Origin: Bacteroidales bacterium
GTDB lineage: Bacteria > Bacteroidota > Bacteroidia > Bacteroidales > Azobacteroidaceae
Direction: 5' to 3'
Assembly (NCBI GenBank): GCA_031553835.1
Contig: JAVBKX010000009.1
Coordinates: 37,300 to 101,299, forward strand
Length of the DNA: 64,000 bases
In this document: positions 1 to 64,000 of the stretch, piece by piece
Layout of the letters: each line of letters starts with the position of its first letter
How positions within the stretch are numbered: the first letter of the stretch is position 1
Made by a program: the position numbers and the translations under genes
Notes under the pieces: generated by a model
Seen by the model: only the letters and a program-made list of their open reading frames with translations
Told to the model about the DNA's origin: nothing
Database searches by the model: none

Positions 1-135
1 AAAGATGCGGTCTTCTTATTGGAAAGCGCGGGACTGCGAGTCGCTGTATCCGGAAGAGGGACAATATACAGCCAATCGATTACGCCGGGAAGCCGGGTGG
101 TAAAAGGTCAAACTATAGCTATAACATTGAGATAA
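1..135 (+). CDS. ftsI: Penicillin-binding protein (FtsI/PBP3-like), C-terminal end, partial at window edge
   Basis: Frame 1 is open from base 1 to TAA at 133-135 (KDAVFLLESAGLRVAVSGRGTIYSQSITPGSRVVKGQTIAITLR*), a PASTA-like tail. It lies directly upstream of murE, as in dcw clusters. Confidence 0.5.
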   Translation, partial: KDAVFLLESAGLRVAVSGRGTIYSQSITPGSRVVKGQTIAITLR

Positions 136-248
136 TAATATAAATATGTTAAAGACAATGCAACTAAATATAAAGGTACAAAGGCCCAACGTTTTTGTAT
201 TAAATTTTCTTTGTGTTTTCGTGTCTTTTGTTTATAAATTATAGATAT

Positions 249-1694
249 ATGAGATTAAGCAGGTTAATCGCAAGTTTAAATATTTCAATTTCTGTTCCCG
301 ACATTGAAATAAAAGGAGTGGACTCCGATTCAAGGAAAATCCAACCCGGATTTTTGTTTGTTGCTGTTGCCGGAACACAATCCGACGGACATGCTTATAT
401 TGACAAGGCAATTGAAAACGGAGCTGTTGCTGTGGTTTGCCAACAAATACCGGAAGCCCCCCACTCTACCACTATTTTTATTCAGGTTGCAGACAGTGCC
501 AAAGCGCTTGGAATAATTGCTTCGGAATGGAACGACAATCCTTCCCGCCAATTGATTTTGATTGGCGTAACCGGAACCAATGGGAAAACAACCATTGCTA
601 CCTTATTATATAATATCTTTCAAAAATTAGGATACAAAAGCGGACTTATTTCTACTGTTTGCAATTATGTTGGTTCAGAATATATTCCGGCAACGCATAC
701 TACGCCCGATTCCATTGCTTTGAATCAATTGTTGGCACAAATGGCAGATGCCGGTTGTGAATATGCTTTTATGGAAGTCAGTTCGCATGCCGTAGATCAA
801 CAGCGAATCAGCGGTCTGCAATTTAAGGGCGGTATTTTTACCAACCTGACACGCGATCATTTGGATTATCATAAAACATTCGAAGCTTATCGCGATGCTA
901 AAAAGGGATTTTTCGACGCATTACCAAAAGAAGCCTTCGCTCTTACCAATGTCGATGATAAAAACGGAATGTTTATGCTGCAAAATACAGGAGCTAAACA
1001 ATTTACATATTCTTTGCAAACGCTGGCCGATTTCAAAGGGAAAGTCCTGGAATCGCATTTCGACGGAACATTGATGACAATCAACGACCGGGAAGTCGCT
1101 ACCCGTTTTGTAGGACGATTTAATGCCTATAATCTGCTGGCTGTTTATGGCGCTTCTGTTTTATTGGAACAATCTCCGGAAGATATTTTGGTTATTTTGA
1201 GTTCGTTAACCTCCGTTTCCGGACGCTTTCAGACATTACGTTCTCCCGAAGGATATACGGCCATTATCGATTACGCCCACACGCCCGATGCGCTTACCAA
1301 CGTATTGAATGCGATTCATGGCGTATTGGAAGGAGAAGGAAAAGTAATCACAGTAGTCGGTTGCGGTGGAAACCGTGATAAAGGCAAACGTCCTATCATG
1401 GCAAAAGAAGCGGTAAAACTCAGTGATCAGGTTATTTTGACTTCCGATAATCCCCGCTTCGAAGAGCCGCAGGATATTATCAACGACATGGTCGCCGGAT
1501 TAGACATTATTGAAAAGAAAAAAGCATTGTCTATCGTTGACCGTCGCGAAGCCATCAAAACGGCATGTATGCTGGCGCAAAAAGGAGATGTAGTGTTGAT
1601 TGCCGGAAAGGGACACGAAGATTATCAGGAAATCAAAGGTGTAAAACATCATTTTGATGATAAAGAAATTGTACAGGAAATTTTTTTCGGATAA
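249..1694 (+). CDS. murE: UDP-N-acetylmuramoyl-L-alanyl-D-glutamate--2,6-diaminopimelate ligase
   Basis: ORF 213..1694 trimmed to the first ATG at 249 ([10 protein letters not shown]). Mur-ligase P-loop [10 protein letters not shown] and DNPR motif ([11 protein letters not shown]) typical of DAP-adding MurE; dcw context. Confidence 0.93.
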
Positions 1695-1708
1695 TACCAA
1701 AAACAGAA

Positions 1709-2545
1709 ATGATTATGGAATCAAACGTTATCAAACATATTGAAATGAAAGGTATCTTTAATCAATATTCCTTGCAATGGGATTTGAATGAAGATGTTAA
1801 TATTCTTGTTGGTATAAATGGTTGTGGAAAAACAACTATCATGCAAAGCATTAATGCTTTGCTTTCCAAAAATTATTCCTTCCTCAATAACAAAAACTCT
1901 GCGCGAAATATCGGGATATATGCAACTTTGAAAAATGGAGAAACTATTTTCTACGACAATACTGTCAAACATGAACCAAAAGAAATCATCAATCACGCAT
2001 TGATTACTACTTTTGATGTTCCTCTAAAGGACAAAACTAAAATAAAACAATCTGAATCTCCTTTAGATAAAGAATTAAAAGATTTATGGTACACATTGGG
2101 TACAGAAGAGCCTTCTTTTTTCAATTACAGACTAAAAACTACCCATTATCCGGAAGAAGCAGATAAAATAAACGCAAGAATACGTCACTTTTTTGATATT
2201 ATTAATAATACTTTTTCAGAAACAAACAAAAAAATTGATATTGCTGTTAACAATGAAATAATTTTCAGAAAAGAGAAAAGCATCATTACTCTTACAAGTT
2301 TATCTTCTGGCGAAAAACAATTTCTATTGATTCTTTTATCAGTATTCTTAATGGAAGAAAGGCCGTATATCCTTTTAATGGATGAACCGGAAATATCGCT
2401 GCATATTAGTTGGCAACAACAATTAATTGATACAATACGAAAATTAAATCCAAACTGTCAGCTTATCATTGCAACACATTCTCCTTCTATTTTTGGAGAT
2501 GGATGGGGAGATAAGATATTTTTTATGGAAGACCTGATTAGTTAA
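1709..2545 (+). CDS. Small ABC-type ATPase (AAA_21/AAA_15-like), AriA-like partner of the downstream DUF4435 protein
   Basis: 278 aa. Walker A GINGCGKTT (aa 35-43), ABC signature LSSGEKQ (198-204), Walker B ILLMDEPE (221-228), H-loop ATHSP (254-258). 14 bp after the murE stop and 7 bp before the next ORF. Visibly AT-rich. Confidence 0.7.
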   Translation: MIMESNVIKHIEMKGIFNQYSLQWDLNEDVNILVGINGCGKTTIMQSINALLSKNYSFLNNKNSARNIGIYATLKNGETIFYDNTVKHEPKEIINHALITTFDVPLKDKTKIKQSESPLDKELKDLWYTLGTEEPSFFNYRLKTTHYPEEADKINARIRHFFDIINNTFSETNKKIDIAVNNEIIFRKEKSIITLTSLSSGEKQFLLILLSVFLMEERPYILLMDEPEISLHISWQQQLIDTIRKLNPNCQLIIATHSPSIFGDGWGDKIFFMEDLIS

Positions 2546-2552
2546 GAGAATA

Positions 2553-3500
2553 ATGAGATTTCAAAGTAAAGATACTTTCTATAAAGATCTTGCTTCCCGC
2601 TATGCGAATGAAGCAAAAATGCTTCGTTGTACTGCTGCAATACATGTAGAAGCAACTTCTGATAAAATCTTTTGGGAGAAAATCTTTAAATATCTTTTGC
2701 CTGAAAAAAAATTCCATTTCATTGCATATACGCAAACCAAAGATAATAAGGAGGCTACAGGCTGTGCCATTTGTCTAAAATATAAAAAATTAGGATACTT
2801 ATCTGACAAATTTTTCATCTGTATCGACAGCGATTACCGGTATTTACTTGAAGAAAAGGGGATCGATGCAAAAAATTTTGTATTTCAAACATATACTTAT
2901 TCGATAGAAAATCATTGGTGTTATCCAGACAATATAAATAGTTTTTTTAACAAATGCGGTTTACAAAATACAAAATTTGATTTTAACCGATTCTTAATCG
3001 ATTATTCAGCAACTTTATATGAATTATTTTTGTATCATCTTTATTCATTGTCGGTTGGCGACAGATTATTTACAAAAGAACAATTTAGAGCTTTCCTGAA
3101 TATTTCCAACCCTTGCTCTGATTCTTCAAGAATGATTAACAAATTAAGGGATACAACCGCCTCTGAATTGGATCGATTAAAAGTATATTATAATAAAAAG
3201 ATACTCCTGAAAGATTTGGAAAATAAATATTATCAATTTGGACTTAAAAAGGAAAATGCCTATTTATATTTTCGAGGTCATAATGTATTTGAGCAAGTTA
3301 TTGTGAGGATTGCAGCTGAAGTAAAAGAAGAATTACAAAAAGAGCAACAAACTCAACGATTATCCAATACAGCAAAGAGAGATTACTATAATAGCAAAAA
3401 ACAAGAAAATTTCATCGCTTATTTTTCCGAAGATTTATGTTTTGACAAATACGAAGAAATAAAAAAAATAGAGAAAGACATTAAAAATCATTTCAAATAA
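2553..3500 (+). CDS. DUF4435-like TOPRIM-domain protein (AriB / OLD-nuclease-like)
   Basis: 315 aa. Ordered motifs HVEATSD (aa 31-37), ICIDSDYRY (89-97) and TYSIENH (115-121) match my recollection of the DUF4435/TOPRIM E..DxD..E pattern. Paired with an ABC ATPase; 14 bp before mraY. Confidence 0.62.
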   Translation: MRFQSKDTFYKDLASRYANEAKMLRCTAAIHVEATSDKIFWEKIFKYLLPEKKFHFIAYTQTKDNKEATGCAICLKYKKLGYLSDKFFICIDSDYRYLLEEKGIDAKNFVFQTYTYSIENHWCYPDNINSFFNKCGLQNTKFDFNRFLIDYSATLYELFLYHLYSLSVGDRLFTKEQFRAFLNISNPCSDSSRMINKLRDTTASELDRLKVYYNKKILLKDLENKYYQFGLKKENAYLYFRGHNVFEQVIVRIAAEVKEELQKEQQTQRLSNTAKRDYYNSKKQENFIAYFSEDLCFDKYEEIKKIEKDIKNHFK

Positions 3501-3514
3501 TATAATTTACAACC

Positions 3515-4774
3515 ATGCTATATTACCTTTTCAACTATCTTGATAAAATAGACTTTCCGGGCGCCGGGATGTTCCAATACATTTCATTCCGTTCGGCCAT
3601 GGCATTGATCTTTTCGTTATTCATTTCTACGCTTATCGGTAGAAAAATCATCGAAAAATTGCAAATGCTTCAAATTGGTGAGATTGTCCGCGACCTCGGA
3701 TTGGAAGGACAAATGAGTAAAAAAGGAACACCTACAATGGGCGGGATCATCATCATTATTTCTATTTTGATTCCGGTATTACTGTTTGCCAAATTGAGTA
3801 ATATCTATATTATCTTAATGATTATCACCACTGTATGGTTGGGAAGCATCGGCTTTTTGGATGATTATATCAAAGTATTCAAAAAAGATAAAGATGGATT
3901 GAGCGGAAAGTTTAAAATTGTGGGACAGGTCGGATTGGGACTGATCGTTGGATTGACATTATATCTGAGTCCGGATGTGATGATGCGCGAAAATACCGAA
4001 GTCGTCAACCACAACGGTGTAATTACGGAAGTGAAACACAGCCCGGCGGTCAAATCTACCAAAACCACCATTCCGTTTTTCAAAAATAATAATTTCGATT
4101 ACCGCAGCCTGGCTTCTTTTATGCCCAAATATCGTACAGCGGCTACCTGGATTATTTTCGTAATCGTTACGATTTTTATTGTAACAGCGGTATCTAACGG
4201 AGCCAATCTGACTGACGGATTAGACGGATTAGCGACAGGAAGCTCGGCCATCATCGGGGTCACATTAGCCGTTTTGGCATACGTTTCGAGTCACGTCGAA
4301 TACGCGGCCTACCTCAATATTATGTACATTCCGAAATGTGAGGAATTGGCCGTATTTGCCAGCGCATTTATCGGAGCTACAGTAGGTTTTCTTTGGTACA
4401 ATGCCTTTCCCGCACAGGTATTCATGGGCGATACCGGTTCATTAACCCTGGGAGGAATTATCGCCGTTTTTGCCATTATCATTCATAAAGAATTGTTGTT
4501 GCCCATTTTATGTGGTATTTTCTTTGTCGAAAGTTTATCGGTAATGATGCAGGTTTCTTATTTCAAATATACCAGGAAAAAAAACGGCACAGGAAAACGA
4601 ATTTTCAAAATGACGCCTTTGCACCATCATTTCCAAAAACCCGGAAATTCGGGAATTGAAGCCATTATTCAAAAACCGCTCCGGGCTATTCCGGAATCAA
4701 AAATAGTAATCCGGTTTTGGCTGATCGGTATCATTTTGGCGGTATTAACCATTGTAACATTAAAAATGAGATAA
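3515..4774 (+). CDS. mraY: Phospho-N-acetylmuramoyl-pentapeptide transferase
   Basis: 419-aa polytopic membrane protein with MraY motifs [10 protein letters not shown] and FMGDTGSL; dcw position. Confidence 0.93.
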
Positions 4775-4783
4775 TAGTTGCAT

Positions 4784-4841
4784 GTTACAAGTTACGAGTT
4801 ACATACAAGAGACTCGCAACTTGTAACTCGTAACTCGTAAC
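4784..4841. repeat. Heptamer-periodic inverted repeat (GTTACRA x3 ... TCGTAAC x3) in the mraY-murD spacer
   Basis: GTTACAAGTTACGAGTTAC (4784-4802) pairs with GTAACTCGTAACTCGTAAC (4823-4841), 18/19 complementary with a 20-nt loop. It ends 6 nt before the murD ATG. Confidence 0.8.
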
Positions 4842-4847
4842 TATAAT

Positions 4848-6185
4848 ATGAAACGAATCGTAATATTAGGAGGAGGAGAAAGCGGCTCCGGCGCTGCTGT
4901 ACTTGCTAAGAAACAAGGATTTGATGTCTTTGTTTCGGATAAATCTGTTATTCCCGTAAAATACAAAGAATTGCTTGCAAAATACAATATTGAATGGGAA
5001 GAAGGATTGCATTCGGAAGAAAAAATATTAAATGCAGATGAAGTGATAAAAAGCCCCGGAATCCCGGAGAAAGCGCCTATCGTGCAACAATTGAAAGCGT
5101 TAAATATTCCGGTTATTTCAGAAATTGAATTTGCCGGACGATATACCAAGGCTAAAACGATATGCATTACCGGAAGTAACGGCAAAACAACAACTACAAT
5201 GTTGACATTCCACATTTTGAAAAATGCAGGGTTAAATGTCGGCTTAGCCGGAAACGTCGGCGATAGTTTTGCCTTGCAAGTGGCTGAACAAAATTTTGAC
5301 TATTATGTTATCGAATTAAGCAGTTTCCAATTGGATGGCATGTACGATTTCAAAGCTGATATTGCCATTTTATTAAATATAACTCCCGATCATTTAGACC
5401 GGTACGATTACAAAATGCAGAATTATGTGGACTCTAAAATGCGTATTCTGCAAAACCAAACGGCAAAGGAAGCTTTTATTTATTGGAACGACGATCCGAT
5501 TGTTTCGGAAGAAATCCGTAAGCGAAACCCGTCGGTGACTTTATACCCTTTTTCAAAAGATAGAAAAGCAGGAGTAAAAGCTTATACTGAAAATACGCAA
5601 ATTATTATAAATACCTCTAACAACAACACATTCACAATGGAAGAAGATTTAGTAGCTTTAACGGGGATGCACAATCTGTACAACTCGTTGGCTGCAGGGA
5701 TAGCATCAAAACTGCTGGATATTAAAAATGAAGACATCAGAAGGTCGCTCAGCGACTTCAAAGGTGTGGAACACCGGCTGGAGAAGGTGGCGCGTGTACG
5801 GGGAGTCGAATATATCAACGACTCCAAGGCAACCAATGTCAACTCCTGCTGGTATGCGCTGCAAAGCATGCGAAGCCGCGTCGTCCTGATTTTAGGCGGA
5901 ACCGACAAAGGCAATGATTATTCGGAAATAGAAGCTTTGGTAAAAGAAAAATGCTCTGCTTTAATTTTCCTTGGAGTGGACAATTCAAAATTGCACGCTT
6001 TTTTTGATGGAAAAGTTCCTGTTGCCGTCGATGCACGTTCTATGGACGAAGCGGTAAAAAAAGCGTATGAACTCGCTCAATCGGGTGAAACGGTACTATT
6101 GTCGCCCTGTTGCGCCAGCTTCGATTTGTTCAAAAATTATGAAGATCGAGGAGAACAATTTAAACAATGTGTCAGAAGACTATAA
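4848..6185 (+). CDS. murD: UDP-N-acetylmuramoylalanine--D-glutamate ligase
   Basis: N-terminal Rossmann GGGESGSGAA and Mur-ligase P-loop ITGSNGKTTTT; dcw position. Confidence 0.92.
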   Translation: MKRIVILGGGESGSGAAVLAKKQGFDVFVSDKSVIPVKYKELLAKYNIEWEEGLHSEEKILNADEVIKSPGIPEKAPIVQQLKALNIPVISEIEFAGRYTKAKTICITGSNGKTTTTMLTFHILKNAGLNVGLAGNVGDSFALQVAEQNFDYYVIELSSFQLDGMYDFKADIAILLNITPDHLDRYDYKMQNYVDSKMRILQNQTAKEAFIYWNDDPIVSEEIRKRNPSVTLYPFSKDRKAGVKAYTENTQIIINTSNNNTFTMEEDLVALTGMHNLYNSLAAGIASKLLDIKNEDIRRSLSDFKGVEHRLEKVARVRGVEYINDSKATNVNSCWYALQSMRSRVVLILGGTDKGNDYSEIEALVKEKCSALIFLGVDNSKLHAFFDGKVPVAVDARSMDEAVKKAYELAQSGETVLLSPCCASFDLFKNYEDRGEQFKQCVRRL

Positions 6186-6192
6186 TTAAACA

Positions 6193-7464
6193 ATGGATTT
6201 TATAAATAAAATATTTCGTGGCGACCGGGTAATATGGATGATTTTCATGTTCCTCTGCCTCATTTCCATTGTGGAAGTGTATAGCGCCACCAGTACGCTG
6301 ACTTACCGCCAGAATTATTGGGACCCGATTGTACAACATACAATGTATTTGTTGCTTGGATTGGTTTTCGTATTGGGTTTTCACGCTATTTCGCCCAGAT
6401 ATTTTTCATTACTGGCCATTTGTTTACCCTTAGTCTGGCTATTGCTGTTAGCCACCAAAATCATGGGGCAGACAATCAACGGGGCAGACCGCTGGTTGTC
6501 ATTAGGGCCTGTCTCTTTCCAACCTTCCGAAGCTGCCAAATTATGTTTGATTGCAGCCACAGCTTTTCTGCTCGGCAAGAAAAATGATACAAATGTTGAT
6601 AAAACATTCAAATGGATTATGATTGCAGCAGGTGTCACCTGTGGAATTATTGTCATCGACAATTTTTCAACAGCCGGATTACTATTTGCCATTGTTTTCC
6701 TGATGATGTTTATCGGGCAGATTCCTTTCAAAAAATTAGGAAAAATTGTTTTAATCGGCGCTGCAATCTTAATTGTAATGATTGCGGCTATCATGTACCT
6801 TCCCGATAGTGCAGTAAAAGTCGTCCCACGCGCAGCAACCTGGAAAGAACGGATCAAAGATTTTTCCGGCGGTAAGCACGAAACCAAAGATCCTGCAACC
6901 TTCGAAATTACAGATGATAATTACCAGGTATCTCATGCTAAAATTGCTATTTCCGAAGGTCGATTTTTTGGGAAAATGCCGGGAAATAGTCAGGAACGGG
7001 ATTTCTTGCCACAAGCATATTCCGATTTCATTTACGCCATTATTATCGAAGAATTGGGATTAATCGGAGGAATAGGCGTACTATTGTTGTACGTCATCCT
7101 GCTGATACGAACCGGAATCATCGCCAACCGGTGCGATAAATTGTTTCCTAAATACCTGGCGCTGGGTTGCGGACTCATTATGGTTTCTCAGGCCATGATC
7201 AATATGGGAGTTGCCGTAGGATTGATTCCGGTAACGGGACAACCTTTGCCGCTGATCAGCCGGGGAGGAACTTCAACAATCATTACCTGTGTTTATTTTG
7301 GTATTATATTGAGTGTAAGCCGCTTCAATAACCCGAAAGGAATCGAACGGGAAGAAGCAATCGCCCTGGAAGCGGCAATGGAGGCACAAGCCGCCCGCGA
7401 AGCGGAAGCCGCCAGAAAAGCTGCTGAAGAAAATATAGCCCAAATTGATACCTGGGGAACGTAA
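6193..7464 (+). CDS. ftsW: FtsW/RodA/SpoVE (SEDS) family cell-division protein
   Basis: 423 aa, about 10 predicted TM segments, SEDS-like PLPLISRGGTS motif; lies between murD and murG. Ala/Glu-rich C-terminal tail. Confidence 0.88.
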   Translation: MDFINKIFRGDRVIWMIFMFLCLISIVEVYSATSTLTYRQNYWDPIVQHTMYLLLGLVFVLGFHAISPRYFSLLAICLPLVWLLLLATKIMGQTINGADRWLSLGPVSFQPSEAAKLCLIAATAFLLGKKNDTNVDKTFKWIMIAAGVTCGIIVIDNFSTAGLLFAIVFLMMFIGQIPFKKLGKIVLIGAAILIVMIAAIMYLPDSAVKVVPRAATWKERIKDFSGGKHETKDPATFEITDDNYQVSHAKIAISEGRFFGKMPGNSQERDFLPQAYSDFIYAIIIEELGLIGGIGVLLLYVILLIRTGIIANRCDKLFPKYLALGCGLIMVSQAMINMGVAVGLIPVTGQPLPLISRGGTSTIITCVYFGIILSVSRFNNPKGIEREEAIALEAAMEAQAAREAEAARKAAEENIAQIDTWGT

Positions 7465-7506
7465 TGAGTGGAGAATTGAGAATTGAGAGTTGAGAGTTGA
7501 GAATTA
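7465..7506. repeat. Six tandem heptamers (consensus AGARTTG) directly after the ftsW stop
   Basis: TGAGTGG AGAATTG AGAATTG AGAGTTG AGAGTTG AGAATTA, read directly. No complementary arm nearby. Confidence 0.85.
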
Positions 7507-7526
7507 AATATATAACGATTACCTGA

Positions 7527-8627
7527 ATGAAAGTAATTATTAGTGGAGGTGGTACCGGAGGACATATTTTTCCGGCTATTTCGATAGCCAATGCAATGAA
7601 AGCTCGACATCCGGAAACTGATATCCTTTTTATAGGAGCGGAAAACAGGATGGAAATGACCCGGGTTCCTGCGGCTGGATATAAAATCATCGGATTGCCT
7701 ATCATGGGATTCAACCGTAAGAACTTATTTAAAAATGTTGTAGTGGCGTGGAAACTATTGAAATCTATGTCATTAGCCCGGAAAACGTTGCGCCGTTTCA
7801 ATCCCGATATCGTAATAGGTGTGGGAGGGTATGCCAGCGGACCAACATTGAAAGTGGCGAATCAAATGAATATACCGACATTGATTCAGGAACAAAATTC
7901 TTATGCAGGAGTAACTAATAAATTATTGGCGAAAGAAGCCATAAAAATTTGTGTCGCTTATGAAGGCATGGAAGCTTTTTTTCCAAAAAATAAGATTGTC
8001 CTGACCGGAAATCCGGTACGGAATAACCTGGAATTTTCGGAAGCAAAACGAAAGGAAGCCATTGCCGAATTTCAATTAGATCCGGCAAAAAAAACGATTC
8101 TTGTGGTGGGTGGCAGCCTTGGCGCCCGTACAATGAACGACAGCATGATACAAAATTGGGAAAAGTGGCGAAAAGCGACAAATGTACAAGTGATCTGGCA
8201 ATCGGGAAAATATCATTATAACAGTTGTGCTTCGGAAGTGGCTTTACGTCCCGATGCCCCGGTAAAATTGTATGAATTTATTTCGCGGATGGACTTGGCT
8301 TATACGGTTGCAGATGTCATTGTTTCCCGCGCAGGAGCCGGAACAATTTCTGAGCTTTGCATTGTAGGAAAACCGGTTATCTTGATTCCTTCCCCGAATG
8401 TGGCGGAAGATCACCAAACCAAAAATGCCATCAGTTTGGTTCATAAAAATGCTGCTATAATGATTACTGATGACGAAGCGATAACCAAACTCGTCAATAT
8501 GGCATTAGGCTTGATTCAAAATGAAAACAAACAAAAAGAACTCAGTCTGAATATCGCAAAATTAGCATTACCCAATGCTGCGGAACAAATTGTGGATGAG
8601 ATTGAAAAGATATTGAAAATCCGGTAA
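7527..8627 (+). CDS. murG: Undecaprenyldiphospho-muramoylpentapeptide beta-N-acetylglucosaminyltransferase
   Basis: N-terminal GGGTGGHIFPAISIA and C-terminal SRAGAGTISE; dcw position. Confidence 0.92.
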   Translation: MKVIISGGGTGGHIFPAISIANAMKARHPETDILFIGAENRMEMTRVPAAGYKIIGLPIMGFNRKNLFKNVVVAWKLLKSMSLARKTLRRFNPDIVIGVGGYASGPTLKVANQMNIPTLIQEQNSYAGVTNKLLAKEAIKICVAYEGMEAFFPKNKIVLTGNPVRNNLEFSEAKRKEAIAEFQLDPAKKTILVVGGSLGARTMNDSMIQNWEKWRKATNVQVIWQSGKYHYNSCASEVALRPDAPVKLYEFISRMDLAYTVADVIVSRAGAGTISELCIVGKPVILIPSPNVAEDHQTKNAISLVHKNAAIMITDDEAITKLVNMALGLIQNENKQKELSLNIAKLALPNAAEQIVDEIEKILKIR

Positions 8628-8633
8628 CAAAAA

Positions 8634-10100
8634 ATGAACAACTTAAACGATATAAAATATATTTATTTCCTTGGCGCCGGAGGCATCGGTATGAGCGCGC
8701 TCGTCCGCTATTTCCTCTCAAAAGGGAAAATGGTAGCCGGATATGACCGTACGGAAACCGAACTGACAAAACAACTTAATCAGGAAGGGGCCAATATTCA
8801 TTACGACGATAATGTCGATGCAATTCCCGAAGCATTCAAAAATAAGGAAGAATCTTTAATTGTATTGACTCCGGCTGTTCCAAACGACCATTCTGAATTT
8901 TGTTTTTTCCGCGACAATGGTTTCAAAATCTTAAAACGGGCGCAAGTGTTGGGAGAAATCACTGAAACCAACCGGGGAATTTGTATTGCCGGAACCCATG
9001 GTAAAACAACGACCTCTTCCATGACTGCGCATTTATTGAAACAATCGCATATTGATTGTAACGCATTCTTAGGCGGAATTCTGAAAAATTACGACAATAA
9101 CCTGTTGCTGTCCGACAAAAGTGATTTAACTGTTATCGAAGCCGACGAGTACGACCGTTCTTTTCACTGGTTGTCCCCTTATATGGCTGTCATCACATCG
9201 GTCGATCCCGACCATTTGGATATTTACGGTACAGAAAAAGCGTATCGCGAAAGTTTCGTTCATTTTACTTCTTTAATCCGCGAAAATGGAGTTTTACTAA
9301 TAAAAGAAGGTATTGATCTTCAACCGAAATTGAAAAAAGGAGTAAAACTATATAAATATTCAGGTTCTTTCCTCCCCCTGCCCCCTCCAGAGGGGGATAA
9401 GGCTGGCGCAAGCTATCCCCCTCTGGAGGGGGCAGGGGGAGGACAATTCCCAAACCACCCTGATTTCTATGCTCAAAATATTCAAATCAAAAACGGAGAA
9501 ATTTATTTCGACTTTGTTACTCCAGGCGAAACTATTACCCATATTCAACTTGGCGTTCCGGTGAGAATCAATATTGAAAACGGAATCGCCGCCATGGCAT
9601 TGGCCTGGCTCAACGGAGCAACAGCCGAAGAATTGCGCGCCGGCATGGCCTCATTCGAAGGAGCTAAACGACGATTCGATTTTCATTTAAAAACCGATAA
9701 AATCGTTTTAATCGACGATTATGCGCATCATCCCGAAGAATTAAGCGCCAGTATCAATTCAGTCAAAGAACTGTATCCCAAGCGGAAACTGACCGTTATC
9801 TTCCAACCCCATCTATTTTCTCGTACCCGGGATTTCTATAAAGAATTCGCAGAATCATTATCTTTGTCGGATGATGTAATGTTGCTTGATATTTATCCGG
9901 CACGGGAAAAACCCATTCCGGGAATTACCTCGCAATTGATTTTAGATCTTGTAACGTCCAACAGCAAACAAATATGCAGCAAAGCAAATTTGCTGAATAT
10001 TCTGGAACAAGGACAATATGAGGTCGTTTTAATTGCCGGAGCGGGAGATATCGACACAATGGTTTTACCCATTAAACAATTATTAGCTACAAAATGCTGA
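8634..10100 (+). CDS. murC: UDP-N-acetylmuramate--L-alanine ligase, carrying an in-frame insertion of about 29 aa
   Basis: GAGGIGMSAL Rossmann motif, P-loop IAGTHGKTTTSSM, DDYAHHP. 488 aa. The segment SFLPLPPPEGDKAGASYPPLEGAGGGQFP (aa 245-273) is encoded by the palindrome at 9370-9443 and its flanks. Confidence 0.92.
   Translation: MNNLNDIKYIYFLGAGGIGMSALVRYFLSKGKMVAGYDRTETELTKQLNQEGANIHYDDNVDAIPEAFKNKEESLIVLTPAVPNDHSEFCFFRDNGFKILKRAQVLGEITETNRGICIAGTHGKTTTSSMTAHLLKQSHIDCNAFLGGILKNYDNNLLLSDKSDLTVIEADEYDRSFHWLSPYMAVITSVDPDHLDIYGTEKAYRESFVHFTSLIRENGVLLIKEGIDLQPKLKKGVKLYKYSGSFLPLPPPEGDKAGASYPPLEGAGGGQFPNHPDFYAQNIQIKNGEIYFDFVTPGETITHIQLGVPVRINIENGIAAMALAWLNGATAEELRAGMASFEGAKRRFDFHLKTDKIVLIDDYAHHPEELSASINSVKELYPKRKLTVIFQPHLFSRTRDFYKEFAESLSLSDDVMLLDIYPAREKPIPGITSQLILDLVTSNSKQICSKANLLNILEQGQYEVVLIAGAGDIDTMVLPIKQLLATKC
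9370..9443. repeat. GC-rich perfect palindrome (30-bp arms, 14-nt loop) inserted in-frame in murC; MITE/RPE-like
   Basis: TCCTCCCCCTGCCCCCTCCAGAGGGGGATA (9370-9399) is the exact reverse complement of TATCCCCCTCTGGAGGGGGCAGGGGGAGGA (9414-9443). Arms are about 75% GC in an AT-rich genome. Confidence 0.9.
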
Positions 10101-10828
10101 AAAAAATTGCAGCCATATCACTTGCATCATTCCTGTTGGCATATATTATTTTTGCCATGCTGGTTTTAGGCCCGAAGGAAAATGAAAATATCTGTACCGA
10201 TGTAGATGTGGTCGTCTTAGATACATTAGATCGCCATTTTATTGATAATAAAGACATCAATTCAGCTCTCAAAAAAGCAGACCTTTCCCCTATCGGAAAA
10301 AAAATGAATGATATCAATACTGCCATTATTGAGAAAAAATTAGCGGAAAATCAACTAATCAAGCGAGTGGAATGTTATAAAACGGTCAACAACCATATAA
10401 AAATTGAAATACATCAGAAAGTGCCTTTGCTTCGGGTAATGAGTGATGCGGGCGATTTTTATGTAGATACCGAAGGAGAAACTATGCCGGCAGTATTCGG
10501 ACTGGTCGCTTATCTCCCGTTGGTGACCGGTAGCATTGATAAAGAATTTGCAAAAACCAAATTATATGATTTCGCATTGTTTTTGCAGGATAATAAGTTT
10601 TGGAATGCTCAAATTGAACAAATTCATGTGTTGCCAAATAAAGACATCGAATTGACTCCCCGAGTGGGACGACATCGTATTTTGTTAGGAACATTGGATG
10701 ATTATCCCGAAAAACTGGACAAACTAAAACTTTTTTACGAAAAAGGATTGAATCAGGTAGGTTGGAACCAATATTCGGTTATCAACTTAAAATATAAAAA
10801 CCAGGTGGTTTGCACAAAAAACAATTGA
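10094..10828 (+). CDS. ftsQ: Cell-division protein FtsQ-like (single TM + POTRA-like region)
   Basis: 244 aa with N-terminal TM segment IAAISLASFLLAYIIFAMLVL. Overlaps the murC stop by 7 nt; lies between murC and ftsA. Confidence 0.75.
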   Translation: MLKKIAAISLASFLLAYIIFAMLVLGPKENENICTDVDVVVLDTLDRHFIDNKDINSALKKADLSPIGKKMNDINTAIIEKKLAENQLIKRVECYKTVNNHIKIEIHQKVPLLRVMSDAGDFYVDTEGETMPAVFGLVAYLPLVTGSIDKEFAKTKLYDFALFLQDNKFWNAQIEQIHVLPNKDIELTPRVGRHRILLGTLDDYPEKLDKLKLFYEKGLNQVGWNQYSVINLKYKNQVVCTKNN

Positions 10829-10833
10829 AAGTG

Positions 10834-10897
10834 GAGAATTGAAAATGAATTGGTAAGCGCTTTCATTTTCAACTCTCAACTCTTAATTCTCAATTAA
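10834..10897. repeat. Hairpin plus heptamer tract (RC of the AGARTTG family) in the ftsQ-ftsA spacer
   Basis: GAGAATTGAAAATGAA (10834-10849) pairs with TTCATTTTCAACTCTC (10862-10877), 15/16. The right arm continues as TCAACTC TCAACTC TTAATTC TCAATTA. Confidence 0.8.
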
Positions 10898-10906
10898 TTA
10901 AGGATT

Positions 10907-12325
10907 ATGGAACAAACAGGATTTATCGCAGCTATCGATTTGGGTTCATCCAAAATCGTTGCCATGGCAGGAAGAAAAAACCAGGAAGGAAAATTAGCCA
11001 TTCTATACAAAGAAGAAATAGAATCGGATACTTGCATCCGGCGCGGCCGTATTTATAACCTGGAAGAAACTCAACGTAAAATCAGTAGTTTAATATTAAA
11101 ACTGGAAAGCAAATTTCCTCAAAAATCCAGAATAGAAAAAATATATATCGGCATTGGAGGCCAATCGCTCCAAACCGAAATATGTACTGTATTAAGAAAT
11201 TTCACAGAAGAGGGAGGCATCATTTTGAACGAAGCAATCTTACAATCGATTCGGAAAGAATGTGAATCATACGAACGGGATTCGGAAATGCTCGACATTA
11301 TATCTGCCGAATACTTCCTGGATGAACAGGATGTCCCGGTAAAAGATCCGGTAGGACTCGCCTGCTCTTCTATCGAAGCCCAATTCAAATTGATTGTTAC
11401 CAAACCGGCTAAAAAATTCCTGGCCGATAGCCTGGAAAAAGCCAGGACTACTGTCGCCGGTTATGTGATCGGCCCCATGGCAACTGCCAATGCCGTATTG
11501 AATGATGAAGATAAAAAAAATGGCTGCGCTTTGGTCGAAATCGGAGCGGGAGTCACTTACCTCTCAATTTACAAACAAGGGACACTGAAAGAGTTGATCA
11601 CTATCCCAATGGGCGGAATTTCCATCACCAAAGATATTGCCAGCCTCAACATTTCGATGAAAGAGGCTGAAAATCTCAAAATAAAATATGGAACCGCTAT
11701 CGCCGACCCGGATGAAGGAAACAAGACGATCCCGGTGGTCAACCCTGAAAATAACGGACCGAAAGAAATTGAATTCAAACTGCTTGAACAAATTATTGAA
11801 GCAAGAATAAATGAAATCATAGCCAACGTACAGCAGCAGCTCCGGTTGTCGAAACATGAGAATGGCCTCAACGCCGGTATTATACTTACCGGAGGAGGTT
11901 CTCAATTGAATAAAATTGCTGCCGCTTTCCGAAATAAAATGAAGTACGATATTCGTTTGGCTGTACCCAAACATCAGCTATTTCAAAAAGCAGAAGAAGA
12001 ATACAATAATCCGGCTTATTCGGAAATGATCGGTATCTTATTGGCAGGTTCGGAAAATTGTGTGAAAGTGATAGAACCCGCTCCCACCCCACCCGTTACA
12101 ACTCCTTCGCCTGCTCCTGAGCAAGGTAGTTTGTTCCGAGACGACGAAGTAAAAATAGAACAACCGGCAGGAACAGGCAAAAAACAAGATGGCGACACAA
12201 AATCCGGAGGAGGACTCTTTTCCCGATTCAAAAGAGGTGTGAAAAATACAATGGATAGCGCTTCCAAATCCCTTTTTGATGAAGATTTGGATGGAAGAAA
12301 AAATGAAGAAAATACAGAAAAATAA
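10907..12325 (+). CDS. ftsA: Cell-division protein FtsA (actin-like ATPase)
   Basis: IAAIDLGSSKIV and GGGSQL motifs. Pro-rich/charged C-terminal tail with an amphipathic GGLFSRFKRGVKN segment; dcw position. Confidence 0.9.
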   Translation: MEQTGFIAAIDLGSSKIVAMAGRKNQEGKLAILYKEEIESDTCIRRGRIYNLEETQRKISSLILKLESKFPQKSRIEKIYIGIGGQSLQTEICTVLRNFTEEGGIILNEAILQSIRKECESYERDSEMLDIISAEYFLDEQDVPVKDPVGLACSSIEAQFKLIVTKPAKKFLADSLEKARTTVAGYVIGPMATANAVLNDEDKKNGCALVEIGAGVTYLSIYKQGTLKELITIPMGGISITKDIASLNISMKEAENLKIKYGTAIADPDEGNKTIPVVNPENNGPKEIEFKLLEQIIEARINEIIANVQQQLRLSKHENGLNAGIILTGGGSQLNKIAAAFRNKMKYDIRLAVPKHQLFQKAEEEYNNPAYSEMIGILLAGSENCVKVIEPAPTPPVTTPSPAPEQGSLFRDDEVKIEQPAGTGKKQDGDTKSGGGLFSRFKRGVKNTMDSASKSLFDEDLDGRKNEENTEK

Positions 12326-12346
12326 AACCATAGGAATTTAATCGTT

Positions 12347-13564
12347 ATGGAAAAAGAAATATTAAAATTCAATTACCCGACAGAAAAACCTTCGATCATC
12401 AAAGTCATCGGAGTTGGCGGCGGCGGCGGAAATGCTGTAACTCACATGTATAGAGAAGGAATACGGGACGTTAATTTCGTGCTGTGTAATACCGACGACC
12501 AGGCTTTGCAAAAAAGTGAAGTCCCGGTAAAAATTCAATTGGGAAAAAATGTAACAGAAGGATTGGGAGCCGGAAACAGACCTGAAAAAGCGCAATTAGC
12601 CGCGGAAGAAAGCGCCAGGGAAATCGAAATGTTGTTAAGCGACGGTACCAAAATGGTATTTATTACTGCGGGAATGGGTGGAGGAACCGGTACCGGAGCT
12701 GCTCCGGTGATTGCGAAAATCGCCAAAAATATGAATATCTTAACCGTTGGCATTGTTACCATTCCTTTCATATTTGAAGGTGCGCCCAAAATCATACAAG
12801 CATTGAAAGGCGTTAAAAAAATAGCGGAAAGTGTCGATGCCCTCCTGGTTATCAACAATGAACGCCTCCGGGAAATTTACCAGGACATGGGAGCAACGGT
12901 AAAAGATGCTTTCAGAAAAGCAGATAACACCTTGACAGATGCCGCTAAAAGTATCGCCGAAACCATTACAATTCCCGGCGATATCAATCTCGACTTTGCC
13001 GATGTACGCACTATATTAAAAGATGGAGGAGTAGCCATTATGAGTAGCGGGTCAGCCTCCGGATCAAACCGTCTTTCCATGGCGATTGAAAATGCATTGA
13101 ATTCACCGTTGTTAAATAACAGCGATATTTACAATGCCAAAAAGATATTGTTCAATATCGTTTGCAGTAGCAATACTCCTCTTTTAATTGACGAAATGAA
13201 TGAGGTTCACGACTTTATGTCTAATTTTGGCACAGATATTGAGGTTATCTGGGGAACTGCGATAGACGAAACGCTGGAAGGAAATATCAAAATTACGGTG
13301 CTTGCCACCGGATTCGGAACCGATGATGTGGAAGATAGCTTTTTACGTTCTTTGCTTGATAATGAAGATTTTGCAAGAAAAGAACAGGAGAAAAAGTTAA
13401 TGGAAGAATATTACGGGAAAGATATATGGGAAAAAATGAATAAAAAAACGACTCCCAAACCGCATCTTTTTACTGCTGAAGAATTAGACGATGACAAGTT
13501 TATTGATTTGGTGATCAACAATCCGGCTTACAATCGTAATCCGGCAATATTAATGAAACAATGA
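12347..13564 (+). CDS. ftsZ: Cell-division GTPase FtsZ
   Basis: VIGVGGGGGNAV and tubulin signature GGGTGTGAAPVIA. Confidence 0.95.
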   Translation: MEKEILKFNYPTEKPSIIKVIGVGGGGGNAVTHMYREGIRDVNFVLCNTDDQALQKSEVPVKIQLGKNVTEGLGAGNRPEKAQLAAEESAREIEMLLSDGTKMVFITAGMGGGTGTGAAPVIAKIAKNMNILTVGIVTIPFIFEGAPKIIQALKGVKKIAESVDALLVINNERLREIYQDMGATVKDAFRKADNTLTDAAKSIAETITIPGDINLDFADVRTILKDGGVAIMSSGSASGSNRLSMAIENALNSPLLNNSDIYNAKKILFNIVCSSNTPLLIDEMNEVHDFMSNFGTDIEVIWGTAIDETLEGNIKITVLATGFGTDDVEDSFLRSLLDNEDFARKEQEKKLMEEYYGKDIWEKMNKKTTPKPHLFTAEELDDDKFIDLVINNPAYNRNPAILMKQ

Positions 13565-13577
13565 TAATATTATAATT

Positions 13578-14027
13578 ATGAATTTATTTGATAAAATCAG
13601 CGAAGATATTAAAAATGCAATGTTGGCTAAAGATAAAATCAGACTTGAAGCATTGCGGGGTGTAAAAAAGGAATTTTTAGAGGCAAAAACCGCTAAAGGA
13701 GCCGAAGGGGATTTAACGGACGAAGCGGCCGTAAAAATCCTTCAAAAAATGGTGAAACAACGCAAAGACAGCGCAACTATTTATACCGAACAAAATCGTC
13801 CGGAACTGGCCGAAAAAGAATTGGCTGAAGTAGCCGTGCTGGAATCGTACCTGCCCAAACAAATGTCGGCAGAAGAATTGGAAAATGCAATCCGGGAGAT
13901 TATTACTCAGACCGGTGCCACTTCTGCTAAAGACATGGGAAAAGTAATGGGAGTAGCTACCAAACAATTGACCGGATTGACAGAAGGAAGAGCTATCTCC
14001 GAAATGGTCAAAAAATTATTACAATAA
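13578..14027 (+). CDS. GatB/YqeY domain protein
   Basis: 149 aa. The N-terminus MNLFDKISEDIKNAMLAKDKIRLEALRGVKKEF matches the YqeY-family pattern. Confidence 0.75.
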   Translation: MNLFDKISEDIKNAMLAKDKIRLEALRGVKKEFLEAKTAKGAEGDLTDEAAVKILQKMVKQRKDSATIYTEQNRPELAEKELAEVAVLESYLPKQMSAEELENAIREIITQTGATSAKDMGKVMGVATKQLTGLTEGRAISEMVKKLLQ

Positions 14028-14039
14028 ATACATTTACAC

Positions 14040-16082
14040 ATGAAATCAAGATTATTATTTTTAACCGGATTATTGCTCATAATATCCGGATTTATTACTT
14101 CCGTCCTGGCGGTTAAGGCATACCCTTACCCGATGGAAGTACAACAACCCAATGGGGAAACGATTTCAATTCAAGCGCATGGAGATGAATATTTTCATTA
14201 TACAACTGCCGCCAATGGCTACTTGATTATGAAAGACGGTGAAGGTTATTACCGGTATGCCAATATTTCTGAAGAAGGAGCTTTAATTCCCGGCGATATT
14301 ATCGTTTCCAAATCTACCTTACGAAGTGATATATCCGGTTTAATTACCCCATCTTCCCCCGAATTCAAAGAAAAAATACAGCAACCTGCCATGGGTAGAA
14401 TGATCGAACAAAAGTTACAAAATACGATTGAAAATAAATCGTTTACTCCATCATCTGTTTCTTCATTGCGTTCTTCCAACAACGAACAGGCTGTTACTCC
14501 TACTCCTTTTAAGATGAAAGCATTGGTGATCCTTGCCAATTTTACTGATAAAAAATTTTCTACTTCCAATGCTAAACAAGCGTTTACCAACCTGTTAAAT
14601 CAGGTAAATTACACGGACAATGGAGCTACCGGCAGCGCCCGCGATTATTTTATTGCTAATTCCGATGGAAATTTCGATCCCGAATTTGTGGTGTATGGTC
14701 CGGTAGAACTTCCGAATAATATGGCATATTATGGAGGAAATAATGAAGATGGATCCGACAAAAATGCCAATCAAATGATTGTTGATGCTTGTAAAGCTGC
14801 CAATACAGCTTATCCGGATTTGAATTTTAATGACTATGCGGTAAACGTGGAAGGCTATGGAGCTGTATTAAGGAATGTATTTGTATTTTATGCCGGATAT
14901 AATGAAGCGGAAAGTTCCGAAGTAGATCCCAATACTATTTGGCCTCACAAATCAAGCGTATTTAACAATAGCGTTCGGATAGATAATGTACGCCTGGCCG
15001 ACTACGCCTGTACTTCCGAATTGCAGGGCAATAAAACTCAATCCAAAGGAATGGCGCCTATAGGAACATTTACACATGAATTTGGACACGTATTGGGTTT
15101 GCCCGACTTTTATGATGCTAATGGCGAACAAGATGGTCTTAATGCAGGAGTCGGTGACTGGAGTATTATGGATCAGGGTAATTATCTGAATAATGGAAGA
15201 ACTCCTCCCTGTTACTCTGCTACCGAACGTTATTTCTTATCTATATTATGGTATGAATCTATAGATTGGATGGCAGATTTGGCTGTTTTACTTCCTGGCG
15301 CCTCTACTGCATCCATGGAACTCTCCCCTATTACTTCGCCTTTAACTGAAGACAAGTTCCGGGGATTTATGGTGGCGACTCCAAAACAGACAGAAGACTT
15401 TATTTATGAATATTTCATGCTGGAATGCAGAAAAAAAACAGGATGGGATGCTTACCTTCCCGGCGAAGGTATGTTGGTATTCCATATCGATTGGGATAAT
15501 ACAACCCAATATACTGTCAACTATGGTACGCAACAATATACAGCTACTGCAGCCAATCTGTGGTCTATGGGTCTTGCCAATCTTATAGGGAACCGACCGC
15601 TTTACGATTTGATTAAAGGAAATAATGAACAATTTTCAACGCAAAACATTGGCGGTACCAACTATGCATATTTTAAAAATTATGCGGGACATCCGTTTCC
15701 CGGTTCATCCAACAATACATCCATATCTGATGCCACAACTCCCAATTTTCGTTCCTGGGACGGTAGTTTATCCGGTATGAATATTTCGAACATAATGAAA
15801 AAAAGTGATGGTTCCATTATTTTTAACATGAAGAAAGAAACTTCTGCAATACTTGTGTTGCAACAAAATCAGCCGGCAGTATTTGCTCAAAACCAGGAAA
15901 TATATTTCAAAAATTTATCCGGAAATTCATCTTTCGAACTATATGATATAAGCGGAAGAATGCTGGCAAAAAAACAGCTTTCTGCTTCGCAACATACAGA
16001 ACCTGTGAGTTCTAAAGGAATCTATATTGTAAAAGTAAATACCGACGGACAATCATTCTCTTACAAAATAGCGCTTCAATAA
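14040..16082 (+). CDS. Secreted M6 (immune inhibitor A-like) zinc metalloprotease with T9SS C-terminal domain
   Basis: Signal peptide and HExxH site THEFGHVLGLPDFYD. The last ~80 aa (FELYDISGRMLAKKQL...GIYIVKVNTDGQSFSYKIALQ) resemble a T9SS sorting domain. Confidence 0.75.
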   Translation: MKSRLLFLTGLLLIISGFITSVLAVKAYPYPMEVQQPNGETISIQAHGDEYFHYTTAANGYLIMKDGEGYYRYANISEEGALIPGDIIVSKSTLRSDISGLITPSSPEFKEKIQQPAMGRMIEQKLQNTIENKSFTPSSVSSLRSSNNEQAVTPTPFKMKALVILANFTDKKFSTSNAKQAFTNLLNQVNYTDNGATGSARDYFIANSDGNFDPEFVVYGPVELPNNMAYYGGNNEDGSDKNANQMIVDACKAANTAYPDLNFNDYAVNVEGYGAVLRNVFVFYAGYNEAESSEVDPNTIWPHKSSVFNNSVRIDNVRLADYACTSELQGNKTQSKGMAPIGTFTHEFGHVLGLPDFYDANGEQDGLNAGVGDWSIMDQGNYLNNGRTPPCYSATERYFLSILWYESIDWMADLAVLLPGASTASMELSPITSPLTEDKFRGFMVATPKQTEDFIYEYFMLECRKKTGWDAYLPGEGMLVFHIDWDNTTQYTVNYGTQQYTATAANLWSMGLANLIGNRPLYDLIKGNNEQFSTQNIGGTNYAYFKNYAGHPFPGSSNNTSISDATTPNFRSWDGSLSGMNISNIMKKSDGSIIFNMKKETSAILVLQQNQPAVFAQNQEIYFKNLSGNSSFELYDISGRMLAKKQLSASQHTEPVSSKGIYIVKVNTDGQSFSYKIALQ

Positions 16083-16102
16083 AATTTGCGAAGAAAACAG
16101 GC

Positions 16103-16146
16103 AAAAGCCAAACGAGGATAAATTCTTTTGTTTGGCTTTTTTGTTT
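16103..16146. terminator. Bidirectional intrinsic terminator between convergent genes
   Basis: AAAAGCCAAAC (16103-16113) pairs perfectly with GTTTGGCTTTT (16130-16140), followed by TTGTTTT. Confidence 0.7.
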
Positions 16147-18030
16147 TCACATATCCATTTCAATATTAATTTCAGTACCTTTACCCGGTTTGGAGAAAAT
16201 GTCTAACCGCCCGTCGAAAACTAAAAGATAAGACCGTATGTTATCCATACCGATGCCCGGCGCAACTGTCTGCGGATCAAAACCGCAACCATTGTCCATA
16301 ACCGAAAGGTAAACCGTTTTTTCATCCATATTAAGCAGCACATCGATCCGGGATGCCTTCGCATGTTTCAAAGCATTGTTAATGAGTTCGCAGGCACAAT
16401 TGTACAATGCATATTCTTTGTCGGAATCAAAGCGATGATCATATCCGTTGAATTGAAATTCCACATTCGGGATAAAACGGCAAAATTCTTCTAAAGCAGC
16501 TGTCAAACCTTCGCTGTTTAAAACGAACGACTTGACATGATATACCACCCGTCGCAAATCGGTAATGGATTTTTCCAATACATCGAAGGCTTTGTCAAAA
16601 TATTCTTTTTCTTTACGTGCTGTATCAGAATAAAGTTTCATATTATTTTTCACAACTGTCAACAGCGTCCCAACATTATCGTGGAGGTCACGGGCGATTA
16701 AATCGCGTTCGGTTTTTTCCGCTTTCAATGCCGCATCTTTGGCGACAAGTTCTTTTTCCTGTTCCAACTGTTTTACTTTTTGCTCTGCTATTTGACGCTT
16801 CTGCAGAGTGGAGCGATGGCGATAAATCAAAAGACCTATGGCCGACAATAAGGCAAATACCACAACGGCACCCAATGCAAGGTATAATTTTTTATCTTTT
16901 TCCAACGCAGCTATGCGCATCGCTTTCTTTTCGGTTTCGTATTTGACCTCCATATTGGCTAAAGATTCAGTCATTTGCTTGTCATTTCCTTTTTGCATTA
17001 TAGCCTGATATTTCGCAATGAATTTTTCGGCTTTCTGTTTGTTCCCTAAATATATATTGGCAATAGCCAGATTTAATGCCGCAAATCCTCCTTCATTGAT
17101 ACTGGTTGAATCTACGGCCCATGCTTTGGATGCCATTTCATCGCAATCCTTATAGCGTCCTAACATCCGGTAAATCTCGGCCAGGGTATGCCATGACTGG
17201 AGTAAATGCCAGGTTGCATTAGATTCTTCAGCAATTTGCAATGTTCTGGAAGCATATTTCAATGCCAATTCATATTCTTTTTTACCACAATAGTTTACCG
17301 CCAAAGATTGGGCGCTAAGTAATTCGTACCCGGTGTTGTGAAGTTTTCGGCTTATTTCCAGCGATTTTTCACAAAACTCTATGGCTTTATCTGCATCATT
17401 TTTGTCATTATAAACAGTCCCTAAAGCATGATAAGCTACCATTTCTGCATATTCTGAATTTAATTTATGGGCAACCTCCAAGGCCTCATTAAGATATGCT
17501 TCTGCATGCTCCAGGTGATTCAATGTTCGGTGTATAACGCCGAGATCGTTCAATATAAGCGCCCGAAACATCGTTATAGTATCACTGACTTCCAGGGCTT
17601 TCATAAAGAAATCAGCCGCTGTTGTGAAATCATCCTGCAGCCTGTACAGAGTACCCAAACCGCCGTATGCTCCTGCAATAAGCTCTTTATCATCAATCTT
17701 AATAGCCTCTTCCAGGTAGTTGTTTAAATAAACATACGATGTATCAAAACTATTTTTGTAGTAATAAGATATGCCCAGCAGGTTACTGAAAGTGGCAATC
17801 CGCCTCCTATTATCTGTTTTTTTAGAGAGTGATAATCCAATATTTGAATATTCGATACATTTATCATAATAATTGTTGACACAAAACCGGCCTATCTCCC
17901 AACATATATCAATTTTTTCATCCTCGGTCATTTCCTTTGTATTCAATACATTGACTAATGAATCGATATTAACCGCTTGTCCATTAAAAAAAACAAATGT
18001 TAAAAAAAGGAGCAATACTATTTTTTTCAT
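16147..18030 (-). CDS. TPR-repeat sensor histidine kinase (HisKA_3/NarL-type)
   Basis: Signal peptide, ~350 aa of TPR-like repeats, TM segment LALGAVVVFALLSAIGLLIY, H-box DLHDNVGTLL, and HATPase motifs MDNGCGF and GIGMDNIRS. Confidence 0.85.
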   Translation of the reverse strand: MKKIVLLLFLTFVFFNGQAVNIDSLVNVLNTKEMTEDEKIDICWEIGRFCVNNYYDKCIEYSNIGLSLSKKTDNRRRIATFSNLLGISYYYKNSFDTSYVYLNNYLEEAIKIDDKELIAGAYGGLGTLYRLQDDFTTAADFFMKALEVSDTITMFRALILNDLGVIHRTLNHLEHAEAYLNEALEVAHKLNSEYAEMVAYHALGTVYNDKNDADKAIEFCEKSLEISRKLHNTGYELLSAQSLAVNYCGKKEYELALKYASRTLQIAEESNATWHLLQSWHTLAEIYRMLGRYKDCDEMASKAWAVDSTSINEGGFAALNLAIANIYLGNKQKAEKFIAKYQAIMQKGNDKQMTESLANMEVKYETEKKAMRIAALEKDKKLYLALGAVVVFALLSAIGLLIYRHRSTLQKRQIAEQKVKQLEQEKELVAKDAALKAEKTERDLIARDLHDNVGTLLTVVKNNMKLYSDTARKEKEYFDKAFDVLEKSITDLRRVVYHVKSFVLNSEGLTAALEEFCRFIPNVEFQFNGYDHRFDSDKEYALYNCACELINNALKHAKASRIDVLLNMDEKTVYLSVMDNGCGFDPQTVAPGIGMDNIRSYLLVFDGRLDIFSKPGKGTEINIEMDM

Positions 18031-18045
18031 GATAAATAAATTTTC

Positions 18046-18660
18046 TTATTTTATAAAACCTTCTTTTCGCGCTTTATCAACCAATTCAATCCTGTTTTTC
18101 GCACCTAATTTAAGATGCAGTTTCTTTTGAAACGAAAGCACGGTCGAAAGGGCGATTTCCATTTGCTCTGCAATTTGGGGATCACTTAACCCTTTGGCAA
18201 CGTGTTGCAATGTTTCCATTTCACGCAGTGAAAGAGTTACGGCTTCTTTTGTCGTCTTTTTGAGAATCTGCTCCATTTTCCTGCTTATATATTGTTCATT
18301 GTTCATTACAGCATGAATGGCTTCAAGCACCTCGCTCACAGCTTCATTCTTTGTAATGTATCCCGATGCGCCGTTTTTAAACATATTCAAAACACACGAT
18401 TGTTCGTCGTGACAAGTAAGGGCAATAATTTTCAGTTGCGGATAATTACTGTGAATCTCAGCACAAAACGTAACTCCGTCCCCATCGGGCATATTAATAT
18501 CCAATAATAATACATCAGGCTGATTAAAGGCTAATGCTTTCCGGCATTCCGACAATTTATTGGAAAATCCTGTAACCTGCGAAAAACCGGATGCATTGAT
18601 AACAGGTATCAACAATTCCACCACCATTTCATGATCATCTGTAATGTGAACATTTATCAT
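18046..18660 (-). CDS. LuxR/NarL-family response regulator
   Basis: ORF 18046..18774 trimmed to the ATG at 18660 (MINVHITDDHEMV). Receiver Asp in DVLLLDINMPDGDG; C-terminal LuxR HTH (LSLREMETLQHVAKGLSDPQIAEQM). Confidence 0.85.
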   Translation of the reverse strand: MINVHITDDHEMVVELLIPVINASGFSQVTGFSNKLSECRKALAFNQPDVLLLDINMPDGDGVTFCAEIHSNYPQLKIIALTCHDEQSCVLNMFKNGASGYITKNEAVSEVLEAIHAVMNNEQYISRKMEQILKKTTKEAVTLSLREMETLQHVAKGLSDPQIAEQMEIALSTVLSFQKKLHLKLGAKNRIELVDKARKEGFIK

Positions 18661-18708
18661 AACTGTATTAATTTTTTTGCATAGGTACGTATTATGTAAA
18701 ATCACGAC

Positions 18709-18726
18709 ATCCCCAGTTCTGGGGAT
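18709..18726. promoter_or_regulatory. 18-bp palindrome ATCCCCAG-TT-CTGGGGAT in the divergent regulator / LRR-gene spacer (candidate operator)
   Basis: Perfect 8-bp half-sites read directly. GC-rich within an AT-rich spacer. Confidence 0.4.
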
Positions 18727-18792
18727 ATGAACAAAAAACTGACTAACTATTTTTACATCATCAAATATAATCATTTTAATTTATCACAAATT

Positions 18793-20211
18793 ATGAACAG
18801 ACAACTTTTTAATTGTAGGAAAATGGTTGCGATAGCAATCTGCTTCGTGAGTATTAATGTCTTTGCCAATGATACTATACGTATTACAATACAAGCTGAA
18901 TCCACATACAGGAGTGCAAAATTTTTTATAGGATCTACTGTTGGTGAGGAATTTAGCATTGATTGGGGGGCTGGCAAAGAACCTGTTACATACAAACAGG
19001 TAAGCAATATCGGCAAATCTGCAGAATATAAATATGCAAATACAGGTACTTATGAAATAACCATCATCCCAACTGAGGCTTGTAGTATTACAAGGTTAGA
19101 TTGCTGCATAGAAGAATATACTAATAAATTAATCAGTATAGAGTTGGGAAACAATACAACGCTTGAGACATTAAATTGCAATTATAATGAGTTAACAAGC
19201 TTAGACATAAGTGGCTGCACGGTTTTGCAATTTTTATATTGCAACGATAACAGGTTAAAGAATTTGGATGTTAGCAAGAATGCAAACTTAACCACTTTGC
19301 ATTGTGGCAATAATCAGTTAAGTAATTTAGAACTGAATAAAAATTTAGAGGAATTATCTTGTAGTAACAATGAGTTAGCCACTTTAGATTTGAGAGAATG
19401 CACCGCATTAACAAAATTATATTGTTCGGATAATCAATTAAACAATTTGGACGTTAGCAAGAATACGAAATTAACTCATTTAGATTGCCAGGCTAATCAG
19501 TTAACCAGTTTAGACCTAAGCGTACATACTGAATTGAGAGAATTATTTTGTAATTCAAATCTGTTAAGTAGTTTGGACCTAAGCAATATACGCTTACAAA
19601 ATTTATCTTGTTCGAACAATAAGTTAACCAATTTGGCTATATGGTCAGTACAAAATTTATCTTGTTCGAATAATCACCTCCCTCTTTCTAATTTATATGA
19701 AGTATCCCAAAAAAGTATTCAAAAGGTATTGGGAACACAAAAACTAATGCCACAGACTGTAAGTATTGGTAAGGTTCTTTTTTCGGAACAAAGCATATTC
19801 AATGAAAAGTACACAAAATATGCGGTAATGAAAAATGACAATCCGGCTCCCGCAAGTGATTATAGTGCAGATAATGGAAAAATCACATTCAATAGTTTGG
19901 GTAACTACATCGTAACCATGACCAACGAAGCAGTTGATTTATCCGGAGCTTTTCGAGCCGAAGTGATAGCAGAGCTTGAAGTTGTTGAAAGCACAGGACT
20001 ATCGAATATCAAAAGTACGGGTTTTAATATTTATCCGAATCCTACTACCGGTCTGGTTTATACTGAAACGGAAAGTGCAATAAAAGTCTATAATTTACAA
20101 GGGACTTTATTGTATGAAATTTTTGACACACAGGTAGATTTGTCAAACCATCCAAATGGAATCTATCTGTTACAGACAGATGGAAAAATGGCTAAAATCG
20201 TAAAACAATGA
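18793..20211 (+). CDS. Leucine-rich-repeat surface protein with T9SS C-terminal domain
   Basis: Trimmed to the ATG at 18793 (MNRQLFNCRKMVAIAICFVSINVFA signal). About 9 tandem ~22-aa LRRs (L..L.C..N.L..LD.S.N..L). C-terminus FNIYPNPTTGLVY...GIYLLQTDGKMAKIVKQ. Confidence 0.8.
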   Translation: MNRQLFNCRKMVAIAICFVSINVFANDTIRITIQAESTYRSAKFFIGSTVGEEFSIDWGAGKEPVTYKQVSNIGKSAEYKYANTGTYEITIIPTEACSITRLDCCIEEYTNKLISIELGNNTTLETLNCNYNELTSLDISGCTVLQFLYCNDNRLKNLDVSKNANLTTLHCGNNQLSNLELNKNLEELSCSNNELATLDLRECTALTKLYCSDNQLNNLDVSKNTKLTHLDCQANQLTSLDLSVHTELRELFCNSNLLSSLDLSNIRLQNLSCSNNKLTNLAIWSVQNLSCSNNHLPLSNLYEVSQKSIQKVLGTQKLMPQTVSIGKVLFSEQSIFNEKYTKYAVMKNDNPAPASDYSADNGKITFNSLGNYIVTMTNEAVDLSGAFRAEVIAELEVVESTGLSNIKSTGFNIYPNPTTGLVYTETESAIKVYNLQGTLLYEIFDTQVDLSNHPNGIYLLQTDGKMAKIVKQ

Positions 20212-20362
20212 GATATATCAACTTCAAAAGTTGAAAACTTGTGGATGAAATCTGTATTTTATGATAATTATATTAATTTTGTTGCATAGGTATACACTAA
20301 CAAAAGAATGACACAATTACTTTATACATCATCCAATATAATCATTTTTACTTATTACAATT

Positions 20363-22534
20363 ATGAACAGACATCTTTTAAAGTCCATTTTTGCAGCAAT
20401 AATGATATTTTTTGCTGTATTTACGGTAAAGGCTGCCGACCAAACAGTCAGCATCAACGGTTTGACAAATGCCGTTGCGGTTGAAACCGCACTACAGAAA
20501 GCCATTAATGCCGCAGGAGACAATGGAATAGTAACTGTAACAGGAACAACAAGTTGGACAACTGATGGTGCCTCGATAACGCTCGCCATTCCCAAGGATG
20601 TATCACTGTTGTGGACAGCAAGCCTCACCGGAAGTACTACTTCGGGCACACCATTGTTGGCCATCACCGGAGGGAATATCGAAGTGCCGACCGATGGATT
20701 AATAGCACAGGCCCGCTATAATAGCATAGCAATATCTACCGATAGCAATGTTACTATTAGCGGCGGAACAGTAAATGCACACATTGGTAACAGCGCTATA
20801 TTAGCTACCGGTGAAAGTAGCGTAGTTACTGTCAACAGTGGAGCGGTGAATAATACAATTCGAGTCACCGGCAAAAATGGCGCAATTACCGTCAGTGGCG
20901 GAACAGTGACTTCCGGAACTTTTGAAGGTACAATTCAAGCCAACGGAACCAACAGTACGGTTACCGTTGCCGGCGGACAGGTGAACCACACAGGTACTGG
21001 ATATGCAATCAATACCGAAGGCGAGAGTAGCTCAATCATTATCAGCGGCGGACAGGTAAACTATCAAATTAGTTCCATAGGTAATAGCAGCACAGTCATT
21101 GTTAGCGGTAACGGAAAGAGTTCGAGAATCTATTCCAAAGGCAATGTAGAAATTAAGGATAACGCCCGTGTGAGCGCCACTGGTACCAACAGTGCAATTT
21201 ATGTTGCAGGCCAAAGAGGCGTTGTAACCGTTAGCGGAGGAACAGTGAACGCTACACAAGGCAGAGCAATAGCTATGGAGGATACTGACGGAGTCGTACA
21301 TGTCAGCGGTGGGACAATAAGTACCGATTCTGGCACAACAATTGATGCCATGGGGTCAAACAGTACGGTTATTGTTTCCGGAGGAAAGATAATAAAAAGC
21401 ACAACAACAAGTTATACAACCGGCGCTATCAGTGCTGCAAACATTGAAGTGAAAGGTGATGCCGAAATCACTTACGAAAAAGGCGCTGCAATTACTGCAA
21501 AAGGTAATGTTACCATTAGTGGTGGAACACTCAGAGGAGGTAATAGCGGGACAATTGATGTTAGTGGAACAAACAGCAAAGTCTCTGTCAGTGGAGGAAC
21601 CGTAAGTTCTTCCGGTAGAGGTATCTACACCTCCGGAACAGGTAGTACGGTCACTATCAGTGGTAATGGCAAAGTGGAGGGAGGATTCTATGGCGAAACT
21701 ATTTGGGCTGCTGGTAATGTGGAAGTAAAAGAAAATGCTGAGGTTAATGCATTTAGCGGTAACAACGCAATTTTTTCCAGAGGTGCAACAATTATTGTTA
21801 GCGGTGGCACCGTTTTTTCTTCGGGCCAAGCAATTCGTATGAATAGTACAAACAGCAACATTATTGTCAGTGGAGGCAAAGTCAATTCCACGTGGCGGGC
21901 TATTGAAAACACGGGTACTAATGGCAAGGTCTCTATTACAGGAGGAATGGTAACCGCTACTACTGGTTATGCAATTTTGGTAACTGACGCAAATAGCAGA
22001 ATTACAATCAGCGGCGGAGTAGTATTCGCTTACGAACCAGTTATTTCAATAAAAGAAGAAAGTAATTTCACCGGTGTTAGCGGCACCGGTATAGTCATTG
22101 CATGGAATCAGGAAGCGGGTAATACTTCTTATGTCAAAGGTACTATCAATGATTTGTCTATGCTGCCTCTCGGATGCGCTAAGTGGGATAAAGTCTCCGA
22201 AGATGGTGGTATCGCGTATGAGAATGGTACAAACAAAGGATTTATCGCACTCGAAGATATTACCATTGCTGAAGGGAGCGGAATTACTGCTCCTCAAACC
22301 GAATTATTGAAAATCTATCCTAATCCTGTAACTACAGAATTATATATACAACTGGCCACACAGGAAACAGTAGATTATTCCATTTACAATAATGCAGGAC
22401 ACGTTGTTATGCGAGGGAAATTGCAAAATGAATCAATAATTAACGTACAATCTTTATCCAATGGAATTTATTATATGAAAATTATAGGTAAAGAAAACAC
22501 AGTGATGAAATTTAATATCAACCATGGAAGTTGA
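20363..22534 (+). CDS. Highly repetitive (beta-helix-like) surface protein with T9SS C-terminal domain
   Basis: Signal peptide; more than 20 degenerate 25-30-aa repeats centred on (V/I)(T/S)(V/I)SGG(T/Q)V. C-terminus LKIYPNPVTTELYIQL...GIYYMKIIG. Confidence 0.75.
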   Translation: MNRHLLKSIFAAIMIFFAVFTVKAADQTVSINGLTNAVAVETALQKAINAAGDNGIVTVTGTTSWTTDGASITLAIPKDVSLLWTASLTGSTTSGTPLLAITGGNIEVPTDGLIAQARYNSIAISTDSNVTISGGTVNAHIGNSAILATGESSVVTVNSGAVNNTIRVTGKNGAITVSGGTVTSGTFEGTIQANGTNSTVTVAGGQVNHTGTGYAINTEGESSSIIISGGQVNYQISSIGNSSTVIVSGNGKSSRIYSKGNVEIKDNARVSATGTNSAIYVAGQRGVVTVSGGTVNATQGRAIAMEDTDGVVHVSGGTISTDSGTTIDAMGSNSTVIVSGGKIIKSTTTSYTTGAISAANIEVKGDAEITYEKGAAITAKGNVTISGGTLRGGNSGTIDVSGTNSKVSVSGGTVSSSGRGIYTSGTGSTVTISGNGKVEGGFYGETIWAAGNVEVKENAEVNAFSGNNAIFSRGATIIVSGGTVFSSGQAIRMNSTNSNIIVSGGKVNSTWRAIENTGTNGKVSITGGMVTATTGYAILVTDANSRITISGGVVFAYEPVISIKEESNFTGVSGTGIVIAWNQEAGNTSYVKGTINDLSMLPLGCAKWDKVSEDGGIAYENGTNKGFIALEDITIAEGSGITAPQTELLKIYPNPVTTELYIQLATQETVDYSIYNNAGHVVMRGKLQNESIINVQSLSNGIYYMKIIGKENTVMKFNINHGS

Positions 22535-22639
22535 AAACTTGTGGATGAAATCTGATTACTTTTGATAAAATATACTTGATTCGTATTGAAATATATCTAT
22601 AGTAATGCGATTATTAAATTTCCAACATTAGTTTTTCTT

Positions 22640-22671
22640 TTCTGTTATTTTATTGTAAACAGAATTTTTTT
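22640..22671 (+). terminator. Weak AT-rich intrinsic terminator candidate
   Basis: TTCTGTT (22640-22646) pairs with AACAGAA (22658-22664), followed by T7 (22665-22671). Confidence 0.35.
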
Positions 22672-23017
22672 AGGTTTTGTAGATAAACACGAATGCTTTT
22701 TTTTAACAAAAAGCGTTATTAACAAAATCTCAATAAATTAAATAATCAATTATAAATTAACTGATTATAAAATAAAAACATGTTGATAACAGTTCATCTG
22801 ATCCGGATAGACTTTTGATAATTTAAGATGCAAATTTTTTAACTATAATTTTTCAGACCTATCAACAGCTGATTATACTTATCATATTTAAATTTTAAAT
22901 TTTAAAAGAAATATATAATATAATAGATAATGGAAAAATGAAAGAATTACGAAAATAAAGACAGTATTAAATTTTTTCACTACCTTCATTCTTTCATTTC
23001 TAAATTTTAAATGTGTT

Positions 23018-23998
23018 ATGAATACTCCTGCCGGATTTTTAGATATTCCGATTCCCGGTGATCTTCATTTGAAAGAAGCGATAGATCAATTAAGGAAAGA
23101 AAAAAATGCTGTGATTTTAGCCCATTACTACCAAATGGGAGAAATTCAGGATATTGCTGATTTTGTCGGCGATAGTTTGGCTTTGGCGCAATGGGCAGCT
23201 AAAACAACAGCTGATGTCATAGTGCTTTGCGGTGTTCATTTTATGGGAGAAACAGCCAAAATACTTTGTCCTGATAAACGGGTTTTTGTTCCTGATCTGA
23301 ATGCAGGCTGTTCGTTAGCAGATAGTTGTCCTGCCGATGAATTTGAAAAATTTATCAAAGAACATCCCGGTCATACCGTAATTTCTTATGTCAATACGAC
23401 TGCTGCGGTAAAAGCATTGACCGATGTGGTGGTAACTTCTTCCAATGCCCGTCAAATTGTAGAGAGTTTTCCTCCTGAAACGCCGATAATCTTCGGACCC
23501 GACCGCAACCTCGGAAATTATATTAATAGCCTTACAGGGCGAAATATGGTGCTTTGGGATGGAGCATGTCATGTTCACGAACAATTTTCATTGGAAAAAT
23601 TGTTGCAATTGAAAAAAGCACATCCCAATGCGTTAGTATTAGCACATCCCGAATGTAAAAGTGTTGTGCTGAAAGTAGCCGACCATATTGGTTCTACAGC
23701 ATCGTTGTTGAAATATACGAGCGCTTCTCCTGCTAAGGAATTTATTGTAGCAACAGAATCCGGTATTTTACATGAAATGCAGAAAAAAAGTCCGGATAAA
23801 ATATTTATTCCTGTTCCTCCTAATGACAGTACTTGTGCTTGTAACGAATGCAATTTTATGCGGTTGAATACATTAGGGAAATTATATAACTGTCTGAAAT
23901 ATGAAATTCCTGAAATTTTTGTAGATGAAGGTATCCGTAAAAAGGCGGTAAAACCAATTCAACGGATGCTGGAGATTTCGGAGAAATTGGGGTTATAA
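23018..23998 (+). CDS. nadA: Quinolinate synthase
   Basis: 326 aa with the NadA pattern AHYYQMGEIQDIADFVGDSL and conserved Cys-containing segments. Confidence 0.9.
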   Translation: MNTPAGFLDIPIPGDLHLKEAIDQLRKEKNAVILAHYYQMGEIQDIADFVGDSLALAQWAAKTTADVIVLCGVHFMGETAKILCPDKRVFVPDLNAGCSLADSCPADEFEKFIKEHPGHTVISYVNTTAAVKALTDVVVTSSNARQIVESFPPETPIIFGPDRNLGNYINSLTGRNMVLWDGACHVHEQFSLEKLLQLKKAHPNALVLAHPECKSVVLKVADHIGSTASLLKYTSASPAKEFIVATESGILHEMQKKSPDKIFIPVPPNDSTCACNECNFMRLNTLGKLYNCLKYEIPEIFVDEGIRKKAVKPIQRMLEISEKLGL

Positions 23999-24000
23999 TC

Positions 24001-24186
24001 TTACTACGTAGTAGTTCATTAACCAGTGGTTTTAACCGCTGGAAGTCGCGGATAACTCTCGGCTAAAAAGTTGCATAGCAACGTAGCTTGACTTCTCCTG
24101 CGCTACTACGCAGCTTGTGTTTGGTGGTAGGTTCTTTGTCCAGTAGTTAAAACTACTGGTTAATAAGGCGGTGTCACGATGTGACA
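24001..24186. repeat. REP-like hairpin array (units A-B-C-D) flanking the Y1 transposase
   Basis: Unit A 24001-24045 (hairpin CCAGTGG..CCGCTGG). Unit B 24066-24089 (AAAGTTGCATAGCAACGTAGCT). Unit C 24092-24117. Unit D 24140-24186 (CCAGTAGTTAAAACTACTGG + GTGTCACGATGTGACA). Confidence 0.85.
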
Positions 24187-24205
24187 GGTTTTTAGTTGGT
24201 GAGAT

Positions 24206-24673
24206 TTATTGTTGTTCAAAAAATTCAAATAAATATCTTTCATCGTATTGGATGTTGAATTTTTGTAAAAAATCCAAATATTCTTCTTTGAAATTATGCT
24301 TTTTGTGATGAATTGGTTGATTCAGTATGTAATTGATTACAACTTGTTGATGTGATTGCGAATAAGAAAATGCACCAAATCCTGTTTGCCATTGAAAATG
24401 AAAAGGTAAAAATTGTTGCTCATTGATAAACTTTGAAGATTTTGCTTTAATTATTTTTACTAAATCAGATACTGAAATTGCAGGATGAATTCCTACTAAT
24501 ATGTGCGTATGGTCTGGATTGCAATATATTGCCAAAGGTTTACATTTTTCAGAAGAAATAATGCCACAAATGTACTTTTCGATTCTTTCCCGAAAAGATT
24601 CGTTGATAAGATATTGACGATTGTGTACTGTAAAAACTATCTGTACACATAATTGTGAATAGGTATTGGCCAT
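24206..24673 (-). CDS. IS200/IS605-family Y1 (HUH) transposase, REP-associated (RAYT-like)
   Basis: ORF 24206..24814 trimmed to the ATG at 24673 (MANTYSQLCVQIVFTV), because the upstream extension translates REP sequence. HUH-type motif PDHTHIL and Tyr motif NYILNQ. Flanked by REP-like hairpins. Confidence 0.8.
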   Translation of the reverse strand: MANTYSQLCVQIVFTVHNRQYLINESFRERIEKYICGIISSEKCKPLAIYCNPDHTHILVGIHPAISVSDLVKIIKAKSSKFINEQQFLPFHFQWQTGFGAFSYSQSHQQVVINYILNQPIHHKKHNFKEEYLDFLQKFNIQYDERYLFEFFEQQ

Positions 24674-24718
24674 AATGATTCGGTTTTTGGTTAAAGTTGC
24701 ACAAATATAGATATTTTT

Positions 24719-24949
24719 CTTCTCCTGCGCTGCTATGGAGCTTATTTTTTGTAGACTCCTCTGTTTCCAGTGGTCAAAACCACTGGTTAATAAGGCGGTG
24801 TCACTCTGTGACAATTTGCAGTATAGTTATGTAATTGTTTTTGAAAAATAGCTACGTAGTAGCTTGGCCTCATTAATCAGTGATTTTAATCACTGGAAAG
24901 AGGATAGGTAGATGATATCTCTCCTCTAAAGTTGCGTAGCAACGTAGCT
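24719..24949. repeat. REP-like hairpin array (units C'-D'-A'-B') on the other side of the Y1 transposase
   Basis: Unit C' 24719-24743. Unit D' 24767-24813 (42/47 identical to D). Unit A' 24851-24900 (hairpin CAGTGAT..ATCACTG). Unit B' 24927-24949. Confidence 0.85.
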
Positions 24950-24953
24950 GATG

Positions 24954-26633
24954 CTATTCCAGCAACTCCTCTGCCCTATACAGTGCATCGTTAATATTGC
25001 TGCAAATATTTTCTTTTCCTACCTGATCGGAAAATCCTGATTTGTCGAGCATTTCTTTAATTTTATTATTTACACCCGATAATACTAATTGGATATTTTC
25101 TTTTTTAGACAGGCGGTATAAACTTTCCAGATTGTGCAATCCGGTAGAGTCCATAAAAGGAACTTTACGCATACGGATGATGCGGACTTTCGGTTTTTCA
25201 CTTCCGATTTGTTTCATACTTTCGTCAAATTTATTGGCAATTCCAAAGAAGAAAGGTCCGTCGATTTCATATACTTCTACTCCTTTCGGAAGTAATAATT
25301 TATCGTTATCAGCTGTTTTTTCAACATCCGATTCCATATTTAATTCATTGGTAATGATTGAGATATTGGATGTTTCACTTACCCGGCGCATGAATAATAC
25401 CATGGCAATTAACAATCCTATTTCGATCGCAATTGTTAAATCCAAAATGACTGTGAGGAAAAAAGTGACTAATAATACGGTTACTTCCGATTTAGGACTT
25501 TTCAAAATGGAACGAAAAGTACGCCATTCACTCATATTGTAAGAAACAATAATCAATACTCCTGCCAGGCAGGCCATGGGAATATGTTTTGTCAATGGAC
25601 CTAAGAAAAGAAGGATTAATAACAAAACAATAGCATGTATAATTCCTGCTACAGGTGAACGTCCTCCGTTGTTGATATTGGTCATTGTACGTGCAATAGC
25701 TCCTGTTGCCGGAATTCCTCCAAATAAAGGAGTGATGATGTTAGCGGCTCCCTGGGCAATCAATTCGGTATTGGAATTATGTTTGTCTCCCGTTACCCCG
25801 TCTGCCACTGTGGCTGAAAGCAATGATTCGATAGCTCCTAACATTGCTATAGTGAAAGCAGCCGGAAGCAAAAGATTAATCGTTTCCATATTGATTGGAA
25901 TAGTGGTAGGTTCAGGAAGCGAGGCATTGATTTCAAACCGGTCGCCAATCGTTTCTATGGATGTTATTCCAACATAATTTCGTAAAATGTAAACAACAAT
26001 TGTCATCACTATAATGGCAATTAAAGAACCTGGTATTTTTTTTATAATTTTTTGTGAATAAATGATGATAAGAATACTACTTATTCCAATAAGAAATGGC
26101 CAAATATTAAATGTATTTATCGCTTTTCCATAAGCAATCCATTTGGAAATGAAGTCTGCCGGAACGCTTTCCATTGTCAGGCCAAACAAATCTTTCATTT
26201 GCGTGGTAAAAATAGTCAAAGCAATTCCGCTTGTAAAACCGACAATGATAGGGTAAGGCATAAATTTAATGACTGTTCCCAATTTTAGAATACCCATCAA
26301 TATGAGCATTACACCTGCAATCAATGTGGCAATGGCTAATCCTTGTACTCCGAATTGTTGTACAATACCATAAACGATGATAATGAATGCACCCGTAGGC
26401 CCTCCGATCTGAACGGTACTTCCTCCTAAAAAAGAAATGATAAAACCGGCAATGATGGCGGTGATTAATCCTTTTTCCGGGCTTACTCCCGAAGCGATAC
26501 CAAATGCAATAGCTAAGGGAAGGGCAACGATTCCTACTATAATTCCGGCCATTAAATCGGCCGTAAATTTTTCTTTAGAATAATTTTTTAAAGAAATGAA
26601 TAGCTGGGGTTTGAAATCAAGATTTAATTTCAT
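24954..26633 (-). CDS. SulP-family anion transporter with C-terminal STAS domain
   Basis: 559 aa with about 11 hydrophobic segments and a soluble C-terminal STAS-like domain (VRIIRMRKVPFMDSTGLHNLESL). Confidence 0.88.
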   Translation of the reverse strand: MKLNLDFKPQLFISLKNYSKEKFTADLMAGIIVGIVALPLAIAFGIASGVSPEKGLITAIIAGFIISFLGGSTVQIGGPTGAFIIIVYGIVQQFGVQGLAIATLIAGVMLILMGILKLGTVIKFMPYPIIVGFTSGIALTIFTTQMKDLFGLTMESVPADFISKWIAYGKAINTFNIWPFLIGISSILIIIYSQKIIKKIPGSLIAIIVMTIVVYILRNYVGITSIETIGDRFEINASLPEPTTIPINMETINLLLPAAFTIAMLGAIESLLSATVADGVTGDKHNSNTELIAQGAANIITPLFGGIPATGAIARTMTNINNGGRSPVAGIIHAIVLLLILLFLGPLTKHIPMACLAGVLIIVSYNMSEWRTFRSILKSPKSEVTVLLVTFFLTVILDLTIAIEIGLLIAMVLFMRRVSETSNISIITNELNMESDVEKTADNDKLLLPKGVEVYEIDGPFFFGIANKFDESMKQIGSEKPKVRIIRMRKVPFMDSTGLHNLESLYRLSKKENIQLVLSGVNNKIKEMLDKSGFSDQVGKENICSNINDALYRAEELLE

Positions 26634-26685
26634 ATATTCGTAATCTAAATTGTTGATTATATATACGTTGTAATAAAAAATGCTG

Positions 26686-26693
26686 CAAAGTTA
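26686..26693 (-). promoter_or_regulatory. Bacteroidota -7 box TAACTTTG (TAnnTTTG) upstream of the SulP gene
   Basis: The reverse complement of CAAAGTTA matches the TAnnTTTG consensus, about 53 nt upstream of the ATG. Confidence 0.4.
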
Positions 26694-26802
26694 TAAAATA
26701 TTCTAAATAACGTAAGTTTATCAACAAGCAGAGTGTGGTAATTGTTGTAATATTAATCATGTAGTGCGGTTTTTATATCGTAAGACGACAAAGTAATTTT
26801 TT

Positions 26803-27384
26803 ATGGAAGAAAAAAGTTTGAAAGGAACTCGTACGGAACAAAATTTATTGAAAGCTTTTGCAGGAGAATCACAGGCGAGAAGCCGTTACACTTTTTTTGC
26901 AAGTGTGGCAAAAAAAGAAGGTTATGAGCAAATTGCAGGTGTTTTTATGGAAACTGCCGAACAAGAAAAAGAACACGCAAAACGATTTTTTAAATTCTTA
27001 GAAGGAGGAATGGTCGAAATTACGGCAACTTATCCTGCCGGAATTATTGGAACTACGCCGCAAAATCTTTTGGCTGCTGCGGAAGGTGAGTTGGAAGAAT
27101 GGGATGTACTCTATAAAGAATTTGCAGAAGCAGCTACTGAAGAAGGTTTTCCTCAAGTGGCCACTGCTTTTCGTATGATTGCCCGGGTAGAGGCCGAACA
27201 TGAAGCTCGTTATCGTAAACTATTGGCAAATATTGAGAAAAATGAAGTGTTCAAAAAAGAAGAGGAAATAGAATGGCAATGCCGTAATTGCGGTTATGTG
27301 CACAAAGGAAAAGGCGCTCCAAACACCTGCCCTGCTTGTGTGCATCCTCAATCTTTTTTTGAACCGAAAAAGACTAATTATTAA
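26803..27384 (+). CDS. rbr: Rubrerythrin
   Basis: Ferritin-like diiron motifs (EQEKEHAKRF, EAEHEARY) plus a C-terminal rubredoxin-like CRNCGY...CPAC. Confidence 0.9.
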   Translation: MEEKSLKGTRTEQNLLKAFAGESQARSRYTFFASVAKKEGYEQIAGVFMETAEQEKEHAKRFFKFLEGGMVEITATYPAGIIGTTPQNLLAAAEGELEEWDVLYKEFAEAATEEGFPQVATAFRMIARVEAEHEARYRKLLANIEKNEVFKKEEEIEWQCRNCGYVHKGKGAPNTCPACVHPQSFFEPKKTNY

Positions 27385-27411
27385 AAAAAATCCTCGCAAG
27401 GGGTAATACCC

Positions 27412-28038
27412 ATGAAACAATTAGTTGTATTATGTCATCCATTAAGTGAGAAATTTTGTGCTGTAATTTCGACTGAAATGGCCGGTTTGTATGAAAAATA
27501 CAAATTAGATTTTGAGTTGCGCGATCTTTATAAAATGAATTTTAATCCGGTTGTTTCGGAACAGGATATTTTGATGGCCAGTAAAGATCAAGTTCTTGAT
27601 GATGTGTTGACAGAGCAAGAATACATTAAAGATGCAGATTTGATTACATTTATTTATCCGATTTGGAGCGTGGGCATGCCTGCTATGATGAAGGGTTATA
27701 TAGACAGGGTTTTTTCGAAAAATTTTCTTTATTCATTTGTTGGAGGAAAAGTAAAAAAACAATTGAAGAAAAAGAAAGTGGTTCTCATTAATTTCTTTGA
27801 GCAAAATTCGGATTCATATCCTGAAGCTGATTTTTATGAACAATCCATGAAGTATGAGCGGCAAATATTTGAGCTTTTTGGTATGGATGTGATTCTTCAG
27901 TATTCATTGGAAAATATGAGTATCGATGATGAAGCGGCAGCTCTGAAAATCAGGCTTGAAGAGATAAAAGAAATAATCAAAAAAACATTGTTTATTAGTC
28001 GGAATAGTCGTCTTACTATACCGAATCTGTTCTTTTGA
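27412..28038 (+). CDS. Flavodoxin-like-fold NAD(P)H-dependent oxidoreductase
   Basis: 208 aa. N-terminus MKQLVVLCHP and the YPIWSVGMPAMMKGYIDRVF pattern are typical of the Flavodoxin_2 / NAD(P)H quinone reductase family. Confidence 0.6.
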   Translation: MKQLVVLCHPLSEKFCAVISTEMAGLYEKYKLDFELRDLYKMNFNPVVSEQDILMASKDQVLDDVLTEQEYIKDADLITFIYPIWSVGMPAMMKGYIDRVFSKNFLYSFVGGKVKKQLKKKKVVLINFFEQNSDSYPEADFYEQSMKYERQIFELFGMDVILQYSLENMSIDDEAAALKIRLEEIKEIIKKTLFISRNSRLTIPNLFF

Positions 28039-28167
28039 TAGAACACAGATGACACGGATGACACAGAAATTCACTGTTTGTATATTTTTATAATATACTC
28101 ATATTTCAGTTGAAAATAAAAAATCAATCCGCGCTTTTCTGTGTCATCCGTGTCATCCGTGTTCTAT
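28039..28167. repeat. 31-bp inverted repeat built from 9-nt units (ACRGATGAC), 67-nt AT-rich spacer, between convergent genes
   Basis: TAGAACACAGATGACACGGATGACACAGAAA (28039-28069) versus TTTCTGTGTCATCCGTGTCATCCGTGTTCTA (28137-28167): 30/31 complementary. Confidence 0.85.
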
Positions 28168-28187
28168 TAATTTGCTTTTGAGACAGC

Positions 28188-28730
28188 TTAAAATCGGTAT
28201 CCCATTAAGATACTACATCTTCCTGTCATTTCCGGGGAATATTCTGAAATTCCAAACGAGCGGCCTCCTCCTAAATTGAGATCTAATACAAATCCGGAAC
28301 GGCTTACATACTTGAATCCCAATCCTACACCAAAAGCAATTTCAAAAAATGATTCGTAAGTATAATTATCGTGGTTGTACCATCCTTCCATTTCTCCTCC
28401 AAAACACTTTAGAAAGCTTTCTACATAAAATCCTTTGGATCCGTAATCCCGTTTGTTGAAAAAATAGTACCTAAAAAATGGTGTAATGCCATATCGTTCA
28501 CCATTAAGTATATTTTCTTTTGAATCAAAACAGTACCTTCCTGTTATACCTAAACCAATTTCAGGTTTTTTTACATACTCATAAGTCAGGTCGATAGCTC
28601 TGAACAGGGCTAAGTCTAATAAATCAATTCCAATTTCATTGCTGCGGATACTTTCTGAATTGTTTTGTGAATGAATAGAAAAAGGAATAACACATAATAA
28701 CGCTACAATTGCAAGAATACGTTTTTTCAT
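28188..28730 (-). CDS. Hypothetical secreted / outer-membrane beta-barrel-like protein
   Basis: 180 aa with signal peptide MKKRILAIVALLCVIPFSIHSQ, alternating Gly/aromatic-rich sequence and terminal ...MGYRF. Family not recognised. Confidence 0.4.
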   Translation of the reverse strand: MKKRILAIVALLCVIPFSIHSQNNSESIRSNEIGIDLLDLALFRAIDLTYEYVKKPEIGLGITGRYCFDSKENILNGERYGITPFFRYYFFNKRDYGSKGFYVESFLKCFGGEMEGWYNHDNYTYESFFEIAFGVGLGFKYVSRSGFVLDLNLGGGRSFGISEYSPEMTGRCSILMGYRF

Positions 28731-28752
28731 ACGATAATTTTTATTTTAAATT

Positions 28753-30327
28753 TTAACCGACAATATTTTTATCGGGATAATCAATATTAAAGTGAAGTCC
28801 CCTACTCTCTTTTCTTTCCATTGCCTGTTTGATAACTAAGTACCCGACATTGATAATATTACGTAATTCGCAGATATCCCTTGATACTACGGAACGAATA
28901 AAAAGGTTTTCCGTTTCCTGATAAAGGATTTCCAATCGGTCGAGCGCTCTCTTTAGGCGAAGATTGGAGCGAACAATACCAACATAGTTAGACATGATTT
29001 GTCCGACTTCTTTTCCACTTTGAGTGATCAAAACCATTTCTTCGGGAAGCGAAGTGCCTTCATCATTCCATACAGGGATTTTTTCGTTGAATGGATAATA
29101 ATCAATATTGGCTTTGGCATGATTTGCAGCAGAATCAGCATAAACGATGGCTTCTATTAATGAGTTGGAAGCCAGTCGGTTGGCTCCGTGAAGTCCGGTA
29201 CACGAACATTCTCCGGCGGCATAAAGCCGTTTGATGCTGGTTTGTCCATTCAAATCTACTACAATGCCTCCGCAAAGGTAGTGGGCAGCAGGGGCGACGG
29301 GGATAAAATCTTTGGTAATATCGATCCCTTCGCTCAGGCATTTTTCATAAATATTCGGAAAATGTTTTTTGGTTTCTTCCGGATCTTTGTGTGTTACATC
29401 TAGGCAAACGAAGTCATCTCCACGGTTTTTCATTTCCGTATCAATGGCGCGGGCTACAATATCGCGCGGCGCTAATGACTTCCGTTCGTCGTATTTTTGC
29501 ATGAATTCTTTTCCGTTGCGGGTTTTCAAAACAGCTCCGTAACCCCGCATGGCTTCCGTAATCAAAAACGACGGACGTTCTTTCGGATTGTATAATGCGG
29601 TTGGGTGGAATTGGACGAATTCCATGTCTTTCACTAATCCTTTAGCACGATAAACCATAGCAATTCCGTCGCCTGTTGCGACTAATGGATTGGTAGTGGT
29701 TTGGTAAATACTGCCGATGCCACCGGTTGCAATCATGGTTACTTTTGATAGCAATGTGTGGATGTTTCGCGTTCTTTCGTCCAAAATATAAGCTCCGTAG
29801 CATTCTATATTTTCCGTATGTTTAGTTACCTTTTGTCCCAAATGGTGTTGTGTCAATATTTCGATGGCAAAATGATGTTCGAAAACTTTTATATTCGGAT
29901 GTTTTTTAATCCGGCTTATCAGGCTGGTTTGTATTTCTGCTCCGGTAGTATCTTTGTGGTGCAGTATCCGGAATTCAGAATGTCCGCCTTCTTTATGCAA
30001 ATCAAAATTTCCTTTGTCGTCTTTATCAAAATCAACCCCCCACCCTATCAGCTCGTTTATTTGAGCCGGGGCTTCTTTTACTACTTTTTCCACAACATTG
30101 ATATCGGAAAGCGAATCTCCTGCAATCAAAGTATCTTTGATATGTTTTTCAAAATCATCGAATGGTGCTGTTACAGAAGCAATTCCTCCCTGAGCGTAAA
30201 ATGTATTGGCTTCTTCTAATGTTGTTTTACATATTATGGCGACTTTTCCTTTGTCGGCGACTTTCAGTGCAAAGCTCATTCCGGCTATTCCGGAGCCTAT
30301 GACAAGGAAATCAAATTTGTGAGTCAT
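28753..30327 (-). CDS. nadB: L-aspartate oxidase
   Basis: 524 aa with FAD motif DFLVIGSGIAGMS; flavoprotein pattern of the succinate dehydrogenase / aspartate oxidase family. Confidence 0.88.
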   Translation of the reverse strand: MTHKFDFLVIGSGIAGMSFALKVADKGKVAIICKTTLEEANTFYAQGGIASVTAPFDDFEKHIKDTLIAGDSLSDINVVEKVVKEAPAQINELIGWGVDFDKDDKGNFDLHKEGGHSEFRILHHKDTTGAEIQTSLISRIKKHPNIKVFEHHFAIEILTQHHLGQKVTKHTENIECYGAYILDERTRNIHTLLSKVTMIATGGIGSIYQTTTNPLVATGDGIAMVYRAKGLVKDMEFVQFHPTALYNPKERPSFLITEAMRGYGAVLKTRNGKEFMQKYDERKSLAPRDIVARAIDTEMKNRGDDFVCLDVTHKDPEETKKHFPNIYEKCLSEGIDITKDFIPVAPAAHYLCGGIVVDLNGQTSIKRLYAAGECSCTGLHGANRLASNSLIEAIVYADSAANHAKANIDYYPFNEKIPVWNDEGTSLPEEMVLITQSGKEVGQIMSNYVGIVRSNLRLKRALDRLEILYQETENLFIRSVVSRDICELRNIINVGYLVIKQAMERKESRGLHFNIDYPDKNIVG

Positions 30328-30361
30328 ATACTGGATTTTCTGTTAGCGTTATTAAACCGGG

Positions 30362-30369
30362 CAAAGTTA
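30362..30369 (-). promoter_or_regulatory. -7 box TAACTTTG upstream of nadB
   Basis: The reverse complement of CAAAGTTA matches TAnnTTTG, about 35 nt upstream of the ATG. Confidence 0.4.
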
Positions 30370-30595
30370 GTGAAAGTTTTTTGATGCTATGCGGGTGAAA
30401 CGGATTACATGGTCCTGTTTTTTCGAAAATTTTGAAACAGCATTTTTTATTTAAACCAATTCTAAATAATAAAGTTCTGATCCTTTTACATAATCTTCTG
30501 TAAATAAATGAAAATAATATTATAACTTATTTTTTATCAAACAATTAACGCTATTTTTTTGTTTGGATTTAGTCAATAAAAAAAGATCAAGTAGG

Positions 30596-31087
30596 ATGAA
30601 AAAATTATGTTCATTTGTAGTAGTCACTTTATTTTTTAGCACAATTTTATTTGCTCAAGGATATCAAGTAGGTGACGTAGCAGCTGATTTCAGACTGAAG
30701 AATGTAGATGGAACATTGGTTTCGTTGAATGATTATCCGGATGTTAGAGGTTTTATTGTGGTTTTTTTCTGCGATTCATGTATTTCTTCCCAAATATACG
30801 CAGACCGGTTGTCCGAATTAGACCAGAAATATAGACCGCAAGGTTATCCGGTAATAATTGTTTCGGACGATTCTATGTACGATGTAACGGAAGCGCCCTT
30901 TGTGTGTGTGCTGGAAAAAACGCCCATTGGTAATATTGTTCGTTATGTAGGCGTGATTGATGACAGTCCGAAGGATCCGTTGACGGTAAAGCGCCGTTAT
31001 GTGGCCGATGCGGTAGATACTTTAATTCTTGAAAATACTCCGAGTCTGGTAGAACCGGAATCACCGGAATTTGAAATAAAACACTGA
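30596..31087 (+). CDS. Thioredoxin-fold (redoxin/TlpA-like) secreted protein
   Basis: Trimmed to the ATG at 30596 (MKKLCSFVVVTLFFSTILFAQG signal). CxxC motif in VVFFCDSCISS. Confidence 0.55.
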   Translation: MKKLCSFVVVTLFFSTILFAQGYQVGDVAADFRLKNVDGTLVSLNDYPDVRGFIVVFFCDSCISSQIYADRLSELDQKYRPQGYPVIIVSDDSMYDVTEAPFVCVLEKTPIGNIVRYVGVIDDSPKDPLTVKRRYVADAVDTLILENTPSLVEPESPEFEIKH

Positions 31088-31155
31088 TTTATATCCTGCA
31101 TGTAATTATCCATCAAAAAATGGAAGAAGGGTGTTTAAAAATCCACTTCATTTTT

Positions 31156-31163
31156 TAACTTTG
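31156..31163 (+). promoter_or_regulatory. -7 box TAACTTTG upstream of the Uma2-family gene
   Basis: Matches TAnnTTTG, 33 nt before the ATG at 31196. Confidence 0.4.
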
Positions 31164-31195
31164 CAAAATGGAAATGATTAAATAATGAAGTAACT

Positions 31196-31867
31196 ATGAA
31201 ACCGGAAGAAGAAAAACACCAACAACCATTGAAAGAGTATCCTGAGTCGGAAAAGACAACTCAAAAAATGGAAGAGCCTGCAATGGCGTATGTTAAACAG
31301 CGATATTCGTATGCCGATTATCTGACTTGGGCGGATGATAAAATGCGCGAAATTATCGATGGAGTTGTTTATGCGTTTTCTGCTCCTTTCAGGAGACATG
31401 CAGAAGTAACGATAGCATTTCTGAAAAAATCATTGGTTTTTATTCAAAGGAGAAAAGGAAAATGTAAAATTTATACCGCCCCATTTGATGTCCGTTTGCC
31501 AAAAAATGGCGCGACAGCCGATGATAAGATTTACGATGTGGTGCAGCCTGATATTTGTGTAATATGTGATCCTTCGAAATTAGATGAAAGAGGATGCATT
31601 GGTGCACCGGATTTAATCGTTGAAGTATTTTCTCCAAGTACCGGAAAGCGGGATGCTAATGAAAAATTCAGGCTGTATGAAGCTTCAGGTGTTTGTGAAT
31701 ACTGGTTGGTTTATCCTGAAAGTAAAGCGGTCAATGTTTTTCTTTTGCAACCGGACGGGAAATATGATGAAGGTACGACTTATGATGTTATCATGGGAAC
31801 TACACAGGTTCCTGTCCATACATTGGAAGGGTTGATTATCGATTTGAATGAACTTTTTGCAGATTGA
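31196..31867 (+). CDS. Uma2-family (DUF820, PD-(D/E)xK) endonuclease
   Basis: YSYADYLTW...EIIDGVVY...PDICVICD...APDLIVEVFSPST...EKFRLYEASGVCEYWLVYP matches the Uma2 pattern. The true start may be an internal Met. Confidence 0.75.
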   Translation: MKPEEEKHQQPLKEYPESEKTTQKMEEPAMAYVKQRYSYADYLTWADDKMREIIDGVVYAFSAPFRRHAEVTIAFLKKSLVFIQRRKGKCKIYTAPFDVRLPKNGATADDKIYDVVQPDICVICDPSKLDERGCIGAPDLIVEVFSPSTGKRDANEKFRLYEASGVCEYWLVYPESKAVNVFLLQPDGKYDEGTTYDVIMGTTQVPVHTLEGLIIDLNELFAD

Positions 31868-31868
31868 A

Positions 31869-32570
31869 TCATTTCTTCATATAATGCACCCTTTCTTCTT
31901 CCGAAAAATGCTCGATTGCATAACGTAATGCTGTTCGCGGCATATTTTTATAATGAATATCAAGGAAATCGATCAGGGTTTCCTTGTCTTTTTTTCCGAC
32001 TTCGCGAAGCATCCAGCCCACGGCTTTGTGCATTAAATCGTGTTTGTGGTTCAATAATTTTTGGGAAAGGGCTAAAGTGTCGTAATATTGTTTGTTTTTG
32101 ATAAATATCCAGGTCGAAACAATAGCAATACGTTGTTCCCAAAGATTATCGCTTTCGGCTAATTGGTATAAAATTTCCTTGTCTTTATCAAGCAAGAACG
32201 CTCCGATTACATCGCGACATGTGACATCAACCAAGTCCCAGTTATTCGCTCTGCGGGCATTTTTAAGATAAAAATCGACTATCTCTTTCCGCTCTTCCTC
32301 TTTTTTTGCTTTTTTGAATTGTTGAACAAGAAAAAGAAGTCCGGCTAAACGAGCTTCATGATATTGGGAATCCAGTAATTTTTGAATTTCAGGAAAAGGT
32401 AATTCTTTTGTTGTTTTTACGATATTGCGAGTAAGCGGGACTACAATTCCCAACATTACATCGCCTTCAGCATATTGGTCTTTTCCGGTTTTGAAAAAGC
32501 CCTGCAAGAATTTGGCTTTTTCGGGATTGGCTACAGATAAAAGTTCTTGTAATACGAATTCGGCTGTCAT
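31869..32570 (-). CDS. DNA alkylation repair protein (AlkD-like HEAT repeats)
   Basis: 233 aa. Helical-repeat sequence with NNWDLVD and WEQRIAIVST motifs typical of this family. Confidence 0.7.
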   Translation of the reverse strand: MTAEFVLQELLSVANPEKAKFLQGFFKTGKDQYAEGDVMLGIVVPLTRNIVKTTKELPFPEIQKLLDSQYHEARLAGLLFLVQQFKKAKKEEERKEIVDFYLKNARRANNWDLVDVTCRDVIGAFLLDKDKEILYQLAESDNLWEQRIAIVSTWIFIKNKQYYDTLALSQKLLNHKHDLMHKAVGWMLREVGKKDKETLIDFLDIHYKNMPRTALRYAIEHFSEEERVHYMKK

Positions 32571-32575
32571 TTAAA

Positions 32576-34483
32576 CTATATTTTGGTAATTTTACCAATC
32601 TTGATTTCTGTATCAGTAATATATTTTATTATATAAAACCCACTGTTGTAGTCAGATATATTCAATTCAAAACGATTTTCACCGAATTCCATTGTCGATT
32701 TGTATTCTTTGATAAAATTTCCTTTTACATCAAATAATTGTACAATAACCGGTGAATTTTCTTTGGATGAACAGGAAACAAAGATAATATCTTTTGCCGG
32801 ATTGGGATATATGGATAATGTATTATCCGGCGATATTTTTTCTATGGCAAGCGGATCGGTGCCGGGTAACGCCAAATCTTCAAATGTATCTTTTTTTCCT
32901 AATTTGACAGCTCTTGAAGGCTGGCTGATACAACCGGTGGTTTTATCTTTTATTTGAACTGTGTATTCAAAATTCTTTTTTGCCAATGTATAGTTTTCAT
33001 TATCAGTTGTTTTCCCATCGTTCCAAATATAGGTAAATTCGGGCATTATTTTTACAGCGGTGCTACGTCCGGATTCAAAATTTTCCGGATTCATAATCCT
33101 GATAGTTGGTTTGGATTGTTCAATTCGTTTGCAACGTTCTTCATCGGTTTGAGCTAAATCAATGTATATCCATGTTTTACGCGATTGAATCCAATCAGAT
33201 AGCCACCTGACGTGTGCGTCTCTTGTATTGAAAGTATAATTGTCACCGCTTGGTTTGTCGGAAATGCTGCCGGGATACTGCTCGGTATCGCGGGCAATGC
33301 ATCCTGCATCATTGAGTTGTTGAAGATTTTCGTTCAATACTCGTGGCAATGCTTCAAAGAGAGGCATTAGCAAGTCATAGTGTTGTGTATATTTTTCATG
33401 ATATTTTTCGTCTTTATCGACCTGGTAAAACCAGGCATATTTTCCTCTTAACCATTTTCCGTAATCGGCATTTCCGTTGGTTCCGAATGAAAGGTCAAAA
33501 TCCCAGGGCGCTGTCATTCGCATTTTATCATTCCTGTCTTTTTGAATGAATACGCTGGCGTTGAACTGATTGTCGGGTCCGTATGATAATTCATGCAGAA
33601 TTGTCCAGTCAATGAGGCTTTCTTCATCCATGTATTTTCTGAAACCGTTTTCCGGATCTTTGAATAATTCTTTGTTTTTCAGAACGGTTTCAAATTGTGT
33701 CAAATAATTTTTGATCCAATCGAGTTGGGCCTGGGTAGCATTTTTCGGTTTTGGATATTTGAACAGTAGGGGAATACCATATTGAGAAGTCTCAAACCGT
33801 GTCCATTTTTCATCGTCTTTCAATTTTCCGGGATCTCCGGCGGCTTCCAGTATATATCCTCCGGAAATGTTTGGTTCTTGCTGATCTTTAGTATTTTCCG
33901 GATCCAATTTTTTTATTTTGATGCGGCTGTCCGATCGTTTGATTTTTTCGGTCAAGCCATATAAGCCACGATATTCATCGCCAAACCATACTTCAACAAA
34001 ACAGAAGCGCGGAACCCAGGGAAATCCTTCCATGTATGTTCCCATGTAGAGCGCCAATGGTAATCTTAGCAAACTTTTATCATGTCCTAAATTGTGCAGC
34101 ACCCATTCTTCGTCAGCAGGCATTCCCAGTACCGGAAAAGGGTTGTCTTCGCCATTTTCGGTTATTAGATCAATGCCATAAGGACGTTTGCTGATGTGCC
34201 AGGATGTATTGCCTCTGCCGTCGATGAAAATTTTTCCATTATATAATGTTTCTTCGCTGTATGTGGAAGATGCGGAATTTTTAATGACCATACGCGCTTC
34301 CAATTTTCCTTGATAGTTGTCGGTTGCTTTTTCGTTTTGAATATCCCTCCAGTTTTTTCCGTTTAACATGGTGATATGGATTTCTGCAATGCCTTTTGGT
34401 GAAAAAAGATAAGGATTTTCTTCGGCCTGTGTGAGTACGAAAGGGGCTAAGGTAATACAAAGGATGAGAACTTTGCGTTTCAT
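32576..34483 (-). CDS. CotH-family (atypical kinase fold) secreted protein with T9SS C-terminal domain
   Basis: Signal peptide; CotH-like motifs RGNTSW, KRPYGIDL, HELSYGPDN, PWDFDLSFG. C-terminus LSIYPNPAKDIIFVS...GFYIIKYI. Confidence 0.7.
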   Translation of the reverse strand: MKRKVLILCITLAPFVLTQAEENPYLFSPKGIAEIHITMLNGKNWRDIQNEKATDNYQGKLEARMVIKNSASSTYSEETLYNGKIFIDGRGNTSWHISKRPYGIDLITENGEDNPFPVLGMPADEEWVLHNLGHDKSLLRLPLALYMGTYMEGFPWVPRFCFVEVWFGDEYRGLYGLTEKIKRSDSRIKIKKLDPENTKDQQEPNISGGYILEAAGDPGKLKDDEKWTRFETSQYGIPLLFKYPKPKNATQAQLDWIKNYLTQFETVLKNKELFKDPENGFRKYMDEESLIDWTILHELSYGPDNQFNASVFIQKDRNDKMRMTAPWDFDLSFGTNGNADYGKWLRGKYAWFYQVDKDEKYHEKYTQHYDLLMPLFEALPRVLNENLQQLNDAGCIARDTEQYPGSISDKPSGDNYTFNTRDAHVRWLSDWIQSRKTWIYIDLAQTDEERCKRIEQSKPTIRIMNPENFESGRSTAVKIMPEFTYIWNDGKTTDNENYTLAKKNFEYTVQIKDKTTGCISQPSRAVKLGKKDTFEDLALPGTDPLAIEKISPDNTLSIYPNPAKDIIFVSCSSKENSPVIVQLFDVKGNFIKEYKSTMEFGENRFELNISDYNSGFYIIKYITDTEIKIGKITKI

Positions 34484-34521
34484 GGAAATTTTCTTTTAAG
34501 TGATAATAAAATAGTAATTGG

Positions 34522-34529
34522 CAAAAGTA
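34522..34529 (-). promoter_or_regulatory. -7 box TACTTTTG upstream of the CotH gene
   Basis: The reverse complement of CAAAAGTA matches TAnnTTTG, about 39 nt upstream of the ATG. Confidence 0.35.
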
Positions 34530-34694
34530 TGAATAATTTTTGACAAGTCAATGATTTTATTCCTTTTTAATCAGGCACTTACGTTGTGTTTTTGTATTTT
34601 TTAGGATTTTAATTTTCATTCTTTTTGTGTTTGATTATCGGTAAGATTTTTTGTATATTTGAAGCGAGAATCAGGACATTAACACATTTTTATT

Positions 34695-35261
34695 ATGAAA
34701 TCAATAGTACGTTTGTTGTTGTTTTTATTTCTTCTTATTGTTCTTTTCTTTGGGATTTGGGTATTTTTAAAATTCCAAAACGAAGAGAGAAATTTTGTTT
34801 CAACTCATCAGGAAGTGGTTGAAAAAATAGAAGCTATCGGTAGATTGGAACTGGTGCGGATGAATGTCCGTGATGTGATGGAACATAAACTGGTGAGGCA
34901 ATGGCTGCCTAATGCCAGCGCCTTGTTGATTATTAACGGTGAAGCGGCAGGTTGCATTGATTTTCAAAAAATGAAACCGGAAGATATTGTGATTGAAAAA
35001 GATGCAATTAAAATCAAATTGCCGCAACCGGAACTTTGTTATTGCAAAATCAATCATGAAAAGTCGCGGGTGTATGAGACCAAATACGATTATTTTGTGA
35101 CGGCCGATCTGGTTGATAATGCTTATCAGGAAGCTGAAAAGCAATTGCGAAAAACAGTCCTTGAATCAGGGATATTGGATCAGACAAAACAAAATGCAAC
35201 GCTTTTCCTCAAACCGTTTTTTGAAACGTTGGGATATAAGTCGGTTGAAATTTCGTTCTGA
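34695..35261 (+). CDS. DUF4230-like membrane-anchored protein
   Basis: 188 aa with N-terminal TM segment (LLLFLFLLIVLFFGIWVFL) followed by the GRLELVRMNVRDV pattern. Family assigned from memory only. Confidence 0.45.
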   Translation: MKSIVRLLLFLFLLIVLFFGIWVFLKFQNEERNFVSTHQEVVEKIEAIGRLELVRMNVRDVMEHKLVRQWLPNASALLIINGEAAGCIDFQKMKPEDIVIEKDAIKIKLPQPELCYCKINHEKSRVYETKYDYFVTADLVDNAYQEAEKQLRKTVLESGILDQTKQNATLFLKPFFETLGYKSVEISF

Positions 35262-35272
35262 ATTTATTGTTT

Positions 35273-36892
<1,620 letters not shown>

Positions 36893-36905
36893 TTAATTGA
36901 GAGTG

Positions 36906-36961
36906 GAGAGTGGAGAATAGAGAATTCAAAAAACGTTTTCAATTCTCTATTCTCTACTCTC
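36906..36961. repeat. 21-bp-stem hairpin made of GAGARTN heptamers, in the ABC-F 5' leader
   Basis: GAGAGTGGAGAATAGAGAATT (36906-36926) versus AATTCTCTATTCTCTACTCTC (36941-36961): 20/21 complementary. The loop contains the palindrome AAAACGTTTT. Confidence 0.85.
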
Positions 36962-36977
36962 TATTATTTTAAGGGTG

Positions 36978-36985
36978 CAAAGGTA
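36978..36985 (-). promoter_or_regulatory. -7 box TACCTTTG upstream of the ABC-F gene
   Basis: The reverse complement of CAAAGGTA matches TAnnTTTG. This places the hairpin at 36906-36961 between the promoter and the ATG (36886). Confidence 0.4.
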
Positions 36986-37051
36986 CGGATTTATCTTTCA
37001 TTTTTTATGTTTTTATAACTTCAAATCTCATGTTGTTTGATTGATATTCTG

Positions 37052-37059
37052 TATATTTG
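37052..37059 (+). promoter_or_regulatory. -7 box TATATTTG upstream of the zinc-ribbon gene
   Basis: Matches TAnnTTTG. A second candidate, TAACTTTG, lies at 37069-37076. Confidence 0.35.
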
Positions 37060-37089
37060 TGTGGTTATTAACTTTGTAAACAGTTTATT

Positions 37090-37365
37090 ATGAACACATT
37101 ATTATGCCAAAGTTGCGGTATGCCGCTGACTGATCCTGAACAATATGGAACGAACAAAGATCTTTCGGTGAATAGGGAATACTGTTGTTATTGTTATACC
37201 GAAGGAATTTTTAATGAAGACTGCACGATGGATGAAATGATTGATCATTGCATTCAGTTTTTGGAAGAATTTAATAAAGACAGTGGACAAAATTTGACTA
37301 AAGAAGAAGCGATTACTCAAATGCGACAATTTTTTCCGACTTTAAAACGTTGGGCAAAAAATTGA
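37090..37365 (+). CDS. Small zinc-ribbon domain protein
   Basis: 91 aa with CQSCGMPL...EYCCYCY Cys pairs. Confidence 0.6.
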   Translation: MNTLLCQSCGMPLTDPEQYGTNKDLSVNREYCCYCYTEGIFNEDCTMDEMIDHCIQFLEEFNKDSGQNLTKEEAITQMRQFFPTLKRWAKN

Positions 37366-37367
37366 TT

Positions 37368-38015
37368 CTATAGTTTGGGTTGATATTCCCTGAAAACCAA
37401 CACTTTTCCCTGATCGATTTTTATTTCGAAATTATTATCGATAGTTTCGTTTAATGTCCCTTGCCACCACGATTGCAACGGCCTTTTATTGAGAGGATAT
37501 CGAAGGTTGTTTGTTGTGAAACGAGTTTCAGGCGTAAGGCTGAAAATGGAAATTTGTTGCCCTTCAAAACTCTCAAATACGGTTGAAGTGGCGATTGGTA
37601 CAAATACTCCATAATCGGTTAGTAGTTGCACTTTTATTATTTGGCTGTAATCGGCTAATAATGAGATATTTGCCAAGCTGTGATCTTCTCGTTTTCCGGT
37701 GGCGCCAAGTATCGTGATTTCTTTCCAACCGTTTTCTGCACAAAAGTGAATTGCTTTTGTTAAGTCGTTAGTTTCCTGGTCGGGATTGTGTTGTAAAATA
37801 TCGGCATATTTTGCTTTTAATGAGTCGGATAAGCTATCCAAGTCTCCCACAATGTAATTTGGTTCTAAGCCAAAAATCAATAAATTTTCGGTAGCGCCAT
37901 CGCAACAAATTATTCTTTCTGCATTTTTTAAAAATGACAAAGGAATATCATGTGAAGGAAAAGCTCCATTGGCTAATACTATCGTTTTGAAATTTTGTAT
38001 AATGGGAATCATCAT
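37368..38015 (-). CDS. Thiamine pyrophosphokinase
   Basis: ORF 37368..38153 trimmed to the ATG at 38015 (MMIPIIQNFKTIVLANG). TPK motifs ICCDGA, VGDLDS, DQETNDLTKA. The start overlaps the pnuC-family stop as ATGA. Confidence 0.8.
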   Translation of the reverse strand: MMIPIIQNFKTIVLANGAFPSHDIPLSFLKNAERIICCDGATENLLIFGLEPNYIVGDLDSLSDSLKAKYADILQHNPDQETNDLTKAIHFCAENGWKEITILGATGKREDHSLANISLLADYSQIIKVQLLTDYGVFVPIATSTVFESFEGQQISIFSLTPETRFTTNNLRYPLNKRPLQSWWQGTLNETIDNNFEIKIDQGKVLVFREYQPKL

Positions 38016-38596
38016 TGTTGTGTTTTCAGTAATTTTTTCCATTCGATTAATCCTATTATCGACATGATGCAATAAACTACAAATAGAATACTGCTTGCAT
38101 AAAGTTTTTGGTAAAAACACAGTCCGATAGAGAGAAAATCTGCAAAAATCCATACATACCAGTTTTCTACTATTTTGTGAGCTACCATCCAGGTTGCAGC
38201 AATGCTTAAGGCCGCAACGAAAGCATCGGGGCAGGGGACAGGAGAATCTGTAAAATTTTTTAATATGTAAGCAATAATGCCGGTTAATGCGATAGTAATT
38301 ACACTTAATATTATTATTGTTTTAGTATTTATATTGGTTGTTTTTATTTCTTTATTTTTTTTGTTTTTCAGAAATTTCCAACAATACAATCCATAAAATC
38401 CCATAAGCACATAATAAAAATTTAATCCCATTTGTGCATATATTTTGCTTTGAAAAAAGATGTAAACATAAAAGGAAGAACTGATAATTCCAACGATCCA
38501 CATGGTCCATTTTTGCTTGATTTCCAGCAAAATATAGATAAATGCCAGAACGACTCCGATGATTTCAATATAATTTTCCTGAATCCAGTTGCTCAT
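38012..38596 (-). CDS. PnuC-family transporter (probable thiamine-type PnuT, given the adjacent TPK)
   Basis: 194 aa, 6-7 TM segments, W-rich PnuC-like sequence. Its start overlaps the Fic stop as ATGA. Confidence 0.75.
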   Translation of the reverse strand: MSNWIQENYIEIIGVVLAFIYILLEIKQKWTMWIVGIISSSFYVYIFFQSKIYAQMGLNFYYVLMGFYGLYCWKFLKNKKNKEIKTTNINTKTIIILSVITIALTGIIAYILKNFTDSPVPCPDAFVAALSIAATWMVAHKIVENWYVWIFADFLSIGLCFYQKLYASSILFVVYCIMSIIGLIEWKKLLKTQQ

Positions 38597-39714
38597 TGTT
38601 TTATTGTGGGATTTACAGTTATAATTGGGTCGACTTTTGGGAATGTATGTTTTTCTGTTGCAAAAAGCTCGAATAATGGTTGATTGACATAGTAGTTATA
38701 CTTTCCAATCTTTTCTTTTTTCAAAAATCCTTTTATCGAAAGTTCATCGAGATATTTTGCCGCTGTAGGGCGGCTGATACTTAAATCCTGCATCATAAAA
38801 TCTATTTTAGTATATGGATGTTTAAATAGATTGTTTAGTAAATCCTGACTGTAAAAAGGAAATTGTTCGCGGATGTTGTGTTTATATTGTTGCATTAAAT
38901 TTTTTATATCCCGGATTAAACCGATTGTTTCTATTGAGATTTTTTCGATGCCATCCAGTATGAAAATTACCCATTCTTCCCATGTTTCATTTTCTCTAAT
39001 GGCTTGTAAATGCCGGTAGTATTCGGCTTTATTCCTTATAATATAGCGGCTTAAATATAAGACCGGAATTTCTAATAAATCGCTCAGAACCAAGTATAAG
39101 ATATTGATTACACGTCCTGTTCTTCCATTTCCATCATAAAATGGGTGGATGCTTTCAAATTGGAAGTGAATGATAGCCATTTTAATTAATGGGTCAAGGT
39201 CGGATAATGATTCGTCATTGATAAATGCCTCCAAGTTGGTCATCAGCTTTACAATTTCGTCATAATCCTGAGGTGGCATATAGACAGTTTCTCCTGTCAA
39301 TTGATTTTTGAGTGCTGTTCCCGGAAGTTTGCGGAATCCGGCATCATTTTTTTTCAGCTTTTCCTGAATTTTCAGAATATCTTTATTTGTCAGCATTTTT
39401 GTTTGTTTCACGATTTCAAAGCCACAGACAAGTGCTTCAACATAGGATGCAACTTCTTTCATGGCAGGACTTTTGAAATCATCTTCAAACAGTTGCGATT
39501 TGAACATTTCATCATGAGTTGTAATGATATTTTCAATGGCAGAGCTGTCTTTTGCTTCTTGAAGGGCAAGTGTATTGATTAATATGGCATGGTTGGGAAT
39601 TGTATCGGTAATTCCTTTTAATTCAGCGAGTCTTCTATGGGCTGTTGCAACTTTTTTGAGAATATTTTTTGTTTCAAAGTCGAAATCAAAAGGTAATAAT
39701 TTTAAATTTTCCAT
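38593..39714 (-). CDS. Fic-family protein (AMPylase-type active site, N-terminal inhibitory motif, C-terminal winged-helix)
   Basis: Canonical HPFYDGNGRTGR (HxFx(D/E)GNGRxxR). SSAIEN matches the (S/T)xxxE(G/N) inhibitory helix. C-terminus SRPTAAKYLDELSIKGFLKKEKIGKYNYY looks like a wHTH. Confidence 0.85.
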   Translation of the reverse strand: MENLKLLPFDFDFETKNILKKVATAHRRLAELKGITDTIPNHAILINTLALQEAKDSSAIENIITTHDEMFKSQLFEDDFKSPAMKEVASYVEALVCGFEIVKQTKMLTNKDILKIQEKLKKNDAGFRKLPGTALKNQLTGETVYMPPQDYDEIVKLMTNLEAFINDESLSDLDPLIKMAIIHFQFESIHPFYDGNGRTGRVINILYLVLSDLLEIPVLYLSRYIIRNKAEYYRHLQAIRENETWEEWVIFILDGIEKISIETIGLIRDIKNLMQQYKHNIREQFPFYSQDLLNNLFKHPYTKIDFMMQDLSISRPTAAKYLDELSIKGFLKKEKIGKYNYYVNQPLFELFATEKHTFPKVDPIITVNPTIKQ

Positions 39715-39766
39715 ACAGAAGCTTTTTTGTGCATGTAAAGTAAATCAAAATTTGTTTATGTATCAA

Positions 39767-39884
39767 TATTCTCATGTAAAAGAAATACGATTTTTTTTAT
39801 ATGAACCTATTCTCATGTAAAAAGAATGCGATTTTTTTTACATATAAATGATTTTGTAAAAAGAAAATGCGATTATTTTTACAC
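39767..39884. repeat. Three tandem ~42-bp AT-rich repeats, each with a TGTAAAAA...TTTTTACA hairpin
   Basis: Copy 1: 39767-39807 (TATTCTCATGTAAAAGAAATACGATTTTTTTTATATGAACC). Copy 2: 39809-39854 (TATTCTCATGTAAAAAGAATGCGATTTTTTTTACAT...). Partial copy 3: 39855-39884, overlapping the HAD gene stop. Confidence 0.8.
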
Positions 39885-40550
39885 GAATTTGTCTTGATTA
39901 AATAATGACAATAAATCTGTAGGAAAATCGATAATCATTTTTGCTCCCCCTTCCTGCAATTCCTGCCGGGTTCTGAATCCCCAGGTTACTCCTACAGAAA
40001 ACATACCGGAAGCATTGGCTGTTTTCATGTCGATATTTGTGTCTCCTAAATATAAGAATTTTTCAGTATTTATATTCAATTGTTTTGAAATATAAAGAGC
40101 TGCATTTGGAGCCGGTTTTCGGGGAAAATTTTCGGTTGCTCCCAGGATGATATCAAAATGCCATTGGGAAAGCAATCTGTTACAGATTTTTTTTGTGATT
40201 TCATCTGCTTTGTTAGAAAGCACGGCAAGTTTCATCTTATTGAGAACCAGAAAATCCAACAATTCGCTGATTCCGTTGTATAAATGAGTCTTATCTGCAT
40301 AATGTTTTCCATATTCTTCCATCATGGCGGATAAACAATGAGTTGCTTTTTCTTCTGTTTTTTCTCCTTCCGGTAAGCAATTATATACCAGGTTTTTAAG
40401 TCCATTTCCTACAAAATATTTATAGGCTTCGTAGCTGTAAGTCGGATATCCAAACCGGAGTAAGATATTGTTCATCGAATCGGCAATATCTGTCAACGAA
40501 TCCACTAATGTTCCGTCTAAATCAAAAATAACTGCTTGATAATTTTTCAT
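39879..40550 (-). CDS. HAD-superfamily hydrolase (phosphoglycolate phosphatase-like)
   Basis: Trimmed to the ATG at 40550 (MKNYQAVIFDLDGTLVDS). DxDGT motif and C-terminal GDTNIDMKTA. Confidence 0.8.
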   Translation of the reverse strand: MKNYQAVIFDLDGTLVDSLTDIADSMNNILLRFGYPTYSYEAYKYFVGNGLKNLVYNCLPEGEKTEEKATHCLSAMMEEYGKHYADKTHLYNGISELLDFLVLNKMKLAVLSNKADEITKKICNRLLSQWHFDIILGATENFPRKPAPNAALYISKQLNINTEKFLYLGDTNIDMKTANASGMFSVGVTWGFRTRQELQEGGAKMIIDFPTDLLSLFNQDKFV

Positions 40551-40573
40551 TGCTAATTTTTTCAAGGAAACCA

Positions 40574-40581
40574 CAAAATTA
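40574..40581 (-). promoter_or_regulatory. -7 box TAATTTTG upstream of the HAD hydrolase gene
   Basis: The reverse complement of CAAAATTA matches TAnnTTTG, 24 nt upstream of the ATG at 40550. Confidence 0.4.
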
Positions 40582-40584
40582 TAT

Positions 40585-40592
40585 TATTTTTG
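40585..40592 (+). promoter_or_regulatory. -7 box TATTTTTG upstream of the nucleoside-recognition membrane protein gene
   Basis: Matches TAnnTTTG, 39 nt before the ATG at 40631. Confidence 0.4.
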
Positions 40593-40630
40593 TCAGTCAG
40601 AGAAATCTTTAATTTTTATTTTGTAATCTT

Positions 40631-41863
40631 ATGGTTCTCAATTATATCTGGATCGCTTTTTTCCTCATCGCTTTTGTTATAGGAATTTGTAAAGTATTGG
40701 TTACCGGCGATATGAATGTTTTTACTGCTATGATGCAGGCTACATTTGATTCTGCAAGGACGGCTTTTGAAATATCGTTGGGATTGACAGGAGTATTGTC
40801 TCTTTGGCTTGGATTTATGAAAATTGGCGAAAAAGGGGGGATGGTCAATTTTTTAGCTCGTATTGGCGCTCCTGTTTTTAGTCGCTTGTTTCCTGATATT
40901 CCGAAAGGACATCCTGCTATCGGTTCGATTTTTATGAACATTGCTGCCAATATGTTAAATTTGGATAATGCGGCAACTCCCCTTGGTTTGAAAGCGATGA
41001 AAGAAATGCAGGAGTTGAATCATAACAAAGATACGGCAACCAATCCGATGATTATGTTTTTGGTGCTGAATGCTTCTGGCTTGACACTTATTCCGGTTAC
41101 TATTATGGTTTACCGGGCACAACAGGGCGCAGCTAATCCTTCCGATATTTTTATTCCCTTAATGATTGCCACTTTTATAGCTACTTTAGCCGGGGCTTTT
41201 TATGTTTGTATTCGCCAGAAAATCAACTTATTGGATAAAGTATTGTTAGGCTTTTTTGGCGGGATGATTGCTTTTATAGCTTTGGTGCTTTGGTTGTTTC
41301 GCTCCATGCCCCAGGAACAAATTGCTACTTATTCAGGTCTGATTGCGAACTTTTTGCTATTGTCTATTATTGTTGCTTTTATTGTTTCGGGAATTCGAAA
41401 AAAAGTCAATGTTTATGAAGCATTTATTGAAGGAGCGAAAGATGGTTTTAAAACAGCAGTCATGATTATTCCTTATTTAGTGGCCATGTTGGTTGCTATT
41501 GCGCTTTTCCGCGCTTCGGGAGCAATGGATTTTTTAATTTCCGGAGTTTCTTCTGTTGTTGCCTGGTGTGGATTCAATACAGATTTTGTTCCTGCATTGC
41601 CGACAGCTATTATGAAACCCTTGAGTGGGAGTGGAGCGCGGGGAATGATGTTGGATGCTATGGGTACTTATGGCGCTGATTCTTTTGTAGGACGCTTGGC
41701 CAGTGTTTTTCAGGGATCAACCGATACTACTTTTTATTTAGTTGCTGTATATTATGGTGCTGTGAATATTAAAAATACACGATATACGGTTACAGGATCT
41801 TTATTGGCAGATTTGGCCGGAGTGATTGCTGCTATTTTTGTCTGCTATTTGTTTTTTCATTAA
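40631..41863 (+). CDS. Nucleoside-recognition domain membrane protein (SpmA/SpmB-like fusion)
   Basis: 410-aa polytopic protein. N-terminus MVLNYIWIAFFLIAF and the AANMLNLDNAATPLGLKAM pattern are typical of this family. Confidence 0.7.
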   Translation: MVLNYIWIAFFLIAFVIGICKVLVTGDMNVFTAMMQATFDSARTAFEISLGLTGVLSLWLGFMKIGEKGGMVNFLARIGAPVFSRLFPDIPKGHPAIGSIFMNIAANMLNLDNAATPLGLKAMKEMQELNHNKDTATNPMIMFLVLNASGLTLIPVTIMVYRAQQGAANPSDIFIPLMIATFIATLAGAFYVCIRQKINLLDKVLLGFFGGMIAFIALVLWLFRSMPQEQIATYSGLIANFLLLSIIVAFIVSGIRKKVNVYEAFIEGAKDGFKTAVMIIPYLVAMLVAIALFRASGAMDFLISGVSSVVAWCGFNTDFVPALPTAIMKPLSGSGARGMMLDAMGTYGADSFVGRLASVFQGSTDTTFYLVAVYYGAVNIKNTRYTVTGSLLADLAGVIAAIFVCYLFFH

Positions 41864-41905
41864 CTTGTAAGCTGCCACTCGCACTCGTAACTGAAAAATT
41901 AATCG

Positions 41906-41913
41906 TACCTTTG
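41906..41913 (+). promoter_or_regulatory. -7 box TACCTTTG upstream of ybeY
   Basis: Matches TAnnTTTG. It is followed by an 11-bp perfect inverted repeat, TGCTTGCAAAT (41912-41922) / ATTTGCAAGCA (41930-41940). Confidence 0.4.
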
Positions 41914-41952
41914 CTTGCAAATTAAATGTATTTGCAAGCATTTTTTTATTTT

Positions 41953-42372
41953 ATGCCAATAACTTATCAAACGGAAGGAACTACACTTCCAAACATCAAA
42001 CGTAGAGAAACAAATATTTGGATTAAGCAAGTTGCTCATCTTTATGGAAAAGAAGTGGATGAAATTGCGTATATTTTTTGTTCTGACGAAGTCATTTTAG
42101 AGATGAACAAACAATATTTGCAGCACGATTATTATACTGATATTATTACTTTTGATTATTCTGCAAATGGTACGATTTCCGGAGATATTTTCATTTCTGT
42201 GGATACTGTAAAATCCAATTCTGTAAAATTTGGTACAGATTTTTCTAATGAATTGTATCGTGTCATTATTCACGGAATTCTTCATTTGTGCGGTTTAAAA
42301 GATGGTACGGAAGAAGAAGAAGCCATGATGCGGGAAAAAGAAAATGATGCTTTGCGTTTAAGAGAAGAATAG
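41953..42372 (+). CDS. ybeY: rRNA maturation endoribonuclease YbeY
   Basis: Trimmed to the ATG at 41953 (MPITYQTEG). Zinc motif HGILHLCG. Confidence 0.85.
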   Translation: MPITYQTEGTTLPNIKRRETNIWIKQVAHLYGKEVDEIAYIFCSDEVILEMNKQYLQHDYYTDIITFDYSANGTISGDIFISVDTVKSNSVKFGTDFSNELYRVIIHGILHLCGLKDGTEEEEAMMREKENDALRLREE

Positions 42373-42381
42373 GAGAGGGAT

Positions 42382-44256
42382 ATGACGTTTCATTATGATG
42401 TAATTGTTGTCGGAGCCGGCCATGCAGGATGCGATGCCGCCGTTGCCGCCGCTAATTTGGGTTCTAAAACATTGCTGATAACAATGGATATGAATAAAAT
42501 AGCCCAAATGAGTTGTAATCCGGCAGTTGGAGGAATTGCAAAAGGGCAGATTGTTCGTGAAATTGATGCTTTAGGCGGACAAATGGGAATTGTAACCGAT
42601 AGAACGGCGATTCAATTCCGGATGTTGAACCGATCAAAAGGCCCTGCAATGTGGAGTCCGCGGGCGCAAAGCGACCGTGCCCGTTTTCTCGAAACCTGGC
42701 GAATGAGGATTGATCAAACTCCGAATTTGTCTGTTTGGCAAGATACCGTAACCGAATTATTGATTGAAAATAAAACGGTTTGTGGTGTGAAAACTGCTTT
42801 AGGTGTTGAATTTTCTTCAAAAACAGTTGTTCTAACTGTCGGTACTTTTTTGAACGGATTACTTCATATCGGAAAAACACAATTGCGTGGCGGTCGCATT
42901 TCAGAACCTGCTTCTTATGGAATTACAGAGCAATTGGTTTCTTTGGACTTTTCTGCTGATCGAATGAAAACAGGAACTCCTGTTAGAATTGATGGAAGAA
43001 GTGTTGATTTTTCCTTGATGGAAGAGCAACCCGGTGAAACGGATTTTCATAAATTTTCTTTTATGAATTATCCATCTCGCCCATTAAAGCAGTTGAGTTG
43101 TTGGACTACTTATACAAATGAGCAAACTCATAATATATTGCGTGATGGATTGGTCGATTCTCCTCTTTATAATGGGCAGATTCAGAGTATAGGACCTCGT
43201 TATTGTCCGAGTATTGAAACCAAAATTGTCACTTTTGCAGATAAATTGCAACATCAGTTATTTTTGGAGCCGGAAGGAGAAAATACACAGGAGTATTATT
43301 TGAATGGATTTTCTTCTTCATTGCCTTTGGCTACACAGTTGAATGCATTGCAAACAATTCCTGCATTTCGAAATATTCAGATTTATCGTCCGGGGTATGC
43401 CATTGAATATGATTTTTTTGATCCTACTCAATTGACTCATACATTGGAAACGAAGCAAATTAAAAATTTGTTTTTTGCCGGACAAATTAATGGGACTACG
43501 GGTTATGAAGAAGCAGGCGCTCAAGGTTTGATGGCCGGAATTAATGCGCATATTCAAACTCATGGGGGAGAAGATTTTGTATTAGGTCGCGATGAGGCGT
43601 ATATTGGAGTGCTTATTGACGATTTGGTTACAAAAGGTGTGGATGAACCTTATCGAATGTTTACTTCCCGTGCAGAATATCGTATTTTGTTGCGTCAGGA
43701 TGATGCGGATATGCGATTGACGGAAAAATCATATCAATTGGGATTAGCTTCTTCTGCCCGGTATAATCTTTTGCTTGAGAAGCGAAGTGAAATTTCCCGA
43801 ATTGTGGATTTTGTAAATTCTTATTCTGTAAAGGCTGATTATGTTAATGCTGGTTTGGAAGAATTTGGAACTGTTCCTTTGAAACGAGGCGTAAAATTAA
43901 TTGATTTAGTGTTGCGTCCACAATTGGATTTGCAAAAATTATCAGAATTGATTCCCGCTTTGCGTGAACAATTGGAATTAGTTCCTGATCGGAAAGAAGA
44001 AATTATTGAAGCTGCTGAGATTTTGATGAAGTATAATGGCTATATTGAAAGGGAAAAATTGATAGCGGATAAGATTAATAGATTGGAAGGTGTTAAAATT
44101 AAAGGAAAATTTGATTATGGCACGATTCAATCTTTGTCAACCGAAGCAAAACAAAAGCTGAGCCGAATAGATCCGGAGACAATTGCTCAGGCAAGTCGGA
44201 TTCCAGGGGTTTCTCCAAATGATATAAATGTTTTGTTGGTTTTGTTGGGGCGATAA
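42382..44256 (+). CDS. mnmG: tRNA uridine-5-carboxymethylaminomethyl modification enzyme MnmG (GidA)
   Basis: 624 aa with FAD motif YDVIVVGAGHAGCDAA and the GidA pattern MSCNPAVGGIAKGQIVREIDALGG. Confidence 0.95.
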   Translation: MTFHYDVIVVGAGHAGCDAAVAAANLGSKTLLITMDMNKIAQMSCNPAVGGIAKGQIVREIDALGGQMGIVTDRTAIQFRMLNRSKGPAMWSPRAQSDRARFLETWRMRIDQTPNLSVWQDTVTELLIENKTVCGVKTALGVEFSSKTVVLTVGTFLNGLLHIGKTQLRGGRISEPASYGITEQLVSLDFSADRMKTGTPVRIDGRSVDFSLMEEQPGETDFHKFSFMNYPSRPLKQLSCWTTYTNEQTHNILRDGLVDSPLYNGQIQSIGPRYCPSIETKIVTFADKLQHQLFLEPEGENTQEYYLNGFSSSLPLATQLNALQTIPAFRNIQIYRPGYAIEYDFFDPTQLTHTLETKQIKNLFFAGQINGTTGYEEAGAQGLMAGINAHIQTHGGEDFVLGRDEAYIGVLIDDLVTKGVDEPYRMFTSRAEYRILLRQDDADMRLTEKSYQLGLASSARYNLLLEKRSEISRIVDFVNSYSVKADYVNAGLEEFGTVPLKRGVKLIDLVLRPQLDLQKLSELIPALREQLELVPDRKEEIIEAAEILMKYNGYIEREKLIADKINRLEGVKIKGKFDYGTIQSLSTEAKQKLSRIDPETIAQASRIPGVSPNDINVLLVLLGR

Positions 44257-44319
44257 AATTGTGTTCCACGTGGAACAAATTGCGAAATTGGGGAAAATAA
44301 ATTTAAAATAATACTGTAA

Positions 44320-44862
44320 ATGAGTGAATTTGAGATTGTTGAGCGATTGAAGAGTTCTGTTCGGAACATTTCGGACTTCCCGAAGCCAGGTATTCAGTTC
44401 AAAGATGTGACAACAATGTTTAAAAATGCTGCATGTTTGTCTGATTTGTCTGATTTGTTGTACGAGATGTATAAAGACAAAGGAATAACAAAGATTGTCG
44501 GGATTGAATCGCGCGGATTTATAATGGGGCCGATTTTGGCAACGAGATTGAATATCGGATTTGTTCCGATTCGTAAGCCTCACAAATTGCCCGCAGCTGT
44601 TTTTGAAGAATCTTATGAAAAAGAATATGGAATAGATTCAATTCAGATTCATCAGGATGCATTAACGGAAAATGATATTGTGCTGTTGCATGATGATTTG
44701 TTGGCGACGGGAGGAACTATGCTTGCCGCTTGTCGATTAATGAAGCGGTTCAATCCCCGGAAAATTTATGTGAATTTCCTGATCGAATTGGAAGACCTGA
44801 ATGGGAGAGAACATTTTGATCCGGATATTGAAGTGAAATCAATTCTTAAATATCCTATATAA
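44320..44862 (+). CDS. apt: Adenine phosphoribosyltransferase
   Basis: 180 aa with FPKPGIQFKDVTTMF and PRPP motif VLLHDDLLATGGT. Confidence 0.9.
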   Translation: MSEFEIVERLKSSVRNISDFPKPGIQFKDVTTMFKNAACLSDLSDLLYEMYKDKGITKIVGIESRGFIMGPILATRLNIGFVPIRKPHKLPAAVFEESYEKEYGIDSIQIHQDALTENDIVLLHDDLLATGGTMLAACRLMKRFNPRKIYVNFLIELEDLNGREHFDPDIEVKSILKYPI

Positions 44863-44919
44863 TTAATGGTATATAATATTTATAAGAAAAATAATATAAC
44901 CTGTTTGTAAAATGTACTT

Positions 44920-46743
44920 ATGAATTCTGAATTGAAAAATATTGCCCCGAATTTGGCTCAAATTCTGTCTTCGATGCCGGATAGCCCCGGGTGTTATATT
45001 TTCTTGGATGAAAACGGGACAATTCTTTATATTGGCAAGGCCAAAAACTTGAAAAAACGAGTTTCATCTTATTTTAATAAAAACCATCCTTATCCCAAAA
45101 CCCGGGTGTTGGTAAAAAAAATACGCAACATCCAATATGTAGTTGTCGAGTCGGAAAGCGATGCGCTGTTACTCGAAAATAACATGATCAAAGAGCATCA
45201 GCCTCGATATAATATCATGTTAAAAGATGATAAAACGTATCCCTGGATCGTCGTGAAAAATGAACCCTTCCCCCGTGTTTTTCTTACCCGGAATAAAGTG
45301 AATGATAAATCAACGTATTATGGGCCTTATCCTTCTGTGGGAACAGTAAAACTATTGCTGAAGTTGATAACTGAACTGTATCCGATCCGGACCTGCCGTT
45401 ATCCGTTGACAAAGGAAAATATTGCTGCAAAAAAATTCAAAGTTTGTTTACAATATCATATCAAAAAATGTTTGGGCCCTTGCGAAGGATTACAGTCGGA
45501 AGCTGATTACAATCAGAATATTTTATTTGTTCATGAAATATTGAAAGGGAATATTCATGCTATAAGCAAACATCTGTATGATGAGATGCAACGTTTTGCT
45601 GCGGAACTGCGTTTTGAAGAAGCTGAACTGCTGAAGAAAAAATACCGATTGATTGAAAATTATAAAGCAAAATCTGTAGTTGTCAATACGAAATTGACGA
45701 ATATTGATGTTTTCACTTTCGATCAATCCGATGATAATGATGCAGTATATATCAATTATCTGCATATTAGCTCCGGAGTCATCGTCAGAGGATATACCAT
45801 TGAATATAAAATACGAATGGATGAAACCCGGGAAGAAATATTAGCCTTGGGAATCCTGGAATTGAGAAGCCGGTTTGAAAGTCAGGCAAAATTAGTAATT
45901 GTTCCATTCCTGCCGGAGATAGAATTGGAAGGAGTGGAATTCCTTATCCCGCAACGAGGCGATAAAAAGAAGTTGCTCGAATTGTCGGAAAAAAATGTAA
46001 AACAATATAAATTGGATCTGCAAAAACAAGCGGAAAAATTGAATCCGGAACAACGGGGCGTTCGGGTTTTGTTGACCTTGCAGAAAGATTTGCAGTTGAG
46101 CGAGCTGCCACTACATATTGAGTGTTTTGATACTTCAAATATTCAGGGAACAAATCCGGTTGCTGCATGTGTCGTTTTTAAAAAAGGAAAACCTTCAAAA
46201 CGAGATTACCGGCATTTTAATATTAAGACAGTTGTTGGCCCCAATGATTTTGCATCCATGCATGAAATTGTTACCCGCCGGTATAGCCGGATGCTTGCCG
46301 AAGAGGAATCGCTTCCGCAATTGATCGTTGTAGATGGAGGAAAGGGACAATTGAGTGTTGCGACCGATGCCTTGAAAACGTTGGGACTTTATGGTAAAAT
46401 TGCAATCATTGGGATTGCAGAGCGATTGGAGGAAATATATTTCCCAAATGATCCGGTACCTTTATATCTTGATAAAAATTCGGAAAGCCTCAAATTGATT
46501 CAGCATTTGCGCGATGAAGCGCATCGTTTTGGAATTACTTTTCATCGGCAAAAAAGAAGCAAACAACAAATCGAATCGGAGTTAGATCATATTAAAGGAA
46601 TAGGGGAGACGCTCAAAACAAAATTGCTGATAAAGTACAAAAGTGTGAGCCAACTCAAAAAGGCTCCTTTCGATGAAGTGGCTAATTTAATTGGCAGGAA
46701 AAAAGCAGAAGTGTTGTTTGCCGGTTTGTCAATTGCTCGTTGA
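44920..46743 (+). CDS. uvrC: Excinuclease ABC subunit C
   Basis: GIY-YIG motif (GCYIFLDENGTILYIGKAKNLKKRVSSYF), UVR-like region, and a C-terminal endonuclease plus HhH region. Confidence 0.93.
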   Translation: MNSELKNIAPNLAQILSSMPDSPGCYIFLDENGTILYIGKAKNLKKRVSSYFNKNHPYPKTRVLVKKIRNIQYVVVESESDALLLENNMIKEHQPRYNIMLKDDKTYPWIVVKNEPFPRVFLTRNKVNDKSTYYGPYPSVGTVKLLLKLITELYPIRTCRYPLTKENIAAKKFKVCLQYHIKKCLGPCEGLQSEADYNQNILFVHEILKGNIHAISKHLYDEMQRFAAELRFEEAELLKKKYRLIENYKAKSVVVNTKLTNIDVFTFDQSDDNDAVYINYLHISSGVIVRGYTIEYKIRMDETREEILALGILELRSRFESQAKLVIVPFLPEIELEGVEFLIPQRGDKKKLLELSEKNVKQYKLDLQKQAEKLNPEQRGVRVLLTLQKDLQLSELPLHIECFDTSNIQGTNPVAACVVFKKGKPSKRDYRHFNIKTVVGPNDFASMHEIVTRRYSRMLAEEESLPQLIVVDGGKGQLSVATDALKTLGLYGKIAIIGIAERLEEIYFPNDPVPLYLDKNSESLKLIQHLRDEAHRFGITFHRQKRSKQQIESELDHIKGIGETLKTKLLIKYKSVSQLKKAPFDEVANLIGRKKAEVLFAGLSIAR

Positions 46744-46845
46744 TTGAATACAATACAGTGCGGCACGCGGCGCGCCTAATCTGTGTCATCCGTGTGCCAT
46801 CAAATTCCTAAAATTATGTGTTGTACTTTTCTGCAAAAAAAGAAT

Positions 46846-46853
46846 TATCTTTG
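46846..46853 (+). promoter_or_regulatory. -7 box TATCTTTG upstream of the 46889 gene
   Basis: Matches TAnnTTTG, with TTG at 46821-46823 about 25 nt upstream (candidate -33). Confidence 0.4.
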
Positions 46854-46888
46854 CATGATTTTGAAACTTTCAAAAGAAAATAGAAATA

Positions 46889-48013
46889 ATGGCTGTTAGA
46901 ATAATTGAAGTAAAGGACAAAGAGACTTTAGAAAAGTTCGTGGAGTTTAATATTGAATTGTATAAGGATTGTCCTTACCATGTTCCTTCATTGATTTCGG
47001 ATGAAATGATGACATTGAGCCGAAAGAAAAATCCGGCGTTTGATTTTTGTGAAGCAATTTATTATCTGGCTTATCAGGACAATAAAATTGTAGGTCGAAT
47101 TGCCGGACTTATCAACCACCGGGCGAATGAACATTGGAAGCAACAATATGCACGCTTTGGTTTTCTTGATTTTGTAGATGATTATGAAGTGTCTGCTGCG
47201 TTGTTTAAAGCTGTTGAAAATTGGGCGCGGAAAAAAGGACTGAAAGCGCTTCATGGCCCTTTGGGTTTTACTGATTTGGATCACGAAGGATTATTGATCG
47301 AGGGTTTTGACCAATTGGGAACTATGGCTACCAATTATAGCTATCCTTATTACAAAGAGCATTTGGCAAAACTTGGATTTCAAAAAGATCAGGATTGGCA
47401 TGAGTTTAAAATAACAGTGCCCGAATTTATTCCCGAAAGATTCAGGAGAGTTGGCGAAATCGTGAGCAAAAAATATAATTTCAAAGTGATGAAGTTCAAA
47501 CGCACACGCGATATTTGGCCTTATGCATCGAAAATTTTTGAACTTTGGAATGAAGCATACAAACCGTTGTATGGGTATTCGGAGTTGAGTCCAAAACAAA
47601 TTGAGTACTATATCAAAATGTATATTCCAATGCTGCGTTTGGATTTGATTACTTTGATTGTCGATCACAAAGATGATGTAGTTGGAATTGGAATTACCTT
47701 ACCCAATTTATCTTTAGCATTGCAAAAAGCTAAAGGGCGCCTGTTTCCGTTTGGCTGGGCTTATTTATTAAAAGCCATGTATGGAAAAAACGATGTAATC
47801 GATCTGTATATTATCGGAATTGCTCCGGAATACCAAAGTAAAGGCGTTAATGCGATGATATTCAATGATTTAATACCTATATTCAATCAAAAAGGGTATA
47901 AATTTGCTGAAAGTAATCCGGAATTGGAATTAAATAATAAAGTACAATCAATGTGGGATGTATTTGAAAGAACACATCATAAAACAAGAAGAGCATTTAT
48001 TAAACAGTTGTAA
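46889..48013 (+). CDS. Conserved hypothetical protein, possibly a GNAT-like N-acetyltransferase
   Basis: 374 aa. The assignment comes from a weak recollection of this Bacteroidota family (MAVRIIEVKD...GRIAGLINHRANEHW...). No clear catalytic motif seen. Confidence 0.35.
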   Translation: MAVRIIEVKDKETLEKFVEFNIELYKDCPYHVPSLISDEMMTLSRKKNPAFDFCEAIYYLAYQDNKIVGRIAGLINHRANEHWKQQYARFGFLDFVDDYEVSAALFKAVENWARKKGLKALHGPLGFTDLDHEGLLIEGFDQLGTMATNYSYPYYKEHLAKLGFQKDQDWHEFKITVPEFIPERFRRVGEIVSKKYNFKVMKFKRTRDIWPYASKIFELWNEAYKPLYGYSELSPKQIEYYIKMYIPMLRLDLITLIVDHKDDVVGIGITLPNLSLALQKAKGRLFPFGWAYLLKAMYGKNDVIDLYIIGIAPEYQSKGVNAMIFNDLIPIFNQKGYKFAESNPELELNNKVQSMWDVFERTHHKTRRAFIKQL

Positions 48014-48025
48014 CTTAAATTCTGA

Positions 48026-49894
48026 ATGGAGACTGAAGTTTTAGCCGTATCGACTCAAAACGGACATGTTGAGTATAACGAAGATAACATTCAATCACTT
48101 GAATGGTGGGAACATATACGGCTCCGTCCCGGGATGTATATCGGAAAATTGGGCGATGGCACTTATGCTGACGACGGTATTTATGTATTGCTGAAAGAAG
48201 TGTTGGATAACTCTATGGACGAGTTCATGATGGGTTATGGCAAAAATATTGATATTACCATCCAGGAGGGAGTGGTTACTATCCGGGATTATGGTCGCGG
48301 AATTCCATTGGGAAGCGTCGTCGATGCTTCTTCCAGGATGAATACGGGTGGTAAATACGATTCTAAAGCGTTTAAAAAATCAGTAGGGCTGAATGGCGTT
48401 GGTATTAAGGCCGTTAACGCATTATCGTCTTATATGTTGGTGCAAAGTTTCCGGGAAAAGGAAACAAAAGTCGTTGAATATTCTAAAGCTCATATAATCG
48501 AAAATCCCCCGGTTTCATCGACAAATGAGCCGAATGGAACGCTGATTAATTTTATTCCCGACGATACCCTTTTCAAAGAATTCAATTACAAAGACGAACA
48601 TGTCGAAGCGTTGTTGAAAAATTATGTGTATCTCAATCCCGGCCTCACTATCATATACAACGGAAAAAAATTCTTTTCTAAAAACGGATTGGAAGACCTG
48701 CTCAACGAGTATATGACTTCTGAACCTCTGTATCCGATTATTCGATTACAGGGAGAAGATATTGAGATTGTAATTACACATGCCAATCAATATGGAGAAG
48801 AATACTATTCCTTTGTGAATGGGCAACATACGACTCAGGGAGGAACACATCAGTCGGCTTTCAGGGAAAGTATTTCGAAGGTGATCAAAGAATATTATAA
48901 CAAAAATTTTGAGTACGCGGATATTCGCGCTGGTTTGATCGCTGCTATTAGTGTGAAAGTGGAAGAACCTGTTTTTGAATCCCAGACAAAAACAAAATTA
49001 GGTTCAAAAGATATGGGGCCAAATGGTCCGTCTATTGCTAAATTTATTGGCGATTTCATCAAAAAGGAATTGGATAATTTTTTACATAAACATGCTGATA
49101 TTGCGGATGTTATGTTGAAAAAAATCTTAGATTCCGAGAAGGAACGAAAAGCAATTGCCGGTGTTACCAAATTGGCGCGTGAACGGGCAAAAAAAGCAAA
49201 TCTGCATAATAAGAAGCTGAGAGACTGTCGATTACATTATAGTGACGCCAAGGGAAAAGATCTGGATGAAACCTGTATTTTCATCACGGAGGGAGATTCG
49301 GCAAGCGGTTCCATTACACAAAGTCGCGATCCGAATTATCAGGCAGTATTTAGTTTACGGGGAAAACCCTTAAACTGTTTTGGCCTTACTAAGAAAATCG
49401 TATATGAAAACGAAGAGTTCAATCTGTTGCAGGCTGCTTTAAATATCGAAGACGGGCTTGAAGGCTTGCGGTATAATAAAGTCATTATTGCGACTGATGC
49501 CGATGTCGATGGGATGCACATCCGATTGCTGATTATCACATTCTTTTTGCAGTTTTTCCCCGATTTAATCAAGAATAACCATATGTTTATCCTGCAAACG
49601 CCTCTGTTCAGGGTGCGAAATAAAAAGGAAACGATTTATTGTTATTCGGAGGAAGAACGAATAGAAGCCATCGAAAAATTAAAGCCAAATCCCGAAATTA
49701 CCCGATTCAAAGGATTGGGAGAAATTTCTCCGAATGAATTTAAGAATTTTATCGGAAAGGATTTGAGATTGGATCCTGTAACCATGAAAAAACAAGATTC
49801 CGTAAAAGAAATGCTGGAGTTTTATATGGGGAAAAATACGATGGAAAGGCAGGAATTTATTATTGACAACCTGGTAGTAGAAGAAGATATCTGA
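48026..49894 (+). CDS. parE: Type IIA topoisomerase subunit B (topoisomerase IV ParE-type)
   Basis: 622 aa with GHKL ATPase motifs ([26 protein letters not shown]) and TOPRIM motifs (EGDSA, DADVDG). Shorter than GyrB. Confidence 0.85.
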
Positions 49895-49895
49895 T

Positions 49896-50627
49896 ATGAA
49901 AGCCTTGATTTTTGCGGCTGGATTAGGTACCCGGTTAAAGCCCTTAACCGATTCGATGCCCAAAGCATTGGTCCCGGTCAATGGAATACCCCTTTTGAAG
50001 CATGTGGCGCAGAAACTCCAAGCTGCCGGTGTGTCGGAAATCATTATCAATATTCACCATAAAGGAGAACAAATTATTGATTTCGTCCGGTCTGAAAATA
50101 ATTTTGGGATGCGAGTCGAATTTTCCGATGAAACCGGAAATTTATTGGAAACAGGAGGAGGAATTAAGTTCGCCTCCCGTTTTTTTGATGACCATGTTCC
50201 TTTTTTTGTGCATAATGTGGATATTTTGTCGAATGTAAATTTGACCGATTTTTATCGATTCCATCGACAGTCCGGAGCGTTGGCCAGCCTGTTTGTCGGT
50301 GAACGCAAATCGAATCGTTATTTGCTTTTTGATGATCAGCAGCATTTGAAAGCCTGGAAAAATGAAACTTCCGGAGAAATAAAACCGGACGGAATGCACA
50401 TTGAAAATTTTAAGTCTATGGCATTCAACGGGATACATGTAATCTCTCCTCAGATATTTCAATACATGGAAGGTTGGGAAGGAAAATTTTCTATTATTGA
50501 TTTTTATTTGTCAATAGCTCAACAATATACAATTGCAGCTTATTGTCCTTCCGGAGTTGAAATGATTGATGTAGGAAAAGTAGAGTCTTTAGAAGTTGCA
50601 AATCAACTTGCAGCCAAGTTTTATTAA
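49896..50627 (+). CDS. Sugar-phosphate nucleotidyltransferase family protein
   Basis: MKALIFAAGLGTRLKPLTDSMPKALVPV is a canonical NTP_transferase N-terminus. Starts 1 nt after the parE stop. Confidence 0.75.
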   Translation: MKALIFAAGLGTRLKPLTDSMPKALVPVNGIPLLKHVAQKLQAAGVSEIIINIHHKGEQIIDFVRSENNFGMRVEFSDETGNLLETGGGIKFASRFFDDHVPFFVHNVDILSNVNLTDFYRFHRQSGALASLFVGERKSNRYLLFDDQQHLKAWKNETSGEIKPDGMHIENFKSMAFNGIHVISPQIFQYMEGWEGKFSIIDFYLSIAQQYTIAAYCPSGVEMIDVGKVESLEVANQLAAKFY

Positions 50628-50635
50628 AAGCAGAC

Positions 50636-51583
50636 ATGGCGAAAAAACAGGCTATAGATAAGATACGTTCCCCTCGAAACCGGACTTTGTTTCTTGAAAA
50701 AACGGAAATTCCTGTTTTCAAAGAACGATTATTGCCGGTTTCTTCCGAAGTTTTGTCAATCGACGATATTACGAATAAAACGATTCATGGCGATCTGATG
50801 GAAGCGCTGAAAGTTCTTCCCCAGGGTTTTGCCGATCTGATCATTGTGGATCCTCCGTATAACCTGACGAAAGATTTTTCAGGAATGAAATTCTCCAGGA
50901 TGAAGAATTTCAGCTATTTAGAATATTTGCATTCCTGGTTTCCCCAGGTTGTTCGCTTATTGAAACCGCAAGGGTCGTTGTACCTTTGTGGAGATTGGCA
51001 GTCCACATCCTTTTTATTTTCCGTTATAGACGAGTTCCTGGTCGTGATGAACCGAATTACCTGGCAGCGCGAAAAAGGCCGTGGAGCGCAAAAGAATTGG
51101 AAAAACGGGATGGAAGATATTTGGTTTGGAGTCCAGGATCCGAAAAACTATTATTTTGATGTAGATGCCGTCAAAATGAAACGAAGGGTGAATGCTCCAT
51201 ACAGGGAAAACGGTCTCCCGAAAGATTGGGAAGAGACCAAAGACGGACGTTTCCGGATGACGTATCCGTCTAATTTTTGGGATGATATTACTGTTCCTTA
51301 TTGGTCAATGCCCGAAAATACAGACCATCCGACACAAAAACCGGAAAAATTAATTGCAAAACTTATTTTAGCCAGCTGTCCTCCGAATGGTATGGTTTTT
51401 GACCCGTTTTTGGGATCCGGAACGACATCTGTAGTGGCTAAAAAATTGGGACGCAATTATTGTGGCGTGGAGCAAAGTGAAGAATATTGTTGTTTGGCTG
51501 AAAAACGTTTACAAAAAGCAGAAGCCGATTCTCAGATACAAGGATATCAGGAAGGTATTTTTTGGCAGAGAAATGCTCTGTAA
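50636..51583 (+). CDS. Beta-class DNA methyltransferase (N6-adenine type DPPY), no adjacent nuclease
   Basis: Motif IV IIVDPPYN precedes motif I FDPFLGSGTTSVVA, which is the beta-class order. 315 aa. Confidence 0.8.
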   Translation: MAKKQAIDKIRSPRNRTLFLEKTEIPVFKERLLPVSSEVLSIDDITNKTIHGDLMEALKVLPQGFADLIIVDPPYNLTKDFSGMKFSRMKNFSYLEYLHSWFPQVVRLLKPQGSLYLCGDWQSTSFLFSVIDEFLVVMNRITWQREKGRGAQKNWKNGMEDIWFGVQDPKNYYFDVDAVKMKRRVNAPYRENGLPKDWEETKDGRFRMTYPSNFWDDITVPYWSMPENTDHPTQKPEKLIAKLILASCPPNGMVFDPFLGSGTTSVVAKKLGRNYCGVEQSEEYCCLAEKRLQKAEADSQIQGYQEGIFWQRNAL

Positions 51584-51603
51584 GGTTTGAAAATTATGTA
51601 TGT

Positions 51604-52476
51604 ATGAAAAATAGGCAGAGTTTGTGGATTTTTATTGTTGTATTTTTGGTTTTGACCGGAGTGGCAGTCTATTACATCTTGCAGCAACGCAAACAAATGG
51701 CTCAATTAGAGCAGCAATTTGAACTCGATAAAGAAGACTTGGCTGACGAATATAATCAACTTTCATTACAATACGAAGGATATAAATTTGAAACAAGTAA
51801 TGATTCCTTAGTCGCTAAGTTGGAACGTGAGCAGGTAAAAGTGCAACGTTTGATGGAGGAATTACGTACTGTAAAAGCAACCAATGCTACCCGGATCAGC
51901 GAATTGAAAAAAGAATTGGAATCCTTGCGTACAATCATGCGCGGATATGTTCAGGAAATTGATTCCTTAAATCGCCTGAATCAAAAACTGACGGAGGAAA
52001 ACAAAAAAGTTTCCCGGCAATATCAACAAGCCACTCATACAATCAGTCAGATAACCCAGGAAAAAGAGGCTTTGTCGGAACGGGTTAACCTTGCTTCCAG
52101 GTTAGATGCAGGCAATATTAGCGTGACCGGAATTACAGACAAAAATAAATCGACTGATAAGGTCAAAAAAATGGATCAATTGGCGATTAATTTTGCTATC
52201 AATAAAAATATTACAGCGCCTACAGGAGAAAAGACTATTTTTATCCGGATACAACGGCCCGACGGCGACATATTGGTTAAAAGCAGGGCCAATACTTTTC
52301 AATATGAAAATAAAGAAATCAATTATTCCAGTAAACGTACCATTGAATATACCGGAGAAGAGACGTATGTTCAGATTTATTGGAAAATTGAAGAATTCCT
52401 TTCTCCCGGAGATTATCGGGTGGATATTTTTGCTGATGGAAATCTGATTGGCAGCAAAGTGTTTAACCTGGAATGA
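51604..52476 (+). CDS. Membrane-anchored coiled-coil protein, unknown function
   Basis: Trimmed to the ATG at 51604 (MKNRQSLWIFIVVFLVLTGVAVYYIL). About 130 aa of heptad-rich Q/E/L sequence, then a beta-rich C-terminal domain. Confidence 0.5.
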   Translation: MKNRQSLWIFIVVFLVLTGVAVYYILQQRKQMAQLEQQFELDKEDLADEYNQLSLQYEGYKFETSNDSLVAKLEREQVKVQRLMEELRTVKATNATRISELKKELESLRTIMRGYVQEIDSLNRLNQKLTEENKKVSRQYQQATHTISQITQEKEALSERVNLASRLDAGNISVTGITDKNKSTDKVKKMDQLAINFAINKNITAPTGEKTIFIRIQRPDGDILVKSRANTFQYENKEINYSSKRTIEYTGEETYVQIYWKIEEFLSPGDYRVDIFADGNLIGSKVFNLE

Positions 52477-52553
52477 TAATACATTAGTTTTAAGAAAACA
52501 AATAAAATACCAAAACTATAGAAAATAATATCAAGTAAGAAACCAACCAAACT

Positions 52554-53123
52554 ATGAAATTGCAAGTTATTCAAAACCGGATTTATGAAATTCGAGGGTT
52601 TAAAGTGATGCTTGACTTTGATTTGGCAGAATTATATCAGGTAGAAACTAGGATTTTAAATCAGTCTGTAAAGCGCAATTTTAAACGATTTCCTGATGAT
52701 TTTATGTTCCAACTTACAAAAGTTGAGTGGGATAATATGCCATCACAATTTGTGATGACATATCCGATAAAGCGGCCTAAATCGGCACTGCCTTTTGCAT
52801 TTACAGAACAGGGTGTTGCCATGTTATCCAGCATATTAAGAAGTGAAACCGCAATAGTCATAAATATTAGTATCATGCGTGCATTTGTAGCTGTTCGCCA
52901 GCTAATCCTTAATCCACCAATTGATAAAGTTAGTGAATTACAAAATGAAGTTCAAGAACTGAAACAATATATTGACGAAGTATTTACTGACTACAACGAT
53001 ATTAATGAAGATACCCGGATGCAATTGGTATTAATCAATGAAACGTTGGCCGAATTGCAGTCTAAAAATAAGGAACTTAATTGGTTGAGAAAGCCGATAG
53101 GGTACCAAAACTACAGAAACTGA
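52554..53123 (+). CDS. ORF6N (KilA-N-like) domain protein
   Basis: IYEIRGFKVMLDFDLAELYQVETRILNQSVKRNFKRFPDDFMFQLT is the typical ORF6N signature. Confidence 0.8.
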   Translation: MKLQVIQNRIYEIRGFKVMLDFDLAELYQVETRILNQSVKRNFKRFPDDFMFQLTKVEWDNMPSQFVMTYPIKRPKSALPFAFTEQGVAMLSSILRSETAIVINISIMRAFVAVRQLILNPPIDKVSELQNEVQELKQYIDEVFTDYNDINEDTRMQLVLINETLAELQSKNKELNWLRKPIGYQNYRN

Positions 53124-53488
53124 ATAGTACGCAACAATTTCCACATTAGGAGTGAGATTACTCTGTGTATAAGCAAAATATTGTATATTTGTGCTTGTGC
53201 TTTCGGGCACAGACATACTTTTTGTTAAACACGGAAGTGTTTGCTTAATTCTCAGAGAACGAATCTGACAAATTCAAAAATGAATAGAGAATGAGCATAA
53301 CTCTCCCATCATATCTCGTACATGGTGTGGGGCTGTTGCTTGTTTGATATTCATGGGTTTTGTCAGAACCTGTTCTCTTCAGATTAAGTATTCAGTGCCA
53401 CACTTTCTTTTTTAAATCAATTTACTTCTGAGGTGCTGGAGGAGGGGAAAAACCGAAAATCCTATAAGAGAGTAGGAAACATCCAATC

Positions 53489-55382
53489 ATGAAACAAATT
53501 TTTACAATTTTTGTGTGCCTATTTCTTGCGATAGGCACAACAACGGCTCAAACTTACAGTGGTGGGAACGGAACAGAAAATGACCCGTATTTGATTTCTT
53601 CTAAGGCGGATATGGAGAAATTAGCTATGGCTGTATCTCTTAATGCCTCTTATTCCATGGGAAAATATTTTTTATTAACTCGGGATATTACAGAAGAAGT
53701 TACAACTATCAAGTACAGGCAATCCTGTCAAATGGCAACGTAGCGCTGATAAAGGACAATCGTGGGTAGATATAGCCTGTACCACATTTTTTTATACTGA
53801 GACCGACCCAGCCCCCGGCCAATATATTTATCGAGCCCTTAATGGCGATGGCACATATTCCAATTATGTAAAGGGTTCTTATTCTGATGCCATTCCCTCC
53901 CAAGTTAATACATTGCCTCTTACAAATACTTCTAAAATAACAGATGAAAGCGTTACATTCAGTTTAGATGTAGCCGATAGTCATTACAATTATCAATGGT
54001 ATAAAGGCGGTACGCCAATTGAAGGTGCTACAAGTAATACATATTCCCTCCCTATGGTGAAAATTGCCGATGCTGGTGTGTATAAATGTCAAATTTGGAA
54101 CGGTTGTAACGAAGTTTATTCAACAGTAACTATCCTTACAGTCGATAAAGCTCTACAAACAATTACATTCAATGAATTACCGAAAAAAACGTATGGCGAC
54201 CCGACTTTTTCTTTATTGGCAAGCGTTACTTCCAATCAGTCGATTACATTTGAAAGTTCCAATACCAATGTAGCAACTGTTTCAGGTAATATTGTGACTA
54301 TTCACAATGCAGGAGCAGCGTATATCACCGCTTCTGTGGCCAGCAATGATAATTATTATGCAGCAAACCCGGTACAACAATTACTGACGGTAAACAAAGC
54401 ATTTCAAACTGTTGCATTGGATTTTGTTCCTAATAAAACCTACGGAGATGTGGCTTTTACATTGAGCGCACAAACGAGTACCGGATTACCGGTTACTTAT
54501 ATATCGTCTGACCCGACTAAATTAGCAATATCCGGCAATCAGGCTACTATTGCAGGAACAGGAAATTTTACCGTAACGGCGCAACAGGCAGGAAATAATA
54601 ATTATCTGCCCATTTCCGATAGTAAATCGTTTGCGGTAAGTAAAGCCAATTTAACGATCTCAGCAGAGAACAAAGAGCGTTATTATGGTGATGAAAATCC
54701 TGCATTCACTTATACTTTCAATGGTTTTGTCAATGGAGATACTCGCGAGGCAATACAAACTTTGCCAACCATTGTTTGTCCAGCTACGCAAACGAGTCCA
54801 ATAGGTAATTATGTTATCACGGCTTCAGGAGCAGCTGATGATAATTATAATTTTATTTATCAGAATGCTTTATTGACAATAAATAAGACAACATTGAAAA
54901 TCCAACCCAATGACGTTTCACGGAAATACGGCGAAAATAATCCGGTTTTTACATTGACCTATTCTGGTTTCAAAAATGATGAAAACGAATCGGTTCTCGA
55001 TATTCTTCCTACCATTAATTGTAGTGCAACGAAAAACTCACCTGCCGGATTGTATGAAATTCTATTGTCGGGTGGCTCGGATAATAATTATGATTATAAC
55101 CTGTTGAATGGGAAATTGGAGATTACAACTGTCAGCAGTTTGGCAAGGATAAATACGTCGAATCTTTCCTTATATCCCAATCCGGTAAAAAATGATTTGT
55201 TTATCCAATCTGAAACTCCGGTTGAAAAAATAGAAATATACGATCAATCAGGAATCTGCGTTTTAGTAAATGAAAATGTCATTGAAAAAGTAGATGTTTC
55301 AGGTTTGGCCAATGGGCTTTATCTGGTTCGGATTTTTGTGGAAAAAACTCCAGTTATCGAAAAAATCGTAATCAGAAAATAA
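53489..55382 (+). pseudogene. Frameshifted or truncated Ig-like / MBG-repeat surface protein with T9SS C-terminal domain
   Basis: The signal-peptide ORF (53489-53743) and the long ORF are in different frames. The long ORF's frame is open from 53679, its tabulated start at 53913 is a TTG, and it has no signal peptide of its own. It contains YQWYKGG...AGVYKC Ig-like and four KTYGD/RYYGDENP MBG-like repeats. C-terminus LSLYPNPVKNDLFIQS. Confidence 0.6.
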
Positions 55383-55429
55383 ACCTTGTTCAGCAAACGC
55401 ATAAGGTAGTTTATATGTTTTGCCCCAAT

Positions 55430-55471
55430 GAAGCTGCCTCAAAATCCCATTTGGGTTTTTGAGGCAGCTTC
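55430..55471. terminator. Bidirectional terminator hairpin (15-bp perfect stem) between convergent genes
   Basis: GAAGCTGCCTCAAAA (55430-55444) pairs with TTTTGAGGCAGCTTC (55457-55471). A/T runs on both sides. Confidence 0.75.
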
Positions 55472-55476
55472 AAAAA

Positions 55477-56403
55477 TTAAAAATACCATCTCCCCTGATA
55501 TGCCTGCCGCTCAGCAATCCGTTGGTTTAATTTATACATGAATTCGTTGTTTTTGGAACGCCAATCGGGTGCAATGACTAATTCCTTCGGGGATTGGGAA
55601 ACAAATCGCTCCAGAACAAAATGAGGCGGTAAAAGTTCGATGAAATCGATGCATAAGTCAATGTATTCATCCATTGTATAAAAGTGAAACCACTCAGGAT
55701 GTTCCAAAAATTGTTGCGCCATTTTGGTATTTCGTATCAATTGTAGTTGATGTAATTTGACGGTGGTAACGGGCAACGTAGAAATAGTCCTGGCATGATT
55801 CAATAGATCTTCTCTGTTTTCTCCGGGAAGTCCTAAGATAAGATGTATGCCACAAAGACAACCGGCGTCATTTGTCCGATGAATTGTTTCGACACATTCT
55901 TCGTAAGTATGCCCCCGGTTAATAAATGCCAAAGTGGCATTTATTGTCGATTCCATCCCATATTCGATCAAGAGAAAATGCTTTTTGGAAATTTTTTGTA
56001 ATTCTGATAAAAGTTCATCAGGCATGCAATCGGGACGAGTGCCGATAATTAAGCCTACAACATCGGGATGTTGCAGCGCTTCATCGTATTTTTCCAATAA
56101 GCGGTCGACTTCATCATAAGTATTGGTATATGCTTGAAAATAAGCTAAAAATTTCATTTGAGGATATTTGCCGGAAAAGAAATCAATGCCCTCATTCAGT
56201 TGCTGTCTTACACCTTTGCCCGAAAAACAATACTCCGGACTGAAGGTTTGGTTATTGCAATAAGTACAACCTCCAAATCCCTTTGTTCCGTCTCGGTTGG
56301 GACAAGAAAATCCCGCATTGATCGAAATTTTTTGAACTTTATAGGGAAATCTGGTTTGCAAAAAATCCGCAAATTCGTAATATGGTTTTGCCGGTTTATT
56401 CAT
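55477..56403 (-). CDS. Radical SAM protein, TIGR01212 family
   Basis: 308 aa. The CPNRDGTKGFGGCTYC cluster and overall pattern are typical of the TIGR01212 family. Confidence 0.8.
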   Translation of the reverse strand: MNKPAKPYYEFADFLQTRFPYKVQKISINAGFSCPNRDGTKGFGGCTYCNNQTFSPEYCFSGKGVRQQLNEGIDFFSGKYPQMKFLAYFQAYTNTYDEVDRLLEKYDEALQHPDVVGLIIGTRPDCMPDELLSELQKISKKHFLLIEYGMESTINATLAFINRGHTYEECVETIHRTNDAGCLCGIHLILGLPGENREDLLNHARTISTLPVTTVKLHQLQLIRNTKMAQQFLEHPEWFHFYTMDEYIDLCIDFIELLPPHFVLERFVSQSPKELVIAPDWRSKNNEFMYKLNQRIAERQAYQGRWYF

Positions 56404-57457
56404 CGATTAATTGAGAATGACACATTAATACTCCATCTTTTTTTGCTGTCCAATAATGTAATCCATTGCCCTGGCATGTTTTGTAAGATTTGCAATGGGC
56501 GCAAATTCCGGTTTTTGTCCAGGCTCTGTTTCGAAACAGTTCAAACCGGTTGTTCCATATTTCCGAAAATTTATCCTGGTAAATGTTTCCCTGAGCGAAC
56601 GATCGATCCATATTAGGACATGCCGAAATATCTCCGTTATACAATACCGAACCGATATGAATCCCGCCGCGGCAAAAGAAAAAACTGTCCCTCGCCCGGA
56701 TTTCATATTTTCCTAAATATCCTTCGCAACTAAAATTTACTGCAACGGAATGATCTTTTTTTGCGTTTTCAATATATTTCATTAATTCAGTAAATTCTGT
56801 TCTGTCAAGCTGTAATGATTTGTTTCCTGCAGCTCTGCCTATCGGCGTAATGGTAAAAAGCCGCCATGCTTTTACTTTGTTTTCAATCAATATTTGGCGA
56901 ATGGATTCTAATTCGTGGAGATTTTTTTTGTTGACACAAGTAACGACATCAAAATTCAACCGCTCTTCATTTGCCATCAATCGCATGGCTTGAATCGCAT
57001 GGTCAAAACTGTTGGGATTATTTCGCAGCCAATTGTGATTTTCCTCCATTCCATCGAAACTTAAGGTGCATGAACCCATTCCCGCATTCAACAACGAATT
57101 GTGTCGCTCGGGAGTATATGCGTAGCCATTGGTAACAATTCCCCAACGGAAATTCCTTTTACGGATTTCTTGGCCGCATTTTTCCAAATCTTTTCGTAAT
57201 AATGGTTCTCCGCCTGTAATGACGACTGTAGTTGCCGGATCATGTTCCATAGAATTAATATCGTCCAACACTTTTAGAAAATCGGTGGCAGGCATGTCCT
57301 GAACAATAGCATTTTGCGAACAATCACTGCCGCAATGCAGGCAATGCAAGTTGCAACGTTGGGTACATTCCCAAAAAAGATAGGAAAGCAAGTGGGATTG
57401 GCTTTCTTGTTTTTTGTAATGATTGAAAATTGTTTGTTTAAATTTTTTCAATAACAT
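56396..57457 (-). CDS. Radical SAM / SPASM-domain enzyme (paired with upstream lipoprotein)
   Basis: CNLHCLHC (CxxxCxxC, aa 35-42). C-terminal Cys-rich SPASM-like region (CPNMD...GICAHCKSYKTCQGNG). 8-nt overlap with the downstream rSAM gene and 10-nt overlap with the upstream lipoprotein gene. Confidence 0.8.
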   Translation of the reverse strand: MLLKKFKQTIFNHYKKQESQSHLLSYLFWECTQRCNLHCLHCGSDCSQNAIVQDMPATDFLKVLDDINSMEHDPATTVVITGGEPLLRKDLEKCGQEIRKRNFRWGIVTNGYAYTPERHNSLLNAGMGSCTLSFDGMEENHNWLRNNPNSFDHAIQAMRLMANEERLNFDVVTCVNKKNLHELESIRQILIENKVKAWRLFTITPIGRAAGNKSLQLDRTEFTELMKYIENAKKDHSVAVNFSCEGYLGKYEIRARDSFFFCRGGIHIGSVLYNGDISACPNMDRSFAQGNIYQDKFSEIWNNRFELFRNRAWTKTGICAHCKSYKTCQGNGLHYWTAKKDGVLMCHSQLIDE

Positions 57458-57849
57458 GGGTCCAAACTGATAGAGAAAGAGATGTTATCGCCTCGTTTTG
57501 GAGTAATGATGGTATCTTTTGGCTGAAATCGCAGTAAGTTGGTCTCATCATGAGGGACAGTAAATGAAAATATATGGTCTTGTCCCGAAGGCAAATACAT
57601 AGTAAACGAACCATCATCGTCCGTAATATCGTAACGGTAACCATCTCCGACCGACACTTTTATTCCTTTCAATGGGGTTCCTGTAGATTTGTCAAAAACT
57701 TTGCCGTGAATAAATGCATCTCTTCCAAAATCTTTTGGCGCTCCATAACAGGCTTGAAAGACAAACATCATGGCAGACAATGAAAATGCTTTCAAAAAAT
57801 AATTCAGTATGTTTTTTTTAATATTCAAAACGACCGTATTCACTTTCAA
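57448..57849 (-). CDS. Small lipoprotein with carboxypeptidase-regulatory-like (CarboxypepD_reg) fold
   Basis: 133 aa with a lipobox (MMFVFQAC). IHGKVFDKSTGTPLKGIKVSVGDGYRYDITDDDGSFTMYLPSG is the CarboxypepD_reg pattern. Confidence 0.6.
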   Translation of the reverse strand: MKVNTVVLNIKKNILNYFLKAFSLSAMMFVFQACYGAPKDFGRDAFIHGKVFDKSTGTPLKGIKVSVGDGYRYDITDDDGSFTMYLPSGQDHIFSFTVPHDETNLLRFQPKDTIITPKRGDNISFSISLDPCY

Positions 57850-58987
57850 TGATTAATTCTTTTTTTGCAGAGGCTTCTACATGCCCTGCAATTTGCGCTT
57901 CAATTCCAAATTGGTTGGAAATATTAATTACTTCCTGTGCATATTCTTTGGATAAATAAATTTCCATGCGATGTCCCATATTGAACACTTTATACATCTC
58001 TTTCCAATCGGTTCCGGATTGTTCCTTGATAATGGAAAATAACGGTGGAATCGGGAATAAATTATTTTTTACCACTTTTACCTGATCAACAAAATGCAAT
58101 ACTTTGGTTTGTGCTCCGCCGGAACAGTGCACCATTCCATGTATATTTTTACGTTGAATATGATCAAATATTTTTTTGATTACAGGGGCATACGTACGGG
58201 TGGGAGAGAGAACTAATTTTCCTGCATCTAAGCCTAATCCTTCGATGGAATCGGTTAATTTTAAATTTCCGGAATAAACCAAATTATATGGAACGGCGGG
58301 ATCATAACTCTCCGGATATTTTTCTGCCAGGTATTTTGAAAAAACATCATGCCGGGCAGAAGTAAGTCCATTACTACCCATTCCGCCATTGTATTCTTTT
58401 TCATAAGTAGCTTGTCCGGAAGAAGAAAGTCCGACAATCACATCTCCGGCCTGGATGTTGGAATTATCGATTACATCGGCGCGTTTCATCCGGCAGGTAA
58501 CTGTGCTGTCCACAATAATGGTGCGTACTACATCGCCCACATCGGCAGTTTCACCTCCGGTCGGATAAATATTAACGCCAAGTTGCGCTAATTCTTCACA
58601 CAATTCGTTGGTTCCATTGATAATAGCGGAAATCACTTCGCCTGGAATCAGATGTTTGTTTCGTCCAATCGTTGAAGAAAGCAAAATATTGTCGGTAGCG
58701 CCCACACAAAGCAGGTCATCGATATTCATAATCAATGCATCCTGGGCAATTCCTTTCCAAACGGAAATATCTCCGGTTTCGCGCCAATAAAGATAGGCTA
58801 ATGATGATTTTGTTCCCGCGCCATCTGCATGCATGATGTTACAATAATCAGGATTTCCTCCCAATATATCGGGGATTATTTTACAAAATGCATTGGGAAA
58901 AATTCCTTTATCAATGTTTTTGATCGCATTGTGTACGTCTTCTTTAGACGCTGAAACTCCTCGCTGATTGTATCGTTGGTCGCTCAT
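57818..58987 (-). CDS. purM: Phosphoribosylformylglycinamidine cyclo-ligase (AIR synthase), Bacteroidota long form
   Basis: 389 aa with AIR-synthase N- and C-domain patterns (HADGAGTKS, GGETADVGD). Confidence 0.8.
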   Translation of the reverse strand: MSDQRYNQRGVSASKEDVHNAIKNIDKGIFPNAFCKIIPDILGGNPDYCNIMHADGAGTKSSLAYLYWRETGDISVWKGIAQDALIMNIDDLLCVGATDNILLSSTIGRNKHLIPGEVISAIINGTNELCEELAQLGVNIYPTGGETADVGDVVRTIIVDSTVTCRMKRADVIDNSNIQAGDVIVGLSSSGQATYEKEYNGGMGSNGLTSARHDVFSKYLAEKYPESYDPAVPYNLVYSGNLKLTDSIEGLGLDAGKLVLSPTRTYAPVIKKIFDHIQRKNIHGMVHCSGGAQTKVLHFVDQVKVVKNNLFPIPPLFSIIKEQSGTDWKEMYKVFNMGHRMEIYLSKEYAQEVINISNQFGIEAQIAGHVEASAKKELIIESEYGRFEY

Positions 58988-59008
58988 GATTTATATGTAA
59001 ATGAAATA

Positions 59009-59016
59009 CAAAGATA
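59009..59016 (-). promoter_or_regulatory. -7 box TATCTTTG upstream of purM
   Basis: The reverse complement of CAAAGATA matches TAnnTTTG, 22 nt upstream of the ATG. Confidence 0.4.
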
Positions 59017-59028
59017 ATCGGTTTTCAG

Positions 59029-59056
59029 CTAAAAACTAAAAACTAAAAACTAAAAG
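59029..59056. repeat. Four tandem heptamers (CTAAAAA x3 + CTAAAAG)
   Basis: Read directly. The last unit overlaps the stop codon of the 59050..60378 gene. Confidence 0.8.
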
Positions 59057-60378
59057 TGCAGGGGTTGGGGTATTTCTTTAACATCGTCAAGCAGCCATTT
59101 CCATGCAGGAATGACACGAATATTTCGATCTTCAACAACAATTTCATCTTCTGTTTCGGCAGTGATGATTGATAATTTGTTGCAATTTGTTGTATTCGAT
59201 GCTTCTATTAATCCTGCAATTTCCCGGTTTCGAGTATCCAAATCATCTATTTGCCAGGCAACCTGGATAAGCTCTATAACTTCAGAATGGTCTGTCAAAA
59301 CGAAATCGCATTCTTTTTTCTCTTTGAAATAATATATTCCTTTTTGAAAAGAATATTTTCTCCGTAAATGGATGAATACAAGATTTTCCAACAAAATTCC
59401 GGCATCATCGCTATGTGGCGTCAATACGGCATTCCGTAATCCATTATCAATACAGTAATACTTTTTATTAGTATTGCTTTCTTTTATTAAAGAGAAATCG
59501 AATTTAGGCAGAGATAAAAGTAAATAAATAGCTTCTGTCTGATCTGCTAATTCATATAAAGTATTTTTCGCAACGCTAACTCCTTGGGATTTTAATTCGT
59601 TATAAATCTTGTTGATAGATGTGGGCTTGGTTATATTCAACATCATTCTCTTTATAAAATAGCGAACCGGGGATGAATTACGGATATCGTATCTTTCAAT
59701 TAAATCTTTGTAAAGCATTACAAAGAAATATTCTTGTAATATTTTTTCTCTATAAATGGCATCTCCTAAAACAATTTCGGGGAAAGCTCCAAATTTCAAG
59801 TATTCATAAAATGCATTAATTATTTTTGCCCGGGAGGAAGTGTTGTAGTAATTTGTATCAATGTCTTTGAAATGACAGTATTCGTCAAACGAAAGAGGAA
59901 ATTCTTCAAATTGTAAAGTTCGTCCCCGAAGAGATGTTGCGATTTCAGAAGAAAGCATACGGGAATTAGAACCTGTTAGAAATATTTGTTTGGAAACAGA
60001 GTCATAGACTCTTCTTACAAATTGTTCCCAGTTGGAAGTCATTTGTATTTCGTCAAAAAAGAAATACACCTCTGCCATTTTTTCGTTGGGATACAATTCT
60101 CTATACGCTTGCAATATTTCATCAAAATCTTCCGAAGAAAAAGATAGCCGTTCATCATCAAAATTAAGGAATAATATTTTTTCCCGCTCAATTCCTTCTG
60201 ATAACAGTTGATTGATTGCCAGTGAAAATAACGATGATTTTCCACATCGTCTGACGCCCGGAACTGTTATGATTTTTCCGGTATGCAATGGTAGCTGTAA
60301 ATTGCGCTGTATTACAGATGCAGGTAACGATTGTTGAAAATTGACAATTAATTCTTTTATCAATTCTTTCTTTTTCAT
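59050..60378 (-). CDS. AAA-type ATPase with DUF4143-like C-terminal domain
   Basis: 442 aa with Walker A GVRRCGKSS and Walker B FFFDEIQ; AAA_14/DUF4143 family pattern. Confidence 0.7.
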   Translation of the reverse strand: MKKKELIKELIVNFQQSLPASVIQRNLQLPLHTGKIITVPGVRRCGKSSLFSLAINQLLSEGIEREKILFLNFDDERLSFSSEDFDEILQAYRELYPNEKMAEVYFFFDEIQMTSNWEQFVRRVYDSVSKQIFLTGSNSRMLSSEIATSLRGRTLQFEEFPLSFDEYCHFKDIDTNYYNTSSRAKIINAFYEYLKFGAFPEIVLGDAIYREKILQEYFFVMLYKDLIERYDIRNSSPVRYFIKRMMLNITKPTSINKIYNELKSQGVSVAKNTLYELADQTEAIYLLLSLPKFDFSLIKESNTNKKYYCIDNGLRNAVLTPHSDDAGILLENLVFIHLRRKYSFQKGIYYFKEKKECDFVLTDHSEVIELIQVAWQIDDLDTRNREIAGLIEASNTTNCNKLSIITAETEDEIVVEDRNIRVIPAWKWLLDDVKEIPQPLHF

Positions 60379-60471
60379 AAGGACAAAATTACATTTTTTT
60401 TCTTTATCAGAAAGAAAAAATTAGAAATATTTTGTGTTGAATTTCAATTATTGTGCATCCTGCTTTTATTT

Positions 60472-61107
60472 TTATTCATCCGATTGCTTCGTTAAATCAT
60501 CGTTCAAAATCGGCAATCCGATTTGATATTTGACGGCTACTACACGTGTAATGATTACTGCTAATACTGTTACGGCCTGATTGACTTCGGTTGGCATTCC
60601 CGCCCAGTCACTCAGCCAGTAAAAAATGCCTCCGATACAACAAGCAAGGGCGTAAATTTCTTTCCTGAAAATCAAAGGGATTTCATTGATCAAAATATCA
60701 CGCATCACTCCTCCGGCCGAACCGGTTACTGTACCCATTACAATCGCAACCCAATATGGAAAACCACATTGCAATGTTTTTTCGATTCCAACCACGGTAA
60801 ATAATGCTAATCCGATGGTGTCGAAAGTGAAGAATGTGTAATGCAGACGAACTAAGATTTTCCGGTAAATGACCACAACAATCAAGGCCAATCCCGAACA
60901 AACAATGTAGAGACTATTTTCCATCCAAAAAGGAGTTAAGCCCAACATTAAATCCCGGATCGTTCCGCCTCCGACGGCAGTTACCAACCCGATGACAAAT
61001 GCGCCAAACCAATCGAAACGTTTGGCAGAAGCAAGACGGATTCCGGAAATTGCAAAAGCAAAAGTTCCCAGAAATTCAATGATGTCAATTAAACCGATAG
61101 CGTCCAT
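60472..61107 (-). CDS. Trimeric intracellular cation channel (UPF0126/YadS) family membrane protein
   Basis: 211 aa. Duplicated Gly-rich motif (VGGGTIRDLM and SAGGVMRDIL) is typical of UPF0126. Confidence 0.75.
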   Translation of the reverse strand: MDAIGLIDIIEFLGTFAFAISGIRLASAKRFDWFGAFVIGLVTAVGGGTIRDLMLGLTPFWMENSLYIVCSGLALIVVVIYRKILVRLHYTFFTFDTIGLALFTVVGIEKTLQCGFPYWVAIVMGTVTGSAGGVMRDILINEIPLIFRKEIYALACCIGGIFYWLSDWAGMPTEVNQAVTVLAVIITRVVAVKYQIGLPILNDDLTKQSDE

Positions 61108-61124
61108 AATGAAAAATTCTGGTG

Positions 61125-61132
61125 CAAAATTA
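61125..61132 (-). promoter_or_regulatory. -7 box TAATTTTG upstream of the UPF0126 gene
   Basis: The reverse complement of CAAAATTA matches TAnnTTTG, 18 nt upstream of the ATG. Confidence 0.35.
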
Positions 61133-61154
61133 GTGGAATTTGTTCATTTTATTC

Positions 61155-61162
61155 TACTTTTG
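61155..61162 (+). promoter_or_regulatory. -7 box TACTTTTG upstream of the DUF2851 gene
   Basis: Matches TAnnTTTG, 24 nt before the ATG at 61186. Confidence 0.4.
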
Positions 61163-61185
61163 CTCCAATCAAAAACCAATTAACT

Positions 61186-62460
61186 ATGGAAGCAATACTG
61201 CATTATGTGTGGAAGTACCGCCTGTATGATGAAAACCGGTTGTTTACTACAGACGGAATACCTGTCTCTGTGTTGGATCCGGGGATACATAATACCGATG
61301 CCGGACCTGATTTTTTTAATGCTAAAATTAAAATCGGCGACGAACTTTGGGCGGGCAATGTGGAAATTCATTCCGATTCGTCTGACTGGGTAAAACATGG
61401 ACATCATCAAGATCCGGCTTATAATTCTGTGATTTTACATGTGGTGGAATTTCCCCTTTTCATCGGAAAAAATACTACGAAAAATGGCCGGATTATTCCT
61501 GAATTGATATTGAAAGTTTCTGATCAAATTCGCCGGGATTATGAATTCCTCATCTCTAAAGATACTCCTGTGGCATGCATCGACCGCTTGCGTGAAATTT
61601 CTCCCATTTATTTGTCAGATTGGCTGAATGCCTTATTGATAGAACGCCTGGAGAGAAAAATGAATCAACTGTCTGCATTATTATCCGAAAGTAAGATGGA
61701 TTGGAATGTGGTCTTCTACATTACATTGTGCCGTAATTTCGGTTTTGGAATCAACAGCGATGCTTTTGAACAATTAGCCCGCAGCCTTCCATTGAAATAT
61801 TTGATGAAGCACAACGATTCAATTTTATCGATGGAAGCGATGATTTTCGGACAAGCCGGGCTGCTTGAAAAGGAGATTGAAGATGAATATTACCAACAAC
61901 TCCAATCCGAATATGATTATCTCCGGAAAAAATATAATCTCAAGCCTGTTACCGGTTATATGATGAAGTTTGCACGCATTCGACCCGGAAATTTTCCTCA
62001 CATTAAAATTGCTCAATTAACGGCGCTAATCCGGCAACAGGAATTTTTGTTTTCTAAAATAATAGAAACCGAAGATATTGGCGAATTGCGACAATTGTTT
62101 GTCTCTGAGCTTCATACTTATTGGCAAACGCATTATCATTTTGGCCAGACTTCTGTACTCAAATCGAAAAAATTAGGACCCGAATTATTGGATATTCTTC
62201 TGATTAATACGGTCGTTCCTATTTTATTTGTGTATGGAACCAGCAACGGATTACCCGAATTGTCGGAACGTGCCGTCAAATTATTGGAAAAAATAAATCC
62301 GGAAAAAAATACCATCACTAATTTGTTCAGGCAGGCAGGAGTGGCGCTTACCAATGCTGTGGAATCACAAGCGCTCATTCAATTGAAAAAAGAATATTGC
62401 GATCAAAAGAAATGTATTTATTGCCGGATTGGTCACCAATTGTTGTCCAATAAAACATAA
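61186..62460 (+). CDS. DUF2851 family protein
   Basis: 424 aa. N-terminus MEAILHYVWKYRLY and the NVEIHSDSSDWVKHGHHQDPAYNSVILHVV pattern recalled for DUF2851. C-terminal CxxC. Confidence 0.65.
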   Translation: MEAILHYVWKYRLYDENRLFTTDGIPVSVLDPGIHNTDAGPDFFNAKIKIGDELWAGNVEIHSDSSDWVKHGHHQDPAYNSVILHVVEFPLFIGKNTTKNGRIIPELILKVSDQIRRDYEFLISKDTPVACIDRLREISPIYLSDWLNALLIERLERKMNQLSALLSESKMDWNVVFYITLCRNFGFGINSDAFEQLARSLPLKYLMKHNDSILSMEAMIFGQAGLLEKEIEDEYYQQLQSEYDYLRKKYNLKPVTGYMMKFARIRPGNFPHIKIAQLTALIRQQEFLFSKIIETEDIGELRQLFVSELHTYWQTHYHFGQTSVLKSKKLGPELLDILLINTVVPILFVYGTSNGLPELSERAVKLLEKINPEKNTITNLFRQAGVALTNAVESQALIQLKKEYCDQKKCIYCRIGHQLLSNKT

Positions 62461-62479
62461 TCAGGTCCAAAAAAATCCA

Positions 62480-62487
62480 TATATTTG
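62480..62487 (+). promoter_or_regulatory. -7 box TATATTTG upstream of the Ig-like lipoprotein gene
   Basis: Matches TAnnTTTG, 25 nt before the ATG at 62512. Confidence 0.4.
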
Positions 62488-62511
62488 TACCTTAAAATTC
62501 AAGTGTTTAAA

Positions 62512-64000
62512 ATGATTCTCAAAAAAATAATATCTTCTGTTCAAAAAAGTCTTACCGGTGCGACATTGGTCTTGTTTGCTTTTTGTGGTTTGTATGCCTG
62601 CGCCAGTTTAGGGAGTCCATCCGGAGGAGAAATAGACACAATTCCTCCACAATTTGTTTCAAGTAAACCGGCGCCCGACGCCGTTAATTTCGCAGGCAAA
62701 AAAATTGAGATTGTTTTCGATGAATTGGTGGTTTTAGATAAACCTTCAGATAAAATTATTGTGACTCCGCCTCAAAAAAATATGCCGAAAATCAGAGCTG
62801 CCGGCAATAGGGTTACGGTCGAGTTTCAGGATTCGCTGCAACCGGCGACTACCTATACGATTGATTTTACAAATTCCATTGTCGATAACAATGAGAAAAA
62901 TCCGTTAGAGAATTTTTCGTTTGCGTTTTCTACCGGTGAAACCGTGGATTCTTTAGTTATTTCGGGAGTATTATTAGCTGCAGATAATCTTGAGCCACAA
63001 CAAAATGTAATGGTAGGCCTTCATTCTGATTTGAGCGATACCGCTTTTACAAAATTGCCTTTTCTCCGCACAACTAAAACGAATGATCGTGGGCGGTTTT
63101 GGATTCGGAATGTAGCGCCGGGTTCTTATAAAGTATATGCTTTGGGAGATTTGAACCGTAATTATAAATTTGATCAGCCGGGGGAAAGTGTGGCTTTCTT
63201 AGACAGCATTATTGTCCCGGGATTCGAACCGGCGGTTCGTCCCGATACCATTTGGCAAAAAATAGTCATAAAAGAAAATAAAGAGACCCGCGATTCTTTG
63301 ATCGTTGATACCGTTTTTGATTTTCATTATACCCGGTTTACTCCCGATAGTCTTCGGTTGTTTTTATTCAAGAAACCAGTTCCCCGGCAGTTCCTTTCCA
63401 AATCGGAACGATCTGCTGCCTACAAATTTTCATTGGCTTTTAATGAACCGATTACCGAATTTCCGGCATTATATTTGTTAAATCAACCTGTAGATGAAAA
63501 CTGGGTAATTCCGCAAAAAACCGAAGGAGGAAAAGTGATTCAATATTGGATTACCGATTCCCTGCTATATAATCGCATCGATACCTTGCAAATTGAGGCT
63601 GTTTATTTAAAAACGGATAGTATCGCTCAGCTGATACCTGCAACCGATACATTGAGATTAGTTTCGCGAGCAAAAGCACCCGCAAAAGATTCGAAAAAAG
63701 ACAAAGAAGAGGCAATCAAAAAACCGGATTTTTTGGATATAAACCTTTCTGCAGGGCGAATTGTGGAAGTGTATGATACCGTGAAAATCCGTTTTTCTGA
63801 ACCGGTTGTGTTGGATTCAGCCCGATTGCATTTTGCTCAAAAGGTGGACACTACCTGGCATGAACGATCCTTTCCGGTTATACAAAATGCGGATGATCCG
63901 TTGCAATATTGGGTATCTGTTCCTCCGAAATACGGGGTGGAATATCGACTCCAAATTGATTCGGCTGCGATTGTCAGTATTTATGGAAAATGGAATAATA
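62512..64000 (+). CDS. Ig-like (SbsA_Ig/Big_5-like) domain lipoprotein, partial (runs off the window)
   Basis: Not in the ORF track because there is no stop codon. I translated from the ATG at 62512: MILKKIISSVQKSLTGATLVLFAFCGLYACASLGSPSGGEIDTIPPQF... (lipobox LYAC). The frame stays open across roughly the first 730 nt that I translated by hand, and a spot check of the last ~100 nt shows no in-frame stop; the middle part was not checked codon by codon. Confidence 0.65.
   Translation, partial: MILKKIISSVQKSLTGATLVLFAFCGLYACASLGSPSGGEIDTIPPQFVSSKPAPDAVNFAGKKIEIVFDELVVLDKPSDKIIVTPPQKNMPKIRAAGNRVTVEFQDSLQPATTYTIDFTNSIVDNNEKNPLENFSFAFSTGETVDSLVISGVLLAADNLEPQQNVMVGLHSDLSDTAFTKLPFLRTTKTNDRGRFWIRNVAPGSYKVYALGDLNRNYKFDQPGESVAFLDSIIVPGFEPAVRPDTIWQKIVIKENKETRDSLIVDTVFDFHYTRFTPDSLRLFLFKKPVPRQFLSKSERSAAYKFSLAFNEPITEFPALYLLNQPVDENWVIPQKTEGGKVIQYWITDSLLYNRIDTLQIEAVYLKTDSIAQLIPATDTLRLVSRAKAPAKDSKKDKEEAIKKPDFLDINLSAGRIVEVYDTVKIRFSEPVVLDSARLHFAQKVDTTWHERSFPVIQNADDPLQYWVSVPPKYGVEYRLQIDSAAIVSIYGKWNN

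Follow-up and report, generated by a model that had tools for sequence, protein, structure and literature searches.

Analysis of a 64,000-nucleotide stretch of a Bacteroidales genome (contig JAVBKX010000009.1; hereafter the window) revealed a PARIS-type gene pair between murE and mraY, inside the dcw operon: an ABC ATPase gene (ORF1) followed by a DUF4435/TOPRIM gene (ORF2). In a group of Dysgonomonadaceae the pair has long resided in dcw and has been passed on vertically; it is not a recent arrival. Overall, our analysis suggests that the two genes are probably a compact module of PARIS type (OLD-family class 4) that is phage-triggered, has no promoter of its own and is inherited within dcw. 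The pairing of an ABC ATPase with a DUF4435/TOPRIM protein of PARIS type, proposed in the initial annotation of this DNA, was confirmed by Pfam, by PADLOC profiles for AriA and AriB, and by sequence and fold matches in the PDB; the absence of any HMM or structure match, named there as an argument against the proposal, was not observed for either ORF.

The features of the locus are listed in Table 1. The two ORFs between murE and mraY and the gaps of 14, 7 and 14 bp are as annotated initially. The description of the surroundings as a canonical dcw array holds for murE to ftsZ but not in full for ftsI, of which only the last ~130 nt lie in the window. Pfam identified MurE, MraY, MurD, FtsW, MurG, MurC, FtsA and FtsZ, and the POTRA match of FtsQ is weak; the order 3' of mraY is murD, ftsW, murG, murC, ftsQ, ftsA and ftsZ, reaching position 13564. 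The murE product shares 65–76% identity with MurE of other Bacteroidales, and its start is possibly the ATG at 249 instead of the GTG at 213. Public gene calls begin ORF1 at Met3, giving a protein of 276 aa, and for this reason the exact 278-aa sequence is absent from public sequence look-up; with Met3 as the start, the spacer after murE is 20 bp. The sequence of this spacer varies among the genomes that carry the pair (carriers). In relatives, ORF1 and ORF2 overlap by up to 4 bp or lie up to 9 bp apart, a range with which translational coupling of the two genes is consistent. An assembly chimera or artefact was ruled out because the same arrangement occurs in at least 10 independent assemblies (NCBI, JGI, ENA and Logan). 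An antisense ORF of 91 aa (1721..1996) was dropped for want of support, and an Rfam scan of the whole window gave no match.

Table 1. Features at the murE–mraY junction, in positions of the window.
Feature	Position	Strand	Evidence or predicted role
murE (UDP-MurNAc-tripeptide ligase)	213..1694	+	Pfam Mur_ligase, Mur_ligase_M, Mur_ligase_C, E down to 6.5e-53
Spacer, murE stop to ORF1 start, 14 bp	1695..1708	+	Read from sequence
ORF1, short AriA-like ABC ATPase, 278 aa	1709..2545	+	Predicted sensor and inhibitor subunit
Spacer, ORF1 to ORF2, 7 bp	2546..2552	+	
ORF2, AriB-like DUF4435/TOPRIM nuclease, 315 aa	2553..3500	+	Predicted effector
Spacer, ORF2 stop to mraY start, 14 bp	3501..3514	+	
mraY	3515..4774	+	Pfam Glycos_transf_4, MraY_sig1

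The ATPase motifs quoted initially for ORF1 are all present in its translation: GINGCGKTT (residues 35–43), LSSGEKQ (198–204), ILLMDEPE (221–228) and ATHSP (255–259), with 158 aa from Walker A K41 to signature S199. Residues G35–T43, S199–Q204, D225–E226 and H257 were invariant across 43 homologues. Among eight carriers compared, Walker A, signature and THS were intact in all, and a pattern search for Walker B had no match in two (L011 and L172). ORF1 matched the PADLOC AriA profile PDLC04164 over positions 1–251 of 253 (E 1.7e-93) and scored 85.1 bits for AAA_15 and 78.3 bits for AAA_21. The best sequence match among solved structures was E. coli AriA (8UX9, E 7.6e-17), to which the N- and C-terminal ATPase halves align. 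An AF2 model of ORF1 (pLDDT 86.7) gave PtuA and AriA as the top Foldseek matches (E ~1e-12, TM 0.55–0.65). PtuA of Septu and retron systems (PDB 8EEA, 8SUX, 9N69 and others) is thus as close in fold as AriA and shares with ORF1 the AAA_15/21 defence-ATPase clade. A Septu (PtuA/PtuB) identity was rejected, since the partner of PtuA is the HNH nuclease PtuB whereas that of ORF1 is a DUF4435 protein, and since the best PtuA HMM (1.7e-31) falls far below the AriA model (1.7e-93).

ORF1 is much shorter than E. coli AriA (278 against 464 aa). Its residues 53–194 (142 aa) occupy the place of AriA residues 51–362 (312 aa), and most of the AriA coiled-coil/IS1/IS2 region, with the coiled-coil interface and the Ocr site, is missing (~170 aa less); the AF2 model has three short helices only in this region (118–168). 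In E. coli AriA, hexamer formation and binding of the trigger Ocr are both carried out by the coiled-coil/insertion region (PMC10802264, PMC11464382). As ORF1 is without most of it, the details of sensing and assembly must differ from those of the E. coli system, and the mechanism of E. coli PARIS is not simply transferable. The initial annotation suggested a distinct minimal AriA subtype; the shortening is real, but PADLOC-DB v2 already models a short AriA (PDLC04164, 253 positions) and a short AriB (PDLC04165, 289 positions), and the pair is a member of this short subtype. The subtype, represented there by database models, is widespread in Bacteroidales outside dcw, where its members beyond the present clade are located. 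Our search found no literature characterising it.

The motifs reported initially for ORF2, HVEATSD (31–37), ICIDSDYRY (89–97) and TYSIENH (115–121), were likewise recovered from the translation. ORF2 matched the PADLOC AriB profile PDLC04165 over positions 4–285 of 289 (E 3.6e-70) and Pfam DUF4435 over positions 5–237 of 238 (63.0 bits). E33, D37, D92, D94 and E119 were invariant across 46 homologues, and by order and spacing only we take them to correspond to the five acidic TOPRIM residues of E. coli AriB (E26, D30, D88, E90 and E122; PMC11464382). The AF2 model of ORF2 (pLDDT 94) had AriB 8UX9_A and 8V46_D as its sole significant fold matches in the PDB, the former over the full length with E 7.2e-4, probability 1.00 and TM 0.46; the likeness of the predicted fold to AriB is therefore specific, yet loose, given the modest TM-score. 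It was detected through family models and fold and not through direct sequence search, as searches of the PDB with the single protein and with a 46-sequence profile gave no AriB match. Two of the checks proposed in the initial annotation turned out in its favour, with AAA_15, AAA_21 and DUF4435 all matched in Pfam and with structure modelling and Foldseek leading from ORF1 to PtuA and AriA and from ORF2 to AriB only.

The published PARIS detection rule asks for adjacent genes with AAA_15 of at least 32 or AAA_21 of at least 27 bits, plus DUF4435 of at least 27 (Rousset et al. 2022, PMC9122126); ORF1 and ORF2 exceed these scores and lie 7 bp apart. The PADLOC result consists of profile HMM matches to AriA and AriB and not of a system-level call. 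Pairs in the dcw operons of relatives match the short AriA/AriB models equally well, and an AriA match followed by an AriB match was found in 71 of 80 metagenome loci, with several of the remaining loci on short or cut contigs. The order of ATPase gene and DUF4435 TOPRIM gene is also that of PARIS from E. coli B185 (Rousset 2022, Burman 2024, Deep 2024; PDB 8UX9, 8V45-8V49). ABC ATPase and TOPRIM chemistry serving abortive infection is further known from OLD of P2 and from Gabija GajA (OLD-family classes 1 and 2; PMC11464382). In these proteins the ATPase and a TOPRIM of Toprim_Old type are fused, whereas two ORFs with a DUF4435 partner are present here, and the stop codon and 7-bp spacer between them exclude membership of the OLD/GajA class.

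Spacers measure 2–15 bp in most carriers, and all genes are co-directional. Promoter scans (sigma-70 type, Bacteroides -33/-7 and -7 alone) gave chance-level counts with none at the junctions, and a terminator scan near the junctions found nothing. The earlier statement that no room is left for a dedicated promoter or terminator is borne out by the 14/7/14-bp spacers and by the lack of a consensus near the junctions. The essential genes from mraY to ftsZ lie downstream of the insert, so their transcription has to run across it or start inside it. Constitutive expression of the pair by read-through from the dcw promoter or promoters is most likely, and the pair would be co-transcribed with the dcw genes.

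In a comparative analysis of the junction, eleven homologues with legible gene context had an AriA identity of 53% or more, and every one of them lies between murE and mraY; homologues with 51% AriA identity or less are located elsewhere, in unrelated neighbourhoods. Ten or more other, diverged genomes have the pair between murE and mraY, at AriA identities of 53–81%. Carriers form one group within the Dysgonomonadaceae, and the named relatives of this group are MAGs from termite guts; the carriers compared share 83–92% identity in MraY and 71–80% in MurE. None of 80 other Bacteroidales species representatives has an insert at this site, where the gap is ~10–470 bp (median 37 bp), and the pair is therefore foreign to the ancestral dcw cluster. 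A core Bacteroidales dcw gene was excluded on the same count and on that of insert-free lineages nested among the carriers. Clean absence was found in at least two such lineages: insert-free L012 is nested within carriers with 100% bootstrap, and carrier L173 clusters with insert-free L013 and L014 (82%). The pair is thus dispensable, as L012 and L013/L014 have lost it cleanly. Neighbour-joining trees of three to four proteins showed broad congruence between the Ari proteins and the dcw proteins (Mantel r 0.76, p 0.0012). For the closest pair of carriers (L011 and L172), dS was 1.5 (AriA) and 1.0 (AriB), compared with 1.0–1.6 for MurE, MraY, MurD and FtsW; these values are near saturation, so the comparison of ages is rough. 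The corresponding dN/dS was 0.047 for AriA and 0.077 for AriB, and 0.026–0.048 for the flanking dcw genes. The pair is under purifying selection about as strong as that acting on the essential genes beside it, and the Ari proteins change at ~1.5–2 times the rate of the dcw proteins.

Analysis of base composition revealed a GC content of 30.0% for ORF1 and 29.1% for ORF2, compared with 41.4% for murE and 40.3% for mraY; the two ORFs rank second and third lowest among 49 long ORFs of the window (mean 38.1 +/- 3.4%). The contrast on which the initial annotation based a foreign origin is therefore real (29–30% against flanks of ~41%), but the deficit lies mainly at codon positions 1 and 2, and GC3 of the pair follows host GC3 in relatives. 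Low GC is a weak argument for recent transfer because a deficit at these positions reflects amino-acid composition.

These results bear directly on how the pair came to the site. A mobile defence cassette that has newly arrived and landed in dcw by chance would account for the low GC and for the empty junction in the 80 other Bacteroidales species, yet such a recent horizontal acquisition is extremely improbable and largely refuted: the same junction is filled in the diverged genomes described above, whose MraY and MurE identities are not those of near-identical strains, divergence of the pair parallels that of the dcw genes, the closest-pair dS equals that of the flanking genes, and the GC deficit falls mainly at codon positions 1 and 2. 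Mobile-element traces are missing as well. A search around the insert for repeats, direct or inverted, that might mark a target-site duplication or att-like sites was negative, and no integrase or other mobile-element gene was present at its borders. Close relatives are missing from the phage and plasmid collections searched: IMG/VR gave a best match of 34% identity to a longer protein, GenBank phages gave no match to the cassette, PLSDB plasmids gave matches of 23–27% identity only, and the ORF2 family was not found in PHROGs. Of the initial proposal of a horizontally acquired module, foreignness to the ancestral dcw cluster (0/80) thus stands, while recency does not, in view of the 11 of 11 homologues at the junction, the co-divergence and the equal dS. 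Homologous recombination in the flanking murE and mraY, spreading cassette and empty alleles alike, offers another source of patchiness within the clade. It would fit the lack of the pair in L012, L013 and L014, a MurE ranking that departs from those of MraY and AriA (the window and L002 share 71% in MurE and 80% in AriA), and extra junction cargo that differs between genomes. We consider it unlikely as the main explanation, as the Ari tree largely agrees with the dcw tree and dS in the closest pair is equal.

Long residence in an essential operon also raises the question of function. The initial annotation held that the same site in all relatives together with host-like composition would argue for an ancestral housekeeping role; the analysis found half of this, with a position shared by many, though not by all, relatives and a composition that is host-like in part. 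A domesticated pair with a housekeeping or surveillance role alongside the cell-wall and division machinery, no longer mainly in phage defence, could for example arrest translation upon disturbed peptidoglycan synthesis or dcw transcription. The site is conserved over family-level divergence, dN/dS (0.05–0.08) is comparable to that of MurE, MurD and FtsW, the pair would be obligatorily tied to transcription of the essential operon, and the canonical trigger-binding coiled-coil is gone. Such a role is nonetheless very unlikely, given that the clean losses mark the pair as dispensable, that the same family occurs outside dcw in many other Bacteroidales in unrelated neighbourhoods, that the Ari proteins evolve faster than the dcw proteins, and that other dcw cargo is defence-like or toxin-antitoxin-like and not envelope-related. 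Quite unlikely, too, is a selfish addiction module with AriB as toxin and AriA as antitoxin and with little or no anti-phage benefit, which would persist mainly since disrupting the pair or the surrounding operon harms the cell. PDB depositors do label AriA 'AriA antitoxin', L002 has a DUF6364+PIN toxin-antitoxin-like pair at the same murE–mraY junction, and a position between essential genes guards against deletions extending outward. However, both proteins, catalytic residues included, have been under long-term strong purifying selection, clean losses have occurred, and the family members that have been characterised are genuine phage defences (PMC9122126, PMC11464382).

The favoured reading of a phage-triggered PARIS-type module would work as follows, by analogy with E. 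coli PARIS, where AriB is set free from an AriA6:AriB3 complex by a phage trigger and tRNA cleavage and growth arrest ensue. The short AriA-like ATPase would keep the AriB-like nuclease inactive, and a phage-derived signal would serve as the trigger for its release. The freed nuclease, presumed toxic, would cut tRNA or other RNA and stop translation, so that an anti-phage benefit would come through abortive infection. An ancestor of the Dysgonomonadaceae group would have acquired the promoter-less cassette between murE and mraY, and the cassette would have descended vertically with the dcw operon under strong purifying selection, with clean loss in a few lineages.

Related dcw operons contain further promoter-less defence or toxin-antitoxin cargo at several junctions. 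In addition to the DUF6364+PIN pair of L002, a YhcG/PDC-S02 nuclease was found in the clade, as was a deaminase-HATPase_c_4 protein at two different junctions. A broader reading takes dcw itself as a long-lived operon-internal defence island in which the minimal PARIS pair has become quasi-core through functional coupling to dcw. Promoter-less co-directional cassettes at several junctions may then depend on read-through, and the pair might sense phage shut-off of host transcription or cell-wall interference, and not an Ocr-like protein. We regard this extension as having a small chance of being correct, similar to that of recombination. Known defence hotspots are intergenic or island-like, turn over rapidly and have their own promoters. 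Core-gene-flanked hotspots (for example the core defence hotspots of P. aeruginosa; P2/P4) resemble the present locus in recurring cargo between conserved genes and differ in that dcw cargo is promoter-less, co-directional and within an essential operon; where hotspots turn over fast, the dcw pair has been kept over family-level divergence. E. coli PARIS is located in such a hotspot, that of P4 satellites, whereas ORF1 and ORF2 lie inside the dcw operon and are vertically inherited. The dcw pair was not found to lie in a mobile element or in a variable hotspot, a location that is usual for the family without being a strict part of its definition.

Literature searches on PARIS in Bacteroidales and on defence genes located within dcw retrieved nothing relevant. 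The general picture of PARIS is unchanged by these results, which concern a variant and its context and not a new kind of system. If confirmed, the locus would be a natural case of a potentially toxic nuclease system tolerated and expressed in an essential operon, its compact AriA without the known sensing domain could be a guide to the minimal PARIS machinery and to alternative triggers, and the group would represent a lineage whose dcw junctions repeatedly take up accessory cargo. The usual view of defence systems is of cargo on mobile islands that turns over fast. The PARIS-type pair described here is kept in a highly conserved essential operon under constraint like that of its neighbours, yet is cleanly lost in some lineages. 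Vertical retention over a long time, at a dN/dS as low as in essential genes, is unusual for a defence system and could hint at another role.

Analysis of the window revealed two ORFs between murE and mraY of the cell-wall and division (dcw) operon, ORF1 for a short AriA-like ABC ATPase and ORF2 for an AriB-like DUF4435/TOPRIM protein. The spacers are 14 bp (murE-ORF1), 7 bp (ORF1-ORF2) and 14 bp (ORF2-mraY); the coordinates agree with the initial annotation, and all motifs that it quoted for both ORFs were found in the translations. On the 3' side of the insert Pfam identified MurD, FtsW, MurG, MurC, FtsA and FtsZ, with FtsQ weak, followed by a YqeY protein; of ftsI, the window includes no more than the final ~130 nt. 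Two gene starts are ambiguous: that of murE (213-251), where ATG 249 is possible instead of GTG 213, and that of ORF1 (1709-1717), where public gene calls begin at Met3 (276 aa), so that an exact look-up with the 278-aa ORF1 fails.

Coordinates of features in the window and in the compared loci (L numbers: loci of other genomes or metagenome assemblies)
Locus	Feature	Position	Strand/direction	Details
Window	murE	213..1694	+	Pfam MurE
Window	ORF1	1709..2545	+	278 aa
Window	ORF2	2553..3500	+	315 aa
Window	mraY	3515..4774	+	Pfam MraY
Window	Hairpin	4784-4841		mraY/murD spacer (73 bp)
Window	IS200-like Y1 transposase	24206-24814	-	Y1_Tnp E 3.6e-22
Window	Fic/DOC protein	38593-39714	-	Fic_N, Fic, SoFic-like_C domains
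Window	AAA_14+DUF4143 ATPase	59050-60378	-	
L012	Empty junction	11401-11424		murE/mraY
L013	Empty junction	5529-5540		murE/mraY
L014	Empty junction	6033-6109		murE/mraY
L002	DUF6364+PIN toxin-antitoxin-like pair	3240-3895	co-directional	murE/AriA
L009	Thioredoxin-like/TPR protein	7102-7980		292 aa
L009	23S_rRNA_IVP protein	12632-12892	co-directional	murD/ftsW
L009	Cytidine-deaminase-HATPase_c_4-wHTH protein	15299-16795	co-directional	after murG
L007	DUF7004 protein	14899-15387	co-directional	murG/murC
L173	YhcG/DUF1016 PDDEXK nuclease	11125-12162		mraY/murD; PADLOC candidate PDC-S02, E 1e-137
L014	Deaminase-HATPase_c_4-wHTH homologue	7409-8920		mraY/murD; 45% identical to L009 copy

Under the operational detection rule of Rousset et al. 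(PMC9122126), the Pfam scores of ORF1 (AAA_15 85 bits, AAA_21 78 bits) and ORF2 (DUF4435 63 bits, whole profile covered) place the pair in the AriA/AriB defence system PARIS. The short PADLOC models for AriA (PDLC04164, 253 positions, E 1.7e-93) and AriB (PDLC04165, 289 positions, E 3.6e-70) fit the two ORFs end to end. The top solved-structure sequence match of ORF1 was E. coli AriA (8UX9, E 7.6e-17), and its AlphaFold2 model (pLDDT 86.7) matched the fold of PtuA and AriA chains (E about 1e-12). A PDB sequence search with ORF2, as a single sequence or a 46-sequence profile, gave zero matches; its model (pLDDT 94) had exactly two significant fold matches, both to E. coli AriB (8UX9_A: E 7e-4, probability 1.0, TM 0.46). 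Homology and fold thus support the earlier call of a PARIS-type pair, an ATPase with a DUF4435/TOPRIM protein. Across 43 ATPase homologues, no variation was seen at the residues of Walker A, the signature, Walker B and the H-loop, and the same holds for E33, D37, D92, D94 and E119 of ORF2 across 46 homologues; judged by order and spacing, the latter are taken to correspond to E26, D30, D88, E90 and E122 of E. coli AriB (PMC11464382).

Alignment of ORF1 to E. coli AriA is confined to the two ATPase halves (ORF1 7-52/AriA 5-50 and ORF1 195-268/AriA 363-434), between which lie 142 aa in ORF1 and 312 aa in E. coli AriA. In E. coli AriA, the region between the halves (IS1, IS2 and the coiled-coil four-helix bundle) makes up the CC interface of the hexamer and is also the Ocr binding site (PMC10802264, PMC11464382). 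This coiled-coil sensor region is missing in ORF1, whose model has only three short helices between the halves (residues 118-168). The cue and the complex architecture therefore probably differ from those of E. coli PARIS, and how that system senses and assembles should not be taken as given for ORF1. The proposal of a distinct minimal subtype was right in substance, but the subtype is already modelled in PADLOC, yet uncharacterised; our literature search found no paper characterising the short AriA form. The short-AriA family comprises 2,378 clusters at E <1e-10, and every one of the 120 best has a length within 261-292 aa. Bacteroidales are the main source, with Dysgonomonadaceae, Tannerellaceae, Odoribacteraceae and Sanguibacteroides among them.

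Neither a sigma-70-like promoter, a Bacteroides-type promoter nor a terminator consensus was found at the junctions, with overall counts at chance level, and no repeats bracketing the insert were found. Since the essential genes mraY to ftsZ lie directly downstream in the same direction, transcription must cross the insert, and we strongly infer that the pair is co-transcribed with the dcw operon. Among carriers (genomes with the pair at this junction), ORF1 and ORF2 overlap by 4 bp at one extreme and lie 9 bp apart at the other, a spacing that suggests translational coupling.

Synteny analysis revealed the murE/mraY junction to be occupied in many relatives and empty in others. All AriA homologues at least 53% identical to that of the window and with a readable neighbourhood were located at this junction: L001 (100%), L002 (81%), L007 (68%), L009 (63%), L255, a Ca. 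Symbiothrix MAG (61%), L173 (60%), L011 (59%), L172 and L256 (58% each) and L174 (53%). On the 1.9-kb contig L092 (76%), the AriB stop lies 10 bp before the mraY start. The carrier array is mraZ-rsmH-ftsL-ftsI-murE-pair-mraY-murD-ftsW-murG-murC, with likewise tiny spacers. Homologues at most 51% identical occur in other locations, in Sanguibacteroides and in a further 79 metagenome loci whose sources include human gut and rumen; among the metagenome loci with readable flanks, none adjoins murE or mraY. An AriB match directly follows AriA in 71 of 80 metagenome loci, several of the remainder being short or cut contigs. A murE-centred scan found no insert in any of 80 Bacteroidales species representatives among the matches listed, where the murE-mraY gap is roughly 10-470 bp (median 37 bp). 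Separately, run SRR23967709 (L001, L008, L010) contained at least three species-level variants of the dcw-embedded pair (AriA 100%, 68% and 63% identical to the window), so several carrier lineages coexist in one community.

The earlier reading of an acquired defence module is to be replaced, given the fixed position in relatives, co-divergence and flank-like dS. Trees of dcw proteins and of AriA+AriB from eight carriers were broadly congruent, and their pairwise distances were correlated (Mantel r 0.76, p 0.0012). In the closest genome pair, L011/L172, dS was 1.5 for AriA, 1.0 for AriB and 1.0-1.6 for the flanks, a rough comparison near saturation; dN/dS was 0.047 for AriA and 0.077 for AriB versus 0.026-0.048 for MurE, MraY, MurD and FtsW. 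The catalytic motifs tested were intact in all carriers, except that the Walker B pattern was unmatched in L011 and L172. As initially noted, the insert is near 30% GC and lower than its flanks (ORF1 30.0%, ORF2 29.1%, murE 41.4%, mraY 40.3%); the two ORFs rank second and third lowest among 49 long ORFs in the window (mean 38.1 +/- 3.4%), and whole-gene GC in five genomes was 29-36% for the pair versus 39-43% for the flanks. Most of the deficit is at codon positions 1 and 2, where the pair is below its flanks in 8/8 carriers, and thus reflects amino-acid composition. GC3 follows the host: it is ~25 in the window, does not differ from that of the neighbours in L011, and reaches ~40-48 in the higher-GC L173 and L174. 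Low GC is therefore no evidence of recent arrival here; recent horizontal transfer of the pair is highly improbable, the evidence being strongly against it. In a neighbour-joining tree of FtsI+MurE+MraY, the sister of carriers L011 and L172 is L012, which lacks the insert (bootstrap 100%), and two further genomes without it, L013 and L014, group with carrier L173 (82%). The empty junctions of L012, L013 and L014 are clean (spacers of 22, 10 and 75 bp, respectively), with no remnant of the pair, and in genomes nested among carriers this indicates precise loss or a swap for an empty allele; a spacer alignment gave no deletion scar. The most parsimonious history is that the pair was inserted once, long ago, was then inherited vertically and was precisely lost at least twice. 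A serious though less probable alternative to strict vertical descent is that homologous recombination in the conserved flanks exchanged filled for empty alleles and vice versa; MurE identities sometimes depart from the Ari ranking. This alternative concerns history, not function.

As to function, the pair is probably a short-subtype PARIS abortive-infection module. An ancestral lineage of Dysgonomonadaceae would have fixed it in its dcw operon, where read-through transcription would express it, and the ATPase would hold the TOPRIM nuclease in check until a phage cue. A selfish toxin-antitoxin-like addiction module is unlikely. Also unlikely is a domesticated surveillance or housekeeping role, which selective constraint and the fixed position favour, but which clean losses and family members outside dcw oppose. 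The new aspects of the pair are its unusual fixed context and truncated sensor.

Further genes, all co-directional with the operon, were found in the dcw operons of carriers and their relatives; the deaminase protein occupies one junction in L009 and another in L014. The 80 other Bacteroidales species among the matches listed almost lack such inserts: over all their murE-to-murC junctions, only three gaps exceeded 450 bp, one of them in the carrier relative L014. Overall, our analysis suggests a lineage-specific tolerance of cargo in the dcw operon of the carrier lineage.

The hairpin in the mraY/murD spacer of the window has 20-nt arms (95% complementary) with three GTTAC(A/G)A heptamers and their complement; with 5 motif hits versus 0.5 expected, it has no counterpart elsewhere in the window. 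Hairpins also occur in dcw spacers of L009, L014 and L039; such hairpins may act in mRNA processing or stability, or may be REP-like. Elsewhere in the window, the Y1 transposase is the lowest-GC ORF (28.8%), and the genes for the Fic/DOC protein and the AAA_14+DUF4143 ATPase, which lie in stretches of lower GC, may be accessory or related to defence.

Follow-up and report, generated by a model that had tools for sequence, protein, structure and literature searches.

An in-frame palindrome in murC of a Bacteroidales bacterium, probably a hairpin-forming doublet of a dispersed REP-like repeat unit

The stretch of DNA analysed here, 64 kb in length and hereafter called the window, carries a dcw cluster in which the murC gene contains a GC-rich palindrome in frame. 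The features at the locus are listed below with their coordinates in the window.

7527-8627: murG, dcw cluster
8634..10100, plus strand: murC (UDP-N-acetylmuramate--L-alanine ligase), host gene of the palindrome, intact ORF of 488 aa
9265..9453, minus strand: antisense ORF of 62 aa encoding a mirror peptide, wholly inside murC and not a gene
9369..9443, plus strand: in-frame insert of 75 nt, made up of the 74-nt palindrome and one flanking base; residues 246-270, (F)LPLPPPEGDKAGASYPPLEGAGGG
9370..9399, minus strand: left arm, the 30-nt unit in inverted orientation, TCCTCCCCCTGCCCCCTCCAGAGGGGGATA, with its own hairpin at 9381-9396
9400..9413, no strand: spacer or hairpin loop of 14 nt, AGGCTGGCGCAAGC
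9414..9443, plus strand: right arm, the 30-nt unit in forward orientation, TATCCCCCTCTGGAGGGGGCAGGGGGAGGA, with its own hairpin at 9417-9432
10094-10828: ftsQ-like gene, dcw cluster
10907-12325: ftsA, dcw cluster

The host gene was identified as murC from its three Mur ligase domains, its intact ORF and its dcw-cluster context, all of which were found. MurC relatives carry the Pfam domains PF01225, PF08245 and PF02875, and matches to MurC structures in the PDB (down to 1.6e-70) are split around the insert into residues 4-228 and 273-446.

The arms of the palindrome are inverted repeats of 30 nt each, 100% complementary and separated by the 14-nt spacer, and each arm holds a sub-hairpin (CCCCCT-CCAG/CTGG-AGGGGG). 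An earlier note on this DNA had described both the perfect 30-bp stem with its 14-nt loop and the sub-palindrome inside each arm, and both were recovered from the sequence. Folded as RNA, the palindrome region reached -80.5 kcal/mol against -43.6 ± 3.8 kcal/mol for shuffled sequences (z = -9.7; 0 of 200 shuffles as good), and the fold energy as DNA was -42.5 kcal/mol (z = -9.9). A lone 30-nt unit folded no better than shuffled sequence, so that only the doublet is energetically exceptional. The GC content was 70.3% in the 74-nt element, 40.5% in the remaining murC and 37.9% in the whole window; the note was right to call the element GC-rich in an AT-rich gene, its figure of about 75% being slightly high. 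Its observation that the window holds no second copy was upheld over the full 64 kb, in which there was also no further C5...G5 hairpin; the chance expectation for the core 16-mer is 0.08 occurrences in the window. The features by which MITEs are recognised, terminal inverted repeats with a short non-coding stretch between them, are present, as 30-nt perfect arms and a 14-nt core. The doublet is flanked by ...GGTTCTT and CAATTCC..., and the corresponding doublet in a MurC relative (L016) by ...CTCAGA and CTGAAC.... Target-site duplications, which the note had suggested seeking at the insert boundaries, were not seen: no direct repeat flanks the doublet of the window, that of L016 or the other doublets inspected.

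The murC frame stays open through the palindrome, and the protein reads ...YKYSGSFLPLPPPEGDKAGASYPPLEGAGGGQFPNHPDFYAQNI; the predicted peptide stretch spanning the insert is LPLPPPEGDK/AGASYPPLEGAGGGQFPNHPDFYAQNIQIK. As 74 nt leave a remainder of two when divided by three, the in-frame insert is 75 nt long and not the palindrome alone. The insert in the MurC of L016 has the identical codon phase. Four of the six frames of the doublet are open because stop codons are absent from all six frames of the 30-nt unit, and the antisense ORF follows from the symmetry of the palindrome. An AlphaFold model of MurC (mean pLDDT 82, pTM 0.84) contains residues 248-273 as its sole long segment with a pLDDT below 50, and this low-confidence loop sits between strands 238-243 and 278-286. 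According to the model, the 25 residues encoded by the insert are predicted to be a disordered surface loop that joins two beta strands in the central domain of MurC. The earlier claims of an in-frame position within murC and of a minus-strand ORF with a near-mirror peptide were thereby confirmed, and the suggestion that a surface loop of the central domain tolerates the insert is supported by the modelled loop.

The palindrome is built from a single 30-nt unit that occurs twice, in inverted orientation. The consensus of the unit is TRT-CCCCCT-YTGG-AGGGGG-C-AGGGGGAGG-A, and within it lies a 6-bp stem closed by a 4-nt loop. A scan of a genome collection returned at least 142 copies of the unit at no fewer than 120 loci in other genomes, mostly of Bacteroidota; the scan demanded 22 fixed bases, and the apparent invariance of the unit is therefore partly built in. 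In the border profile of the 137 distinct copies among the matches listed, the unit begins with T (91%), R and T (100%), continues through the core to A (78%) and then falls to background; the borders are sharp at 30 nt and the flanks are unrelated. Among the matches listed (140 copies), 96 were singlets, 22 belonged to outward doublets with spacers of 4-80 nt as in murC, 11 adjoined a DUF559 gene and 14 had an inward-facing partner, and about 90% of the copies listed lay outside long ORFs. Several genomes or MAGs supplied at least three to seven unit loci each. Besides the Bacteroidota, which are the main hosts, a few other phyla carry copies. The search for copies in other genomes, inside and between genes, had been proposed in the earlier note, and it places the element in a repeat family with sharp borders.

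About ten copies also stood in frame in other real genes, and in about eight genes Pfam domains lay on either side of the insert, among them genes for a hybrid two-component protein, TilS, an HTTM/VKGC protein, a UDP-sugar dehydrogenase, an aldolase-SDR fusion, an NTP_transf_5 protein and a CHAT protein. The note's comparison with the in-frame insertions of Rickettsia palindromic elements (RPEs) gains from these copies in unrelated genes. BLASTN of the element against plasmid and phage collections gave no match, possibly owing to the low-complexity filter. In phage contigs and in the cassettes with DUF559, the GGAGGA end of the unit often comes before an ATG. A role as a general 5'-UTR or Shine-Dalgarno element was considered and rejected, as an ORF start lay within 80 nt downstream in 42 of 142 copies (30%), compared with 31% at random.

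Together with a sister unit, the 30-nt unit forms the terminal inverted repeats of cassettes of about 0.5 kb that encode only a DUF559 endonuclease. When the 785 ORFs within 2.5 kb of unit copies were clustered, DUF559 was the only specific family that recurred; the sole other recurrent neighbour cluster consisted of generic ABC ATPases, hundreds of bases from the unit. Eighty DUF559 loci were found by protein alone, 76 of them with enough flank for the repeat test. The flanks formed inverted repeats of the unit or sister unit in 37 of these 76, compared with 8 of 65 neighbouring control ORFs, and 24 of 72 DUF559 genes had no unit-like flank. Cassettes with 85-96% identity to one another lie in different contexts, and the similarity stops where the repeat ends on its outer side. 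Upstream of DUF559 genes there are also variants of the unit with a long linker. The cassette protein matched the DUF559 profile at 1e-28 to 4e-34, the profile itself matched PDB 3HRL at 2e-26 and the homing endonuclease 3R3P at 3e-5, and the catalytic D...ExD...H columns are invariant. This link between unit and DUF559 cassettes is new in this analysis. The 64-kb window holds no DUF559 gene. The GGAGGA ends face outward in the murC doublet and inward in the cassettes, and with this opposite arm orientation the doublet is not a simple internal deletion of a DUF559 cassette. A general insertion of DUF559 cassettes into doublet spacers was rejected as well, having been seen in only 1 of 72.

The MurC loop, 37 aa long in the window, measures 11 aa in L019, the nearest relative. 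The closest MurC orthologues, whose alignment the earlier note had advised, have an empty loop without the unit. Two more distant relatives (L016 and L017) carry the unit family in the corresponding loop, and the L017 version was also recovered in an independent Logan assembly (L018). Between L016 and the window the arms are identical at 60 of 60 positions, murC at 71-74% and third codon positions at about 50%. The spacer of L016 (32 nt) is related to that of the window, which is in turn related to the 5' extension GGCGCAAGC in L017. Loops longer than 25 aa were found in 18 of the 81 parsed MurC relatives, and a check at the DNA level confirmed that the palindromic repeats in it are of no fewer than five types; with such a variety of GC-rich palindromes, the loop is an insertion hot spot. 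In a bootstrap tree (distance method), the MurC of the window grouped with the empty-loop proteins P0003 and P0004 at 100%, and the three unit-carrying MurC never fell together (0 of 300). The earlier note had read the perfect stem as either a recent insertion or the result of selection for the structure. The alternatives can be narrowed, since identical arms in a gene of about 72% identity rule out a neutral old relic; among the MurC relatives found there is no closely related empty/filled pair that would prove a recent insertion.

We conclude, with a probability of about 0.78, that the murC palindrome is a hairpin-forming doublet of a REP-like unit dispersed in Bacteroidota and a few other phyla. 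The doublet would have reached murC through DNA-level insertion of a non-autonomous element, and the insert would be translated rather than removed. It may have been kept because its 75 nt preserve the reading frame, because the G/C-only unit brings no stop codon in any frame and because the loop tolerates 25 extra Pro/Gly-rich, disordered residues. The 30-bp stem in the mRNA probably imposes a cost, through ribosome pausing and potential cleavage by RNase III, rather than acting as a designed signal. That it is instead a selected structure, serving as a translational pause, in the processing or stability of the dcw mRNA or as a protein-bound DNA cruciform, appears improbable. The perfect 30-bp stem (-80 kcal/mol) would suit such a role, as would the strong hairpins that many relatives have at this position from different repeat families (-24 to -110 kcal/mol), but the closest relatives and many others have a loop of 8-16 aa and no hairpin. 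In addition, the unit occurs in over 100 unrelated contexts, most of them intergenic, it has no preferred orientation to gene starts by the 42 of 142 count, and its Rfam matches are all below threshold. A single old insertion in a Dysgonomonadaceae-like ancestor, with vertical descent, many clean losses and arms kept by selection or gene conversion, is given somewhat better, though still low, odds. It would explain why three lineages have the unit family in one MurC loop in an identical reading frame, why the element is followed, in the window as in L016, by a short CCCAAAC motif, and why the difference in length between their spacers, 18 nt, is divisible by three. The carriers, however, lie in three separate clades with empty nearest members (the 100% and 0% bootstraps), at least four or five precise losses would be required, and the window and L016 have unrelated sequences beside the arms. 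The L016 doublet apparently lies within a further weak outer stem according to its predicted fold, and the identity of the arms compared with that of the gene does not correspond to neutral inheritance.

The units might also be immobile alone. In that case the DUF559 cassettes would spread by homing or by homologous recombination rather than by transposition, and the singlets and doublets would be their decay products or the scars of recombination. The cassettes are indeed discrete modules bounded by units, DUF559 is related to the homing endonuclease 3R3P, one cassette (L173) lies within the spacer of a sister-type doublet, and the MAG of L016 contains an inward-facing pair with a gene-less interior of 100 nt (L087). 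We nevertheless regard it as unlikely, since singlets outnumber cassettes by about 9:1 among the matches listed, an outward doublet is not derivable from a cassette through deletion, only 1 of 72 cassettes is nested in a doublet, and single units stand in frame in many genes without traces of cassette sequence. By far the least probable explanation is an assembly or chimera artefact. The exact MurC protein is known from one NCBI record, which would agree with an artefact, but the arms match exactly the consensus of a repeat that occurs at 120 or more loci in independent assemblies, the reading frame is preserved, and the unit family occupies the corresponding MurC loop of other MAGs, in the case of L017 with a second recovery in the Logan assembly.

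The hairpin-forming REP-like doublet thus remains our preferred reading of the murC palindrome. Rickettsia is the best-known source of palindromic repeats that lie in frame within essential genes, and the murC element is a clean Bacteroidales case in which the unit is defined and the empty site compared. Colonised by several unrelated palindromic families, the MurC loop marks permissive insertion sites in MurC and is a test bed for how proteins absorb selfish DNA. Such units also give rise to spurious antisense ORFs, exaggerate the variation in protein length and possibly break assemblies; recognising them improves the annotation of Bacteroidota MAGs. By analogy with the role of RAYT for REP/REPIN, the DUF559 nuclease may recognise the unit and spread both the cassettes and their gene-less derivatives, a proposal that we place somewhat below even odds. 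Equally tentative is the view that the unit is the terminal inverted repeat of an undescribed and very compact mobile DUF559 cassette of about 0.5 kb, with singlets, doublets and the murC insert as its non-autonomous offspring. If true, the REP/REPIN-RAYT lifestyle was invented a second time, independently, by nucleases of a family that is not known to mobilise repeats, the cassette is spreading over Bacteroidota into Syntrophales, Brocadiales and Ignavibacteria/Chlorobiota, and Pro/Gly-rich loops are repeatedly written into proteins, including essential ones. Through its link to the unit, this large 'domain of unknown function' family would gain a function open to testing, and DUF559 becomes a candidate enzyme for a REP-like system that departs from the RAYT paradigm.

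Among known RNAs, the unit is closest in layout to whalefall-1 (RF01762), a proposed non-coding RNA with no assigned function from one metagenome (Weinberg 2010, PMC2864571). Its consensus, GUAUCuCuCC-UuGG-GGaGaGA...AGgGuGAGGAC, has in common with the unit a UAU, a C-rich/G-rich hairpin, a linker and a AGGGNGAGGA box, but the 24-nt linker is missing from the murC arms. Under the whalefall-1 covariance model the arms scored 22.0 bits (right) and 20.1 bits, below the gathering threshold of 37 bits. No Rfam family matched at the gathering threshold in 18 unit-bearing loci, and the element in the window gave only eukaryotic miRNA-hairpin noise besides the sub-threshold whalefall-1 match. Relatives of DUF559 include the Vsr-family nucleases, the homing endonuclease I-Bth0305I (PDB 3R3P) and the DUF559 structure 3HRL (Steczkiewicz 2012, PMC3424549). 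The Vsr and homing relatives act in T/G mismatch repair or group I intron homing, unlike the repeat-bracketed DUF559 cassettes, and in the literature searched no Vsr/DUF559 relative was reported as bracketed by REP-like inverted repeats.

With bacterial MITEs (Correia/NEMIS, RUP and Nezha; PMC3733652) the murC element shares terminal inverted repeats, a short non-coding interior and a stable transcribed hairpin, and a larger gene-carrying element, here the DUF559 cassette, has the same terminal repeats. It differs from them in having neither a target-site duplication nor a transposase of a known IS family, DUF559 being no known transposase, and in that the arm orientation in the doublet is reversed relative to the cassette. 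RPEs are about 100-150 nt long. The murC element has 74 nt and, as host, a Dysgonomonadaceae-like member of the Bacteroidales rather than of the Rickettsiales, and it is likened to RPEs by description, with no membership claimed. As with RPEs (PMC3733652), palindromic repeats lie in frame in functional and even essential genes, and an extra surface peptide would be translated.

REP sequences, their doublets (REPINs) and RAYT transposases together form 'REPtrons' (Bertels and Rainey 2011, PMC3116915 and PMC3337134; Di Nocera 2013, PMC3733652). No RAYT was found near any unit copy by ORF clustering or tblastn, and an association of the unit with RAYTs was rejected: the 785 neighbouring ORFs contained no member of the Y1_Tnp family, and tblastn with a RAYT-like protein of L146 returned L146 itself and no unit-bearing or DUF559 locus. 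L146, a relative, has a RAYT with GTAG-type REPs that belong to another repeat family. The unit further differs from REPs in ending in TRT and GGAGGA without the GTAG or CGTC tag of the Di Nocera super-families (tag definition in PMC3733652), in having as partner gene DUF559 (PD-(D/E)XK, Vsr-like) and not a Y1/HUH RAYT, and in hosts that are mainly Bacteroidota, with a unit common to several classes and even phyla. REPs reach tens to hundreds of copies per genome, compared with one in the 64-kb window and at least three to seven loci in some MAGs. The structural likeness is nevertheless extensive. The unit falls within 20-40 nt and has a short internal palindrome, sharp borders and unrelated flanks; singlets are found beside inverted doublets with a long hairpin fold; inverted unit copies stand on both sides of a small nuclease gene; and the copies are mostly intergenic, occasionally within ORFs, and lack target-site duplications. 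The testable parts of the earlier proposal of an RPE/MITE-like hairpin element hold, and the murC element is both REP/REPIN-like and RPE-like, the REP doublet being the better structural match.

The palindrome in murC is real, and its interpretation in the earlier note as an RPE/MITE-like or other hairpin-forming insertion is supported by a repeat family, by in-frame copies elsewhere and by empty loops in relatives. The perfect 30-nt stem was confirmed, with a spacer of 14 nt between the arms.

9370-9399, minus strand: left arm, TCCTCCCCCTGCCCCCTCCAGAGGGGGATA, 30 nt
9414-9443, plus strand: right arm, 30 nt, 100% complementary to the left arm
8634..10100: murC reading frame, 488 aa, uninterrupted through the element (...SGSF-LPLPPPEGDKAGASYPPLEGAGGG-QFPNHPDF...)
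9265..9453, antisense: reading frame encoding the mirror peptide

Each arm contains the small internal hairpin CCCCCT-CCAG/CTGG-AGGGGG. The RNA fold of the palindrome region was -80.5 kcal/mol, against -43.6 +/- 3.8 in dinucleotide shuffles (z = -9.7), and the DNA fold -42.5 kcal/mol (z = -9.9). G+C content was 70.3% in the 74-nt element, 40.5% in the remaining murC and 37.9% in the window. As the earlier note held, the gene stays in frame, the minus strand gives nearly the same peptide and no second copy was found in the 64-kb window. Any other C5...G5 hairpin was likewise absent from it. The extent of 74 nt stood for the palindrome; as this is 2 mod 3, the frame-preserving insert was corrected to 75 nt (palindrome and one flanking base).

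Other repeats in the window include an AT-rich hairpin family (AGTGGAGAATTGA...) in intergenic spacers (7467-7479, 10823-10888, 36902-36961 and 43154-43166), among them the ftsQ-ftsA spacer and the region upstream of murG, with 6 matches against 0.3 expected and two sites that are 26-27-nt inverted repeats. GTTAC(A/G)AGT-type short repeats form an inverted repeat at 4769-4842, in which 31-nt arms are 77% complementary and 20-nt arms 95%.

The host reading frame is MurC, located between murG on one side and ftsQ/ftsA on the other, and the MurC proteins closest to it come from MAGs of Dysgonomonadaceae and Candidatus Symbiothrix (identity at most 74-75%). PDB MurC structures aligned to residues 4-228 and 273-446 as separate blocks, with no match across the insert region. 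An AlphaFold2 model was built from a 31-sequence alignment (mean pLDDT 82, pTM 0.84), and its sole long low-confidence segment, residues 248-273, separates strand 238-243 from strand 278-286. The prediction for residues 246-270, which the element encodes, is thus a disordered protrusion from the tip of a central-domain beta hairpin, and this fits the surface loop proposed previously.

A genome collection was scanned with the pattern CCCCCTNNNNAGGGGGCAGGGGGAGG, and at least 142 unit copies in at least 120 loci bore out the suggestion that the palindrome is a repeat element. In 137 distinct copies aligned on the core, T (91%), R and T (100%) preceded the core, A (78%) followed it and background composition lay outside, part of the apparent conservation being imposed by the scan pattern. 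Given these sharp borders, the unit is a discrete 30 nt, TRT-CCCCCT-YTGG-AGGGGG-C-AGGGGGAGG-A, which the murC arms match exactly, one inverted and one forward. Among the matches listed, the hosts were mostly Bacteroidota (Pedobacter and other Sphingobacteriaceae, Adhaeribacter, Flavobacteriales, Saprospiraceae, Cytophagales, Bacteroidales, Dysgonomonadaceae), with a minority of Syntrophales, Brocadia/Kuenenia, Planctomycetota and Ignavibacteria/Chlorobiota. Singlets made up 96 of the 140 copies among these matches, and 22 were in outward doublets of the murC kind (GGAGGA ends facing outward, spacers 4-80 nt), which form long hairpins; 11 adjoined a DUF559 gene and 14 had an inward-facing partner within 750 nt.

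Singlets were also present on a few IMG/VR viral contigs; in the putative phage contigs L009, L011, L020 and L022 the units are single, and in two of them the GGAGGA end lies 4-6 nt 5' of an ATG. Tandem arrays containing the unit, with near-identical sequence between units and fixed periods of ~161, 243 and 180 bp, were seen in L052 (5148-5656), L096 (5477-5988), L121 (3748-4500) and L058 (2339-2852). In the MAG that also holds the MurC relative L016, an intergenic, inward-facing perfect pair (L087, 2927-3087) encloses 100 nt of A/T-rich, gene-less sequence, MITE-like and with its arms oriented as in DUF559 cassettes.

The unit is tolerated in frame: about 23 copies among the matches listed lie within stretches of 150 codons or more that have no stop, and in 8 of these the insert is flanked or spanned by Pfam domains.

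Unit in a hybrid two-component sensor, with HATPase_c to one side and the receiver domain to the other
Unit in TilS
Doublet in an HTTM/VKGC-lumenal protein
Unit in a UDP-sugar dehydrogenase of a Dysgonomonadaceae MAG
Unit in an aldolase/short-chain-dehydrogenase fusion
Unit in an NTP_transf_5 protein of Brocadia
Unit in a CHAT protein
Unit in a GH2/malectin protein

Since none of the six frames of the unit contains a stop codon (the 74-nt doublet has four open frames out of six), every frame-keeping insertion is translatable, and the copies use varied frames and orientations, encoding PPLEGAGGG, SPFGGGRGR, PLWRGQGE or LPLPPPEGD. In a hybrid two-component protein of Bacteroides sp. 51 (L101, 1610-1790), four 33-nt tandem repeats (SEALHPGSHAG) lie immediately 5' of an in-frame unit, and their sequence is also a 51-nt doublet spacer elsewhere in that genome (L086).

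Alignment of MurC orthologues showed that a homologous loop is not universal. Among relatives with a delimitable loop, the baseline length was 8-16 aa, and 18 of 81 exceeded 25 aa. The loci of MurC relatives contained:

L019: empty loop, 11 aa
L016: the window's doublet, arms identical, spacer 32 nt
L017 and the independent assembly L018: forward unit only, beside other small hairpins
L143, L144, L145 and L146: unrelated GC-rich palindromes, fold energies -24 to -76 kcal/mol

By fold prediction, the L016 doublet apparently lies within an additional weak outer stem. Peptide signatures point to additional repeat families in other relatives, and this permissive loop is an insertion hot spot for multiple repeat families. 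Beside the same loop, a Parabacteroides-like MurC (P0041, alignment columns ~300-400) has a ~40-aa tandem duplication (FYAENVRIGGGEIFFDFVGPDVRIPDIQLGVPVKVNIEN...), which may be genuine or may have arisen in assembly. Several relatives (P0054, P0059, P0069, P0070, P0073, P0074 and others) are MurG-MurC fusions of 820-850 aa, with glycosyltransferase 28 followed by Mur ligase.

In a neighbour-joining tree of MurC (453 gap-free columns, 300 bootstraps), the window protein clustered with the empty-loop proteins P0003 and P0004 in 100% of replicates, the three carriers formed one group in 0%, and P0006 clustered with the empty P0009. The arms of the window and L016 are identical at 60/60 positions (chance figure 0.72^60 ~3e-9), whereas murC is 71-74% identical (third codon positions ~50%) and the sequence immediately beside the arms is unrelated, which excludes one old, neutral insertion event. 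Alternative explanations for the identical arms are gene conversion and a strong constraint acting on the unit; the simplest reading is that fresh copies were inserted independently into a permissive loop.

An all-against-all BLAST of 785 ORFs within 2.5 kb of unit copies gave a recurrent family of ~125-145 aa beside units at 10 loci in different genomes, matching DUF559 (PF04480; 1e-28 to 4e-34); the only other recurrent cluster was generic ABC ATPases, hundreds of bases from copies. At all 10 loci the start codon is preceded, at 2-70 nt, by a forward unit or long-linker variant (for example CCCCCTCTTGAGGGGG-TGCCCGCAGGGCG-GGGGAGGA), and an inverted unit lies at or shortly past the stop codon. 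In reverse, 80 metagenomic DUF559 loci were taken by protein similarity alone, and of the 76 with sufficient flank 37 had inverted repeats between the gene flanks (24 at a stricter cut-off), against 8 of 65 neighbouring control ORFs (4 at the stricter cut-off), a set itself contaminated with the same units. The arms are the unit or a sister unit, TGTCCCCC-GCTGGC-GGGGG-(T/TGC)-AGGGGGTGGA, in which the stem-base pair T-A is replaced by G-C on both sides. These are discrete, unit-bounded cassettes: copies 85-96% identical occur in differing contexts, and similarity stops at the outer end of the repeat (downstream in L191/L202, on both sides in L209/L212). The DUF559 profile matches 3HRL, a Neisseria DUF559 structure, at 2e-26 and 3R3P, a homing endonuclease, at 3e-5, with invariant D...ExD...H columns; DUF559 has been grouped with Vsr and 3R3P (PMC3424549).

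The window contains no DUF559 gene. Derivation of the murC doublet from a cassette by deletion was ruled out, because the GGAGGA ends face outward in the doublet and inward in cassettes. In one of 72 cases (L173, ~1385-1960), a G-type outward doublet apparently has a DUF559 cassette with T-type units inserted into its spacer (<uG][uT> gene <uT][uG>).

We infer that the murC doublet is a non-autonomous element which inserted at the DNA level without target-site duplication. It would have been retained because the frame was kept and only a disordered Pro/Gly-rich loop was added, and the hairpin in the mRNA is less likely to be a signal than a burden that is tolerated. More speculatively, the DUF559 nuclease may recognise the unit and drive its spread in RAYT-REPIN fashion.

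A palindromic repeat translated within an essential gene is of a kind already known, as REPs within ORFs of several species and RPEs in Rickettsia have been reported (PMC3733652). The literature searched gave no description of this unit family or its host group and no link between DUF559 and palindromic repeats; the family, the multi-family MurC-loop hot spot and the cassette link appear to be new, and yield a hypothesis on a large domain of unknown function that can be tested. The unit was not assigned to the GTAG/CGTC REP super-families, as it has no such tag, or to RAYT-linked REPs, as no RAYT is near its copies. In the relative L146 (1600-2480), GTAG-type REP hairpins (TGTCCCGTTAGGGACAAAATATTGGTAGAAA, CCGTCCCGTAGGGACGG) flank a Y1_Tnp (RAYT-like) gene that lies immediately upstream of murC, a classical REPtron coexisting in the clade with G/C-run repeats; in L060 a DUF559 gene is preceded by this REP type. 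Each arm is weakly similar to Rfam whalefall-1 (22 bits, below the threshold of 37), an orphan metagenomic motif of unknown function (PMC2864571) with the same layout of UAU, hairpin, linker and AGGGNGAGGAC, which may be a long-linker cousin of the unit. The murC element is REP/REPIN-like in the way it works and resembles RPEs in its in-frame behaviour, and the singlet and doublet anatomy of the family is the same as that defined for REP sequences and REP doublets (REPINs) (PMC3116915, PMC3337134).
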